A stretch of DNA of 63,038 nt, filler included, from Asterionella formosa (taxonomy: Eukaryota): the NCBI GenBank assembly GCA_002256025.1. It is 4 parts of 4 records of this genome, joined end to end, with 100 filler letters (N's around TTAATTAATTAA, not from the genome) between each part and the next. Parts side by side here need not be neighbours in the genome. Positions count along the whole stretch, not along the records: positions 1 to 29,552 come from NKIB01001013.1; 3 more parts are not named here. One strand, 5' to 3'. This document shows, one piece after another, positions 1 through 63,038 of the stretch (positions are counted from its first letter, which is position 1; every line of letters starts with the position of its first letter). The notes beneath the pieces are model-generated. The model saw nothing but the letters and a program-made list of their open reading frames with translations. It made no database searches and had not been told where the DNA came from. The translations under genes were made by a program, and so were the position numbers.

Positions 1-10
1 AGTCCTAAAG

Positions 11-56
11 TTTCATACTTACCGAGTTACTAAATTTCATACTTACCGAGTTACTA
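11..56. repeat. 22-bp direct repeat (TTTCATACTTACCGAGTTACTA x2)
   Basis: Identical copies at 11-32 and 35-56. Confidence 0.8.
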
Positions 57-2588
57 TTAAGGTATGAGAATCGGGTATTTCAATATGGTGTTCAGTGTCT
101 TGAGGAACAAAGAGAATGCCTTCTGATCGAGATTGATATGGAGAAACATGTTTCCAAGATTTGTTTGGCACTGGATAGGAACCAAGTTGTGCAAGTGCTG
201 GCACTGATTTTAGCGGAGCAAGCTATCATGCCTTGGTTGCTACACTGTGAGAACCGGGTCAAAGAAAAAATTTCATGTGCTACTACAGTGTGGTATTCTA
301 CGGGATGGTGATGCAGATGGCCTAAAGTGCAGATGGCCTAAACCGCATTTTGCTATAAACTGGCGATGTCAGAAATTATGCATAGGGAGGTTGCGGGCAC
401 AATTACCAACCCATCACAAATGTCGCTTCCCTCTCTCCCAAGACAAGAAGAGTGTGGAGAAGAAGAACCTGAAGGAATTATGTTAGCGATTTGGATTGTG
501 TGATCTTTACTGTGTTTAGGCCGATGCAGGATCAAAACAATCAGCCAGAATTCCGGATGGAAAATTTGCGGTTAGAGGCGATGTGGTACTAGGAAATGAT
601 TGGGGGTTTTGTGGTTTATCAGGATCTTAAAAAAATAGAAAACCTTACTTATAACGCACTTTCTAAGACCACGGAATTACACGTGAAATTTCATAGCATG
701 GCCTGCCGACAAAGTCTGTGTGCTTCCCTATTAGTTTTGTTTTCGTAGGTGAGTCCCCAACCATCTGTGGCGAAAGGTGATCGTCTCAGACGCAGCATTA
801 CATCTAAGACGCCATTTACGACACTTTTTCGAATTTATATCTAAAGTGATGTTTTGATGTCACTTTTCTAAAGTATTATGTTACTTTTTCAGCGATTTAT
901 TCGGGTCAAACCAAAATTCATGTGTTTATAAACAAAATTGAGTTTACTTATCGAATAATTATGTGATCATACCAGTAATTATGTGTTTTTGCGACAATAT
1001 TTATCGACCAACCAGCGATCGCAACAGTAGTTTATTTTCGAAATTATGCTGCTTAGTGGCCAACAAGCTCCTATGCTGGTTGTACACCATATCATACTAG
1101 GTAAATAATTCTTGGCGTTCGCATCATTTTGCATTGCTTGATCCTGACATTTTAAAACTGAACATACCAAGGAATGTATATGATGTATATGTATATATTC
1201 ATATATTGTGCGACATTCGAATTTTTCAACATGAAATTAAATGCATAACTGCCTGAGCAGCATATAGGTACTGTTAGTATTAGAGTTATTTACCAGGTAC
1301 GGTAGGTTTGTTTCAGTGTCCTATGATGGTAAGCAAGATTTTCTCCTTTCTTGGCAACTTTGCACAATCAAAGTTTGCGTTTTTCTGATGTCACATTCAA
1401 CCTTTAGTTCTTCAAACATTTGTAGACTAAATGGGCCAATAGAAATTCATTGTAAAAGAATTCTAGAAATCATTTTTGTTTTTTCTTAGCTAAATAAATA
1501 TTGTTTCATGATGTCAATCGAGTGGTGCTGCAAAATGAGGGGTCAAGAGTACCAGATTGCTGTTGTTTTGATTTTCAAAATTTTCTTCTCTCAGCTAATC
1601 ATAGCAGCATTCCAGACTCAAACACTCTCATATGATCAAGCTTTTATGATTGTTGTTGTCTTCCTTTTCACCCTTGTCCTCTCATTTATCTTGATTGATG
1701 TCTCACAACATCACATATGTTGATTGCAGCGTTTCGGTAGCCTCGTGGAGGTGAGAGAATCGTACCCGTTGTCCCTCCTCATGTGGCAAAAAAACAGAGA
1801 AAATTCCTAACAACAACTGATGATCAGCAGACTGGATATCATAGCACAGCTTTGTCCACCAGAATATCACCTAGTTGTCCATGTTCATACCTCTTTTTGT
1901 GGGAGCAGCGATAACAATGATATGAGTAATTGGTTGACTTGAAATAATTCTGGAATAATGGAATTCAAGAAACATGCTTAAAGTTGGAAACATTGCCAAC
2001 CAAAGGGTTTCGAGCAATGCTACAATCAACAGATTAGTAGTGACAAGGGAAGCAACAAACAGGTAATTCTATGGACAGATGTAGCAATTGAGGAGTAGAA
2101 AATTGCAATTGTCAGATTTATTGTTGGGCGATCAATATTTGGAATACCATAGAATGCAAATTGGCTAGCAAACAGACTGCAGATCTATCAGATTGGCAAA
2201 GTGCCCCAAAAAATATTATAGTTTCTGATCATGAATCCATATCGTTTGTTATCATTGAACCTGTTTGTTAGGTAACTGACACAACAAAAAGCACCACCAT
2301 TGTCAATCTGCTGATTGATTTGACATTGCTACTAGTGTTTTCTCTGCTTTATTGTGCTCCAAGTGGTATCACAATGGCATTTTTTTCCAAAGTAAGCAAG
2401 GAGGAACATAAAGTACTATAGGCATTTGTTGACAAGCTCCATTAAAATTTTGTTGAAACCCAAAAAAGAAGTTTTACCCATCAGAAAAGAAGGCTAAAAC
2501 AACCCTCCTTTTACAAATGTTTGACTGTGGCGAAGGTTGCATGTGGCCCATTTCTCTTGGGCGGTGGGTGGTGTCTGACTATAGACTC

Positions 2589-2805
2589 CGGTACCTGGTA
2601 CCAGGTACTCGGAGTACCTGGTAACATGGTGCCACTGCTGTGCAGCCAAGTTGCGGTAATTGTGCAGAACATAATTATTTAGCTATCTTTATCCTATATC
2701 AAATTGTTTATTTAAGCAAAATGGCTGACCGCAACTTGCAAAGGTACCATGGTACCTACCTGCCTGGTACCTGGTACCATACTCGTACCAGGTAAGTTAC
2801 CTGGT
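2589..2805. repeat. GGTACC/CCTGGTA-TACCAGG palindromic repeat cluster upstream of the OTU gene
   Basis: Multiple GGTACCTGGTACCAGGTAC-type units flank the MITE at 2647-2738. Confidence 0.8.
2647..2738 (+). mobile_element. ~90-bp MITE, copy 1
   Basis: Ends CAAGTTGCGGT...ACCGCAACTTG are inverted repeats. The interior (atttagct..cttt.atcc...taagcaaaatg) matches 25145-25243 and, reverse-complemented, 59623-59712. Confidence 0.75.
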
Positions 2806-3161
2806 CCTAGCGGCAGGCTAACAATTGTTCCATCTAGCTACATACGACTGTATTCTAGAAACGACGACAGTTTGCCTTCTTCTTCCTCCTCAAAGTTCAT
2901 TGCATATGTTCCCCTCGTCCTCGAGTTTTGTCCCCTCACACGACCGCTGCACAACGACATTAGCCATACTTGTATTGTACTATATCTTTGCCAGAGAAAG
3001 CGGCTTTTGAAACTGCAACGAAAGAACGAACGAACGAGCGAACGAACGGACGGAAGCCACGAATACATCAGCCCCTTTCTGCTCGAATAGCATTCACAAA
3101 TTACATCAGTCTGGCAATCAAATAGTTGATTGCGTTGTATTTCTAAATCGCATCAGTTGTT

Positions 3162-4625
3162 ATGCGTGTGCTATTGTCATTACTTGGAGGAAATCAACGA
3201 GAAGAAGACGAAGACTACGTTGCGTTCCTTCCTTTACACGAAAATTGTCAAGAGCCCCTCGACGAAGGTCACAAGCGCAAGGCTACCGATAGTCAAGAAG
3301 AAACGGAAGTCGCATCGTTACCAGAAACGGAGATAGACACCAAAAGACCGCGATATTGCACTGAGTTACAAACGCACCCAGAAGCAATCGCTTCTTGCGC
3401 TTCGGGCGACGAAGAGGACTGTAAACCGCCAGCGAAACCAACTGACAGAAAACCTGCTCCTGATTCAAAACCACCTGCGCAGCTCAAGATGGGATGTATC
3501 GAAGAATATCGAGAGTTAAAGGATGAGGATGAAGATCCGGCTCATTGTTCAAACATTACGATAAAGTCGGTTCATTCTATACTTCCACAATCAACGGAAG
3601 AAAATCAGGGTTCCGGCAGCGATGCCACAGCCACTACAAGTATCTTGGCTCAACAACTTAAATCTCGTGGCCTGGAAATCTGTCCTCAGAAAGGAGATGG
3701 TAATTGCTTCTTCCGAGCCGTGAGTCTCCAGGTATATGGGGATGCCACAATGCACCCCGAAGTCCGTCAGAGCTGTTGTGATTTCATGGCCAAGGATGAA
3801 GCTCACTTTTCACAATTTATTGACGATGAAGTTTTTGCTGATTATGTAGAGCGCAAGCGCAAAGACGGAGTCCATGGGAACAACCCAGAGATTCAAGCGA
3901 TTTCTGAATTGTTCAGTCGACCAGTCGAAGTTTACACGGAGGAATCTGGTGGTGCATTCCCTATCAACATTTTTCAATCAGATTACAAGGATCAGTTTCC
4001 AATTCGATTGTCATATCATGATGGTAATCACTACAATGCTATCATTGATCCACTCGTACCGACGGCAGGACTGGGACTAGGCATGCCTGGATTAAAACCT
4101 GGCCTTGCCGACCAACTGCAACTATCTAATGCGGTTATTCGGTCGGACGAAGATGAAGACGTGGAACGGGCCTTGAAGGAGTCGCGTCAATCAGCGGCGT
4201 CACAGCAATGTGACGATTTGCAACGGGCCTTGAAAGAATCAGTTCTCTCGGACAACCGACTCGATACTGTCATTTTCAAGTCGGATGTTGACATAACGAA
4301 CTTTGAGCTCGAGCAAGCTGTCTTGGAGTCTAGCATTGGCGGCAATGGCAAGATTCCAGCGAGGCCGTTCCTTCCAATGTTGTCGTCTTCCATTCCGACT
4401 GTCGCGTCAATACCGTCTAGTTCCGAGGTTCCATTAGTTGCGTCGCTTCCATCAGGAGATATGGACGAGTGGACGATCACGAGACGAGGTGACGATTATC
4501 CACAAATAGTCCAGGAGTTGGTCATGAATGGATTTGACGTGAAGGAAGTGGTGCGTGCTTATGAATTGATTGGAGAGAACTTTGATGATTTGCTTGCCTT
4601 TTTGGTGAGCAACCGAAGTTCGTAG
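3162..4625 (+). CDS. OTU-domain deubiquitinase (OTUD5/OTLD1-like) with UIM-like repeats and a C-terminal UBA-like domain
   Basis: Catalytic motifs GDGNCFFRAVS and LSYHDGNHYN. UIM-like EDVERALKESR, DDLQRALKESV and ELEQAVLESS. UBA-like VQELVMNGF...LLAFL. Intact 487-aa ORF. Confidence 0.92.
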   Translation: MRVLLSLLGGNQREEDEDYVAFLPLHENCQEPLDEGHKRKATDSQEETEVASLPETEIDTKRPRYCTELQTHPEAIASCASGDEEDCKPPAKPTDRKPAPDSKPPAQLKMGCIEEYRELKDEDEDPAHCSNITIKSVHSILPQSTEENQGSGSDATATTSILAQQLKSRGLEICPQKGDGNCFFRAVSLQVYGDATMHPEVRQSCCDFMAKDEAHFSQFIDDEVFADYVERKRKDGVHGNNPEIQAISELFSRPVEVYTEESGGAFPINIFQSDYKDQFPIRLSYHDGNHYNAIIDPLVPTAGLGLGMPGLKPGLADQLQLSNAVIRSDEDEDVERALKESRQSAASQQCDDLQRALKESVLSDNRLDTVIFKSDVDITNFELEQAVLESSIGGNGKIPARPFLPMLSSSIPTVASIPSSSEVPLVASLPSGDMDEWTITRRGDDYPQIVQELVMNGFDVKEVVRAYELIGENFDDLLAFLVSNRSS

Positions 4626-5232
4626 CACGAATGACTGGCCAGGAAGTTGTACTATGTCGTTAGAGCTGTTACATTTAACTATTCATATTGTCATGGCTTG
4701 TATCACAAGCCGAGATCATATATTTTGATGTATTATACAAGTACGACTCAACCATCGCTTTGAATGTCAGGTTTCAAAATAGGAACACATGCATGCTAGA
4801 ACGTGATTGATAGTGATGCAGATCCCACGACAATGATCCGCCGCTGGTACCTTCACATGCGAAAACGGGTCTAACCTTTCTTTCATATACCTTCGAAGAC
4901 TAATTGACCACACGAGACCTGCCAGTAGTAAGTATATGGAGTTTGAGGAAGTTCCAGTGCGTCTGTCATTTACGGGAGGGAGTGATGAATTCAGGGATGC
5001 TTCTTTCTTCGAGCTACCCCGGTACTCTATTAGAGCGAAAATTACGGTACCTGGTAGTGTTCCTGTTGTTCGTAGTTAAATTAACCAACCGATGGTTTGA
5101 ACGTCGTACTTCAATGCTTGCCAAATCACAGTGCTGTGATTCCTCGTTTTGCAACTACAGGTATGATACATTGATTTTATCTCTCATACAAATAATTGCA
5201 ACATACAGTATCCCGGTCGTTACCGGGTATGA

Positions 5233-5290
5233 AACCAGGTACTGGGTACCAGGTACCTGGTACCAGGTAGCTATAGTTGTACTGGTACTC
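5233..5290. repeat. GGTACC palindromic repeat cluster
   Basis: accaggtactgggtaccaggtacctggtaccaggtag. Confidence 0.75.
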
Positions 5291-7189
5291 AACCAATCAT
5301 TACTTTTTGGTGGTGTTTGAATCGAGTTATTCAATTCTTTGTCCAGTGTATATAAATATTGATATTCCTCTATTTTCCAAGCCTTCGGGCACTCGATCCT
5401 GCGACGGATCAAAGAGATGAATCAATCGAGGTACGAATTGTTCAATTATTCCTTGTTTGTTATCAGCTCGTTCATCAGCCGCATCCCACATGTTTGCACG
5501 TATTGTCATTCACATGCCTGATTCACTGTAGGTGTGATTTCTTTTTTGCAGTTTCTACATTTATTGTTGGGTGCACAGAAGAGTGGAAAAATGGGGAGAG
5601 TGTATGAGACTTAACTTCATCTTTGGCGTTTTTTCATGCTGATGTCTGTTCCCATCTAGCTTTTAAAACCTATATTATTTGCAGGCCTGTCACCAGTGGC
5701 TTTTTGGGGAGACTTTTCCCCCCAGATACATGTAGTATAAAAAAGAATTCAATTTTGTACCATCATTGGATTTGCGTTGCCAGGAAATGCATGATTATGT
5801 ACATACATACACTGTACTAGCTACACACATAAGTATATATAAAGATTATTGAGTAGATTTTATAGCACACTATTGTTTAAAGAACTCAATGTTGTGGAGG
5901 TTGTGAAGTGCACCCCCCCCCCCTGAGGGCCTTAGACCTGCTTGCTTTCTGCCATACATCCCAGAACCCTAGTGAGGAAATAAACAAAGCAGGTGGAGAA
6001 TAAGAGAATAAAACCCGCCATTGCTTTTGAACTACTAGCTTAAAGTCAACAACAATGCATTGCCATGAAACGATTATAACTATACCATGTCAAGTGAAGA
6101 AAAGAAAATTCCAAAATGATATCTTTTGGTTTTAATGACCCTATGAAGGACTGGCTTAGTTGCTTTATTTCTAATAGGAAACCCAGTAATAGTAACAGCA
6201 ATGGTGATTTGAAAAAGAGATCATTGGAACCAAGATTGTAGAGGGCAACAACAACATCAGTATTGATCGCATTTACCCAAGCATTACAATGTACTAGTAC
6301 AAATTATTTAAGGAGTTTAAATAGATTATAAATATGCTATGCACTCTCTTGCACATAGAAAGTATCATATTTATAAATTCACAGGTGTAGTGCAAAAATT
6401 GACCAAAAAATTTCGCCACATGATACTTAATCCATTACAAGTATGATAAATGCATACTAAGAGTAAACGATCATGTCGAGCATACAAACAATACACAACA
6501 TACCATATAATTATCGAAACAATATCATATGATGTACATTCTTTCATCATATGTCTATCTTAACATGATCATAATTCTAATCAAAGTGACTCTTCAAAAT
6601 ATGGTGAAATAGACTGTAATATTAATACTATATTTAGATATGATTATTATCTTTCAACCTGCTAGCCACCTTTTCGCCATTCTTACATTATGATACCATG
6701 ACTTTTGCTTTTTCTTTGATTCCTGCAGCATAATTTCAACGCCTCTGGTTGACTGAGCCTTCCCCTTACTTCTCACACTTGTTCTCGTCGTGTTGATTGC
6801 AGACAAGCAAACCTACTGTTCTCAAGACTGTTACTCAACTTCGAAAGGAATTCTTCGCCAATCACACTTCTACCTTGTTCTGCTTTCCCCTCATATCACT
6901 GTTTGCTCATGTGCTTTCTTATGATTGTCTTACTTCGGTTTTACTTTGTCTTTGCTTGCCCGTTTTCTATTTTCTATAGGTCTTACCAAAACGAGATGCT
7001 GATGTAATGAATGTCAAATGATTGAGCGATTGCTGATTGTTGTAGTGTGACGGTAAACATTACATAAATACATTTATCTTTATATTTATACTTACAATGT
7101 TCTCTATGACAATAATTATTATACATATTAAATGATATATTGAAATTATATGATCACAAGATGCATCACATGAATAACATGTTTTCTAT

Positions 7190-8481
7190 TTGCAGACGCA
7201 GGTCACCAATCACATGTCGTACAGGACTTCAACTTGCAAACCCACTTAGTATTTCTGGGAATCCCATTTTGGAATCAGTTGAACAATCGAGAAGGAGATA
7301 TTGCATTTCATTCAGAGACCAAGATGGATTGGAAGACACAAGGGACTGGGAATGGGTTACTGGAGGGGCTTCATGAAAAGGAATGGTCACAAAGTCATGG
7401 CAAAGAAGGGAGTGAACATATTTTGCAAGTGGGCCAACTGGTGTATATATCCAGACTTCGAGCTGTTGTATAATAACGAGACATGCGAGGAATTGGAGAA
7501 GAGTTAGACGAGGAGGTGTGGCTCAATAAAGAAGGTAACACAGTCGCATCTGAAGAAGAGTCCTATAGAATGAAGTAAAATTACATGTTGACAAAGCATG
7601 GAATCACCCTACCAACCATGATGTGCTACTGCTCGGAATCTGGCTCAATCACAGCGGAACTATTAGCTAGTTGCAATGCTCCAACAAACTGACTTATCTA
7701 GTGTGTTTGACCGGAGTGATGATGCTAAATTTTCCTTATTCTTGATGGCCATGGGAGTCACTTCGACCTTACATTCTTGGAGTGGTACATCAGTTCCCCA
7801 ATCAACCCTTGTTGGAATGTTTGCATTGGCATCCCCTATGGCTGGAACAAGCAAGATAATGGCAGGTCGGCAACAGTACCAAACAAAACAGATGCTTCAA
7901 AATATTTTTGACACATGCAAAGAGGGATTTACTTACCAAGAAAACTCTTTACAATTTGTCTTCTGCAATTGAAAGACAGATGTTGTTGGAGTTGTTTTGC
8001 ATGCATGGGAGCGACCAGAGTTTTGCAAACAGCCAAGATGCGAACAATTAAAAAAGCGATTTTGGATTGGGGCTGGGGGCTACTAAATTGCAATGCACTG
8101 CTTTATCCAGAAATACAGATGACCTAAAATGGTGGAGGCATATAAACAAATGAAGCAAACCATAGCACCATGACGCCTGCTGAGCTCAATCTGAGAGAAT
8201 GGATTTCCGGAACATTGACCAACAAAATTGTGGAGTTTATCAAGAGAGAAGATGTAAGAAATGGAACAAATGCAAATTATAATGCAAAGAAAAGGAGGAA
8301 AACAGCACAAGCCACAATTGACCAGCACAAAGCGATGACTGCAGGTCTGCATTTCGCTGTTTGGAATACAAGTTTGGGACCAACTTTAATGAAGGTAAGA
8401 GACAACCGAGAGTGGGTGCCACTCATTTGGTCAACCTACTCACGCCTCCCTCCCAAGTCGAGTGCACAAGATTATGAGTAG
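7190..8481 (+). pseudogene. Decayed pogo/Fot1-type (DDE_1, CENP-B-like) transposase
   Basis: Frameshifted fragments GMGYWRGFMKRN (CENP-B HTH region), LDGHGSHFDLTFLEW (~7742-7786; DGHxSH catalytic motif) and VCIGIPYG..WQVG (~7820-7870). Many stops. Confidence 0.75.
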
Positions 8482-8595
8482 GCAGTCTCCTCCTGAGTAT
8501 TTATCGGCACGCTTTCTTTGTCACTACATTGCCCTTCTTTCTGTTAACATTGAAAACCTATTTTAGATAGTTTGTATGATGGATGCAAACTAGCC

Positions 8596-8720
8596 AATTG
8601 CCCTTCATATAAAACATATATTGGATATTTCATATGTTCAGTTTTTGGATTACTCGATCCTGCAACTGCCCTTCATATAAAACATATTTTGTACATTTCA
8701 TATGCTCCGTTTTTGGACAG
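8596..8720. repeat. Tandem duplication, ~69-bp period
   Basis: aa(t/c)tgcccttcatataaaacatat...atttcatatg.tc.gtttttgga occurs twice. Confidence 0.75.
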
Positions 8721-8764
8721 CCAAACTACCTTCAATATTTTCAAGAGCCCCTAGATTTGCCTGC

Positions 8765-10645
8765 CAAAATGGACTGCCGTTCATTTAAGGGAAATGGAGT
8801 TCTGACATCTATTGCCCCCCTATGGACTGCCGTTTACTTAAGGAAAATGGACTGCCAAAATTGTAAGGGAGTAAGATGAGCCATGTGAAAATACGAAGTG
8901 ATGGTTTTCTGTAAAGTGTTAATGGCAATTCCTCTTTACCATGCTCCTCCTCATCAACCATGTCAAGCCTCACAAAAACTCTGTTTATTGATGACTCAAA
9001 TATCGACTCATCATCTAATGAATCTCGCTGGTTGTTGCATGATTCGACTTCTGGTGACACTTGCTTCATCATGGTGGTGCCAAATTTTCGGTATTTTCGT
9101 CAGATCATAGTATGACCAGCCGTTAAATTTTAACTATAATTCTTTGATATGTTTTCTACATGTCCTACACTATCTCAAATCAGATCTCGGCAGCAAGTTT
9201 TAGTGCTCACTTGTTGGCTTTTTCTGCTGCTCTAAAATAGCATTGTTTCTGTAGGTTATCTAATCACAATTTTTTTTATTACTTCATTATTGTAGATCGA
9301 AATGACAATGACAATGACAACACGAACCAGAAGCCACTTCTGGTACCCTAAAAGAGCTATAAGCTTGAGGTGAGACACACCACCCAAGGGGACAAAAAAA
9401 ATCAAACTGCGCCTGTTGTCTTGATTGGTTTTCATTATGAGTTGTTCTGTTGATTTTTGTTTGGTCGCTTCCATGTGATTCACGTTCATGCCAAAATTCT
9501 AATTCTATTGTTGTCCACATTGAAAACCTCGACAATGGCGTAATTTTCTCACATTTCAATTATCCAAGGAGCCAGCATCACATTTGTTCCTTCCAGCCGC
9601 AGCTGCAATCTTTCTATTGCCTCAGATTGATTTCCAAGCTGTGGTACATTCTGTTGATTGCTGCGTTTGTTTGCTTCCATTCGCCCTCTCTGAAACTCAA
9701 TACCATCTTTAATTTGCTCCTGTACATTGTTAAACAGAAGCGCACTATCGGATTTGCTCGTCCAGTCAAAGCAGCTACTGAATGATTTCCAAACCAGCAT
9801 TTGCATCATTATCATCGAAATTATTCATGTCAGCAAGGACTTGCAATCCAATGTACCATACTCCAATGCCATACCACACCCAACGCAATTGACGATGCAG
9901 GTTGATTGTCATGTCAGCTTTTCTTTTTGGATTGAACCCTACAGTTGAAGTCACTCTGTCACTGCATACCAGAACATTTTCGATCATGATATTGATCGTG
10001 ATTGGGCTTTTCTTGAAATTCCAGCAATCCAGTTCATCTTCCTCCTCTTCCTAAAATATGCTAACACCACACTACACCAAGAATGCCATCGAAGTTTACA
10101 ATCAATCACGTGGATGCTCCTCCACAACCCCCACGCACACCAAGTCACAGTTCCTCCAGCACCATATCCTCCTGATTCCATTAATTCATCAGTTGCTGCT
10201 CCTCCAGGCCCGATTTGAACATTTCAGAAATTACGTTTCAACAAAAACAAAAAAGTGTAAGTTGACAATTGTAAAGGAACATGCGTTGACAATTTTTCAC
10301 ACGAATTTTCCACTAACCCATTTCTTTTTCACTATTTATTCTATTCCGTGCTCGTCATTGTCGCTTCTTGCCCTTCTTTTTCTGTTTCATGCTTTGGTTG
10401 CTTAACAACATCTTGTCGAATTTTTCGACGTTTGGTTATTTTACAATCATTCCTGTGTGATCATTTTTCGTTAATGTTCGTTTTCCGTGCATTTTTGATG
10501 TGGCTGATGGATATCATACTACCGGTATCGATTTCTAAACTTTCCCATGAAAATTCTACGATACTCCTGACGTTGCTCGATGGTCCCTGCTCAAACCTAA
10601 AATTGGACTGCCGAAAAATCCATCGTGCCCCTATATTGCCCTAAA
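8765..10645. mobile_element. Possible decayed DNA-transposon segment with a repeated AAAATGGACTGCC motif
   Basis: ATGGACTGCC occurs three times at 8765-8856 and a TTGGACTGCC variant at ~10603. Between them are broken, coding-like minus-strand ORFs. Family not recognised. Confidence 0.3.
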
Positions 10646-10808
10646 TAAAAATTACTTCGAGATACAAAAAATTACTAGACTCCCACAGTTCTCATCAAAA
10701 AGCAAGACGATACCGGTAGCTATGTAGGGTGGGGATTGCTTTCACACATGCGGGAGCCTCATCGGAGGAGATACCGTACATAGCAAATTGTTGGGAACCT
10801 GAACCAAC

Positions 10809-10940
10809 CGGGTACCTGTTACCAGGTACCTGGTATCAGGGAGTACCAGGCCCCCGGTAAAAGGTAATATAATTTTGGTCCATAAAGTACCTTGTACGGA
10901 GTACCGGGTACTACGAACGTACCAGGGTACCTGGTACCAT
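10809..10940. repeat. GGTACC palindromic repeat cluster upstream of the KH gene
   Basis: gggtacctgttaccaggtacctggtatc ... gtaccagggtacctggtacc. Confidence 0.75.
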
Positions 10941-11112
10941 CAGACCAAAACACAGCCTGTTAAAAAATTATTAGTTTATTACTACGTATTGTCGCATCTT
11001 CCTCAAGCAACAAAACAGAACGGAAATCAATACAACAACAACTGTTCCAATCCGTACTCCATCCCCTCCCTCCCTTCCACATCGCGTTCCATCCTCGCCA
11101 GCCTCGTTAAGC

Positions 11113-13118
11113 ATGTCTATATCCCCCGAAGACGCCGTAGCGCGCGCCAAGGCCATTGCGGCAAAACTGAGTGGCGGAGCGCCGTCCACGGAATCGTTGG
11201 ATGGCGCCATTGATGCGTCCGCCATTGCCATGGCGGCTCAAGCAGCACTTGACAGCGCTCTCGGCGGAAAGCGCAAGAGGTGGGGCGTGTCCGGAGAAGA
11301 TGAAGACGCAGCCGCTGCTTCGAAAAAGCCAAAAGAGGCAGCTCACTCCAAGCGCATTTGGGTTTCCACGGTGACCAAGCCTCCCTCGCATTTTGCTGCC
11401 TACTTCGCCACCTACCCGATGGACCTGGACGACATTCGAGCTCAGGCTCCCGGGGTGTCCGTGGAACTCAAAGGAAGAGGCAGTCGCTCGTCGACCGTCC
11501 TTGCGGGCATGCCAGAGGAGCCCATGCACATCATGGTCGAGGGGGACGACATTGAAGCTGTCACGCTGGCAGAAGGGCTTGTGGAAGGGCTCGTCGAAAG
11601 GATGACGCAGCACGAACTGCTTCAGGACGAGCGAGACTCCAATGGACAATCCACAGATTTAGCTCTGTTGGGACAGCCTCCATCGATGTTTGAAGAGGAA
11701 ATCGGGGTGCCCAACGGGGTGGTTGGCTTTATCATTGGCCGCGGAGGCGAATCGATCACTTCGATGCAAGCCAGAACAGGCTGCAAGGTGCAAATACAAA
11801 AGGAGCACGACATGGCACCGGGGGCGCAGCTGAGAGTTATTACCTTACAGGCAGCTACCAAGGATGCCATTGATCAATGTCGGGATATTATCCAAGGCAT
11901 GGTGCAGGACCGGATCAAGACCACAAATTCGACCAGTACCTTTGGACAAGTTCAAGCTCCAGTACATGTACAAGATTCGAAACTTCAAGAAGCCATACAA
12001 GCTGGACATGTTTTGGTGGAAATCAAAGTGCCAGATACAGATGTTGGACTCATTATTGGCAAGGCAGGCGTCACGATTAGGAGCATCCAGGATCGAACTG
12101 GTGCAAACATACAAATTCCTCAAACTGGCGATGCTGACAATCCTTCGGTGAGAACGGTCAGCATCACACATCCGCATTTCGAAGGTGCGGCACTAGCACA
12201 GCAATTGATTGAAGAATTGTTGTCCACGAAAAAGGAGCATGTGCCCTTTTTGACCATGCAAGTACAGGTGAGTTTTTTTTGTGTACACTATGCATTTCTT
12301 GAAATCTTGATCAATCTCACAAGCCAAAATAGATCCCCGACAAAGACGTTGGCATGTGTATCGGTCGTAGTGGGTGCGTGGTTAGAGTGATGCAGAACAA
12401 GTCAGGATGCAAAATTCAGATTCCTTCGCAATCTACGCCGGGGGCCATCTTTCGGATCGCCACCGTGAATGGACCAAGTACAGGTTGTGAAATGGTGAAG
12501 CAAATGATTGAACGAATTATTCTTGAGCAATCGTCACAATCTGTTATGAGTGGAACTGGGTATGACAATGGCGGTGTTGCTATTGCTGGATACGGTCAGC
12601 AACAGGCGGGTGCTTATGGAGCTGGGGGTTATGGACAGCAGCATCAACAGACAGCGTACGGTCAGCAGGCCTCCTATGGAGGCCAACAGCAATACGCTGA
12701 CAGTGCCGCTGGTGCACAAACAGATTACTCGGCAGAATGGGCAGCCTATTATGCAGCTCAAGCAGCACAGAATGCAGGAGTAGTAGCTGCAGGGCCAACA
12801 ATAGTAGCAGCTCCTGCTCCGGCCAGTGACCAGCAAGCGGCTGATGCCTATTATGAACAGTTCCATCGTTATGCATATTATTACGGTGACGATGCCGCGC
12901 GACAGTACTACGGCGCATGGTCTCCACCTGTTGGGACGCCAAATCCATATGGTATAAATCCAAATGGCATTACTGCGCCTCCTGATACAGCCCCTGCACC
13001 AGCTCCGGCAAGTGCACCAGCTGCAGTCGCCCCTGCTTCTGCAGATGTCAATGTTCGTGATACTGGACGTCGGGGTGTGTCAAATCTTCCAGCTTGGATG
13101 ACAGCGAAGGGAAATTAG
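11113..13118 (+). CDS. Multi-KH RNA-binding protein (FUBP/KHSRP-like); exons 11113-12267 and 12333-13118
   Basis: GxxG KH motifs GFIIGRGG, GLIIGKAG and GMCIGRSG, plus an N-terminal SF1-type KH (VELKGRGS...EEPMHI). The C-terminus has the FUBP-type DYSAEWAAYY motif. The 65-nt intron GTGAG...AATAG (12268-12332) restores QVQ|IPDKDVG. Confidence 0.92.
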
Positions 13119-13821
13119 TGAACTAAATGGAACTGAAGACATCAATATTTATTTATTTGGATGCGGTACGCTTTTCACGGGGTGTGATTTATGTTTGTTT
13201 AACTGCGTGATAATGTTTCTGTTATTGGCGTGTTGCAACATATTGTCGACCCTCACTTAAAAACTTCATTCTAAGTTATATATGTGTTATTGTGTCATTG
13301 ACGAACTAACCAACAAGTGAGACAAAAGCCGTGTGCGCTGCGACGGACCAATTTTGAATCATGGGCTGGGGGCTCATAAAGCAGACGAAACATGGTGTAA
13401 GTGACCAACCAACTGCGTTGTCGTTGCCATTTATCGTTATGATTATATTTTTTGTAGTCATCGCGCACAGAAGGTTATCTTGTATGTTGACTCTATCGTG
13501 TCGAGACCTCTATATGATCTGTGAGGTATCGAATGCTTGATATTGGTTGGGTATTTGCAGGTGGTGCATGTCCTTCCATCCGCTTCATGGGATGTGGATT
13601 GACTCTCGATTTTCAATCAATGAATTTGTAGTACTAGCTATAGTTAAAGAGAATAAAGTGGCAGGCCATGTGACATTCACCACACTATGCATATTTTTAC
13701 CACTGTAGCTACATAATTATTGCACTCGCATTTATTGCCATATTGATGCGATTTAGCTTGATTCCCAGTAGTAATTCCCCATGTGCAAATCGATATGTTC
13801 TCGTGAAGTGTCGCTCTTCTA

Positions 13822-15921
13822 TCACCAATAATCCTGAAGAAAGGACTCTCCTGGATCACAAACTGATTTGGGGGAAGATGATGAGCCATTAGGTGAACCT
13901 TCAGAAAGGGTTGGCACTAAAAACGGGTATCGATCATGCTCGTTTGAGTCAGGAGCAACACTGGTGTTACCCAAGACCGGGTGTTCGAGAAGGCTGGATT
14001 TTTTCATTGTTGAAATTGAACCTTCAATGTCGTAGGAATTAGAAATTGGCGCGATGAGACGGTTGCTGGATGGTCTACGATTCTTTCGCCTGGTATTCTT
14101 GGACGTTGCCCACTTTGCAGTTATCTTGGACATTGGTGATAGTTCATCCTCGTTGACGACGTTCGATTGACGCCCGACTGGGGAGTGGGATTTCTCAACG
14201 AGAGGCACTGTTTGGGATCCAGATACTTGGCGTCTACCGTCTTCTGCTTCAAAAGGTGAGTTCATGATCGCCTCATCATCAAGCAGGCAACGAGATGCCA
14301 ATAAAGCCTGCAATTCGTGAGCGAACTTCAAAGGCAATGATTCCGATGACGTTTGATGAACACAAGTCACGAACGAGCGCCTTGGCATCGTCCTTGCAAC
14401 AATGTTGACATGGGAAGGCATTGTATCCAAGCAGGTTCCTGGGACCTTTTGCCCCTTGTCAGAATCGCTTTGAGCTCTATCCACATCTGACATTACAACT
14501 GTTCGGTTGAAGTATGTGAAATCATCATTATCCTTGGAAGGCAATTCAATTGGCATGTGGCAATTATCCAGTCTTAGATCGACGTCGAGGCGGGCAATCG
14601 TTGGGATTCCAGGTCTCGCTGAGGTATGGTTTGGTAAACATTTTGAAGTGCAATTGACCAAGCTAGGAGGAGATTTCGTATGAATGGAACTTTTCCATTT
14701 CGTATTAAACCGCTTGCTGCAATGCTTGTCGGGGTTTCTTCGAACAAAGTACCCTCGAATTATCGATTGAAGCTGAATGACTAATGCCAGCATGTGAGTT
14801 GCTTCATTGCATGCAATTTTCATTCGAACATGGCTCTGGACTAGCGTTACCATCTTAAGCCATTCACCCTCGTTTGAAGGGTAAGGGCACCCAGAAATGC
14901 AACTCGACAAAATTTTTGACGGCCCGTGGGCCAGACTTCCCGTGGCTTGACCTCGACATGTATTCCATTTGGGAGACTTGAGATCAAAACCCGTGAAGGT
15001 AAGCGATTTTTCGGCATTGACAAATCCAGATGCCACACCCATCCTCGACTTCCTTCCAGCTTTCGGTTTACGATAAATACGCAGGATTGAGAATGACAAC
15101 CAGAAATAGCCTCCAATCAAGGCAACAGCAATTGCCGCGAGTCCAGTAAGAGTCTTGTTTAACTCTCGAGCTTCCCTTTCAGCAAGAGTCTTAATTACCA
15201 ATAAAAGTTGGTCATGCCTTTCCAAAAATGGCGACTCTGACACACCGAAATGTTTTGTAGAATCAAAAATAGTTTCATTACCTGTCCATTCTTTGTCATG
15301 ATTAAAAGAAATGTTTTGCCTAATTGCACTAACTAAAATATCCTTGATCAAAAATTCCGCTTCCGAAAATTCAAAAATCACCTCAAACTCCATAATACCC
15401 CCATTCTGGTTGTGATGAAGGGGACGTGTGAATTCTTCCCTTACAATCTGATCGCTATCTTCCATGAACATGAGAAAGGTTGACGGGATTGCCTCCACTG
15501 GAAGAAAGGTATCATCGCCGAACTCTCCATTCAAATTGACTTTGGTCTGACAGGACGATAGACTCAAAAAATATCCCCCGCTCTTGGACAAAAGTGGTGC
15601 AGTATTCAGCAAGACAACATTGTCTATACCGCAAGAATTGAGTTCTTGTTGTATGATGTACGTGGCGGCAAGTTGCATTGGACTGTTGGTTCCGTCAATG
15701 GAATCCAATGGAATTTCTGGCAGGACAGTCAAGTCGCACCAGAGTGGCATCGCCGCAGGATCCATGAACATGCGAGTAGAACCCTCGCCATTACGATCAG
15801 GAAGGATATTTTCCGATTCATTAGTACGATCTGCAGTAGAAAAGTCGCTGCCGGCAGAAATTGTCGAGCAAAACGATTTCAGGACCAGAATCACGGCTGT
15901 CTCCGCGATGTCCTCGTTCAT
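13822..15921 (-). CDS. Uncharacterised single-pass membrane protein with two IQ calmodulin-binding motifs
   Basis: First in-frame ATG is at 15921 (MNEDIAET). TM segment LTGLAAIAVALIGGYFWLSFSIL is followed by basic RIYRKPK. IQ-like VQSHVRMK and LQSIIRGYFVRR. Confidence 0.7.
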   Translation of the reverse strand: MNEDIAETAVILVLKSFCSTISAGSDFSTADRTNESENILPDRNGEGSTRMFMDPAAMPLWCDLTVLPEIPLDSIDGTNSPMQLAATYIIQQELNSCGIDNVVLLNTAPLLSKSGGYFLSLSSCQTKVNLNGEFGDDTFLPVEAIPSTFLMFMEDSDQIVREEFTRPLHHNQNGGIMEFEVIFEFSEAEFLIKDILVSAIRQNISFNHDKEWTGNETIFDSTKHFGVSESPFLERHDQLLLVIKTLAEREARELNKTLTGLAAIAVALIGGYFWLSFSILRIYRKPKAGRKSRMGVASGFVNAEKSLTFTGFDLKSPKWNTCRGQATGSLAHGPSKILSSCISGCPYPSNEGEWLKMVTLVQSHVRMKIACNEATHMLALVIQLQSIIRGYFVRRNPDKHCSKRFNTKWKSSIHTKSPPSLVNCTSKCLPNHTSARPGIPTIARLDVDLRLDNCHMPIELPSKDNDDFTYFNRTVVMSDVDRAQSDSDKGQKVPGTCLDTMPSHVNIVARTMPRRSFVTCVHQTSSESLPLKFAHELQALLASRCLLDDEAIMNSPFEAEDGRRQVSGSQTVPLVEKSHSPVGRQSNVVNEDELSPMSKITAKWATSKNTRRKNRRPSSNRLIAPISNSYDIEGSISTMKKSSLLEHPVLGNTSVAPDSNEHDRYPFLVPTLSEGSPNGSSSSPKSVCDPGESFLQDYW

Positions 15922-16144
15922 TGTTGGTTCAGTTAATATAATAGAGCCAACTGAAGACAGCAAGCATTGATAAAGCAAAGAAGAACGAGCGCAAGACAAC
16001 CACCTTGGCAGCGACCTTTTTCGTTGCAGATCAGATTTGCAAAAGTACCGGTATTACGGTATATAAATATTTGAAGATACCCAGAACCATGTGAGCCACT
16101 CCTGCTTTTGAATCTGTCTCCAAGACCCCTGCGTAGAATTCTAC

Positions 16145-16894
16145 TCAATAAAGGTCACGTCGATACGATTCCTCAAGTTTTGCTAGCACGGTGTCGCGCC
16201 GCGTGATTTTGGCGAAATTCTTCACGTTTCCTCGAATGAGCAGGACTCTTTGCATTTCTTCGACTGTCAAAATTTGCAATCCGTTGGGCTCTTCTTTTGA
16301 TAGCGCCAAGTTGACAAGTCTTTGATTCTTCTCTATTTCTTCGTCTCGAATGGACTGAATAATGTTTAAGTAACCTAAAGAATCGTCGTCACCGGAAGCT
16401 AATTGTGCAACACGTGTAACAACAAACTCTTTGGCACGTTGTTTGGATTCAATCTCCAGCTCGTGCAATGCTCGTAGCAATCGCTTGTATACATTAGAAA
16501 GTCTCTTGAATTTACTGATCATTATTGGTGACTGCGACTTGGAAGGTTGCACTCGAAGCTCGAGGGCATTCAAAGCCATCTTAGTAGCTTCTTCTGTGAA
16601 TTTCGACTCTTTGTCTTTGAATCTTTGCAGTTTTTGTTGTTCGGCAGTGCGCTGTATAGCTTCTTCATTTGCTTTCTTTTTTCCCGCGGCCACCACACGT
16701 TTTGGTGGAACCTCAGGCAGTTCCGTATCTGGGGGAATTGCCATAAACAAACGCCAAAAGACAATATTGCAGCGAGGTTTCAAAGCAACACAATATCTTG
16801 GCGCAAAAAAGGCATTTGCTTTCTCATCAGGCAGAATAATGGTAAGAAATGCAACTGCTATAGAAACTAGCAAGGGATGAAACAACAACAGCAT
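16145..16894 (-). CDS. Putative plastid-targeted coiled-coil protein with a C-terminal SAP/Rho-N-like helix pair
   Basis: Hydrophobic signal peptide, then ANA-FFAP (ASAFAP-like). Charged helical middle. C-terminal LTVEEMQRVLLIRG...RRDTVLAKL. Confidence 0.7.
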   Translation of the reverse strand: MLLLFHPLLVSIAVAFLTIILPDEKANAFFAPRYCVALKPRCNIVFWRLFMAIPPDTELPEVPPKRVVAAGKKKANEEAIQRTAEQQKLQRFKDKESKFTEEATKMALNALELRVQPSKSQSPIMISKFKRLSNVYKRLLRALHELEIESKQRAKEFVVTRVAQLASGDDDSLGYLNIIQSIRDEEIEKNQRLVNLALSKEEPNGLQILTVEEMQRVLLIRGNVKNFAKITRRDTVLAKLEESYRRDLY

Positions 16895-17048
16895 GACAAA
16901 AACTACTACCTGTAGTCTAGTTTGATGAAAAATACAGATTATGCATGGATAATATAATAAACATTAGTAGAGTGGTATTTTCGTTTGCTGTCATTTCGCT
17001 CACGACAGTTTTCATAAAGAACGCTTCACTATGATGATGTACCGCTAC

Positions 17049-17194
17049 CCTGGTACCAGGTACCATACCCCTGGTAGTCCTGATAGTACCACCTGGTACC
17101 AGGTACCATACCCCTGGTAGTCCTGATAGTACCACCTGGTACCAGGTACCATACCCCTGGTAGTCCTGATAGTACCACCTGGTACCAGGTACCA
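17049..17194. repeat. Perfect 43-bp tandem repeat x3 plus a partial unit, built on the GGTACC palindrome
   Basis: Unit CCTGGTACCAGGTACCATACCCCTGGTAGTCCTGATAGTACCA starts at 17049, 17092 and 17135, with a partial unit at 17178. More GGTACC units continue to ~17405. Confidence 0.95.
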
Positions 17195-17544
17195 GGTACT
17201 GTAATAATGTACCGGTGTACCGGTAGTCGTGTGTGCTATGTACGGTAGGACGACCAGACGTCCAGAGGAAATGTAAAAATTAGCATACCTGGTACCTGGT
17301 AGCAGGTACCAGGTATCATGATGTTGGATATACCGTATATGCATCACAAGTGCGAGTTGTTCTAGACAAACAGAACTACCTGGTACCTGGTACCAGGGTA
17401 CCGGTAAGGGAACCGGTGACATGTAATGATCCTCTACCGCGTAAAGCAAATAAAGAATGTTGTCAATCTTATTTATGATTATTTGGGTGTGGACTCTTTG
17501 TGTGCACCTTCTACATGCCTCCTCCAGAATTTTCAAACATGTTA

Positions 17545-19158
17545 CTACAACGTGCCCTTTCTATAAGAATCACGTCCTGGAATTCCCCTCGTCCTACGGA
17601 CAGGCCGGTCAATATATACAGAGTTGGTTTGTGGGCTATGCAAGGCAAAGAAAGGCCTTGGCAAATCTTCACAGAATTCTCGCATTCGTTGCTTGGCATC
17701 TTGGAGGGACTCGGCTTCAAAGTACACAGGTTGGTATGTTGTGATAGGGAATTCTTGACAAGCTGCCACTGCTGGATCCCATGGTTTAATTTCAGGTGCT
17801 GAATCCCCGCTTGGCCTGCAAGCATGTTCAATTTCTCCATAGGATGACAAGAGACCCGCCCCATAGGCTTTTGTGTCACCATCTTCTTTGCAGAGTCCAA
17901 ACTCTACTGAATACCAATAGCATCGAGCCAACTTGACAACATCTTCATCTGAGGCTCCCAGTGAAGCCAATCCAATCTCTTGCGAGAAATCGGCGAAGTC
18001 ACGGTCGGCAAACATGGGTGCATGGCCAAGTAATTCGTGACATATGTCAGGTTCAGGAGTGTACAATGGCCTCGAATGATGCCGAATGTATTGGGTCGAG
18101 AAGAAGACTCTAAAGGCAAGACCATTAAGAAAGTCTCGCGATGACAAGAGGCCTGCAACAGGGCGCATCCTAAAGTTGGTTCGGCTTTGTAGAAATTCAG
18201 AAATGTCTTGTTGTTGCGGAATGTTGTCTCTGCTATAACCACAATGTTCCATCATCAACCTAAGTGAGTGCTGCATACATGCTTAGTGGGATATCTCATG
18301 AACAATTTTGCATAAAATAGACCAGAGAATGATTCACTTACTAGATATTCTCTGCATGCATATTGGTCCCACAACTCTTCCATTCGATCCCATACTACTC
18401 CCCATGTTTCGATTTCAGTCGCAGTGTACGTAACAGTTTTAATTGGTTTGTCCCATCTATGATTCTTTGCTGATTTCGTGAGAAATGCACGGCGCTGTCG
18501 GTACACTAAATCATGAAAGCCCGGATGGTCACTTTCTAAATGAGTGCCAGCGTCTAGGGTGCGGTTGGCCACCAAGTCTAGTTCTGAAATATGTCGTGGG
18601 AACCAAGTGACCTGCAGGTTTTTGAAACAAATCAGCAATGAATGAGGGTAGCGTGGATGGAAGGAGCCAAGAAACACTAACCCAAGCAAAACTCACCTCT
18701 TTTTCATCCAGAATCATGAGTTTTTCTGTCATTGGCTCAAGCGACGCCAAAAGTTTCTCAACATTGTCGTCGCCTCGTTGTCCATCAAAGTCCACGAAAA
18801 AGTCAAATTTGGTTCCATCCACTGGGCGACTTTCAATGCGACTTACATTGACATCATACTTCCAAAAGTACCTCAAGACATTGTGAAGAATTCCGACTCC
18901 GTCTGCCAATTCCATCAACAAGGAAACTCTGGGTGTTTCTGTGTGTAGCTTTGGAGCTTGCAGGCATTTGAATTGTCCACTGTCCATGGTAATATTCGAA
19001 GGAGGTTCGGGATACAAAAGGATGGGGTCATCTTGCGGTTGAGTGGACATCCTGCAGCGTCGCAGTGGAAGTGCAAGGCGCCGCTGACAAATCGTGGGAC
19101 CAGTCGCTACAAAGCGCTGAGTAATGAATGCACGAGACAAGGACTGGAGGAGGGCCAT
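17545..19158 (-). CDS. PAH: Phenylalanine 4-hydroxylase (aromatic amino acid hydroxylase with ACT domain); exons 19158-18697, 18611-18342, 18270-17545
   Basis: ACT motif [23 protein letters not shown], and Fe ligands in [16 protein letters not shown] and [12 protein letters not shown] introns 18612-18696 and 18271-18341 give in-frame EKE|VTWFP and EYL|HSLR. Confidence 0.95.
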
Positions 19159-19685
19159 GGCCAGCGGTTCTTGGATCGAATTGCTGGTAGGGGGTGGGGC
19201 TGCTTCTGTGTGTGGCTGACGCTGTGACAGCTCTTTCGTTCACTTCTTTCACTTGATTGCATTCACATCAATACGAATTGTACCGGTACATAGATCTCCA
19301 TCATTGATGACAGGAAAGGGAATCGTGGATGCAACGCCTACGTACTATCGTGTATGCTCCGTGACGACGCCAGATCGAACACTACCGGGAAAGCAAGAAC
19401 AAATGCATCATCATGAACATCCACAGCCAGCACGACACCGAACAAACGTGCGAACCCGTCGAGTCGTCGTTCTCAGCCAAGCAAGCAAGTACCGGTAGAG
19501 TGTTCTGATCGAGTAACTTTATTCCGGCAGATGACGAGGGAAAGTCGACTCACGCGATCACATCGAAATCCAAGTGGCAGGCTGGCTGGCTGAACAATTC
19601 CGTTCGATTTGTAAGAATCTCCATTAAAAAATTCATTCTTGTCCGCCTGTGTGCCGTTGTAGTCGGTAGTTTTGACTCCAAGATC

Positions 19686-20441
19686 ATGAGATTGCTCGCC
19701 TCGGTCCTTCGCGCTTCCTGTACAATGCTCTCCTCATCCCTTACCAAATCCCTCCCGTCGCTCGCTGCCGAGTCTCGCCGCCTCGTACTCTTGCGCCATG
19801 GTGAAACAGACTGGAATGCCCAAGGCAAAATGCAAGGCGGCGGCTTTGATATACCATTGAATGACAATGGTCGAAAGCAAGCTGCATCAGTGGCTCAGGT
19901 ATTAAGAGGTATGGCATTGGATGTGGTGGCATCCTCTCACCTAGCTCGAGCCACTCAGACGGCTGACATTATAGTGAGTGAACTACAACAACCTTCCGAT
20001 AATGTGGTGCGAGTGTCCAATGCGGACTTTGGAGAAATGCGCTTTGGACACTTTGAAGGAGCCACTATTAGGGGCCCAGAGAGCACTGAAGAAGTGAAAG
20101 CAAACCTTTTGTTGGCCACTAGCAAATTGCTTGGCAACGTCAACGCAGAGTATCCTGGTGGTGGGGAGTCGACGTTGCAAGTTGCGACTCGAGCAAGACA
20201 AGGTTTGGACTCACTTCTGACGGAATACCCAAATGCGCAAACGATTTGTGTGGTGGGACACGGCCGAATGAACAAGATTTTATTGGCAGCACTTTTATTT
20301 GATAATGTGTTGGAATTTGACGAGATTCGGCAAGGCAACACGTGCATCAATGTATTGGACATGGATCTGGAAGGCAAGTGGACGGCCCATGTTTTGAACA
20401 GTGTTGAACATGTACATCCTCAAGTCAAGGAATTCTTGTGA
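19686..20441 (+). CDS. Histidine phosphatase / phosphoglycerate mutase-like protein
   Basis: LLRHGETDWN catalytic motif, SSHLARATQTA, GEMRFG, GGES and VVGHG. Confidence 0.92.
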   Translation: MRLLASVLRASCTMLSSSLTKSLPSLAAESRRLVLLRHGETDWNAQGKMQGGGFDIPLNDNGRKQAASVAQVLRGMALDVVASSHLARATQTADIIVSELQQPSDNVVRVSNADFGEMRFGHFEGATIRGPESTEEVKANLLLATSKLLGNVNAEYPGGGESTLQVATRARQGLDSLLTEYPNAQTICVVGHGRMNKILLAALLFDNVLEFDEIRQGNTCINVLDMDLEGKWTAHVLNSVEHVHPQVKEFL

Positions 20442-20956
20442 TGGTCAGAACAATTGATTTACATCAGAAATTAAGTTTAGTGAAAGCAAGATCAATGGGT
20501 AAGCAATGCACGAAATATTCGTCCTTCGAGCAGATGTTGCTCAAGTTCTCAAGGCTAACAAAATAGTAGTTTGTGCCGACGTTGGGAAATCATCTGCATT
20601 GCTTCAACCGCTGGTTACATTGGAGAACATGCTTATCTGAGACTACTTCGTGAGTTTTTGCTATAATGGGACCATGATTCACCAAGGCAATCTATACATT
20701 ACTATTTACTGCAACAGAATAACAGTGTAAAGCCTGAAAATATTGGAGTATGGCCAAGAAAGGGAACTTATTTTTTTGTCACAGCCCCACAGAGAGTGAC
20801 AAGTCGGGCCATTGTATGCAACGTAGAGTCGAAATCAGATCTGTCCCTGTTTCTATTGGCTTAATTTTTTCCCGACTGATGAACTGCGAATAAGGTTGAT
20901 GTCAAAAAATTCTACTGTAACATATCAGACTTCCACTAATACTGTTAGTGCCAGTA

Positions 20957-22081
20957 CTACATGAACCTCATCACGCTTGTCCGAAAGGTCACGTCAGGTG
21001 ACGAATGCAGCACATCAATGTCTCGATAGCAAAGCAATTCCCTTCCTTTTCCATAGCTTGGCTTTACAATGTATTCTTCGCTTACTGATCCCTGAAATAA
21101 AACAGGTTCCATTCTAGGATGATCTTCAGGGGCAATGCATTCACGCACTAGAGGGAGGACATGAGAAAAAACACCAGTACCTTGGTAGTTATCTTGCACT
21201 GGAAATCCCCAAAGGACCGTCTTTGAATTGCCAGGCGAACGACCTGAATCTTGATGCCATGAATGGTTAATTTTCCTATCCAAAACACCAACAATGTCAA
21301 TCCAATGATTGGATGGTGTCGACCCACAGAGTCGCCCAATGGCGTGCATTAATTCGTCACCTGTCGGTGCATTGATTCCAAGGCCATCCTTGAGTACTCT
21401 CGTCAAGCGGACCATTCGATTGCTCCCATTACCTAGTGGCGTTTTCCAAGAACCCTGTAACGACGAGTCGGTAAGTAGCAACATTGCCTTTGCTTTATCA
21501 CTCAACCCTTGATATTGAGGTGTAGCATCGAAAATGTCCATTCTCATGCTATCTCGTATACCATTCCGAAACTCCCCACAGGAGTTGAACATTTCTGAAA
21601 AGCCAAGCCCCGGAAATATCTCATCCAGGGACACGAATTGGAAGGGTGGCTGATGGGGAATGATGGTACCTAACATGTGGCTATTGCTGTCATCCGACGA
21701 AGTGCCATCCATCCTTGCATGTAGTGGCAATTGTTGTTGTAACATGGTGTTGTTCGCGAGATCGAGGGGAAGCGCATCATGGTTGGAGATTTGTTTGGAT
21801 ACGAGTTCCTTGGCGTTGAATGCAATTTTTGGTCGTGTTGTGGAAGGACCTCTATGAATCGACTGGGAAGGAGTTCGTCGGCGTTCGCTTCGAGGGGGAC
21901 CTGCCGCCGATAAGTAAACAACAGTGCTGGTGCTGGACTGTCGTGCCGGTATCGAGTACATGCAAGGTCTGACGGTATGTGTGCATGACGACAGTACCGG
22001 CATATGAAACGCAAGGCAGGAGGGTGGTGTCACTAGAACGAATGATGATATGACAGCAAGGAAGACGGCGCGGAAAGACAT
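20957..22081 (-). CDS. Putative plastid-targeted protein, possibly an Fe(II)/2OG-dioxygenase-like fold
   Basis: Signal peptide ending CLA-F, followed by an S/T/R-rich transit region. HSWHQD (HxD), a distal DVLHSSPD and a terminal R (FRTSVMRFM). Confidence 0.7.
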   Translation of the reverse strand: MSFRAVFLAVISSFVLVTPPSCLAFHMPVLSSCTHTVRPCMYSIPARQSSTSTVVYLSAAGPPRSERRRTPSQSIHRGPSTTRPKIAFNAKELVSKQISNHDALPLDLANNTMLQQQLPLHARMDGTSSDDSNSHMLGTIIPHQPPFQFVSLDEIFPGLGFSEMFNSCGEFRNGIRDSMRMDIFDATPQYQGLSDKAKAMLLLTDSSLQGSWKTPLGNGSNRMVRLTRVLKDGLGINAPTGDELMHAIGRLCGSTPSNHWIDIVGVLDRKINHSWHQDSGRSPGNSKTVLWGFPVQDNYQGTGVFSHVLPLVRECIAPEDHPRMEPVLFQGSVSEEYIVKPSYGKGRELLCYRDIDVLHSSPDVTFRTSVMRFM

Positions 22082-22202
22082 CGTCGTACTGATGAATGTG
22101 AAGACTACAAATGAGTCATTGATAGATGAAGATTAAATACCGGTATACGGTACCAGTACAAGGTTCCTGTTAACCTGGTACCAGTATCGGTATATTTTAT
22201 GT

Positions 22203-22319
22203 AGGAAAATGATATTTCGTCGCCCTAGCCCTAACCCTAACCCTAGACTCTTCCAATCTAGCATATGAGCGAAGATGGGGGTTAGGGTTAGGGTTAGGGG
22301 GATGAAATATCATTTTCCT
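22203..22319. mobile_element. 117-bp foldback/MITE-like element whose 41-bp terminal inverted repeats contain telomeric CCCTAA/TTAGGG units
   Basis: 22203-22243 matches the reverse complement of 22279-22319 at 38/41 positions. Spacer is 35 nt. Confidence 0.8.
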
Positions 22320-22614
22320 TTTTTAAAGATAGACACCAGTATTCCCCAATGATATCATTGTTTCATCATCAACTTTCTGCAATACATCAAATTTTTACTT
22401 TGGTGCGTTATGTAATGAGAAGGAATCCTCATCCTCGCTATTCCTTGCCACTTAAAGTTGAGATATACAAAAGCCCAGCCAGGAATTAAGCTCACTCCTT
22501 CGCTTTGCAACCAGCATAATGATATACGGAGCTCTTTACGGAGTATTTTTCTATTCAAACAAAATCTCTTACTACCGCTATTACTTAGTTCGTCCATGCT
22601 TCGCTGTGGTCTTG

Positions 22615-24392
22615 TTACCTTTCTCCAAGTTCCTCCTCGTCGTCTTCCTCCTGCTCGACATTTTCATTAACAGTTTCGGTTTGCCGACTCAAAACTTTCT
22701 CAACCTTTTTGCACTCTGTCTCCAACTTCGCATGTGTTCGCACACCAACGTCAAGTGCAGTGGACACCACGGCCTTCGCTCCCAACTCCTTCGCTCTGAG
22801 TCTAGCATCTTTCGATGCGCCTAGAAGGGAACGGAGACACTTTGCGGAGAGGCACGCATTATGAGGTTTCATGGTGGCCTTGCCAAGCTCTGAGATAAGG
22901 GTAGAGAGAATGTCCTTCTGTGTCACGTTTTGTGCGTCATTCATAAAAGTATTGGCCATGTCCGAGGATGTTGTCCGTGCTCGAGCGCTAGGCTTGGTGG
23001 TTTCTTCGGGTTCGTTCCCAAAAGAGTCCAAATTCTCCATAACATCCAGGGCGTTCGCCAGAACTGCCAATGCCAAATTGTGCAATAATCCAAGGTGTTC
23101 GCTGTCGTTGATACGGTCCTTGTCGCTTAAATCGTCTTCATCGAGATAATCAACTTCCTCGCCGATTCGCCGAAACTGCACCAAGCTCAGAATAGTTTGC
23201 CGAATTTCTTCAAAAGGCGATTCGTCAAAAACAAGAGTGTTATTCTCTTCGTCTATGGTCGTTCCAAGCAAAATTACCCGGGCAGCAATGAGGGCAGTTA
23301 CTGTCCCAGTCTTGCGCGGGTCCGTCAACAAGCAAAGAGATTCCAATCCGAGCTGTCGCGCATCCATGCGATCCTTCATCAAGAGACCATGGGCGATTTC
23401 AAGGGCAATGACAGCATTTTCTTCTTCCGACTGAGATTCTGTGGTAACATGGCGGGACAGCAGGCGTTCGACCTTCTTCGAATAAGCAGAGTCAATATCT
23501 GATCCCTTCACACCAAAGTCTTCCACATCAAAGTCACCGATAGCAGCATCGAGAATGTATCTGCTGTATCGATGAAAGGTGATACTACATCCATTGCGAC
23601 GCTGAAGCTCCACCACAATTTTGTTGTCCCGGGACGTCGCCCAAAGCGATAGGTGCATTTCAACATTTTCAGCTGTCACTAAGTTCGCCGTCGCCGCTTC
23701 ATCATCGTAGCTGGCATGTACGCTGAGCACACGAAGGCAGTCAGAAAGACGGGTCGCGACCTCAGAGAGAGAATCGTCGATCAAGCGAGATGACTTTTCA
23801 AGGGGATAAAACGCCGGTACGGGACGGAGTGATTTAGGGCTCCAGTTGCTCGTTGAAACCACAACTGCTGCAGAAGAGGGATCATCAATGCTCCTGCTAC
23901 TCTTTTCAAAAAACGAAGCCTTGTCGATTAATTCGTCAGTCGCTTCACTCAAAGCAGGTCTTGAGGCGGATGCAGATCCCAGTTGGGCAAACTGAACGGA
24001 GCAAACGGAACAGCATCGAAGCGAAGTGTTAGTCAGAGATTGTCTCGACAACAAAGGATTCAAAACCGAACGGTGTAGACCACAAATGAAGCTCAACACG
24101 CTGAAGCGATGGCTCCCCTGATCATTTCTAGGTAACGTCGTCAACGCACAGAAAACATAGGTAGAACGCCATGTCGAAAATTTCCCCGGTCGGTCCGGTG
24201 GGACTCACGTGCACTCCCATATATTCAGCTATGAAGACATCTATGTTTGAGATATCAATCAACCACTGCGTTGAACAAAACTTTGATCCTTCCATTCCAT
24301 CTCCTCTTGTTACTCACCCTCCATTCAGGTCCGTCCCATTTGATGGCTTGATCATTGCCAGAAGCGGCGGATGGCTTTGTTGCGTCGCTCAT
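22615..24392 (-). CDS. Uncharacterised protein with a KA1-like domain and helical C-terminus; main exon 23991-22615, first exon 24392-24318 (or alternative 24220-24209)
   Basis: Branch site CTGACTAAC and acceptor TTCAG precede FAQLGS (phase 0). Two upstream phase-0 ATG exons both end in GTGAGT. KA1-like VVELQRRNGCSITFHRY. Confidence 0.7.
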
Positions 24393-25144
24393 GGTTGGTA
24401 TTTTTAAGATAGAGTGAACAGGTTGGGAGACTTTCAAAGCGTGGAAGTGAGGAATACTTGTGCCACCATATGACACGCCTGTTAGGTAGGCATACTGTGC
24501 GTATTGTCTACATTTCCACCTGTCTTCAATTTTTGACTGACGGGTCGGACGAGTACCGGAATGTGGTAACCTACCCAGTATATGCATATTATGGAGTAGG
24601 TACTACGTCATAATTTTGCAGTTTTGTTCGTGCTTTGCTGGAAACACACACTTTGATCCCTCTTTCATACTAGTACAATACTCCCTACATACATACGTGT
24701 TTTCAATGTCCTGGTGACCTTCAGTCATATATACGACATGTAAACGAATTAAAAATATTCAGAGATTGTCCACAGGATCGCCATTCGTGCCTGGCATCCT
24801 CACAGTCTATATAATATCCAGATAATTTTGTATTTGCTGCAGTTGCTATTCAAAAGTACCGGTATGCTATAGGTGCGCGGAACGACTCGGAGTCGAAATT
24901 GCAAGCCAAGCCTCCTTTTTGTCCAGGGATTACCGTTAATACATCATGTATATGTGTCTATGTGTTTCGATTTTTTCGAGCTACATATATAGCAGTAACC
25001 ATGTGATAGCGCTTGTACGACACAATCGCAATATGTGTATGAAATATAATATACTGTCCTTTAGTTACCGGCAGTCCATTCCAGTACTTTCTTGCAAATG
25101 TGTTCGTGAGAGAATGAGTATGGTACCAGGTACCTGGTACCATG

Positions 25145-25243
25145 ACCAGCAAGTTGCGGTAATTTTGCTAAGACTAAAGATTTAGCTTCTTTTATCCCAG
25201 ATTAAAAATGTTTTTTTAAGCAAAATGACCGCAACTTGCTGGT
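25145..25243 (+). mobile_element. ~90-bp MITE, copy 2 (best preserved)
   Basis: 25-bp TIRs ACCAGCAAGTTGCGGT(A/C)ATTTTGCT match at 24/25. Embedded in GGTACC repeats spanning 25121-25265. Confidence 0.85.
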
Positions 25244-26082
25244 ACCTGGTACCTGGTACCTGGTATCGCACGGTTCCCGGCTTGCAATGGTTACATAGGA
25301 CCGGTAGGAGAAGTGGGGGTCGTGTATGGCACCCGCAAGTACGTAACTGTGTTCTATGCTGTGCATTGCTTCATTTTGAACATTTTTTTCAAATATTACT
25401 TGTTCGAACATTCTCCCTTATTTGAATACTTACACATAAGCACTTGTTGTTACGGATAGGATTCGGATGCCAGGGCAATAGTATTGTAATAGTTGTCGTC
25501 CATAACTAGATATATATGGCTAAATAAATAGTTTCTCTCTTACTCCATAATGCTAATGGAAAATTACCCTTCCGTAGCCAAGTGCACAATTTTGACTTCA
25601 TCAAAAATGACATCAACGGTAACCGTTCCCAGCGGTTGTGGTTTGTGCACATCAGAGCTCATTTGTTAAAGTGGCGACCAGTTTAAGTCATTATTACGAA
25701 AGTTGGTTCCTAATAAAAGGTGCTGAAAACACATCATCATGGAAAAGAGGAATCTATCTGAAAGGAATCTTAGCCTATCTCTCCCCTTTTCGATATTTCT
25801 TGTGATGTATTATACAATATATATACATTTATGTCAATTAATATAATACCTTGCCGGCATTTTATTTTTAAGCAAATTCATATATTACCTTGCCGGCATT
25901 CCATTCCATGATTTACAGCATAATACGGTACCAGGAAGTTGTCTCAAATGCATAAAAAGTAAATGCTCGACGCTGGACCACTGCCGCATTGCTTTGTTCA
26001 CCATGATCATGGTTCAACCTCTCATTTTCCCCAATGAAGACACAAGTGATTCTTGTAATGATGACGCTCAGCAACAGCGCCG

Positions 26083-26730
26083 ATGACCCTCAGTCCAGTT
26101 GGGTATGTTGATGTGTCAGATCGCTCGGGTGTTGCATTTGATAGCAAAATAGACGTCAAGCATTGTGGCAGTGAGAAAAAGATGATTGGAGATTTCATTG
26201 GTGATGAGCCTTTGCATAAGATCAGTGAACAGGTGCTTGAAGATACCAATAATGACAACAGCAGCGATGTTGAGATTGGTGGCGCTACTGTACAACTGAA
26301 AGATCCCAATGGTACAGCTGTCATGCCAACCATGACTGACTGCAATGGTAACTTCACGTTGAATGCTTCTCCAGGCATGTACACAATTATCAAACAGACA
26401 CCTCCTGGATTCGTCAATGTTGGCAGCAGAACAATTTCTGTAAATACAAGTGCTGCAAATGTTTTGAACATTTGTTTCGATGACCAGCACCCCATCAGTG
26501 CTCCAAGTGTGAGTGGCTGCCTCTCCAGTTACTTTTTGCTTGGATCAATTTCCAGAAGTGTCAAGGAAGATACCGACAACAATGATAGTAAAGAAACTAA
26601 CTGGGTGGGTGTGACTGTTACTCTATAGGGTCCAAGTGGTAATGGCCCTATTCTATATACTACTGTTACTTACTTTAATGGCAACTTTGTCTTCGTGAAT
26701 TTGCCCATTGGCAATTATTTTGTTAAGAAG
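26083..26730 (+). pseudogene. Fragment of SdrD-B/Cna-B-type adhesin repeats
   Basis: Two repeats: VLEDTNNDNSSD..IGGATVQLKDPNG...TMTDCNGNFTL..PGMYTI, and VKEDTDNND...GVTVTL*GPSG...FNGNFVFVNLPIGNY. In-frame stop at 26626-26628. Confidence 0.7.
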
Positions 26731-28924
26731 ATCATCATCCCAGCATTTGCACCACTGCATCTTCCTTGTGACCCAACATGGAGCAGACCACTTCGGAAAC
26801 ATCTACTCCTTCCTTTTTTACTAACATGATCGCATCATGATGTCTGTCTTGAATGAATCCATCACCTTCATTTTAAGCTGTTTGATATCCTCTGATTCCT
26901 CTGTATATCTCAATGCTGTCTGTAGTGAAGCTTAATATTTATTTCAAGCAAGTTTACCAGACTCTCCGTTGCATCTTATCTTGACAATCAAATCATTGCA
27001 GAAAAATTAAAGCAACCTTTTTTGATTTTACAGATATCTGGTGCAAGCTGGCTACTATTAGCTACGTGTCAGGCTACATAGTACAGTACGAGGAGTCGGA
27101 TTTGATATAGCGGAGACAAAACCGATACATACAGGCGTTTCCACTTATACCAGCATTCTAGACTCTACCCTATATACTGCTACCAGGTACCAGGTACCAA
27201 AGATTGTGGAGGAGAAGGTAAGCCCATTGCGACTGGTGTCAGAGTTATCACAATCCCCGGCGCCTTCATTGTTGATTGTCAACTGTCATTGCTGGAATTT
27301 CCTCTAAGGATATGCATGTCTTCTTTCATAAACCTCCTGAAGTAGGCACAGTTTGCGATTTAGTGCAACATGAAGACATACAGAAGAAAGTATTGAAGAG
27401 GAAAATCTCAGCAATCAAGACTTGGGTGTATCTTTGATCCATCATCATATTCGGAGGCAGAATGGAGTCGCGATTCGGGATTGCTGTAAGGGAAGGAGGC
27501 TGTTAGATGCAGGTGGATCCACTTGAAAATAAATTTGCCTGCTGTCCCAGGAGGTGTCCAGCCAGCCATATCCAACAATCTTCCAATGTCAACATTCATT
27601 AGTAGGACAAACTATTCACTCTATATGTTCGTAGAAATTGAATTAACAAATATAGACTTGTTTAATGTGTTAATCAATGCATCTACTGCTCCTTGATTCA
27701 CAACAGTAGCTGTATTGTTTGTTATCATTAGCAAGAAAAACCATGATGGACCTATGTTGCAGCAACAAACAAACCGGCACACAAGTCACCAAACCATGAT
27801 GGTACCGGTACCACCAACTTCCGCGGTTCCGCCATCAAAGGAAGGGGGGGGGGGTTGTGAAAAGTTAAAATATTTGACTATCGAGAAAAGTGAAGAAACG
27901 AAAATAAAAAATTCCCTAAATAACTGTTGGTCTACATGACGTTCCTGTAGGCGACATACTGGAGAAAACTTCCATCTGTCACAAGGACTGTTCCATGTAT
28001 ACCGGTAGTAAACTTGGTTTGCTAATATAGTACCAGCAGTTCTTGGCAATCAATGCTGCTAAAATTCGCATATGTAGCCTTTCAGCACGGGATTTCTTTG
28101 GCTGGAATATTATTCAAGATTGATGACCGGTACCTGGTACCAGGTAGTTTGACTGACCTAATATGAATGCAGTCCTAAATCTTGACATCAACATTCAAAG
28201 ATAGTAGGCAGTATTTGTCCCCTGTAGAAAATGGTAGAAGGCATTGCAATGATGATCAATGTCAGTGTTTCAAATTTTGATTTTCAAGTACAATACATAT
28301 ACATAATAGGCATTACTCCATACATAACAATAATGTACTGCCTGCATCCAAATGGCAACCAAATTCAGAAACATTATCTTTCTTTGCTAATGTACCCTGG
28401 CTCACAACAGACTTTGTCTATGATAGACCAGGGAGTCAGAACAGACTGCAGAAATGACTACCACCAGTAAACAACATTTCCCTATACTAAGTACCAGGGA
28501 GTCTATGATTTGCATCAGTGTATTTTATTCAAGAGTTGTTCTTCACTTACCAGCAGTTGACAAACCTAACTTGAAGTACAGCTCTGGGATGTGTCCAATA
28601 CCTCTAAGACTTTCATAACCAAGTTGCCTCACATAAATCATATGACAAAACATTGACATGCTCAAGGTCTGTCCTGAGGGGGGCTACTTCATACCAAGAT
28701 GAATTTGTGGACCACTCTCAAGTATTCCAGATTTTCAAGAAAAATTGTGAGGTGGACGGAAGTGAAGAGGGTATGACATATTGATCATCAACTTTGTTGG
28801 CGGGGTCCCAAAAATATATATTTATATATCTCAAGTGTATGTATTTATTTCAAGTATGTATTAGTTTGATTGTAAAGGGCCATATTTCATCGTTTGAAAG
28901 GATACCGCAGTACTGGTGGACTGT

Positions 28925-29552
28925 TATGTCATGACCTCAAAGGTTGCTATAATTGGCCAATGATCGGATCCACCAACTTTTCTAATTTCGCATTCCTTCA
29001 ATGTATAATCCTTCTTGTTGAAATACACATGGTCATATAAACATTCCAAGAGGTCCAAAATGCCATGTCGAGCATAGAAAAGGATAGTCGGTCCTTGCTA
29101 GCAAAGCATTTGTATATCCTTGATCTTGGAGAAATTAGTGTGATGGTCCCGAGCGATTGTTGAAATCTCCAACAATAATCATCAAGTTTTGGTCTTTAAC
29201 TCGCCCTAGATGTGCCTTTATTTCCTCCATTCGCTCATGCTGCACTGTCCATGGATTGGATGGAAAGGGAGCTTTATGATGTACAATCAGAATTTGAATA
29301 ATTCGTCCAATTGCGTTGATGGATACTCTTAATGCTCCATACCAGTGATTGTAGAGGCGATCGGACCATTGGGATTCATTTATTGCATACTTTGACAGGA
29401 CAGCCCGCCCACCATAATTCCCCATGTCATCACGGAAGCACCTGTGTGGGTAAGTCTCAAAAAGCCCCTCACAATTCTCAAGAACACCCCTCCAACCCTT
29501 ATTGGATTCCTGTAGACAGACAACATCGGCGTTGGACTCAAGTATAGCCCTT
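28925..29552 (-). pseudogene. Endonuclease/exonuclease/phosphatase (EEP) domain fragment, frameshifted and cut by the gap
   Basis: DVVCLQE (~29505-29525), AVLSKY, IIVGDFN and YDHVYF (~29020-29040) occur in canonical order. Confidence 0.7.
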
Positions 29553-29652
29553 NNNNNNNNNNNNNNNNNNNNNNNNNNNNNNNNNNNNNNNNNNNNTTAA
29601 TTAATTAANNNNNNNNNNNNNNNNNNNNNNNNNNNNNNNNNNNNNNNNNNNN
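29553..29652. other. Assembly linker (N44-TTAATTAATTAA-N44)
   Basis: Six-frame stop spacer inside Ns. Confidence 0.98.
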
Positions 29653-29772
29653 GTAGTTGAATTGAGGCGAGGTGGCGTTCAAGTTCGCATCAGTCAAGTT
29701 TTGGATCACTTGACTATTGCTAGAACTGAAGCGGAAGGATGCCAAAATTAGCAAGGTCGCCGACAACTTCAT
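29653..29772 (-). CDS. N-terminus of a secreted protein, truncated by the gap
   Basis: MKLSATLLILASFRFSSSNSQ is signal-peptide-like and is followed by N-x-T sequons (NLT, NAT). Confidence 0.4.
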
Positions 29773-31474
29773 TGGAAGTTGAGGATCATTGCAGTAGAAG
29801 GATTGTTCTTTTATGAAACAACAATAATACTGCTTAATATTCAAGTCGGACGACATCGAAGCCCTCAACGCATGTCGAGTGTGCTATTCCCCAGCCATGC
29901 TGACGATATGGATAGAATTTATCATATTCGTCAACGATTGCTTGTTCCGGTCTTCCCTGCCAGCTTGTTTTCACTTGGCTTCCTAAACAAACTCTCTCAA
30001 TTTTTTGATTTTTTCAGTGGATTCGGCGTTGCATAAAATCTACACTGACGAGGCTTGTGCTTCCACGTATATAATACATATTTAACGCATCATGTAGCGA
30101 TATTTTTGTATGTGGTTCAAATTCATGCTATCCCTAACACCTTTGCCTCAAATTTCGACTGCTGATGGTAATTGTAGATTTGGATATGGTACCGGTACGC
30201 ACCTGCAAGGATTTCGATAATTTAACCGCAAATTTAATGTCAGTAAACAATACTTTTCCTTTCTGACAAGTCTAATACTTATGCTGTAGTTCATTACCTA
30301 GCCAACTTGAGCAACGGCGGTTATCTTTCATAATGGTGTAACGCAGGAATTTTTGAATATATATGTATACATATATGGCTTACTCGTGCTTGTTCTCGTG
30401 CTTGTTCTCGTGCTCGTATTCGTATCACTTTGAGAGAAAAAGTGAAAAGTACGGTACCAATGTACTTAGGCCGTTGCTAACGGTGGACCAAAACGCAAAC
30501 CAAACAGTGTTTTGATTTCAGTAACCCTAAAAAACGATGCTATCGGGGGGCAGTGGAAAACCCAACGCAAACGCATTACGTTTAGGGGATTCCGTGCCCA
30601 TATCCCAATAAGTTACCCAAATGCATTACATTTAGGTTTTTTTCCAAAGTTACCAAAACGTAGGATTCCATATTGACTACTTTGAATGTAGTCGCTAGAA
30701 ACCCAATTATTATCATCGTAGAATCAGTACATAAACAGGAGTGACTTAGATACTAAAGTGCATGTTATAATATCATACTCCGTAGTACGATGCAGAATAC
30801 AATTCCCAATCATCTCATCATGATTGATAAGATGATAATGTGATATCACGATAGGGTTACATCGATGCAAACATCACCAAAGTATGATACGTACTATTGA
30901 ATAAAGTATATCACATAGCTATGATGCATTGATCATAGAACTATGATGATTTCTTAAAAATTTTATGATATAATTTTGATCAAAATATGATCATGTTAAA
31001 ATAATACAATGACAATAAAATACGATAAAATATGTACGCGAGTGTTATCGATACATCACAGAAAATAAATAAATAAATCATAAAAGTATGTTACTTAAAA
31101 TATAATGTATACAGTAAAAGCCAACAATTAATATTACAGTATTATATGGTGTATAGGATCTAAGTATACGGATGCGTTGATATGTACATCACTATAATAT
31201 GATTTGTGATAAGGATTGATGCATATCAAATACCGGTATCCTCAACAACCAGCCATCACGTTCATTGTCGTGTCGTTTTTCCTTGTTATAGCTGTATTTA
31301 TGCCGGCATGTGTATTGTGTAAACACTACGCTGGCGGAATATGCATATTACACTGCTGTGCTCTGTTCAACAATTACTACACTCGGTTGCCATCATACCA
31401 GCTGCACCTCCACAAGCGCCGCAAAAAGCTCCGCGTTTCCCTTCCACTGTTTTACATCATAGTCTTCTGGCCCT

Positions 31475-33228
31475 TTGCCAACTTTCCAAATGGCATTTCA
31501 TGGATTTCATGCAAAGGCTCAGTCAAACAAGAAAAGTGGCTTACTTCCATTGTTTACACTACACGACTTTTTGTTTTCGGAAAAGAAGATGAAGAAACTT
31601 ATGAAATCAATCGAAGATTCCTTTGAATACACTCAAATAACAGATGAATTTGAACAGATTCATAATACTCCAGAAAAAAAATGAAGTATGCCGATTCAAT
31701 AGTGGCAGAGATTGAAAAGAAGGAAAGATTGCTTTCAAAGAGGAAACCCAAACAGTTGTTCTTCGCGGATGAAGACTCTATTCCTACAGAAGCACAGTTC
31801 CATGCAGTGTCGTATTTTGCTCCTCATTCTCCTGAAATCGCTGATGATGAAGAAGAACTCAGTGATTCTCATTCATTTGATGAACAAGTTCATGCGATGA
31901 ATGAAAATACCGGCGGAAATGTGGGAGACATGATCACTTCAGAAGTAGAAATGGTTGAAAAGTTGCAAAACCTAGAAAATATATCTCACTATTCGTCCAG
32001 AACATCAAGATAAACATCATGAAAGCAGAGAAACTATTGCATTTCTAAAAGAAAAGATATTCAAGAAAATGTCTGCGTTAGATCAAGATCTCGAATTCAA
32101 GAAGATCAATGCAGACAGAGATGTGATGCTGGCTAAGGCAGTTGATGCACTGAGTCGGGAACGAAGTTTGAAGAAAAAAATTGAATCTTTTTCCAAATCA
32201 TACATGGATGAAAAAGAATTTCTCTGTAAAATCATCGAGAACAATCCCGAAGGCAGCTACTTTTGTAAAGAGTCAGCATGTGAAATGTGTAGAGTTATTA
32301 TGCCAAAGCAAACTGCATTTTCCTTGAGTTTGCCGAAATCTCATGGACAACTAAAATTGTGGAAAGAGTTGTACACACGTACCCCACAAGAAAAATGCAA
32401 TTACGCCTCTGTAGTTTACGGAGTCAAAGGTATCAAAAAATCATCTTCAGATTTTAAAGATCTTGCATATTGGGACCTTGAAACAATTACCTCTATGATC
32501 CATTATATAATTCATGAACTTCATCCGACTGATGTAAAGGTTATATTTGATCTGGATGAGAACCCAGAAAAGGGTAATGACACACCGTATATATACCAAG
32601 GTGATTGTCATCCACTTCATCATGACAGTAACTATGTGCTAATTGTTTATTGCAAAAGATCAGATGAGGAGGAAAACAACCATTTTGTGCATTATCTTTT
32701 TGCTATAAATGATGGATTATGTCAAGTCCGTGACCCAGGAAAAGATGCAAGTGTTGATGAACATTATGATCAAGTATTTCACCTTGCCCATACGTACTGC
32801 ATCATCCCTGGATGCACGAAACAATTGGAATTGTTATGCACCGATACAGGATATCTTCCACAAGAATCCCATACACCTGAAGAAATTGGTTTATCGGAAT
32901 CTTTCTATACTGGCACCAAAGCACCATTGCAGATCATTATGGCCACTGAACATGATTCCATGTTATTTCAACCAGAAGATGATAGTGGATGGTCATGTGG
33001 ACCATTTACAATTGGTATAATCATGCACCTCTTGGCCAAATTTCTGGATGCATCAAAATTGACAAAAAGTTGAAAAAATATTTTTCAACTGATGATAGCC
33101 CTTCTGGAATCAAATTGAAAAATTTTACAGACTCATATCGAACTGCAGTTGAAAAGTGGAGAAGCAAAATTCCGGACGAAACGAGAATGACCATCTTAGG
33201 TTCTTTGGGAGTGAAAAAGAAGAAATAA
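31475..33228 (+). pseudogene. Transposon-borne Ulp1/C48-like cysteine protease (frameshifted)
   Basis: NHFVHYLF (His), VRDPG (Asp) and FQPEDDSGWSCGPF (Gln...Cys) follow the H-D-Q-C order of clan CE proteases. Preceded by acidic and coiled-coil segments split by frameshifts and a stop. Confidence 0.65.
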
Positions 33229-33363
33229 TGGTGGACCATTGGGATCATCCAAACTCATCATTCCTCAGGACATTTTAGTTTGTGAAAACCTTTTAATAAT
33301 AACTTAACTATTATGTGAAACCATATTGTTACCATTATCATTTATATTATTCTTGTATATTTA

Positions 33364-36300
33364 TCAATGTTCGCTTGTTAGTTTTTGGTCCCACCCGATT
33401 GATTTCCATAAATGACGTTGAGGCATGGCAACATAAAAATTATCTTTCCGTATCCATTCCAAAACTTCTTGCGGTTTCAGAGATTTCCTTGATTCCTGTG
33501 GTTTCAAAGCAGATACAACAAATGCTGCCGAAAGTATGTTATGAAATTCAACAACGCTCAATTCAGTTGTATCATTGCATAAGGTGTCTCCTCTTGCAAA
33601 AAACATAAGTTTATGAATTTTCATTTCAGTTGAACTTTTCAAGGAACGAATACACGCTAAGAGAATGGTTGTTGTGTTGGAGAAAATAACATTTCCCCAA
33701 AGAAGTAGTTTTGCCGGAACTGTGTAGGAACTTGATCCATCGCCTTTCTCCCAGTTTACTTCGTCCCAGTCAAACCATTCACGACCAGAGATTTCTGCAT
33801 TTGAATCATTATTCCATTTCGGAAGGCATCTGAAAATAGTAGTTTGGCCGGGAACGTTACTTTCAATTTTAACATGATAATAAAAGTCAATCCTTACAAT
33901 GGAAACAGGCCCAACCCCATCTTCAAGACTTTTTATTCTTGCTATTTCTATTGCTGAATTCGCTTAGGGACACCTGCCATAGTCCATAGACCATTTGTTG
34001 ATGGAGCAGAGAATTGAACTTTAACAGGAAGGGATGATGAATGGATCTTGGTAGGCGATATCCCAAATTATCAGGCGACATACTAGGCAACATCCTTGTA
34101 TCCTGAATCATTCTCTCGAAATCAATTTCTGTTGAAATACCCTCAGTTACATTCATATGTACTACTTTGCTCATCTTCTTTTTTGTTTTCTGTATGTAAT
34201 GAATCACTTACAAAAACAATGTTTCGTGCCAAGGCAAACTGCCTTGTTTCATATGACCTTGTTAAAATGTCATGCTTAAATCGATTTAATTGTCCATTGA
34301 CACACTTACTGGGTCACTCGTTTAAATTTGTCTTTCAAAAAAGACTCCAAATATCCACCAAAGAAATTAAGAGGAGATCCGAACTTCCTAATCAGATGAG
34401 GGTAATGTTTCATTCCATGAAATTTTGCCATTCGTAAGCCAATTTGAGATATCATTTCCCGTTGGGGACCAATCATAATCTTAGTAACTGACATAAATCT
34501 CTTAGCCCTTTCCTCTAAAATATCAATACATGTTGATGTAAACTGCGGTATGAATAAAGTGTCACTGATAGATATAGATAACCATAACAGCAATGTGAAA
34601 TCCTTTTCTAGGTGCATGTTCTCTGAACCCATCATTCCACCCATTGAAAAAATAGTTAACAGACAAAATCCGGGAATTTCTTGCCCTGACATTTTCGACA
34701 AAGCAGTCATCCCAGATCTGGATGACAATTGTGGAATATCACGATCGCTTTGCCTTGCTTTCCAAATGACTATTGATTTATCTAGCACTTTGTTCGGAGT
34801 ATAGTTTCGAACCTACATTTCTGGTGCTGGTACAAATGTTGGGTCTTGATTTTGCCAGTGTAGATATTTTTGGTAACTGGTGCGTGTGTCCTTTTTGGTC
34901 TTTGCCCGTTTCTTCGGTTGCTCTTGATCAAGAAAAGCAGTGTCTGTTGTTTCAGTGTTACGTTTCTGATCAGAGATGTTCTCTGGAATATCTGGAGATT
35001 TTCTTTCTTTAAAGAAACCTGTCCATTCTTCAGGGATAGTCCGATAATTGTACAATGATTCCAAAATGTACTTAAATATTCCAAGTAGTAATTGATGAAG
35101 AACCTCAAATGGAGTTGCACCAAATAATCCTCTAAGTCACCACCAAAAAATGATTTATTAGTGCAGGCATAATAGGATTATGCGATTTAAAACGAGACCA
35201 CTCGTTTGCTGTTGCGTATTTGCCATTAGATTGGGAGACACAATACTCAGGTGGAATACATGGCAATTTTCCATCAGGATATGCATTTTTTTCAAGAAAT
35301 TTGTTTAAAAACCTTTTAACATCTGACACTTTACGACGTTCACATCCAATATCGGGATTATCAGCATTTTCAGTTGAAACCAGACAATCAAGACAAACAT
35401 ATCGTCGATATAATCCATTACCACCCCTGAAAACGCAAATTTTGTTGTGCTCTTCTGTATCACCAATGATCATTCCAATCTGAAAATCAACTTTTGTCAT
35501 ACCAAGACCATGAACCCAAATATTGTATGACTTGTTTGGATCTTCGAAAGGCGACAATAGAAATCCTGTAACAGAATGGTATAATTTGAGTCGACATAAT
35601 GACAAGTCGTCACCAGATAACTTATTATTCATTTGTTTCTCCAGATCACTGACTTCAATGTGGGGCTCTGGCAAAAGAGATACCAAATTCCATCCATCAA
35701 CTTTTTTCCTTCCTTCTAACGTTAAGTTTAACATTGTCAACAAAAACGGATGCTCGGAATGTTTCATTTGTTTATCAATAGGTGAACCATCACTGAAAAC
35801 TGCTAGGGCAACAAGTCAACACTCCATTTTCTGATGCAGTAGAATTGTTGAATACATTTTCAAACCAAGTCGCTGAAGTTACTTCCTCATATATGCATGC
35901 GTTCTCCACAAGTTGTAAGTTTCACTTGTGGGTGACATACAAAATGTTGCATGATATCGGAATCACGTAACAATCCTGCCATGAGCTGTACTGGTTCGAA
36001 ATAATGGAGTGTGCGTGGAATCATCATGTTTGAATTGTTATCAATCTGTATTTGTTTGGTCAACAGTTGACCACCAGCTAATGTTGGTGGAAATGAAATA
36101 TCCATGCGTTTCTTCAAAGTCTGGTAGGATGGAGCTTGATACCTTCCATCAAAATATTTCATTGCTTTGGCCTTGAACAGCCATTTCATTAGATGATCAA
36201 AGTAAACTGGTGGAAGGTAATTCTCGTTATGGAATAACATGTGTTCTAATTCTATTGGATGCGCGCATGTTTAGAGAATGTTTACTTGGAAGTTGAAATT

Positions 36301-36793
36301 GAGGAGGAAGGGGCATTTCCATTGCATTTTCAGGGAGAAAGCCGGTGCGATCTTGGAAATCTGAATATTGCATGGTCTCTGAATTCAATCCTTGGAGAGT
36401 TTTTAGTCTCAATTGTTCGTCTTGTTGTGACTGAATATTGTTATAGACTGAATCGTCGCTGTCGTCATGAAATGGATGATTGTGGCCACTTGATTCAAGG
36501 AAAGGACACATAATCTCTTCTTGTCTACTCTTGTCCCTAAATGCTGCAGCAGTCACACTGCCATCGTTGACTTCTTTCCTTGAGTGATTCGATGCACTAC
36601 CGCAACACATAGTTTCATTATGTATTCCAGGAACTCGATGTTCTTGCATGCAATGTCGACAGTGACCATATGCATAGAAAACACGGTTGCTACAATTTCG
36701 ATTGTGAGACTCAAATGGGGATTTGTTCTTCCGAAATTTGTAGTTACACAGATAACACCATTGCAATGTCCGCAAAGACATTGCAAATTTCAA
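33364..36793 (-). pseudogene. Plavaka-type (CACTA/EnSpm-related) transposase, frameshifted
   Basis: N-terminal Cys/His cluster, FSDG, PFLLTMLNL, IIGDTEEHNKIC..CxxC, and KFHGMKHYPHLIRKFGSPLNFFGGYLESFLK (KxHxxxHYxxxIxxFGxxxN...E signature). Confidence 0.8.
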
Positions 36794-37081
36794 ATGATGA
36801 CAAAGTCAGGATATGAACAGGATAGAATGAAAATGAATTATTATTAATAAATTTAGCATCACTCCGATCATGCTGTGCTGTACAATACAGAGTCGTGAAA
36901 TTATCACTTCACCATAGTACCATTAGTAAAAATGGAGGTATACCGCTACATACAGTACAGGCGCCACTACTAATAGTATAAAGCAACATCAATGTTTCCT
37001 AACATCTATGATATGGTTTGTGCATTGTAGAAGTCTCACACTAACTATATTTATTCTGTAACTACTAAGCATGCATTGGAT

Positions 37082-38867
37082 TCTATTAGATCCATTCAAA
37101 ATCAACGTCATCATCAATGTCCTGTTGATTCATGCGGTCATTGTAATCAATATTCTTCTCAGGAACATTTGGTTTAAATGGTTCAACATATTGATGCATA
37201 TCCTCTTCACTTACGTTGGGAAATGAGAAGTATGAGTGTGGGTAGATGATATTTGTTGTGAAAGTAGCAATTCCACTAGGATTCCTTCCATATTCAGATC
37301 GATTCTTTTGTGAAAGTCCAGTATAGATTTCCTTATAATAAATGAGTAAATCATCAGTCCATTGATCAGTGAGACCATTTGAAACTGAACTTTCTTCCCT
37401 TGCTCACTCTTTTTTAATAATTGGTTTCCCACCAATCTCGACAAAATCAGTAGAAAGACGAATATCGTTCTCTGAAATTTCCTGCGTATCTGGATTGAAA
37501 CCCAAATATTTTTGTTGCAATCAGAATTTTCCTCTCAGCTCCAAGAAGCAAAATGCTTCTGTACTGGCATTGATCAGCGAACCAACAAAACGTGATTGCA
37601 TTTGCCCGAAGACTGAGTTGAAATTTGGCTTGGTCACACCAGATTTGTCTCCTGTTAGAACGGCTTGTCCTGCCTAAAAAATACACTGGAGCAAGAACAT
37701 CACGCCAGACTTGGTATCCTTGGCTTCCCCTGTCAATGTCCTTTGACTGCGCAAAACGATAAAGCGTCAACGCCCACCTAATAGAGTCATCAATATACAT
37801 AGTCTGGAAGTTATATTCTGTTAGACCAGCTGGTGTGTCATGAATTATGTTAGCATTATTAAATTGAAACATATTTGATAAGAATATAATCACCGACTCA
37901 AAACATCATGCTTTCGGAGCATCTCGCTGCAAGAACTTACCTAAGATTCCTTTAAATTGATTATTCAATACATTCTGACATTCTCTCAACTTTTTAATGC
38001 ACATGCCACCAAATGTTGATTTGATGTAATCTAAATGTGACTTGTTGGTACGTTCAATGGTCTGATTCATTGGAAGTAGTGCATCAGAACCATTCCATAT
38101 CAAATCGGCAAGCTCTGGGTCACTCTCCACTTCTTTGCCTAGCTCCGGTTTCACTGTGTATAGCCGAGTTAGGCAACATTCGGCAAACCAATCCTGTTTG
38201 TGATTGGAAATACCTTTCATACTACTTGGACCAGATAGGGCGGGATGTTTGATTCTCTTTTGGGACCAGAAAAAAGCACATTAGATTGATATTCTGTTTT
38301 ACAGTACCTGCAATTCACAAACTATAACCTCAATTTTACATGTTCACAGCAAAACTTCTTGGTCTTGAAAGCAAATAAAACTCACAACCTTTGTTACAAT
38401 TTATGAATCGGATCAATTTTAGCTAAGCGGGAACGACGTTCTGATAAGGCTGCTGAAATTGAAGATTCTTGATAACCTCGTATGGACAAGTTTTGAACCG
38501 AATTACAACCTTTGTAGTGATTGAGTTCATTGACCATTTGATAATATCCTTTGGCAAGTGCAAAATGTTTTTCCCTCAGTTTGTCATGTACTTGTTGGTC
38601 CGTGCGATTAGAAAATTTATGATATGGTACCATGTCGTCCATCTGCATCTGGGAGTTATTAATGTTATCATCGACAGGAGCCATTTTTCTTGTATCAACA
38701 ACTGAAAAAGAAACGTCATCATCGCTTTCAGTATCCATTACGGGAGCCTTTGTACTAGTAGCTGATGGTGTCCCCATCGACGATGGGGTAGCACCCCCAC
38801 TAAGTCCCTGTCGCCGATTGGGTTCCTTTGGATAATCGCCTATTCGCTTTTTTCTTTGTTAACTCAT
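37082..38867 (-). pseudogene. Intron-containing accessory ORF of the Plavaka-like element
   Basis: Coding-like segments 38394-38777, 37906-38220, 37447-37893 and 37211-37444 lie on the transposase strand. GTGAG/GTAAG donor sites at ~38385, ~37920 and ~37214. Contains stops. Confidence 0.5.
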
Positions 38868-39162
38868 TTTGGAACTTGCTTCTTTGTTCCATACCGGCAG
38901 TATTTGCCACATGTCGCTTGTTTCCATGAACCTCTTTATGGTTTTTTTGAAGACATTGCTTGTACTACTAGATAACTGTTGTCGTTCTCTTCCTTAAAGT
39001 TCGATGATCTTCAAATCAGGTGTCGCAAGCTACAATGAAATGAATCATCAGCCACTCCATATAATATTTTACGCTGTCTAGATATGATACCATAAAACCA
39101 ACAGTGCTATTTACATTATCATATACAAAATCAGAACCGAGTTTGAGTAATAGCATATTTTG

Positions 39163-39495
39163 TTTTCAATTATACGATTATACAATCCTAAAAATATGAT
39201 GATTTACTGTCCCGCTGCAGTAGCAACAGTCATGAACATATGGTGTTCTATTGCTCGCTTACTACTCCGACTATTCTTTTTCAATTTTATGATCATACAA
39301 TCCTAAAAATATGATGATTTATGTCCCGCTGCAGAAGCAGCAGTCATGAACATATCGTTTTCTGTTGCTCGCTTACTACTCCGAGGACTATCCTTTTTCA
39401 ATTTTATGATCATACGATCCTAAAACTATGATGATTTACTGTCCCGCTGCAGTAGCAGCAGTCATGAACATATGGTGTTCTGTTTCTCGCTTACT
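39163..39495. repeat. ~117-bp tandem repeat x ~2.8
   Basis: tacaatcctaaaaatatgatgatttactgtcccgctgcag.agca.cagtcatgaacatat recurs at ~39181, ~39296 and ~39413. Confidence 0.9.
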
Positions 39496-42400
39496 TCCTG
39501 GTACTCTGACTACCTGGTACCCCCAGTATATCACTTCCTGCCTGCTACTGGTACTCTGTATATATATGATAAAATGTTCTGGTCGTATGATGTACCAGTA
39601 CACATGAAGAACTCCCGCCCAAAAAAGGGGCTTGAACGATTTGCTACCAAAATCCTCGCATATAAATAATGATACAAATGGGTTATGACTTAGTACGCCA
39701 ATTGAATGGTCTAACTAATTAGTTCCAACGGACGTAGAAAATATTGATGCAAACAAATTTCAAAAAAACAGTACCGGTACACGAAGTCGTGGAAAACAAC
39801 GGACATATCGTGCATTGAATATTTTCGAATTATCTATATGGGAATATGATCATCTCAACAATACCAGACATTCCATATTGAGAGTGCCTTTGATTTTTAT
39901 AAATGTACGACACTTGATATATTTATATATTTACAAATATTATAACTATATACGTGGCAAATATATTCGAAATCGTTCTGTCATGTTAACAAGAAATGCC
40001 TGCTTCATGAAAAGATACGTCGTAGTAAAGCACATGACAAGAAAGGAAAGTTTACGCAAGCAATAACGAAAAACATTGTGGCTTCGACACATTGCGCCTT
40101 CGAAGGATGGAGTATGTTTAAGGTAATGAAGCCATCAATGTGGTACTTGGATGACAATCGTTGGGAGGCAGGACAACAACAAATTGTAAACTAAACGCAC
40201 ATTTCCATTTTTTCTCAGTTGAATCAACAGCTCGTTTCGCTTGTTGGGGAGCACCAATGTAAAACAAAAAAAATTGTTAAGTGCTCTTGTCACTGGACTT
40301 ATTCACTTCTGATGGAACATAACTGACGGACACGCCACTTTACCTTCTCTCAAAGTTAAGCTAACGAAAATGAATCGGTAAATTTCATTTGGCAACATTG
40401 GAAACCTGAAACTTACTTATTCAAGAATTTACTGACAATTTACTATTACAGACGTATACATCACTTGCTTTGATTTAGCTGTGGTAAGTGAAGCAATCAA
40501 GAGGATACAATGGAATGGCGTGATGTTGTGGTGTCAGTGTAACATGTCTAGCTAACAAGTCGTTCCTTCTCATTGTTACTGTAACTGCATAGGACAATAA
40601 AACCGATCAAACAACGGAATAGTCGGCGAGTTCAGAATGACACTAACAGCAGGGAGAGAGACGCAACATTAGTAAGGCATTGCTTGGCACAAGATTCAGA
40701 AAAGAGGAAGAAAAGGGTGAGACAGGAACAATATACATTGAGCCAAGTAGAGAGAGATACGTTGGGTCACTGGCATGTAGAATAATAGATAGCATTGCTA
40801 AATTTGATAGTTAAATTACGATCCATTTCAATCTATTTTGAACAATTCTTGTGATTAGAATTATGATCATGTTTATGATAGATTTACGACGAAACAATTT
40901 AAATGATAGCATAGAGTTGAGCTGATTTTAGGATGCGTTGTAGTTATAATTTACATCGGGCGATCACGAGAAGTGAAAATAATATGAGAAGGTTTATGAT
41001 GTTGATGAGTAATCTTTTTGATCAGTTGATATACATTGTGTGATGATAATGTTCCTATTATCATTATACTTCAAGGTCGGTAAAATATTAATAAATCATC
41101 ATAGCTACAAGATACCTTGATCATAGTTTTGATCCAAAAATTATCATATAAACGAAAATCCTGTGCCACTTAGCGTACGATGCCCTTGATCCTATATGCA
41201 TGATACTTTTTATTTGCAGACGCAGTCAACAGATGGGTTAATGTTGGAAGGTGTTTCTGGTAGTCATTTGCTCAGTTTTGAAGATATGACCAAAGTAGCG
41301 ACAGTTTTGAGTCCGCGGTGATTAGCTTGATAACTTTGACTAGATAAGGTTTTCTATATTTCCATTTTGTAGAAATAGATGAGAAAACCTGAGAAGACAG
41401 TATTCTTGGAGAGGGAACAACATTTCAAGATGCAACAAATTCCTCTACGTCAATTTTGTAGTGACTTTCATGTACTCACTAATTATCGTGGTTCATATTT
41501 CTATGGAATCTTGATAAGGTCATTTGACAGCGTACTATAGACATTCTTTCAGCCATTCAACAATAGACTGCTTGTTCTTTGCGCAAATAAAAATTTCGCA
41601 TTGCGGAAATGATCACGAACCATTGAGATGTTCAACTTTGCCATTTTGATAAGGACTGTCACTACCAGTAGGTTCCATGATATAACCTGCATTAGCAGTG
41701 ACATCTCGTAAGGCGGCTGAGCGGCTGAGCGGCTGAGCGGCTGAGCGCCAAAGCTCACCTCCTTGATCAAGGCGGTGAGCACGGTAACCATTCGGAAGAC
41801 CATTCTGGAGCAAGAAGGTTTTAACAAGGTCAATGGGTGGTGGGGCCTTGCTGGTAGTGAGAAAAACCCAAGTGAATCTAGTTTTGGCATCCGTAATGAG
41901 GAGATAGGAATTGTATCCATCATAGGAGTCAACAACACGTGATGCACCAGGTGTCTTATGAAAAGAATCAGAGCTTGCACGCATGAATCCAAAATCGAAA
42001 TGAAAACGAGAACCAGGGAGGAGGTGATCTACAGGGGATATGGGGCCCATGGGGTTCTTCTGGGCACAGCCAGGCATCACTGCAGATTTTGCAATGGTGT
42101 AGTGGATGAACTTGGTGATGTAGGCCATGAGGAAGACCAGTGGCACACTGTTGTAAATGGCGAAGCTGATGCATGCCAGGATGACCAAGTCGTTGATGCC
42201 AGAGTTCAGTGGAAAGCAAAGGTGACAACCTGTTGGCATGAGGTGTGATAGTCAATTGTTTGAAGTAGAAGAGATTGTTTGTGCGAGTCAAGGGGGCATC
42301 AGAAAAATGATAATCAGAGGAGCTGAAGAAGCGTACAAACGCAGTGTCGATATTGCGGTAGTGAATTTCAAAACCAGAGAAGTTGCTGTAAGATTGTGAG

Positions 42401-43748
42401 CAAATATGTTGTGGGGAAATCAGAGTCTTGGAGAGTTGTGGGCAGTAATACATCATAATTTCTGCAGTAGTTCCATTAGTGAAAAACATGGAGAAGAAAC
42501 CAAAGCCAGGGCAGAGCATACCAGATACAGAAGCGTCCGCGCCTAGGAGGTCAATAGGTTTGTCTAAAGGGGTCTAGTGGTGGAGGAGGGATAGATTGGC
42601 AGTAGCACAAATATTGGCCCCAATATCACATTGTTCACCCACAGTTGCATGAGGATATTGTAATGGGGTATTTACAGAAAGATCATTAAGACGAGCAGTA
42701 TGGACAATAGGAAGGAGATCAGGAGAAGAAGCAAGCTGAATGGAGAAATTGGGGGGGGGGGAAGTGGGGGTGCACAGTCCAGATGGAGATTAGGGTTGTC
42801 AGGAAGAGTAACAGCCCTAGTAGGACATAGAAGGTGTGTGGTGTGGGGATAATCAACAACAGGAGATGAGGTCATAGGAGCCAGTGGAGGAACCAAGAGC
42901 TGGAGATCACATGAAGGAGCCGGAGGTATTGGCGGTGACAACAGGCAGAGCATTGGGCTCTCCGACAGTTTTCCAGCCGTCCCAAGGAAGCCGTTCATCA
43001 TTCTGGGGATGGTAAAATGACCGGCTTAGAGAAAATCCGCTTCATAAATGGCATTGTCCAGTATGAGATTAAGATCAGAGACTGGGATATCAGGTTGAAG
43101 GTGATGTAAGTGATGTGCCATAGCACGCTGGTGAGTGGTGCTGTGAAGCTCTTTCCATGTAGCAGCAGCCCGATCAGCATGGTCTTGATGAGAGGAGATA
43201 TATTGGTGGACAAGGCAATGCTTGGCCAGGGTTGAGCACCAAGTGGCAGAGTGTCCCCAAGTGCCACAGCCAGATCCTCTAGGGCCTTGAGCTGAACTTG
43301 AACAAGGAAAGAGTGAAAATCAAAATCTCGAAGGAAATGAAGGAGGGACAGTTCACGAGTGGTGTATTTGGGATCCTTAGAAAGGTCACCCTGCCAATAA
43401 GCTAAGGTTGCTGATGCAAATTTCACTGAATCATCAGAATCAGAATAGCGAGGGAGTGGTGCAAGAGCTGATGAAGTAGTGTCAGCAGCATGGGCAAGGA
43501 GAGCATGTAAGAAGTAGTATGCAGCAAGCTTGCTGTCAGAATGGGTGACATGCTCTAGGTAAAGGAGTTTAATAATTTCATTTGCCATGTCAAGGGAAGT
43601 GGAGCTTTGTAGTTGTTTGAGAAGTAAGAGGCTACCCATTTCAAAGACAATAGGTGTGGGAAGATTTTTGGGCCAAAGAGCATGACCCTTTTGGAATTGG
43701 TGAAGAGGACAGAGATCAATCTGGGTGGCAGTAGCTTGTTGACATACT

Positions 43749-43915
43749 TGTTAATATCTGCATATGATGCTCCATACATGTGCTGTACGAACCATACCGG
43801 CGCAGCCACCAGATTTGGTACATGCATGAGTGCTAACAACGATGTACTCGAAACAGCAATAGAATAGTCATAATATTGTAGTTCACCTTTATTCATGACA
43901 AGGTTCCCCTCAACA
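43749..43915 (+). repeat. 5' LTR of the nested element
   Basis: TGTTAATATC...CCCTCAACA, with 5 differences from 45609-45775. Confidence 0.95.
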
Positions 43916-45608
43916 GAAGTACAATATCTGTTCGCTCTCTTTTGTCCGCCCCTGTGACGTTGCGGCTCTTGTCGACAGTGCAAACCAGCACTTGCTTGAT
44001 GTGGAGGGGAGCAAGTTGCTGTCGATAATACTATTAACACAAACTTATCTCCCATCACTTGTCCCCCCGTTACACTCATTGCTGATTCTGGCAGTTCTGG
44101 CAATTACACCACTGTTGATTTACCTGTCATCAACAAACGACCTACCACCAACCCTATCACCATTCAACTTCCTAATGGCAACCATGTTAAATCTACACAT
44201 GAGGCCGAATTATTTTTAACCATAGTATGTGTTTTGCGTCCATTATTGCACCCACAGGCCAAATTTACACTGATCAAACCGGAAAATTCATACTCCCCTC
44301 CAGCACTGGAAACAACTACATTATGATTTTATATGATTATGACAGCAACTACATTTTCGTTCAGCCCTTTCATAACCGAACCGCTTCCTGCCTCCTTGCA
44401 GCATATAAAACATTACATCAACGTTTGTGCAAAGCTGGCTTACGTCCCAAACTTCAACGCCTTGACAATGAGTGTTCTACACTCCTCAAAGAGTTCTTGG
44501 AAGCCGAAGCTATTGACTTTCAGTTGGTCCCGCCGGCTGTCCATCGTCGCAATGCCGCTGAACACACCTTTCAAAATCATTTCATTGCCGGTCTATGCAG
44601 TGTTGACAAACACTTTTCTCTCCACTTGTGGGACCAACTATTAGTTCAAGCTGAACTTACTCTTAATCTCCTCTGTGGCTCACGCATCAACCCCAAACTG
44701 TCTGCTTGGGCACAGGTCAATGGAACATATGATTACAACCTTGTCCCCCTTGCTCCACCTGGCTGTCAGGTCCTTGTTCATGCCAAGCCCTAGCACTGAA
44801 CAACATGGGCTCCGCATGCTCTCGATGGTTGGTATGTCGGCCCTGCTGTGGATTCCTATTGCTGCTACCGCATCTGGATGTGGGACACACGTTCAATCAG
44901 AATCTGCAATACTGTCTCGTGGTTTTCAACCAAAGTCCACCTAACCTGTAATTCATCCTGAGGCCACACTTCGCTTTTCTGCCAGTGACATGGTCCTCCA
45001 TGTTGAAAGCGATGCTTCCTATCTCTCTGAAACACGTGGTCGCTCCCGCGCTGCCGGCATTCACTTTCTCAGCTGTAAACCCTTGTCTCCGCCTAGCCTC
45101 ACTACGTCCATCCCTCCTCTTAACGGTGCTATTTACGTACACTGTCAAATTCTTAAGGAGGTTTTATCAAGTGCTGCTGAGGCCGAATTAGCTGCTTTGT
45201 TCCACAATGGCAAAGAGGCATATGCTATTTGCAACATTCTTGTTGAGCTTGGTCATCCCCAACCTTCTACCCGTATTGTCACCGATAATAGCACTGCCAG
45301 TGGCATTGCCAATGATACCGTCCGACAAAAACGTTCCAAAGCTATGGATATGCGTTATTACTGGGTACGCGATCGGGTTCGCCAAGGCCAATTTCTTGTA
45401 TACTGGAAAAAAGGTAGTTTGAATCGTGCTGATTATTTCACTAAACATCATCCCGCTTCCCATCATATGATGATGCGCCCGCACTATCTCCATTGCCCTC
45501 CATCCCTCCCTAGTCCTCCTAACTATTATGCGTGCTTGGCTTCTGATGCTGATCTCATCTCCACCCGAGCTCCTGTTCTTCTGCCTGACGAATCTGTTGG
45601 TGAGGGTG

Positions 45609-45775
45609 TGTTAATATCTGCATATGATGCTCCATACATGCGCCGTACGAACCATACCAGCGCAGCCACCAGATTAAGTACATGCATGAGTGCTAACAAC
45701 GATGTACTCGAAACAGCAATAGAATAGTCATAATATTGTAGTTCACCTTTATTCATGACAAGGTTCCCCTCAACA
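45609..45775 (+). repeat. 3' LTR of the nested element
   Basis: Direct repeat of 43749-43915, preceded by a purine-rich tract. Confidence 0.95.
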
Positions 45776-47024
45776 ATAGTTTCCTATACCAGTCATGGAT
45801 GTCAGCAGGAGCAGTAGAGGAAAGGGTAGGTAGGTCAGTTGAGAGGAAAGATTTTTTATCAATATTGATGGCAGTGGTGATACTAGTGGATTTGCAAAGG
45901 GGATGTGGACTCAACGGAGCAGTCAGGGCAGGACCAGTACCAGAACATCGCTCAAGATCCTTGGTGTCAGCCTGAAGAATAGCATCATGGTAGGAATGGG
46001 AATATAGAGGAGGAGATAGTAAGCCAGGTGGGGAAGGGGGTGGACCAAGGTTGGGACGAGGAGCGTTACTTGGAGGTTCAAGAAGGACAGCAGCAGGAGG
46101 AGAGTTGTGTAGAGCAGGGGGAGAGAGAAACAAAGCAAATGCATCACTACTATCAAACTCATGAATTCAGTCAAAGTTGTTGCCACCAGTGTCAGAAGAC
46201 TGTGCAAACCACATAGCTAGTCCCATGTTGGTGTCACTGTCAAGCCAATCCCACAGGGGTTCAGCAACAAGAGAAGGGGGAAGAAGAGAGGTATCAGTGT
46301 CATCACCATGATGGATACACCGCAATGCACGTTGGAATTTAGAAAGAGTGAGGTGGTGATGATTGGTCATAAAGACTGCAATGGAGTTGGGAGCTAGGCC
46401 TGCTCGAAATAGGATGTCCATAACAGATCCAGGAATGTAGGAGGGAGGGGAAGAACTGGCCATTTTTTTTAAAGAAATTAATTGAAGAAGAAGTTGGAGA
46501 GACAGACAGACCGTTAAATGGGGGAAGGAAGGACAGATCACGGAGGAGGCCGAAAAAAGGATGGAAGGACAGACCCTTAAAAGTTAACACAGCCAAACAA
46601 AAGAAAGAAAAATGGTATCCACACCCAGGAAAAAGAAACAGAGAAGCAGACAGAACGTGCGAATTTCGTGACAGATGGTGGTGTCACAGGAGCAAACAGG
46701 ATGGTGTGGGCTGGTACGGAGATGGCTGGCGGCCTCTTGTGAATGAAGACAAAGAAGGATGACAGGAATGTGCTGAAAAGAAGGGCAATGAAGGAGAGAA
46801 GTAGAGGGGGGGGGTAGTGGTAGTCCAGAACTTCAAGGAATGGGAGAAAGGCTGTGTGGCCGAAAAATCACGATGTAGAAGCAATGTAATACACAGAAGA
46901 GGCTTTGTTGTACTGTGAACACAGAAATCCAAAGGAGAAGCGAAGAAGCAGTGGGTTGAAAGACACCTCACAGTGTCTACGGAAAAGAAAAGAAGAGGAG
47001 TTGAGGGGTCAGGCAACCGCAAAA

Positions 47025-47037
47025 GGGCTCAGTAACC
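47025..47037 (-). promoter_or_regulatory. Primer-binding site (copia-type half-tRNA-Met-like)
   Basis: GGTTACTGAGCCC abuts the LTR end ...GACA and resembles the GGTTATGRGCCC PBS of copia-like elements. Confidence 0.7.
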
Positions 47038-47236
47038 TGTCAATGCAATATCAAAAGATGAAATGCAAAATTATAATATTACTCAGGATATTCTTCTATG
47101 ATACTAGGAATGTAGGTAGATGTAGTGTAGATGCATATCAAGTACATACCGTAGTGTAGTACAGTAGTGCATCAATACTAGCTAGTACATACATCACAGT
47201 ACCACGTAGTACAGAACTATGTATGTCACACTAACA
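47038..47236 (-). repeat. 5' LTR of the host Copia
   Basis: TG...CA termini adjacent to the PBS. The outer end coincides with the transition to Gypsy sequence. No partner LTR in the window. Confidence 0.65.
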
Positions 47237-47254
47237 TAAGCTATCATCCTGTAT

Positions 47255-48390
47255 TCAGTTTCTTGAACTTAGGTGCGTTTGTCCAGGCAGCATCCCAATG
47301 GAATAAACAAAAAAATGCATCATATGGTCAGACACATGTTTCTCATAGGTGAGATTCATATGGTCTGTATGTATAATTAATTTTTGTCCTAAAAGGATGT
47401 TACGGAAGTCTTTCAGTGTTTCCACTATAGACAAGAGTTCTCGTTTGGTGACGGTATAGCATCGTTGGGTCGCATTTAATTTACGACTAGAGAACAACGC
47501 TACTAGGGGCTTATCATCTTGCATGATGACAGCGCCTGATTGATTGTCATTTGCGTCAGTATAAATATGAAACGTCTTAGAAAAGTTCGAGAAGGATAAT
47601 AATAATTGCTGACTTAAAACGTCTTTTATTCTAGTGAATGCTGCTTGATGGAGATCAGTCCATTCACAACGGGATTTTGTGGAAGGTAGTGCTGTTAGCG
47701 GTGCTAAAAAATCACTACGTCTGATCCACATATCGCGATAATAATTGATCATACCAATGAAGCATCGTAGTTGCTTACGTGTAGTTGGTATTGCGATATT
47801 TTGAATTGCCTCGAATTTTTTGATCTTGGGTTGAACACCCTGACGGGTTATCCAAAAACCAAGATATTCAATTTCGATGGTACAGAATGTCGACTTGTCT
47901 GCATTTATCCGAAGCCCTCAATTCGTACATGCTGTATGTAGGTGATCGTGAATTACGTACGTACACAGTATAGACCTGTCATTAGTTTGACATTCTTTCT
48001 TGAAAAATGATTCCCATTGGTAATCGCTTATATCTATATTTGCCCCAAAGGAAAATTAGCTATAGTACATGAGTTTTGTGCCTCTTTATCTACACGAATT
48101 GTATAGTATCCCATGTAAAGGTCTAACGCCGTGGCATTTGTAAACCCTTCGAGCTCTTGGATGAGGTCGGATATTTTTGGGATAGGAAACGGTTTTCGTT
48201 TGATATTTGCATTTAGCCGGCGAAAGTCCGAAACTACACGGACTGTACCTGACTTTTTTGCCATAATAAATGTAGGAGCGGCATGTGCCGAGTCACTACA
48301 TTTCTCTAACACACATAAATCACACAACCATTGTATATCCTTTCGGGCGGTCTCCTTATAGATGATCGGTACTGGGTATGGATGTGCTTT
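47255..48390 (-). mobile_element. Ty3/Gypsy RT-RNase H relic
   Basis: AAPTFIMAKKSGTVRVVSDFRRLN, ALDLYMGYY, MINYYR, IYTDA, RELLSIVETLK and IHTDH. Confidence 0.9.
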
Positions 48391-49156
48391 GTATTAGTCG
48401 TGATTGGACCACCTCATTTTGCACACTAATGTACATACGATGATTGCCTTCAGTGTGAATGTAACACTCGAGTAGTGTTAGCACTGTAGTTCTTACTAAA
48501 TTATTTTGCCTGGTACATTATAACCGCTCGTTTCCTTTTCAGGTTAGGTACCGGCAGCGGCTAGATCATTAATGCATACCGTATAGGGTTGGTTTGAAAA
48601 TGAGCATGTCACCCATAGTGTTTGCGCACATAGGCAAGTTTCACATAATGAAGATGCATTTGGCTCAGTGGCCTTTAACATGATTTCACAGGTGTCCATA
48701 AACCATCATGTGGCTGGAATTTCGTTATCAAGGGAGATCATGTCCTCGTAAGGAAATGTCGCTTGTAAGTGTTCTCATAAGATCCTGTCCGATTATTATG
48801 CTGGAGGGATGTGTGAGCAGCACTGTTACTGTCATCGAGGTAAAGTCATGTGTATATGTCATATGGGACATTGCATACTATTCGCACCACCGATTATCAT
48901 GTCTTTGAATTATTAATTAGTCCGTCATGTATTTCTGCTGTGTACTGGACCTATAATGATGTATAGTAGGCAAATAAAATATGATTAAAATACTTTGTAC
49001 CGTACTACTGGTACTGTTACTGTCATCAATGCAACCACAGTCCCATATATCTATGTATGTACATACAGTATACAGTACCACTGATTGTGGATATACATAT
49101 ATCTGTATTATTTATTAGTCTGTCATGTATTTCTGCTATGTATTGGTACTAAATAC

Positions 49157-51697
49157 TCGGGTTCTTTCCGGCTCGACAGGCTGATATCAGTCTCCCTTGC
49201 GGCCCGATAAGAAAGCCTTAACATCTCCTTCCTATAAGTTTATATACATCGCTGGATAGTACTTTTTCGCCTGAATAAAAGGGCTATATATGTTAAAGAC
49301 AAAGAATTGAAATTTGAACTAGTAATATTTAGTCGTGAACCAGTCACAACATGAAAAATTCCACAGACACATATCAGTCTGGACTGGAAGGACTCAATAC
49401 TGCTTCCATGGAATGATGTAAACAACAGTCAACACAACGATAGACACCCATGGAGCATATACAACATGTCCGAGTCTGTCTTTTGCTGTCTACACATGTA
49501 CTTTGGGGGTGGGAACTGTCAGCATCCACAACCTCTATCCCGAAAATTTTCTTGCCTTTGGGTAGCCGGAAAACTCTGTGCTCAGCATTTTTTGTCAATC
49601 TCGATGACCTTCGAGGCGATTCTTCTTCTTCTTCGTAATAAGGATTACATACCAATGCCTCTGCCAAAAGCTTGCGAAAACCGAGCATGCCATTAACCTC
49701 CTCCTTGCAGAAGTGTTTATATGCCAGCATGGCATTTACTTCCGGGACTGACAAGATGAATGCGAACACTCTATTTGGCCACCATTTCGTTGCCCATACC
49801 ACCTCCAAACTGATTAGGGAATGCCTTTTTGCATTATGATCGTCAACAGCATGCCGAAACTTGTAGTGGTTGTGGATAACCTCAGTATATGTAACCTGTT
49901 TTTGGCGCTTTGTTCCTTGTACCAACCAATTTCTCATTGAAACCTTGCCAATTGGTTCTAAGGTCCCATACGTAGACATTAGAGACATCACGTAGTCTGG
50001 TTCCTTCATGCAATATATGTGGAAGGGGATGTTGTCTAGTTTTCCTGGCTAGGCATCTGCAAAGCCACACTCAAGGCTTTCGAAGTGTGGCTTGATTTCT
50101 TCACCTCAGATGTATTTTTGCCAGAAGCGGCGTTTCTTTATCAGTGCTGATGCATACAATCCCTTCTTCCTTAATTCAATGATTCCCTTTAGTACACAAA
50201 GTCCACTGTCAAGAATAATTATCCTTGCTGATCCCCAAATCGATTTTGAGAGTCGAAGCAATAGCCCAACAGTTTTCCCAGCCACCAAGATCATCAAACT
50301 CTTGATATTGTCGTGATCGGGGAGCATCTTTTCCATCCACTATTTCCATTGCAAACATGATTCCTGTATTGCCACAGCAAACTGTGTGGTATTCATTTCC
50401 GAATGGCGAAGGCTTTTGGGGAACAAACATGAATCCAGGACAGGTATGCATGTTTGTCCATGTAGACATTGATTCGTCTAAACATACAATATGACCAATC
50501 TTAAAATTATTTTGCTTGTTTTCATTCCATGATTCAATCATTTCCCTTACTTCATGAAAGCGGTCCGGATAATCAGGTGCTGGCCAAATTGTATAGCCTA
50601 TAGCCTTAAGAATTGAATCGAATCAATCACGAGACATGATGTGATTTAGCCAAAATGAGGCATTGTCGAAAATATTGGTAGGCGCACCTGACCAAAAATC
50701 ATGCCGTTTTGTTCCCAGCGTTGTTGCCATGGAAAACCATAATCCAATCCATCTGAGTAGCTCACCATAGGTAACAGATTTGCCCTCTATCTTTAGATTA
50801 ATGATAAACAAAACATTATCTTTCAAGAACTCAGAAGGAAAAAATAATTCGAACAATTGGAAGACAGTTGGTTTCAACTGAGTTGGAAATGATGAAAGTC
50901 TTGGATTACAATTTGATGCACCCATCAGTCTCCTGTAGCAAATTCCTGAGTGTCCCCACTCATCCTCAAACAAATTGTTTATTAATTCATTGGGATGAAC
51001 AACATTTTCAGGTGCTGGGGCATTGTCATCATCAATAGCAATAAATCCAGCTGCAAGGGCAATGTCATCAGCATCATAAATTGTGCCGGTGCATTTGACA
51101 AGTTCGAAGAGCTCGGAAGGCATCTCTTCATCTTCTACTGCCTCCTCAGGTACATAATCGCCTTCGCCATAGTAAAAGTAGTCTGAATCAACCTCAAAAC
51201 TGATCTTGAAGTGATTTTCAAGAGCATACAGCTCAGTTGTATCAGCATCATCCACAGTCCCGGGAGCTGTGACCACAATGGCCATCACCTCTTTACCTCT
51301 AATTTTCTTTGAGCTCCCTCCACAGAACTGTCATTCCTTCAAGTCGATGACCTTTTCCAATGTTCAGATGATGATTTCAGACCCACAGTGAGGGGTGAAT
51401 GTACTTTGATAGGCATGAAACGACGGCACCTTTGCCCATGGTCAATTTTCGTTTTCGCACCATCCCGCACAAACATTTTTGAGATTTTTTCGGCTGGTAG
51501 GCTTCTCATGTATTTGAAATTTTTTTAAACCTATAAGCTTATTGCCATGCATACCTCCAGAAACCTACAGTTCTATAGATTTAGATTAACTTTTCAGAAA
51601 TGAAATAACCGTTGAATTGATCTAGGGGCAAGGGAATGAAAACCCAGACTGAATCCAGTCTACTAGACTGAAATCAGCCTAGCCGGAAAGAATCCGA
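49157..51697 (-). mobile_element. piggyBac-like DNA transposon with ~35-bp imperfect TIRs
   Basis: Left TCGGGTTCTTTCCGGCTcgacAGGCTGATATCAGTCT matches the reverse complement of right AGACTGAAATCAGCCTAGCCGGAAAGAATCCGA. Encloses the transposase. Confidence 0.85.
49374..51463 (-). pseudogene. piggyBac-family (DDE_Tnp_1_7) transposase, frameshifted
   Basis: CLDESM, PQKPSPFGNEY, ILDSG and RHAVDDHN (DDD triad contexts), plus a C-terminal Cys-rich domain. ATG at 51463. Confidence 0.88.
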
Positions 51698-51869
51698 TAT
51701 AATTAGATGAGTTTATAAAATATGATACTGCGTATCCGGTACGTATTTTGTTTCGCTTGCATCATACAAAGAATGATGGCTTTTTGCCTTCTCCTTTTTT
51801 TGCGTGTTTGCGAACACAAGCATGCAACTTGCGTTGTGATGCTTTTTGTTGTCAGTTGATTGTTGAAGG

Positions 51870-52490
51870 TGCAATAGTTCGCATTCGTACTCAACCGTAC
51901 GAATAGATCAATTCGTCTGTTGTTTCTACAGAGCACACATCAGATCATAGTCGTTTTTGGCCATTGATTTGTGTATGGATGTCTCGTTTGTTTGATCGTT
52001 CTTGTCATTGCCTTAGAAAAGGTCTCATTAACAGGTCGACAGTGGGATAACATTTGTGTTTTGGTGGAATGTTGTAGATAAACATGCGAATGTTCGCATT
52101 CATGCACAATCATACCAATATAGCACAACCTGTTCAGAATCATCTGTCTTTGAAAGATATCAGAGTAGAATCAATGTTGGCCCTTGAGTATGTTGTATTG
52201 TAGTCTTGTCATTGTAGCCATTGTCGTACGAGCAGTGCACTCGTTGATAGACACATATTGTTTGCCATTCGGCAGATTTGGTTGATTCTTGTATTTGCAT
52301 TTGCGATTGTTCGCATTCATGCACAATCGTACCAATGTAGCTCAACTTGTTCTATCATCTGTCTTTATAGGACATCAGATTAGAATCAATATTGGCCATA
52401 ACATTTATTGTTATGTCGTCTTATCATTATAGTCATTGCCGTAGCAATGTACTAGTTGACAGACATACATCATTTTGCCATTGGCAAAGG
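51870..52490. repeat. Diverged ~215-bp tandem repeat x ~3
   Basis: gttcgcattc(a/g)t.c.caa at ~51877, ~52092 and ~52309; atcaga...ttggcc at ~51939, ~52159 and ~52374. Confidence 0.7.
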
Positions 52491-52668
52491 TTTTCACCTT
52501 TTGCTCGAATGTGCCACAGGTATCATCATTTAAAGCTCACTCCATTTAGAGGCTATTAATGGATAGCTGCAGGTCACAGGTCGGCTTTCGTTCAATGAAC
52601 TGAAAAAAAGGTTATCACTTATCTTTTTCTGAAAAGGGTAAGGGTATAAATTTATAATGCCCTACGGT

Positions 52669-53345
52669 TGTCAGGATTTAACAAGTAGGTTCTGGGTAAA
52701 TATGAGCTTAATGATTAGCATATCTATATTAGCTCCTAGTCCAAGGGGACTCACAAGGGTCTTGATGAGAAGGGTATGTACTTGGTGTCAAGAGTCCATG
52801 CTAGGTGTCATGTTTTACCCTAGCATTGGTACGTCTCTTCAAGAGGTACATCTGTACCAATAGTTATCACATAACATATACCTGCGGGTACATAATGCAA
52901 TATGTACTACGAGCTACATACTACCTGGTACCAGGTAGTAACCGTATGTATAGCATCACGTACTAATCATGATCACTCTTGTGTACATGTATATGTACTA
53001 CGTATTGGTTCCATGGTAGTCATGTGCGTAATGTAAAAGGGTACACCTTTCACTTATGGGTGACGTGGAATACATACACATTGTGTATTGTGTAAATCTC
53101 TACAGTGAGAGTAAAAAAGTATATGGTCTGTATAGAAGAGCCTATAAGGTTAACGTTATATAGGACTTATACCATCTAATGATATAGTATATCTAGCATG
53201 GTACCTGGTACATACTGTACCATAGGTCACAAACTGTCAAATTTCTTGTGTGTCCACACCAAAAAAATTGGAGGGCACACATGTCTTGGTTTCTAATCAC
53301 TAAAAATATCGATCCTCGACTCATTGGATTCCGTATATTTTATCA
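52669..53345 (-). repeat. Putative 3' LTR of the adjacent Copia relic
   Basis: Starts with TG right after the PPT GGGAGGG (53346-53352). Possible end ...TGACA at 52669; distal boundary uncertain. Confidence 0.4.
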
Positions 53346-53925
53346 CCCTCCCTGATCTCGAGACCATCAATCCATAATCACATTCACAATTTGAGTTGCA
53401 TGAGTGTCATGAATTTTGTGAATGACATTCTTTGAGAGTTTGTAGGTCTGCCGAGTTCTTCTAAGTATTCACCAAAATCAACTCTAATATCCCCAGCCTT
53501 CACCTTTTCTCCAAAGAAATGATATCTCACATCAATGTGCTTAGTTCGTGAACCAACATGTTGATTCTTTGATAAAAAGGTTGCACTTGTATTGTCTTCA
53601 GCAATAATACTGGGCATTTCTACATATTCAACTTCAATGAGCGAGTAGATTCATTATAAACGTTGTTTCCTTTGATCCATCTGATAGTGCCACATGCTAT
53701 TCTTCTGTGATGGAGAAAGTAACAATCTTTTTTCTTTTAGAAATCCAATTCATCAGTTATGCGCCACCAACGGTGCCCAAATATGCACTTGTCGATTTTT
53801 GGGTGTCTGGATTGTCTCCAAATGAGCTGTCTACCACGTCTTGAACTCGTAATTCATGTGGTGGTCTCATATTTAATTTTCTGTTTCTTGCATCATTTAA
53901 AATGAATCCTAAAAATAGTTCAACA
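53346..53925 (-). mobile_element. Copia RNase H relic with PPT
   Basis: VDSSFGD..KSTS, WISK, and EDNTSATFLSKN..VGSRTKHIDVRYHF. Confidence 0.85.
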
Positions 53926-53928
53926 GCA

Positions 53929-56900
53929 CTCCAATCATCAAATGGTCAATAGACTATAGCAGGTGTCCCTAATAAGATTGGTATGTATCAGGGAGTAAGG
54001 ATGCACCCTTGTCTCAATTGGTTCATCCTGATTTACCGAAGGGGGCCAACTACGTAAAGAGCATTGCGAATTCAGCAATAGTAATAGCAAGAATAAAAAG
54101 TCTTGAAGATGGGGTTGGGCCTGTTTCCATTGTAAGGATTGACTTTTATTATCATGTTAAAATTGAAAGTAACAGATGTCATCCGAGATGGAATAATGAT
54201 TCAAATGCAGGAATCTCTGCTCGTGAATGTTTTGACTGGGTCGAAGTAAACTGGGAGAAAGGCGATGGATCAAGTTCCTACACAGTTCCGGCAAAACTAC
54301 TTCTTTGGGGAAATGTTATTTTCTCCAACACAACAACCATTCTCTTAGCGTGTATTCGTTCCTTGAAAATTTCAACTGAAATGAAAATTCATAAACGTAT
54401 GTCTTTTGCAAGAGGAGACACCTTATGCAATGATACAACTGAATTGAGCGTTGTTGAATTTCATAACATACTTTCGGCAGCATTAGATTGTACCTGCTTT
54501 GAAACCGCAGGAATCAAGGAAATCTCTGAAACCGCAAGAAGTTTGGGAACAGATACGGAAAGATAATTTTTATGTTGCCATGCCTCCACGTCATTTATGG
54601 AAATCAATCAGGTGGGACCAAAAAATAACAAGTGAATGTTGATAAAGATACAAGAATAATATAAACGATAATGGTAATAATATAGTTTCACATACTATAT
54701 TGGTTATTAGGAGGTTTTCACAAACTACAATGTCCTAACAAATGATGATAATCCCAATGGTCCACCATTATTTCTTCTTTTTCACTCCCAAAGAACCTAA
54801 GATGGTCATTCTCGTTTTGTCCGGAATTTTGCTTCTCCACTTTTCAACTGGAGGTCAAGAATGTGGCCAAGAGGTGCATGATTATACCATTTGAAGGGAG
54901 CAACTTTTCAATTCATTTTTTGCATCATGGATTTCACGTAGACAACATCATCCTTCTTGAAAGATGAATTGCAAGGAAGTCGTCCAAATAATTCGTTCAA
55001 CATTTTTAAATCTAAATAGGATGTCAAAATTTTGTCGATACAAAATTGAAGAACAGTTATTTCCAACTGAAACATATCCTCACTAGAATTTGTCGTTGTC
55101 ACTTGAGGCCAAACTTTTCCAAGATGAAAGTATGTTGACTTTATTGGTGGGTCAGATGTAACAGATAACAAATCGCCTGTTCGATCTGTTGCTACCACCT
55201 GACGTTTCAAAACTTTCCAGGACTCCGTCTCCAAACGGAATTGTGCCCATTTGCCAAGAAATTTGGTTTTGCCATTCCTTTCTAATTGCAATAGAGTTTC
55301 CAACACTTTCACAATTGTAAAAGGTCCACATGACCATCCACTGTCATCTTCTGGTTGAAATAACACGGAATCATGTTCAGTGGCCATAATGATCTGCAAT
55401 GGTGCTTTGGTGCCAGTATAGAAAGATTCCGATAAACCAATTTCCTCAGGTGTATGGGATTCTTGTGGAAGAGATCCTGTATTGGTGCATAACAATTCCA
55501 ATTGTTTGGTGCATCCAGGGATGATGCAGTACGTACGGGCAAGGTGAAATACTTGATCATAATGTTCATCAACACTTGCATCTTTTCCTGGGTCACGGAC
55601 TTGACATAATCCATCATTTATAGCAAAAAGATAATGCACAAAATGGTTGTTTTTCCACCTCATCTGATCTTTTGCAATAAACAATTAGCAATAGTTACTG
55701 TCATGATGAAGTGGATGACAATCACCTTGGTATATATACGGTGTGTCATTACCCTTTTCTGGGTTCTCATCCAGATCAAATATAACCGATCATGTCTCCC
55801 ACATTTCCGCCGGTATTTTCATTCATCGCATGAATTTGTTCATCAAATGAATGAGAATCACTGAGTTCATCTTCATTATCAGCGATGTCAGGAGAACGAG
55901 CAAAATACGACACTAGATGGAACTGTGACTCTGTAGTTTCCTCTTCGAAAGCAATCTTTCCTTCTTTTCAATCTCTGCCACTATTGAATCGGCATACTTC
56001 ATTTTTTTTCTGGAGTATTATGAATCTGTTCAAATTCATCTGTTATTTGAGTGTATTCAAAGGAATCTTCGATTGATTTCATAAGTTTCTTCATCTTCTT
56101 TTCCGAAAACAAAAAGTCGTGTAGTGTAAACAATGGAAGTAAGTCACTTTTCTTGTTTGACTGATCCTTTCCATGAAATCCGTGAAATTCCATTTGGAAA
56201 GTTGTCAAAGGGCCAGAAGAATATGATGTAAAACAGTGGAAGGGAAACGCGGAGCTTTTTGCGGCGCTTGTGGAGGTGCAACTGGTGTGATGGCAACCGA
56301 GTGTAGTAATTGTTGAATAGAGCACAGTGTAATATGCATATTCCGCCAGCGTAATGTTTACACAATACATATATAACAAAGAAAAACAACACGATGATGA
56401 ACGTGATAGCTGGTTGTGGAGGATACCGGTATGTGATATGCATCAACAACCCATACCACAAATCATATTATAGTGATGTACATATCAACGCATCCGTATA
56501 CTTAGATCCTATCCACTGTATAATACTATCAAATCAATTATTTGCTTTTACTGTATACATTTAAAGTTGAATATATATATTAAGTAACATACTTTATGAT
56601 TGATTTTTTTAATGATGTATTGATAACACTTGCGTACATATTTTATCGTATTTTATTATCGTTGTATTTTTTTAACATTATCATATTTTGATTAAAAATG
56701 TATCATAAAACATTTAAAGAAATCATCATGGTTCCATGATCAATACATCATAGGTATGTGATGTACTTTATTCAATAATACATATCATATTTTGGTGATG
56801 TATGCATCGAAGTAACCCTATCGTGATATCACATTATCATCTTATCAATCATTCAATGTTGATTGGGAACTGTATTCTGCATCGTACTACGGAGTATGAT

Positions 56901-56945
56901 ATTATAAGACGCACTTTAGTAGCTAAGTTACTGCTGTATAATGTA
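53929..56945. mobile_element. Second, inverted and deleted copy of the Plavaka/Ulp1 element
   Basis: 54009-54700 is the reverse complement of ~33290-33970 (transposase C-terminus). 55315-55790 is the Ulp1 core. 55790-56945 is the reverse complement of 30727-31930 with deletions. Confidence 0.92.
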
Positions 56946-57099
56946 CACAAGTCGACAGTACAAGTACTACACACACGCTAAGCAGGTTTGAGGCAACGGA
57001 AAGTTCCAACGAGCGAATGACGATATGGGTACCAGGTACCAATTTTTCGAGCGGCAAGCCATAAAAGGATCCACACAAAATCCATAGATCATGTGCGGC

Positions 57100-58090
57100 A
57101 GTACATCAAACTAGAAAACTACAAAGCATAATTTGTAAATAAGTACAACCAGAACAGGGAAAAATTGGCTGACTGGGACAATATATCATCAGATTCAAGA
57201 GTCAACAACGTCGAACACAGACAAGGATCACAAAATGTATCCATGGATGTCTCCCAACAGGAGCGCAAAGGAGTCTAATGCACCATGCATAGGTCAAGAC
57301 ATACCCTCAATGTGGAGAGGACGAGTCAAATGAACATATGATAGTGTGCAAACAACCCAAAAGCGCCTATAATAGAGGACTTCAAATCTCAGTGATGGCA
57401 TCCACGCTACGGCAATACAAAGGAGGCCAAGCAGTATCAGCGGTATGGATGGAGTCTGTAAAACACCTTTTATTGTCCGCCAAGGATCCCTTTCAACTAA
57501 ATTTTGAGCCCAGAACATTGGACACAACAAAAAAGGATACGTCAGGCATTAGAACAACAAAACAAAATGGGTAAGATAACGAAGTTAAGGGGATACTTAA
57601 GCAAAGGATGTGAAAGCGCAGTACTAAAAAGCTCGACAATGGATCCAAGTCCAACAAAAGCAAAATACAACATCTGGATCAAAAGGGCCATTACACAAAT
57701 ATGGCTTTTAATGGACAGATCCTGGAAGGTAAGAAATGATGCATTACGCAATGGCAACAAGAATAATACCATTTCTCAATCAGAATACGACAAAAATAAT
57801 CAAAAATACTACGCACAAAAAAGGATGAAATATCTAGGAGGGGTGAACATCTATTCAGCGCGAGCTTGGTGGAACTTCTGAAAGCTAAACCGAGTAAAAA
57901 ACTAATAAGATTTCTTAAAAGGGCCAACTATCTGTTCAAAGAATCACAGAAATTTGCTGCATCTGGCCAACAATTGATTCACTCATATTACAACACAAAT
58001 TTCAAGCACACCACAAAAGCATCACCAGAAGTGAGGACCACCAGGAAGGAACTAACACAATCCACACTTTCCTTCCTATTCTCAAGCTGA
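57100..58090 (+). mobile_element. 3' relic of a non-LTR (LINE-type) retrotransposon ORF
   Basis: DWDNI...KCIHGCLPTG, a degenerate C-H-C zinc knuckle, and WIKRAITQIWLLMDRSWKVRNDAL (W..RN C-terminal motif). Frameshifted. Confidence 0.6.
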
Positions 58091-58771
58091 TATGAACAGT
58101 GCAGCTATGGGAAATGTTAAGAGAACATAGCTACCGAAATTTTTTATCCTTATTTCCACACGAGGGATTGACCACCACAAAAATTCACCGCCCCACCTGA
58201 TATGGGGCATGGAGCGCAAAGACCGCAACTCTAGAGATAGACCAGTAAGAATGTGCCATAAAGATGATTAATGCATAGAATGATTAAAATTAATTTTGAG
58301 AATATACTAAAAAGATATATTTAGGTACAAATAGAATGAAAGACTTACCTTATTTTGGCAACCAGCTTGCCAATATTAGAGTAAAAACACAACAATACCC
58401 ACCAATAGCTTGTCACTGGTTTGCTCATTTTTCTTGATACATTTGACAGTAGAAGAAACACTGTAGCAGATGAGACAAACTCCATGTCAGGAGGAATACC
58501 TACCTTCCCAATGTTTGTAATTGGTGGATAGATATTTTAAACTAAAGAATTTGATTTACAGCCTGCATACTGGGTACTAGTATTGCGTATGCACAAGATC
58601 AACAGTGACAGTCGGGCAAGCATACCGTTAATCTAAACCAATTTTCGTATACAAAAAATGAAAGTCATATACATTATATAATATATTTAATTGATTGAAT
58701 CACATGCTAGTGCAAATGATAAACAACAACAAACAAATGCTTCATGCAAAAATAATCTGTACCAACACTGA

Positions 58772-59138
58772 TTATACCTGACTGCTGAAACAGCCAAATG
58801 CAACAAGTGCAAATGCAGCAATGATCGACTGCTCTGTCGAAGGCGATGTACTGGTACTCGTTGCTCCCTTGACCTTAGAAAACCCTCCAGCTAATTGACA
58901 TGCATCAGCTTGATTTGTTGCACCCACTAATGAACATGAGTAGCCAAACTCATCTAAAGCCTGATAAAATGCATTTGCAACAACTTGCGGACCATCCACA
59001 ACAGGCTTCACACCAGCCTGGATGACCATATTATCTTCAATAATAACGGCAGCTTCCTTGTCATATTTAAAAACAATGGGTAAGACCGCAGTTGCAAATA
59101 CCTCTCCATCAGCCAAAGCTTCATCAGTGGAGTTAGCA
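58772..59138 (-). CDS. C-terminal part of a probable surface/GPI-anchored protein, truncated by the gap
   Basis: Open frame runs into the gap and ends with an S/T-rich linker plus hydrophobic tail (TSTSTSPSTEQSIIAAFALVAFGCF). Confidence 0.5.
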
Positions 59139-59238
59139 NNNNNNNNNNNNNNNNNNNNNNNNNNNNNNNNNNNNNNNNNNNNTTAATTAATTAANNNNNN
59201 NNNNNNNNNNNNNNNNNNNNNNNNNNNNNNNNNNNNNN
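59139..59238. other. Assembly linker
   Basis: N-TTAATTAATTAA-N. Confidence 0.98.
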
Positions 59239-59622
59239 GTTCTACTTCTGTTTTCGTCTTCGTGCAATTGTGGTACCTGGCACCGGGTACTTTGCACATT
59301 TCACACCAGCATGGATTTATCTATGTATTTTACTGGCATGTATCTCTGGCAACAAGCTCGCTGTCCGGGTAGTTCAAGAAGCAGGCTAGCTCTTTTTGTC
59401 TGCTTGGCGGCGGCGTTGTCATCAGCAAGGGGGCAGGACGCCGAGGATATGATTTACACTGGGTGTGGAGTACCTGGTACGTTAATATGTATAGTTCCAG
59501 GTCGTACAATACATAGTACCAGGTACCAGTGTCGTTGGCAACGAGGACAGTTTGCATGTCCCTGGTTCGTCTAGGTACTGGTCACTGCTACACCAGAGAC
59601 GGTACCTGTTACCCCTTGTACT

Positions 59623-59712
59623 GCATGTTGCGGTCATTTTGCTTGTACTAACATTTCAATCTAGGATAAAGATAGCTAAATCTTTAGTTTCAGCAAAATC
59701 ACGGCAACTTGC
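59623..59712 (-). mobile_element. ~90-bp MITE, copy 3 (inverted)
   Basis: GCATGTTGCGGTCATTTTGCT...AGCAAAATCACGGCAACTTGC; the interior ggataaagatagctaaatctttag is the reverse complement of copies 1 and 2. Flanked by GGTACC repeats. Confidence 0.8.
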
Positions 59713-59942
59713 CTGGTACCAGGCCTCTGTCTAGGAACAGTTGCATCGATAATTCAAATTTATCCGGGGCCATTTCGCCTCCTACGATTTTCTCCGGCTC
59801 AATAGCCTGATGGTGCAGCTTGCTCTAGGCTACGGATCCATGTCTAAATAATATATAGTTTGTAATATGTAGAAAGATTGACTACATTTGAAGAAAAGTT
59901 TTTCGGCTTTTTCGACTTCCACTTTTGCTCATCTCGAGCGAA

Positions 59943-61088
59943 ATGCAGATGCCTGACCCCCCTTTTTTCTTGCCACCACCTCTTCTTAACAAGGATATGA
60001 GAAAGGATCTAACACCAGAAGAGCGTCAACTCGTGTTGGATTATGGTTTACGGAACCTCCAAAAAGGACCTGATGGAGGGGACAAAATAGATGGTCAGCT
60101 CATTTTAGTGCATGGAAATGTTAAATTTTTGGCAGGCTGGTTCAAAGTTGATAAAACAACTGTACAACGTATTTGGAACCGCGCGCTCGAATCCTATTAT
60201 AATGATGATACTTACGTGTTTGCATCGCTTTCCCGCAAATTATTGACTGGGTATACTCACAAATACCCACATGAAGAAATAATTGCAGCGATTAGAGATA
60301 TTCCATATCACAAGCGTACTATGTATCATAAACTAGCAGCTGCTCTTGCCCTTCCCAAGTCAACAGTTTTTTGGATTGCAAAGGATAACAGAGAGAATGT
60401 AATATGACTGCACACAAGTGTAGTCAAGCTGATGCTTTCAGAGGAGGGTAAGATAAGTCGTTTTATGTATTTTGTTAATCATTTACAATTGATCCATCCA
60501 GATCTAAAACATCCTTCCCCTGACGTTGATTTTGATCCGGGACTGTTTGGTTATTATGATGACTTCTACGACCAGGTCCATATAGATGAAAAGTGGTTCT
60601 TTGTTTCAGAAGGAAAGTTGAAAATATATCTGGGTCATGGAGAAGGAGCTCCCACAAGGCGGACAAAACATAAGGAGCATATCGAAAAGGTCATCATGTT
60701 CCTTTCTGCTGTGACACGTCCGCGTTTTGACGACGAAAAAGTGTGTACGTTTGAAGGTAAAATTGGAATTTGGCCATTTGTGCACCAAGTAGCAGCGCAA
60801 AGAAGTTCAATTTATCGACCAGCAGGGACAATGGAAACAAAGTCACTCCCAGTGACAAAACAGTCATACGCTGACATGATTGTTGATAATGCTTTACCTA
60901 TGATAAAAGCGAAGTGGCCTAATGGAAACAAACGAACATGTCTACAGCACAACAATGCTTTGACACATTTTGGTTCCGATTTTGCTCCCTTTGTAGCAGC
61001 TGCAACAGATGAAGAATGGGATATTCGATTGACTAAGCAACCAGCAAACAGTCCGGATTTGAATATCAACGATCTATCTTTTTTTAGT
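59943..61088 (+). pseudogene. Tc1/mariner transposase of the plant/oomycete DD39D type, with one in-frame stop, cut by the gap
   Basis: VHIDEKWF, MFLSAVTRPRFD, GKIGIWPF, QHNNA (QQDNA position) and QPANSPDLNINDL. TGA at 60405-60407 with the frame maintained. Confidence 0.9.
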
Positions 61089-61188
61089 NNNNNNNNNNNN
61101 NNNNNNNNNNNNNNNNNNNNNNNNNNNNNNNNTTAATTAATTAANNNNNNNNNNNNNNNNNNNNNNNNNNNNNNNNNNNNNNNNNNNN
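61089..61188. other. Assembly linker
   Basis: N-TTAATTAATTAA-N. Confidence 0.98.
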
Positions 61189-63038
61189 AATATAGTTTTA
61201 TCTTGTAATTAGAAACAATGAACATGATTGGCAAGCCTTGAACCGTGGAGCTCGTTGCTTCTTACTTTTTGTAGGTTAAACTTATTACGCTTGGGTCATT
61301 GTTGTATGTTGCTTCGTCTTCATTATCCGTTGTTATCTTTCCATGGCAAAGGTGGGGCGGGAAGTCAAAGTTGTCTGTACTATGCTAGATTGGGAACAAG
61401 AAGCACGAGCCCGAGCAGGCTCAAAAATCAAAGGAGAACAACGTACTACTATCTTTCAACTCGAGTTTGACTTATTTGTGACAATGAAGAAGAGAAGAAA
61501 ATATGAAAAATTCAATGACCGCCGATGTCCCACAACAAGCAGTCAATATGGAGACTGAAGTGAACACCCTGGTCAAGTATCTGTATGCAATGAAAGAGAT
61601 GATCAACCCACGCGATTCAGCTTTATTTATCGTACCCGAAAAGATTCGCCGACAACATCACACAGTAGGACAAAACCTTTGATGGATTAAAACAGTCAAG
61701 CAACATTTCTATTCAGGCATGGCATCGGGAATATGGAATAACCCTGGGAGATGGAGCTCGGCTCCGCATTGCACATCGGATTGAAAGACTTGAGGGACTT
61801 TGTCCTCAGGTATGGTTAAGAACTGGGCGTGACTAAATTCTCATCTTGTGTCTCACAGGGCCAAATACGATTAGATGTTAAGATTTAATGTACTATAAAA
61901 TTTCATTTCAATATATGTATCCGTTGTTATCTTTCCTCTGCCGCTGTAGTTGGACAATCGTCCTTTCACATGCAGTCAATATTGTTGGTCTCCAGCAAGG
62001 TAAGTATGACATTTGTGAATTGAAAATCCGCTGGTTACTGATGAGACCTTGACAGAGGGAAGGCGAACTATCGTCAATACTAGTTCGAAGAACTCCTTGG
62101 TGTAGGTTAATTTTTTGATTCTCTGTTTGTGTTGCTTGCCATTCAAAACTTCAACTAGCTCACCCTCTTTCTTATAATCTCCATTCTTAGTCAGAGGTGT
62201 TTGTGATCATTCCATGGAGAGCCAGTACGTGAGAGAGGCAGGGCTTCGCCTGACGAATGGAACAGGAAGAGGATGAAGCGGCCGTGATTTTATGGCAGCC
62301 TAGAAACCAAGGAACCAGCATGGGTTGAGCAATTTCCAGGTGGCCAGATTTGGGCGGTGCTAGCTATTGGAGGGTAGTGTCACATCCGAAGAAAGTTCTT
62401 GTTGATACCTTATGTGGATCAAAAACGAATTTACATAACAATCCATCAATATGGCTGCCTATCCATCAGCCTTGCGAACTGACTAGAATGGGAGATGATA
62501 AATACTAGGTGCTCTATAAATATAGTGGCATTCCCGTTGATCTTTCCAGTAGCCTCTAATTGACTAGCAATTGCTGTTCGAATCTACTAGGCCTCAGCCA
62601 TCCATGTTACTTTGTTAGGACTTATAGTCAGTATTCATCTCGGGAAACCATAATTGATGAGGATGTTGATTGGCGTTGCATGATGCCTGCGAGTGTGCGA
62701 GGGGCGTACAAATACCGAGCAACACTTGGCAACAAATAAAACTATGAATCAATTTACAATAGGAAAAGATGGACAATAACCTCCTTTAAGTATTCATTGC
62801 TATTACACGTTTCCGTACCCGACATACCGGAGGAAAAATTCTTTTTTACATGTCAAGTGCTCCATGTGAGCCCAAATAGTTAATCCTTGCGGAATTGTCA
62901 ATTTCGCATGCATATCTAGCCTAACACAGACGAACTAATCATTCAATTGATGTTGACAGTAAAAACTGAGATCAACTATAAAATTTGTTTTGGTCTTCGT
63001 TTGCTTATTTTTGAAGATGTAACCAAAAACAGACATCA

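What the first reader, a model, noticed from the sequence alone, without database searches (positions are those of the whole stretch)
22203..22319. Miniature foldback element with telomeric repeats inside its terminal inverted repeats
Seen: AGGAAAATGATATTTC-gtcg-CCCTAG-CCCTAA-CCCTAA-CCC, a 35-nt spacer, then GGG-TTAGGG-TTAGGG-TTAGGG-ggat-GAAATATCATTTTCCT. The arms are 38/41 complementary. The C-rich repeats are on the left and the G-rich repeats on the right, as on a linear chromosome, but they are capped by a non-telomeric perfect 16-bp inverted repeat. The right arm has four GGG runs (G-quadruplex capable) that compete with a long hairpin. It lies ~120 bp upstream of the 22081 start codon, next to GGTACC repeats. 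Inference: a telomere-bearing MITE that could deliver telobox/G4 sites to promoters. No clear TSD is visible.
Basis: partly seen in the sequence, partly recalled or inferred. Interest (0 to 1): 0.72.

Follow-up and report, generated by a model that had tools for sequence, protein, structure and literature searches.

The report
Telomere-repeat-carrying miniature transposon in a diatom
A 117-base mirror-image DNA element that carries the diatom's chromosome-end repeat in both arms is real and is one of many scattered copies, so it is most likely a small gene-less jumping element that spreads telomere-type repeats between genes.

Summary
It has 16-bp perfect outer inverted repeats, then CCCTAR x3 on the left and TTAGGG x3 on the right, around a 35-nt asymmetric centre (arms 38/41; DNA fold z -11). 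When contigs of four public runs were laid on the locus at 80% likeness, 117, 33 and 45 DNA contigs matched 22202-22268. Summed depth there was roughly 27-100 times the flanks. The matches begin at 22202-22211 and continue into unlike flanks. The element is therefore one member of a dispersed, mostly 5-10% diverged family, most likely a non-autonomous TIR transposon (MITE). No clean target-site duplication is visible, no autonomous partner could be sought because no genome is held, and no empty site was seen. The superfamily is open. The telobox, promoter and G-quadruplex roles are untested. The element lies between two conserved same-strand genes, and contigs of an RNA library cover it. A generic scan found the same design in other eukaryote metagenome contigs (10 of 112 loci); two have 8-9-bp duplications. 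The scan noted Merlin MITEs with telomere-type repeats before, on other DNA (e1-7141006). The closest known are the ciliate TBE/Tel-1 elements.

The parts
22203..22319 (.). Whole 117-bp palindromic element, one copy of a dispersed family
   Evidence: structure; multi-copy, shared left boundary at 22202-22211
22203..22218 (+). Left outer terminal inverted repeat, 16 bp, non-telomeric
   Evidence: exact, with its only other occurrence in the window at 22304-22319 on the minus strand
22219..22222 (+). Left 4-nt linker (2 of 4 positions complementary to the right linker)
22223..22243 (+). C-strand telomere-type hexamers (CCCTAG, CCCTAA, CCCTAA, CCC)
   Evidence: the tract varies among family copies (table 4: 7 letters left out at 22222 in some contigs)
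22244..22278 (+). Asymmetric 35-nt centre. It is conserved in other copies and seen in both orientations relative to an arm.
   Evidence: pieces extend to 22263-22268; the loose ends behind 22234-22239 show centre-like sequence forward and reverse-complemented
22279..22299 (+). G-strand telomere-type hexamers (GGG, TTAGGG x3). With the flanking G-runs (22277-22301) they form a G-quadruplex motif.
22300..22303 (+). Right 4-nt linker
22304..22319 (-). Right outer terminal inverted repeat, 16 bp
22137..22193 (.). Neighbouring imperfect palindrome built of GGTACC-type motifs. It is context and not part of the element.
   Evidence: (a separate hairpin in the fold)
20957..22081 (-). Downstream conserved diatom gene (374-aa ORF). 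The element lies 121 nt upstream of its ATG.
   Evidence: 181 homologues, several covering 98-100% of the query
22615..24144 (-). Upstream conserved diatom gene (ORF listed as 509 aa from TTG; nearest database protein is 494 aa). The element lies 295 nt beyond its stop codon.
   Evidence: 405 homologues, best 99% identity

Best explanation
The element is one copy of a dispersed family of about 117-bp palindromic, non-coding repeats in a freshwater diatom. It is most likely a non-autonomous cut-and-paste (TIR) transposon, a MITE or foldback type.

Each effective terminal inverted repeat is about 41 bp. It consists of a 16-bp non-telomeric terminus followed, 4 bp in, by three to four copies of the host telomere hexamer. 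Because the two arms are inverted copies, the hexamers read C-rich on the left and G-rich on the right.

Inferred mechanism: a transposase encoded elsewhere recognises the 16-bp termini. The subterminal hexamer arrays move as part of the element. They act either as accessory protein-binding repeats, as subterminal repeats do in several TIR superfamilies (this comparison is recalled), or as passenger microsatellite.

The net effect is that interstitial telomere-type, hairpin- and G4-capable tracts are scattered into short intergenic and UTR DNA.

Shown: the structure, the multi-copy state with a shared boundary and unlike flanks, and the hexamers and centre being shared by the family.
Inferred: transposition, the superfamily, and any role of the hexamers.
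For: Structure.

Family (contigs laid at 80% likeness or more):
- X1 laid 117 contigs. By likeness, 25 were at 99% or more, 8 at 95-99%, 60 at 90-95% and 24 under 90%.
- X4 laid 33 contigs and X12 laid 45.
- Summed depth over 22203-22264 was 44,800-54,100 in X1 against 624-863 in the flanks. In X4 it was 821-828 against 30. In X12 it was 361-599 against 5-7.
- Pieces start at 22199-22211 and run to 22256-22268 with 3-8 mismatches. They cover 16 nt of terminus, the linker, the hexamers and 13-25 nt of centre. The match is therefore not only to telomere repeats.
- Loose ends before 22202/22203 have low agreement (0.54-0.63), which means different flanks.
- Unitigs of this locus break at 22203 and 22308, as expected at a repeat.
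- A loose end behind 22238 in X1 is a reverse-complemented, centre-like sequence. Arms therefore occur on both sides of the centre in the family.

The same design occurs elsewhere:
- 10 of 112 metagenome loci with (CCCTAA)3-N15-45-(TTAGGG)3 have non-telomeric inverted flanks.
- Two of them have exact flanking duplications: L111 with 9 bp and L069 with 8 bp. They are real transposons.

Other support:
- Telomere unit: the diatom P. tricornutum uses AACCCT repeats (passage of PMC9266582).
- No known RNA family reaches threshold.
Against: - No clean target-site duplication at this copy. Flanks are TA versus TT. The 8-bp models give 5/8 and the 9-bp model gives 6/9, with P about 0.016-0.04 each before correcting for six models.
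- No autonomous partner could be looked for, because no genome is held.
- No empty-site allele or joint was seen in the four runs. All four carry the element's right arm joined to the right flank here, and the left junction is bridged only in X1 and X6.
- The tool masked the right arm (22270-22307). Whether each other copy is a full palindrome is therefore not shown directly.
- Summed contig depth is not a copy number, as the tool itself warns.
- Most copies are 5-10% diverged, so current activity is not indicated.
- The family-specific pattern found nothing in the metagenome, viral or prokaryote collections.
Confidence: 0.7

Rival explanations
1. The repeated unit is not a stand-alone MITE. 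It is a piece of a longer repeat, for example the terminal part of a long-TIR autonomous transposon. It could also be a 3' tail of an endonuclease-deficient Penelope-like retroelement, which ends in telomere repeats, duplicated here in inverted form.
For: Only 22202-22268 could be scored in other copies, because the right arm was masked. One group of 4 short X1 contigs shares sequence before 22206 (agreement 0.81), so some copies may run further left. Earlier notes on this genome report chains of telomere repeats and Penelope-like pieces (e1-7547839, not tested here). Telomere-associated Penelope-like elements with telomere repeats at their 3' ends are described in PMC4522978 (passage).
Against: Most pieces share a boundary at 22202-22206 with unlike flanks. 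Retroelement 5' truncation should give scattered boundaries. Similarity continues past the hexamers into the centre, which a 3' tail would not do. Arms occur on both sides of the centre (loose end behind 22238). This copy ends symmetrically at both 16-bp termini.
Confidence: 0.12
2. Origin by capture. A short linear DNA fragment (the centre) received telomere repeats on both 3' ends from telomerase, as was proposed for Tetrahymena Tel-1. It was then joined into the middle of a tiny 40-bp palindromic element, and the composite amplified. This concerns the origin and is compatible with the best explanation.
For: The polarity (C-rich 5' on the left, G-rich 3' on the right) is what telomerase addition to both ends of a linear piece gives. 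The Tel-1 proposal and its polarity logic are stated in a passage of 10.1101/2025.11.06.686955. The centre is asymmetric and unrelated to the arms.
Against: The repeats lie inside the 16-bp termini, not outside as in TBE or Tel-1, so an extra nested step is needed. Any sequence inside a TIR is automatically inverted between the arms, so this polarity is a one-in-two outcome with no special mechanism. My metagenome scan asked only for this polarity, so no bias is shown. Viral contigs gave 2 loci in this polarity against 3 in the other.
Confidence: 0.1
3. It is a family of hairpin RNA genes (precursors of small RNAs, miRNA-like) and not mobile DNA.
For: A very stable RNA hairpin. Contigs of a polyA RNA library cover the element here, and cover another copy at the end of a 2852-nt contig (records 25-27). 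There are sub-threshold Rfam hairpin hits, the best being mir-1258 at 41.6 bits.
Against: All Rfam hits are far below their gathering scores (41.6 against 74) and appear on both strands, as for any palindrome. RNA contigs cannot show strand, ends or processing, and DNA can be present in such libraries. No small-RNA data were seen.
Confidence: 0.05
4. It is a single-copy accident. Either a local inverted duplication of an interstitial telomeric tract, or a scar where two telomerase-healed ends were rejoined.
For: Only one copy in the 63-kb window. No target-site duplication.
Against: It is multi-copy in three DNA runs. Healing of two broken ends followed by joining gives a G-rich arm followed by a C-rich arm. 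That is the opposite polarity, and this is my reasoning. Earlier notes on rotifers describe G-arm, spacer, C-arm scars (not tested here).
Confidence: 0.03

Closest known systems
Telomere-bearing elements of ciliates (Oxytricha TBE1-3; Tetrahymena Tel-1)
   Same: These are TIR DNA transposons whose inverted repeats carry the host's telomere repeat with the C-rich strand 5' on the left. The repeats travel with the element (PMC4724952 passages; 10.1101/2025.11.06.686955 passage).
   Different: In TBEs the telomere repeat is the outermost tip of a 78-bp or longer TIR. The elements are about 4 kb, encode a Tc1/mariner transposase and two other ORFs, and duplicate ANT (the 4-kb size is recalled). 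Here the repeats begin 20 bp inside the terminus, the element is 117 bp and non-coding, the host is a diatom, and no target duplication is seen.
MITEs and foldback non-autonomous TIR transposons (Stowaway/Tourist-type, Merlin-, hAT- or MULE-derived)
   Same: Small size, no ORF, terminal inverted repeats, many dispersed copies with unlike flanks, a position next to genes, and strong hairpin potential.
   Different: The diagnostic target-site duplication and a matching autonomous element are not shown. The arms consist largely of telomere hexamers.
   Same: A GG-starting terminus and telomere-type repeats carried inside a small TIR element. L111 and L069 have GGC termini, 9- and 8-bp duplications, and C-strand/G-strand repeats around the centre.
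   Different: There is no sequence similarity to this family. Their arms are 35-150 bp with the repeats near the centre. At this copy an 8-9-bp duplication is only 5/8 to 6/9. Merlin membership of any of them was not tested here with a transposase.
Short interstitial telomeric sequences from telomerase-mediated break repair or telomere fusion
   Same: Short internal telomere-repeat tracts in inverted pairs.
   Different: Those are single-locus scars with the G-arm before the C-arm. This one has the C-arm before the G-arm, is capped by a non-telomeric inverted repeat, and is multi-copy.

Membership tests
MITE / non-autonomous TIR DNA transposon | Terminal inverted repeats | tested here: met
   16-bp perfect termini, 38/41 over the arms
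MITE / non-autonomous TIR DNA transposon | Small (under about 800 bp) and non-coding | tested here: met
   117 bp. No ORF of 80 aa or more begins or ends within it.
MITE / non-autonomous TIR DNA transposon | Many dispersed copies with shared ends and unrelated flanks | tested here: met
   117, 33 and 45 contigs laid in three DNA runs. The boundary is at 22202-22211. Flank agreement is 0.54-0.63. The right end could not be scored because it was masked.
MITE / non-autonomous TIR DNA transposon | Target-site duplication of fixed length | tested here: inconclusive
   TA versus TT; 8 bp gives 5/8; 9 bp gives 6/9 (P 0.016 uncorrected, six models tried); 9 contigs in four runs share TA just before GG.
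MITE / non-autonomous TIR DNA transposon | Autonomous element with matching termini | not testable with these tools
   No genome is held. No second match to the terminus in the window at up to 3 mismatches.
MITE / non-autonomous TIR DNA transposon | Presence/absence polymorphism (an empty site) | tested here: inconclusive
   no joints. X1, X4, X12 and X6 all carry the right arm plus the right flank here. The runs are close relatives, with only a few SNPs.
Ciliate telomere-bearing elements (TBE/Tel-1) | Telomere repeat forms the outermost end of the TIR | tested here: not met
   The repeats start 20 bp inside the terminus. The TBE TIRs listed start with the repeat.
Ciliate telomere-bearing elements (TBE/Tel-1) | C-rich strand 5' at the left end (chromosome-end polarity) | tested here: met
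Ciliate telomere-bearing elements (TBE/Tel-1) | Tc1/mariner transposase and a 3-bp ANT duplication | tested here: not met
   No ORF in the element. The flanking triplets are GTA and TTT.
Endonuclease-deficient Penelope-like elements (Coprina/Athena) 3' ends | Telomere repeats at the extreme 3' end, variable 5' truncation, reverse transcriptase nearby, a chromosome-end position | tested here: not met
   Shared 5' boundary, and similarity continues past the repeats into the centre. The locus lies between two conserved genes. Reverse transcriptase was not searched for genome-wide.
Telomerase-healed break scars / head-to-head interstitial telomeric sequences | G-rich arm then C-rich arm at a unique junction | tested here: not met
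   Opposite polarity and multi-copy
Rfam miRNA hairpin families (mir-1258 and others) | Score at or above the family's gathering threshold | tested here: not met
   Best hit 41.6 bits against 74

The most novel reading that the evidence does not exclude
The telomere hexamers are not cargo. They are a working part of the element. The arms imitate chromosome ends, so the excised linear DNA, or the inserted copy, is bound by the host's TRF-type telomere-repeat proteins. That would protect, tether or target it. The same trick has arisen independently in diatoms, in ciliates (TBE/Tel-1) and in the unrelated foldback transposons seen in metagenome contigs. Such elements would then be a general, overlooked source of interstitial telomeric sequences, and of telomere-protein binding sites, next to genes.
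Probability: 0.15. Interest if true: 0.8.

Novelty: new variant of a known kind. Interest (0 to 1): 0.5.

Why it matters
Interstitial telomere repeats are usually explained by chromosome fusions or by telomerase acting at breaks. A mobile family that carries them shows a third route, and one that places hairpin- and G4-capable telomere-protein sites in the short spacers and UTRs of a compact algal genome.

It also extends the 'telomere-bearing transposon' design beyond ciliates. The metagenome foldbacks hint that the design recurs in several eukaryote lineages.

In practice, such elements break short-read assemblies and can be mistaken for telomere fusions or chromosome ends.

Tried and rejected
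- Own-genome search: no genome is held for this window.
- Family-specific pattern (11 nt of the terminus, a 3-5-nt gap, then two hexamers): 0 hits in metagenome contigs, viral contigs and genome contigs. This shows only that these collections do not hold the family.
- Look-up of the element in earlier notes by sequence and by place: nothing.
- Polarity bias: viral contigs gave 2 loci (C then G) against 3 (G then C), too few to say anything. The metagenome scan asked for one polarity only.
- Parts of the stretch without cover in X4 (21800-22171) and gaps in X12 are holes in contigs, not absences.
- The bacterial-type promoter and terminator scan is not applicable to a eukaryote. Its one 'terminator' is just the right terminus followed by a T-run.
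- Pfam found nothing for either flanking protein.
- Literature searches listed no paper on telomere-repeat-bearing MITEs in diatoms. I read only listings and abstracts, plus passages of six papers. The Linum preprint and the nematode review held nothing relevant.
- The break-healing scar model is rejected on polarity and copy number.

Full report
OBSERVATION

- a 16-bp non-telomeric terminus at 22203-22218
- a 4-nt linker
- CCCTAG-CCCTAA-CCCTAA-CCC at 22223-22243
- a 35-nt centre at 22244-22278
- GGG-TTAGGG-TTAGGG-TTAGGG at 22279-22299
- a 4-nt linker
- the perfect reverse complement of the terminus at 22304-22319

The structure is far beyond chance:
- The 16-mer occurs nowhere else in the 63-kb window, even at 2 mismatches (2 matches against 0.13 expected) or, as a 17-mer, at 3 mismatches.
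- All five matches to a double telomere hexamer lie in the element (0.18 expected).
- The arms are 38/41 complementary.
- The 117 nt fold as single-stranded DNA at -42.3 kcal/mol, z -11.1, with 0 of 200 shuffles as good. The minus-strand RNA folds at -66 kcal/mol.
- Both strands carry a four-run G-quadruplex motif. These are 2 of only 4 such motifs in the window.

CONTEXT

The window is eukaryotic. Earlier notes on the same genome call it a freshwater diatom. The protein homologues agree:
- The 374-aa ORF at 20957-22081 (minus strand) has 181 homologues, with named ones from Thalassiosira, Seminavis, Cylindrotheca and Leptocylindrus. Several cover 98-100% of it, so the ATG at 22081 is plausible.
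- The ORF at 22615-24144 (minus strand) has 405 homologues. The best is 99% identical and 494 aa long.
- Pfam names neither protein.

The element therefore lies in a 533-bp spacer between two conserved genes on the same strand. It is 295 nt beyond the stop of one and 121 nt before the start of the next.

Immediately to its left is a second, imperfect palindrome made of GGTACC-type motifs (22137-22193). GGTACCAG is strongly over-represented in the window, with 43 matches against 0.97 expected. Earlier notes read these tracts as transposon footprints or as arrays that transposons target. I did not test that.

The diatom P. tricornutum has AACCCT telomere repeats (passage of PMC9266582). The hexamer here is therefore the expected telomere unit. 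I did not see this species' own chromosome ends.

IS IT SINGLE-COPY?

No whole genome is held, so I used public sequencing runs. Of 24 runs listed, 20 hold the 4-kb stretch or part of it, from 13 studies. All are kept as contigs. I laid three DNA runs (X1, X4, X12) and one polyA RNA run (X6) on 21800-22700 at 80% likeness.

Main result:
- In X1, 117 contigs were laid. By likeness, 25 were at 99% or more, 8 at 95-99%, 60 at 90-95% and 24 below 90%.
- In X4, 33 contigs were laid, and in X12, 45.
- Summed depth jumps from 624 in the left flank and 665-863 in the right flank to 54,074 and 44,838 in the two bins that cover 22203-22264 in X1. In X4 it goes from 30 to about 825. In X12 it goes from 5-7 to 361-599.
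- The tool warns that summed contig depth is not a copy number. I take it only as 'dozens of copies'.

The listed pieces show what the repeat is:
- They begin at 22199-22211 and end at 22256-22268, with 3-8 mismatches.
- They therefore match the non-telomeric terminus, the linker, the hexamers and 13-25 nt of the centre, not merely telomere repeats.
- Loose ends before 22202/22203 have low agreement (0.54-0.63), so the flanks differ from copy to copy.
- This locus's own unitigs stop at 22203 and 22308, as expected where a de Bruijn graph meets a repeat.
- Hexamer number varies among copies (7 letters left out at 22222 in some contigs).
- Loose ends behind 22234-22239 show centre-like sequence both forward and reverse-complemented. 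Arms therefore lie on both sides of the centre in the family.

Limits of this result:
- The tool masked the right arm (22270-22307) as an internal repeat, so the right boundary of other copies was not scored.
- No joint, meaning no empty-site allele, was seen. All four runs carry the right arm joined to the right flank here. The left junction is bridged only in X1 (record 2) and X6 (record 25).
- Most copies differ from this one by 5-10%, so the family is not obviously young.

TRANSCRIPTION

In the polyA library X6, one contig (mean depth 293) runs from the downstream gene through the whole element to about 22311. Another (mean depth 3368) runs from about 22282 into the upstream gene. They overlap by about 30 nt inside the right arm (records 25 and 27).

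A second copy of the element lies at the end of another 2852-nt RNA-library contig (record 26).

Contigs cannot give strand, ends or level, and DNA may be present in the library. I take from this only that the element is probably within transcribed UTR or read-through DNA. The eleven-fold step in contig depth at the element is noted but unexplained.

No Rfam family reaches threshold. The best hit is a miRNA hairpin model at 41.6 bits against a gathering score of 74, and the hits appear on both strands as for any palindrome.

WHICH KIND OF ELEMENT?

The target-site duplication is not resolved. At this copy:
- TA against TT for a TA-target model
- GTA against TTT for a 3-bp model
- 5/8 for two different 8-bp models
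- 6/9 for a 9-bp model, with P about 0.016 for that model alone, from six models tried and with T-rich flanks

In other copies the two bases before GG are most often TA (pieces starting at 22202: 4 contigs in X1, 2 in X4, 2 in X12 and 1 in X6). Some have GT.

The data therefore allow a TA-target (Tc1/mariner-like) element, a GG-terminus element with an 8-9-bp duplication (Merlin-like), or a TAGG-terminus element with an 8-bp duplication (hAT-like). I leave the superfamily open.

Subterminal short repeats that bind transposase or a partner protein are a regular feature of several TIR superfamilies (recalled, not tested). This is the basis for proposing that the hexamers could be binding sites.

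RELATED SEQUENCES ELSEWHERE

A family-specific pattern found nothing in the metagenome, viral or prokaryote collections.

After masking telomere-like hexamers I aligned the flanks:
- 10 of 112 loci (9 distinct, since L042 and L044 are one locus) have inverted non-telomeric flanks scoring 30 or more. These have the same foldback design as here. The arms are 35-165 bp and show no sequence similarity to the diatom family.
- Two of them have exact flanking duplications next to GGC termini: L111 with 9 bp and L069 with 8 bp. L100 is a second copy of L111's family in different flanks. These are bona fide cut-and-paste elements with telomere repeats around their centre.
- Most of the other loci are G+C-rich contigs (0.6-0.7). 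In those examined (L003, L011, L040, L077), blocks of the opposite polarity (TTAGGG then CCCTAA) alternate with directly repeated 13-29-bp host-like units. That is a different phenomenon and is recorded under things noticed.

I did not test that note, but L111 and L069 fit its description.

MECHANISM AND POLARITY

If telomerase heals the two ends of a break and the ends are rejoined, the result is a G-rich arm followed by a C-rich arm. Earlier rotifer notes describe such scars.

Here the order is C-rich then G-rich, so a healed-break scar is excluded by polarity as well as by copy number.

The observed polarity is that of a linear molecule with telomeres. It is also the polarity of Oxytricha TBE inverted repeats, which begin with the C4A4 repeat (passages and Table 3 of PMC4724952). 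The same polarity was proposed for Tetrahymena Tel-1, through telomerase acting on a linear transposition intermediate (passage of 10.1101/2025.11.06.686955).

In those elements the repeat is outermost. Here it starts 20 bp inside a non-telomeric terminus.

The simplest reading is that the hexamers are part of a roughly 41-bp inverted repeat. Any sequence inside such a repeat is automatically inverted between the arms, so the polarity is a one-in-two outcome. A Tel-1-like capture of a telomere-capped fragment inside a tiny palindromic element remains possible as the origin.

VERDICT

- The MITE reading is supported on copy number and shared boundary. It still lacks a target duplication, a partner element and an empty site.
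- The promoter, telobox and G4 function is untested.
- I file it as a new variant of a known kind: a MITE/foldback element carrying telomere repeats subterminally, in a diatom. The ciliate telomere-bearing elements are the closest described design.
- My literature searches (listings and abstracts only) turned up no description of such elements in diatoms.
- Interest is moderate. The finding is curious and gives a transposon route to interstitial telomere repeats. Its importance depends on whether the hexamers do anything.

Noticed in passing
window 2595-59722, e.g. 17049-17194, 5234-5269, 10807-10840, 25239-25265, 22137-22193: GGTACCAG occurs 43 times against 0.97 expected. It forms short palindromic arrays, including a perfect 43-bp x 3.4 tandem at 17049-17194. 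One such palindrome abuts the element. Earlier notes on this genome read these as transposon footprints or target arrays.
   Followed up: no
L011, L040, L077, L003 and most other G+C-rich loci: G+C-rich (0.6-0.7) metagenome contigs hold blocks of (TTAGGG)n joined head-to-head to (CCCTAA)n. In the four loci examined (L003, L011, L040, L077), each block is flanked by direct copies of a 13-29-bp unit of coding-like sequence, repeated up to four times in tandem. The polarity is opposite to the diatom element. The cause is unknown: insertions with long duplications, intron-like elements or repair scars.
   Followed up: partly
L111:172-500, L100:1-198, L069:327-504: These are foldback transposons from metagenome contigs with telomere repeats around their centre, GGC-type termini and exact flanking duplications (9 bp in L111, 8 bp in L069). 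L100 and L111 are two insertions of one family.
   Followed up: partly
L032:274-628, L043:342-538, L075:20-274: Three long, near-perfect palindromes (197-355 bp) with telomere hexamers near the centre and no clear flanking duplication. L032 is 162/165 identical between its arms.
   Followed up: partly
window 22282-22311: In the polyA library X6, the mean depth of contigs steps from 3368 on the upstream-gene side to 293 on the downstream-gene side, exactly inside the right arm. This could be the 3' end of the upstream mRNA. It could also only reflect a unitig break at a repeat.
   Followed up: no
window 42001-48000: Strong and alternating GC skew (+0.28, -0.15, +0.24) and AT skew in 2-kb windows.
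   Followed up: no
window 39163-39495: A 114-bp tandem repeat, 2.9 copies, 90% matches.
   Followed up: no
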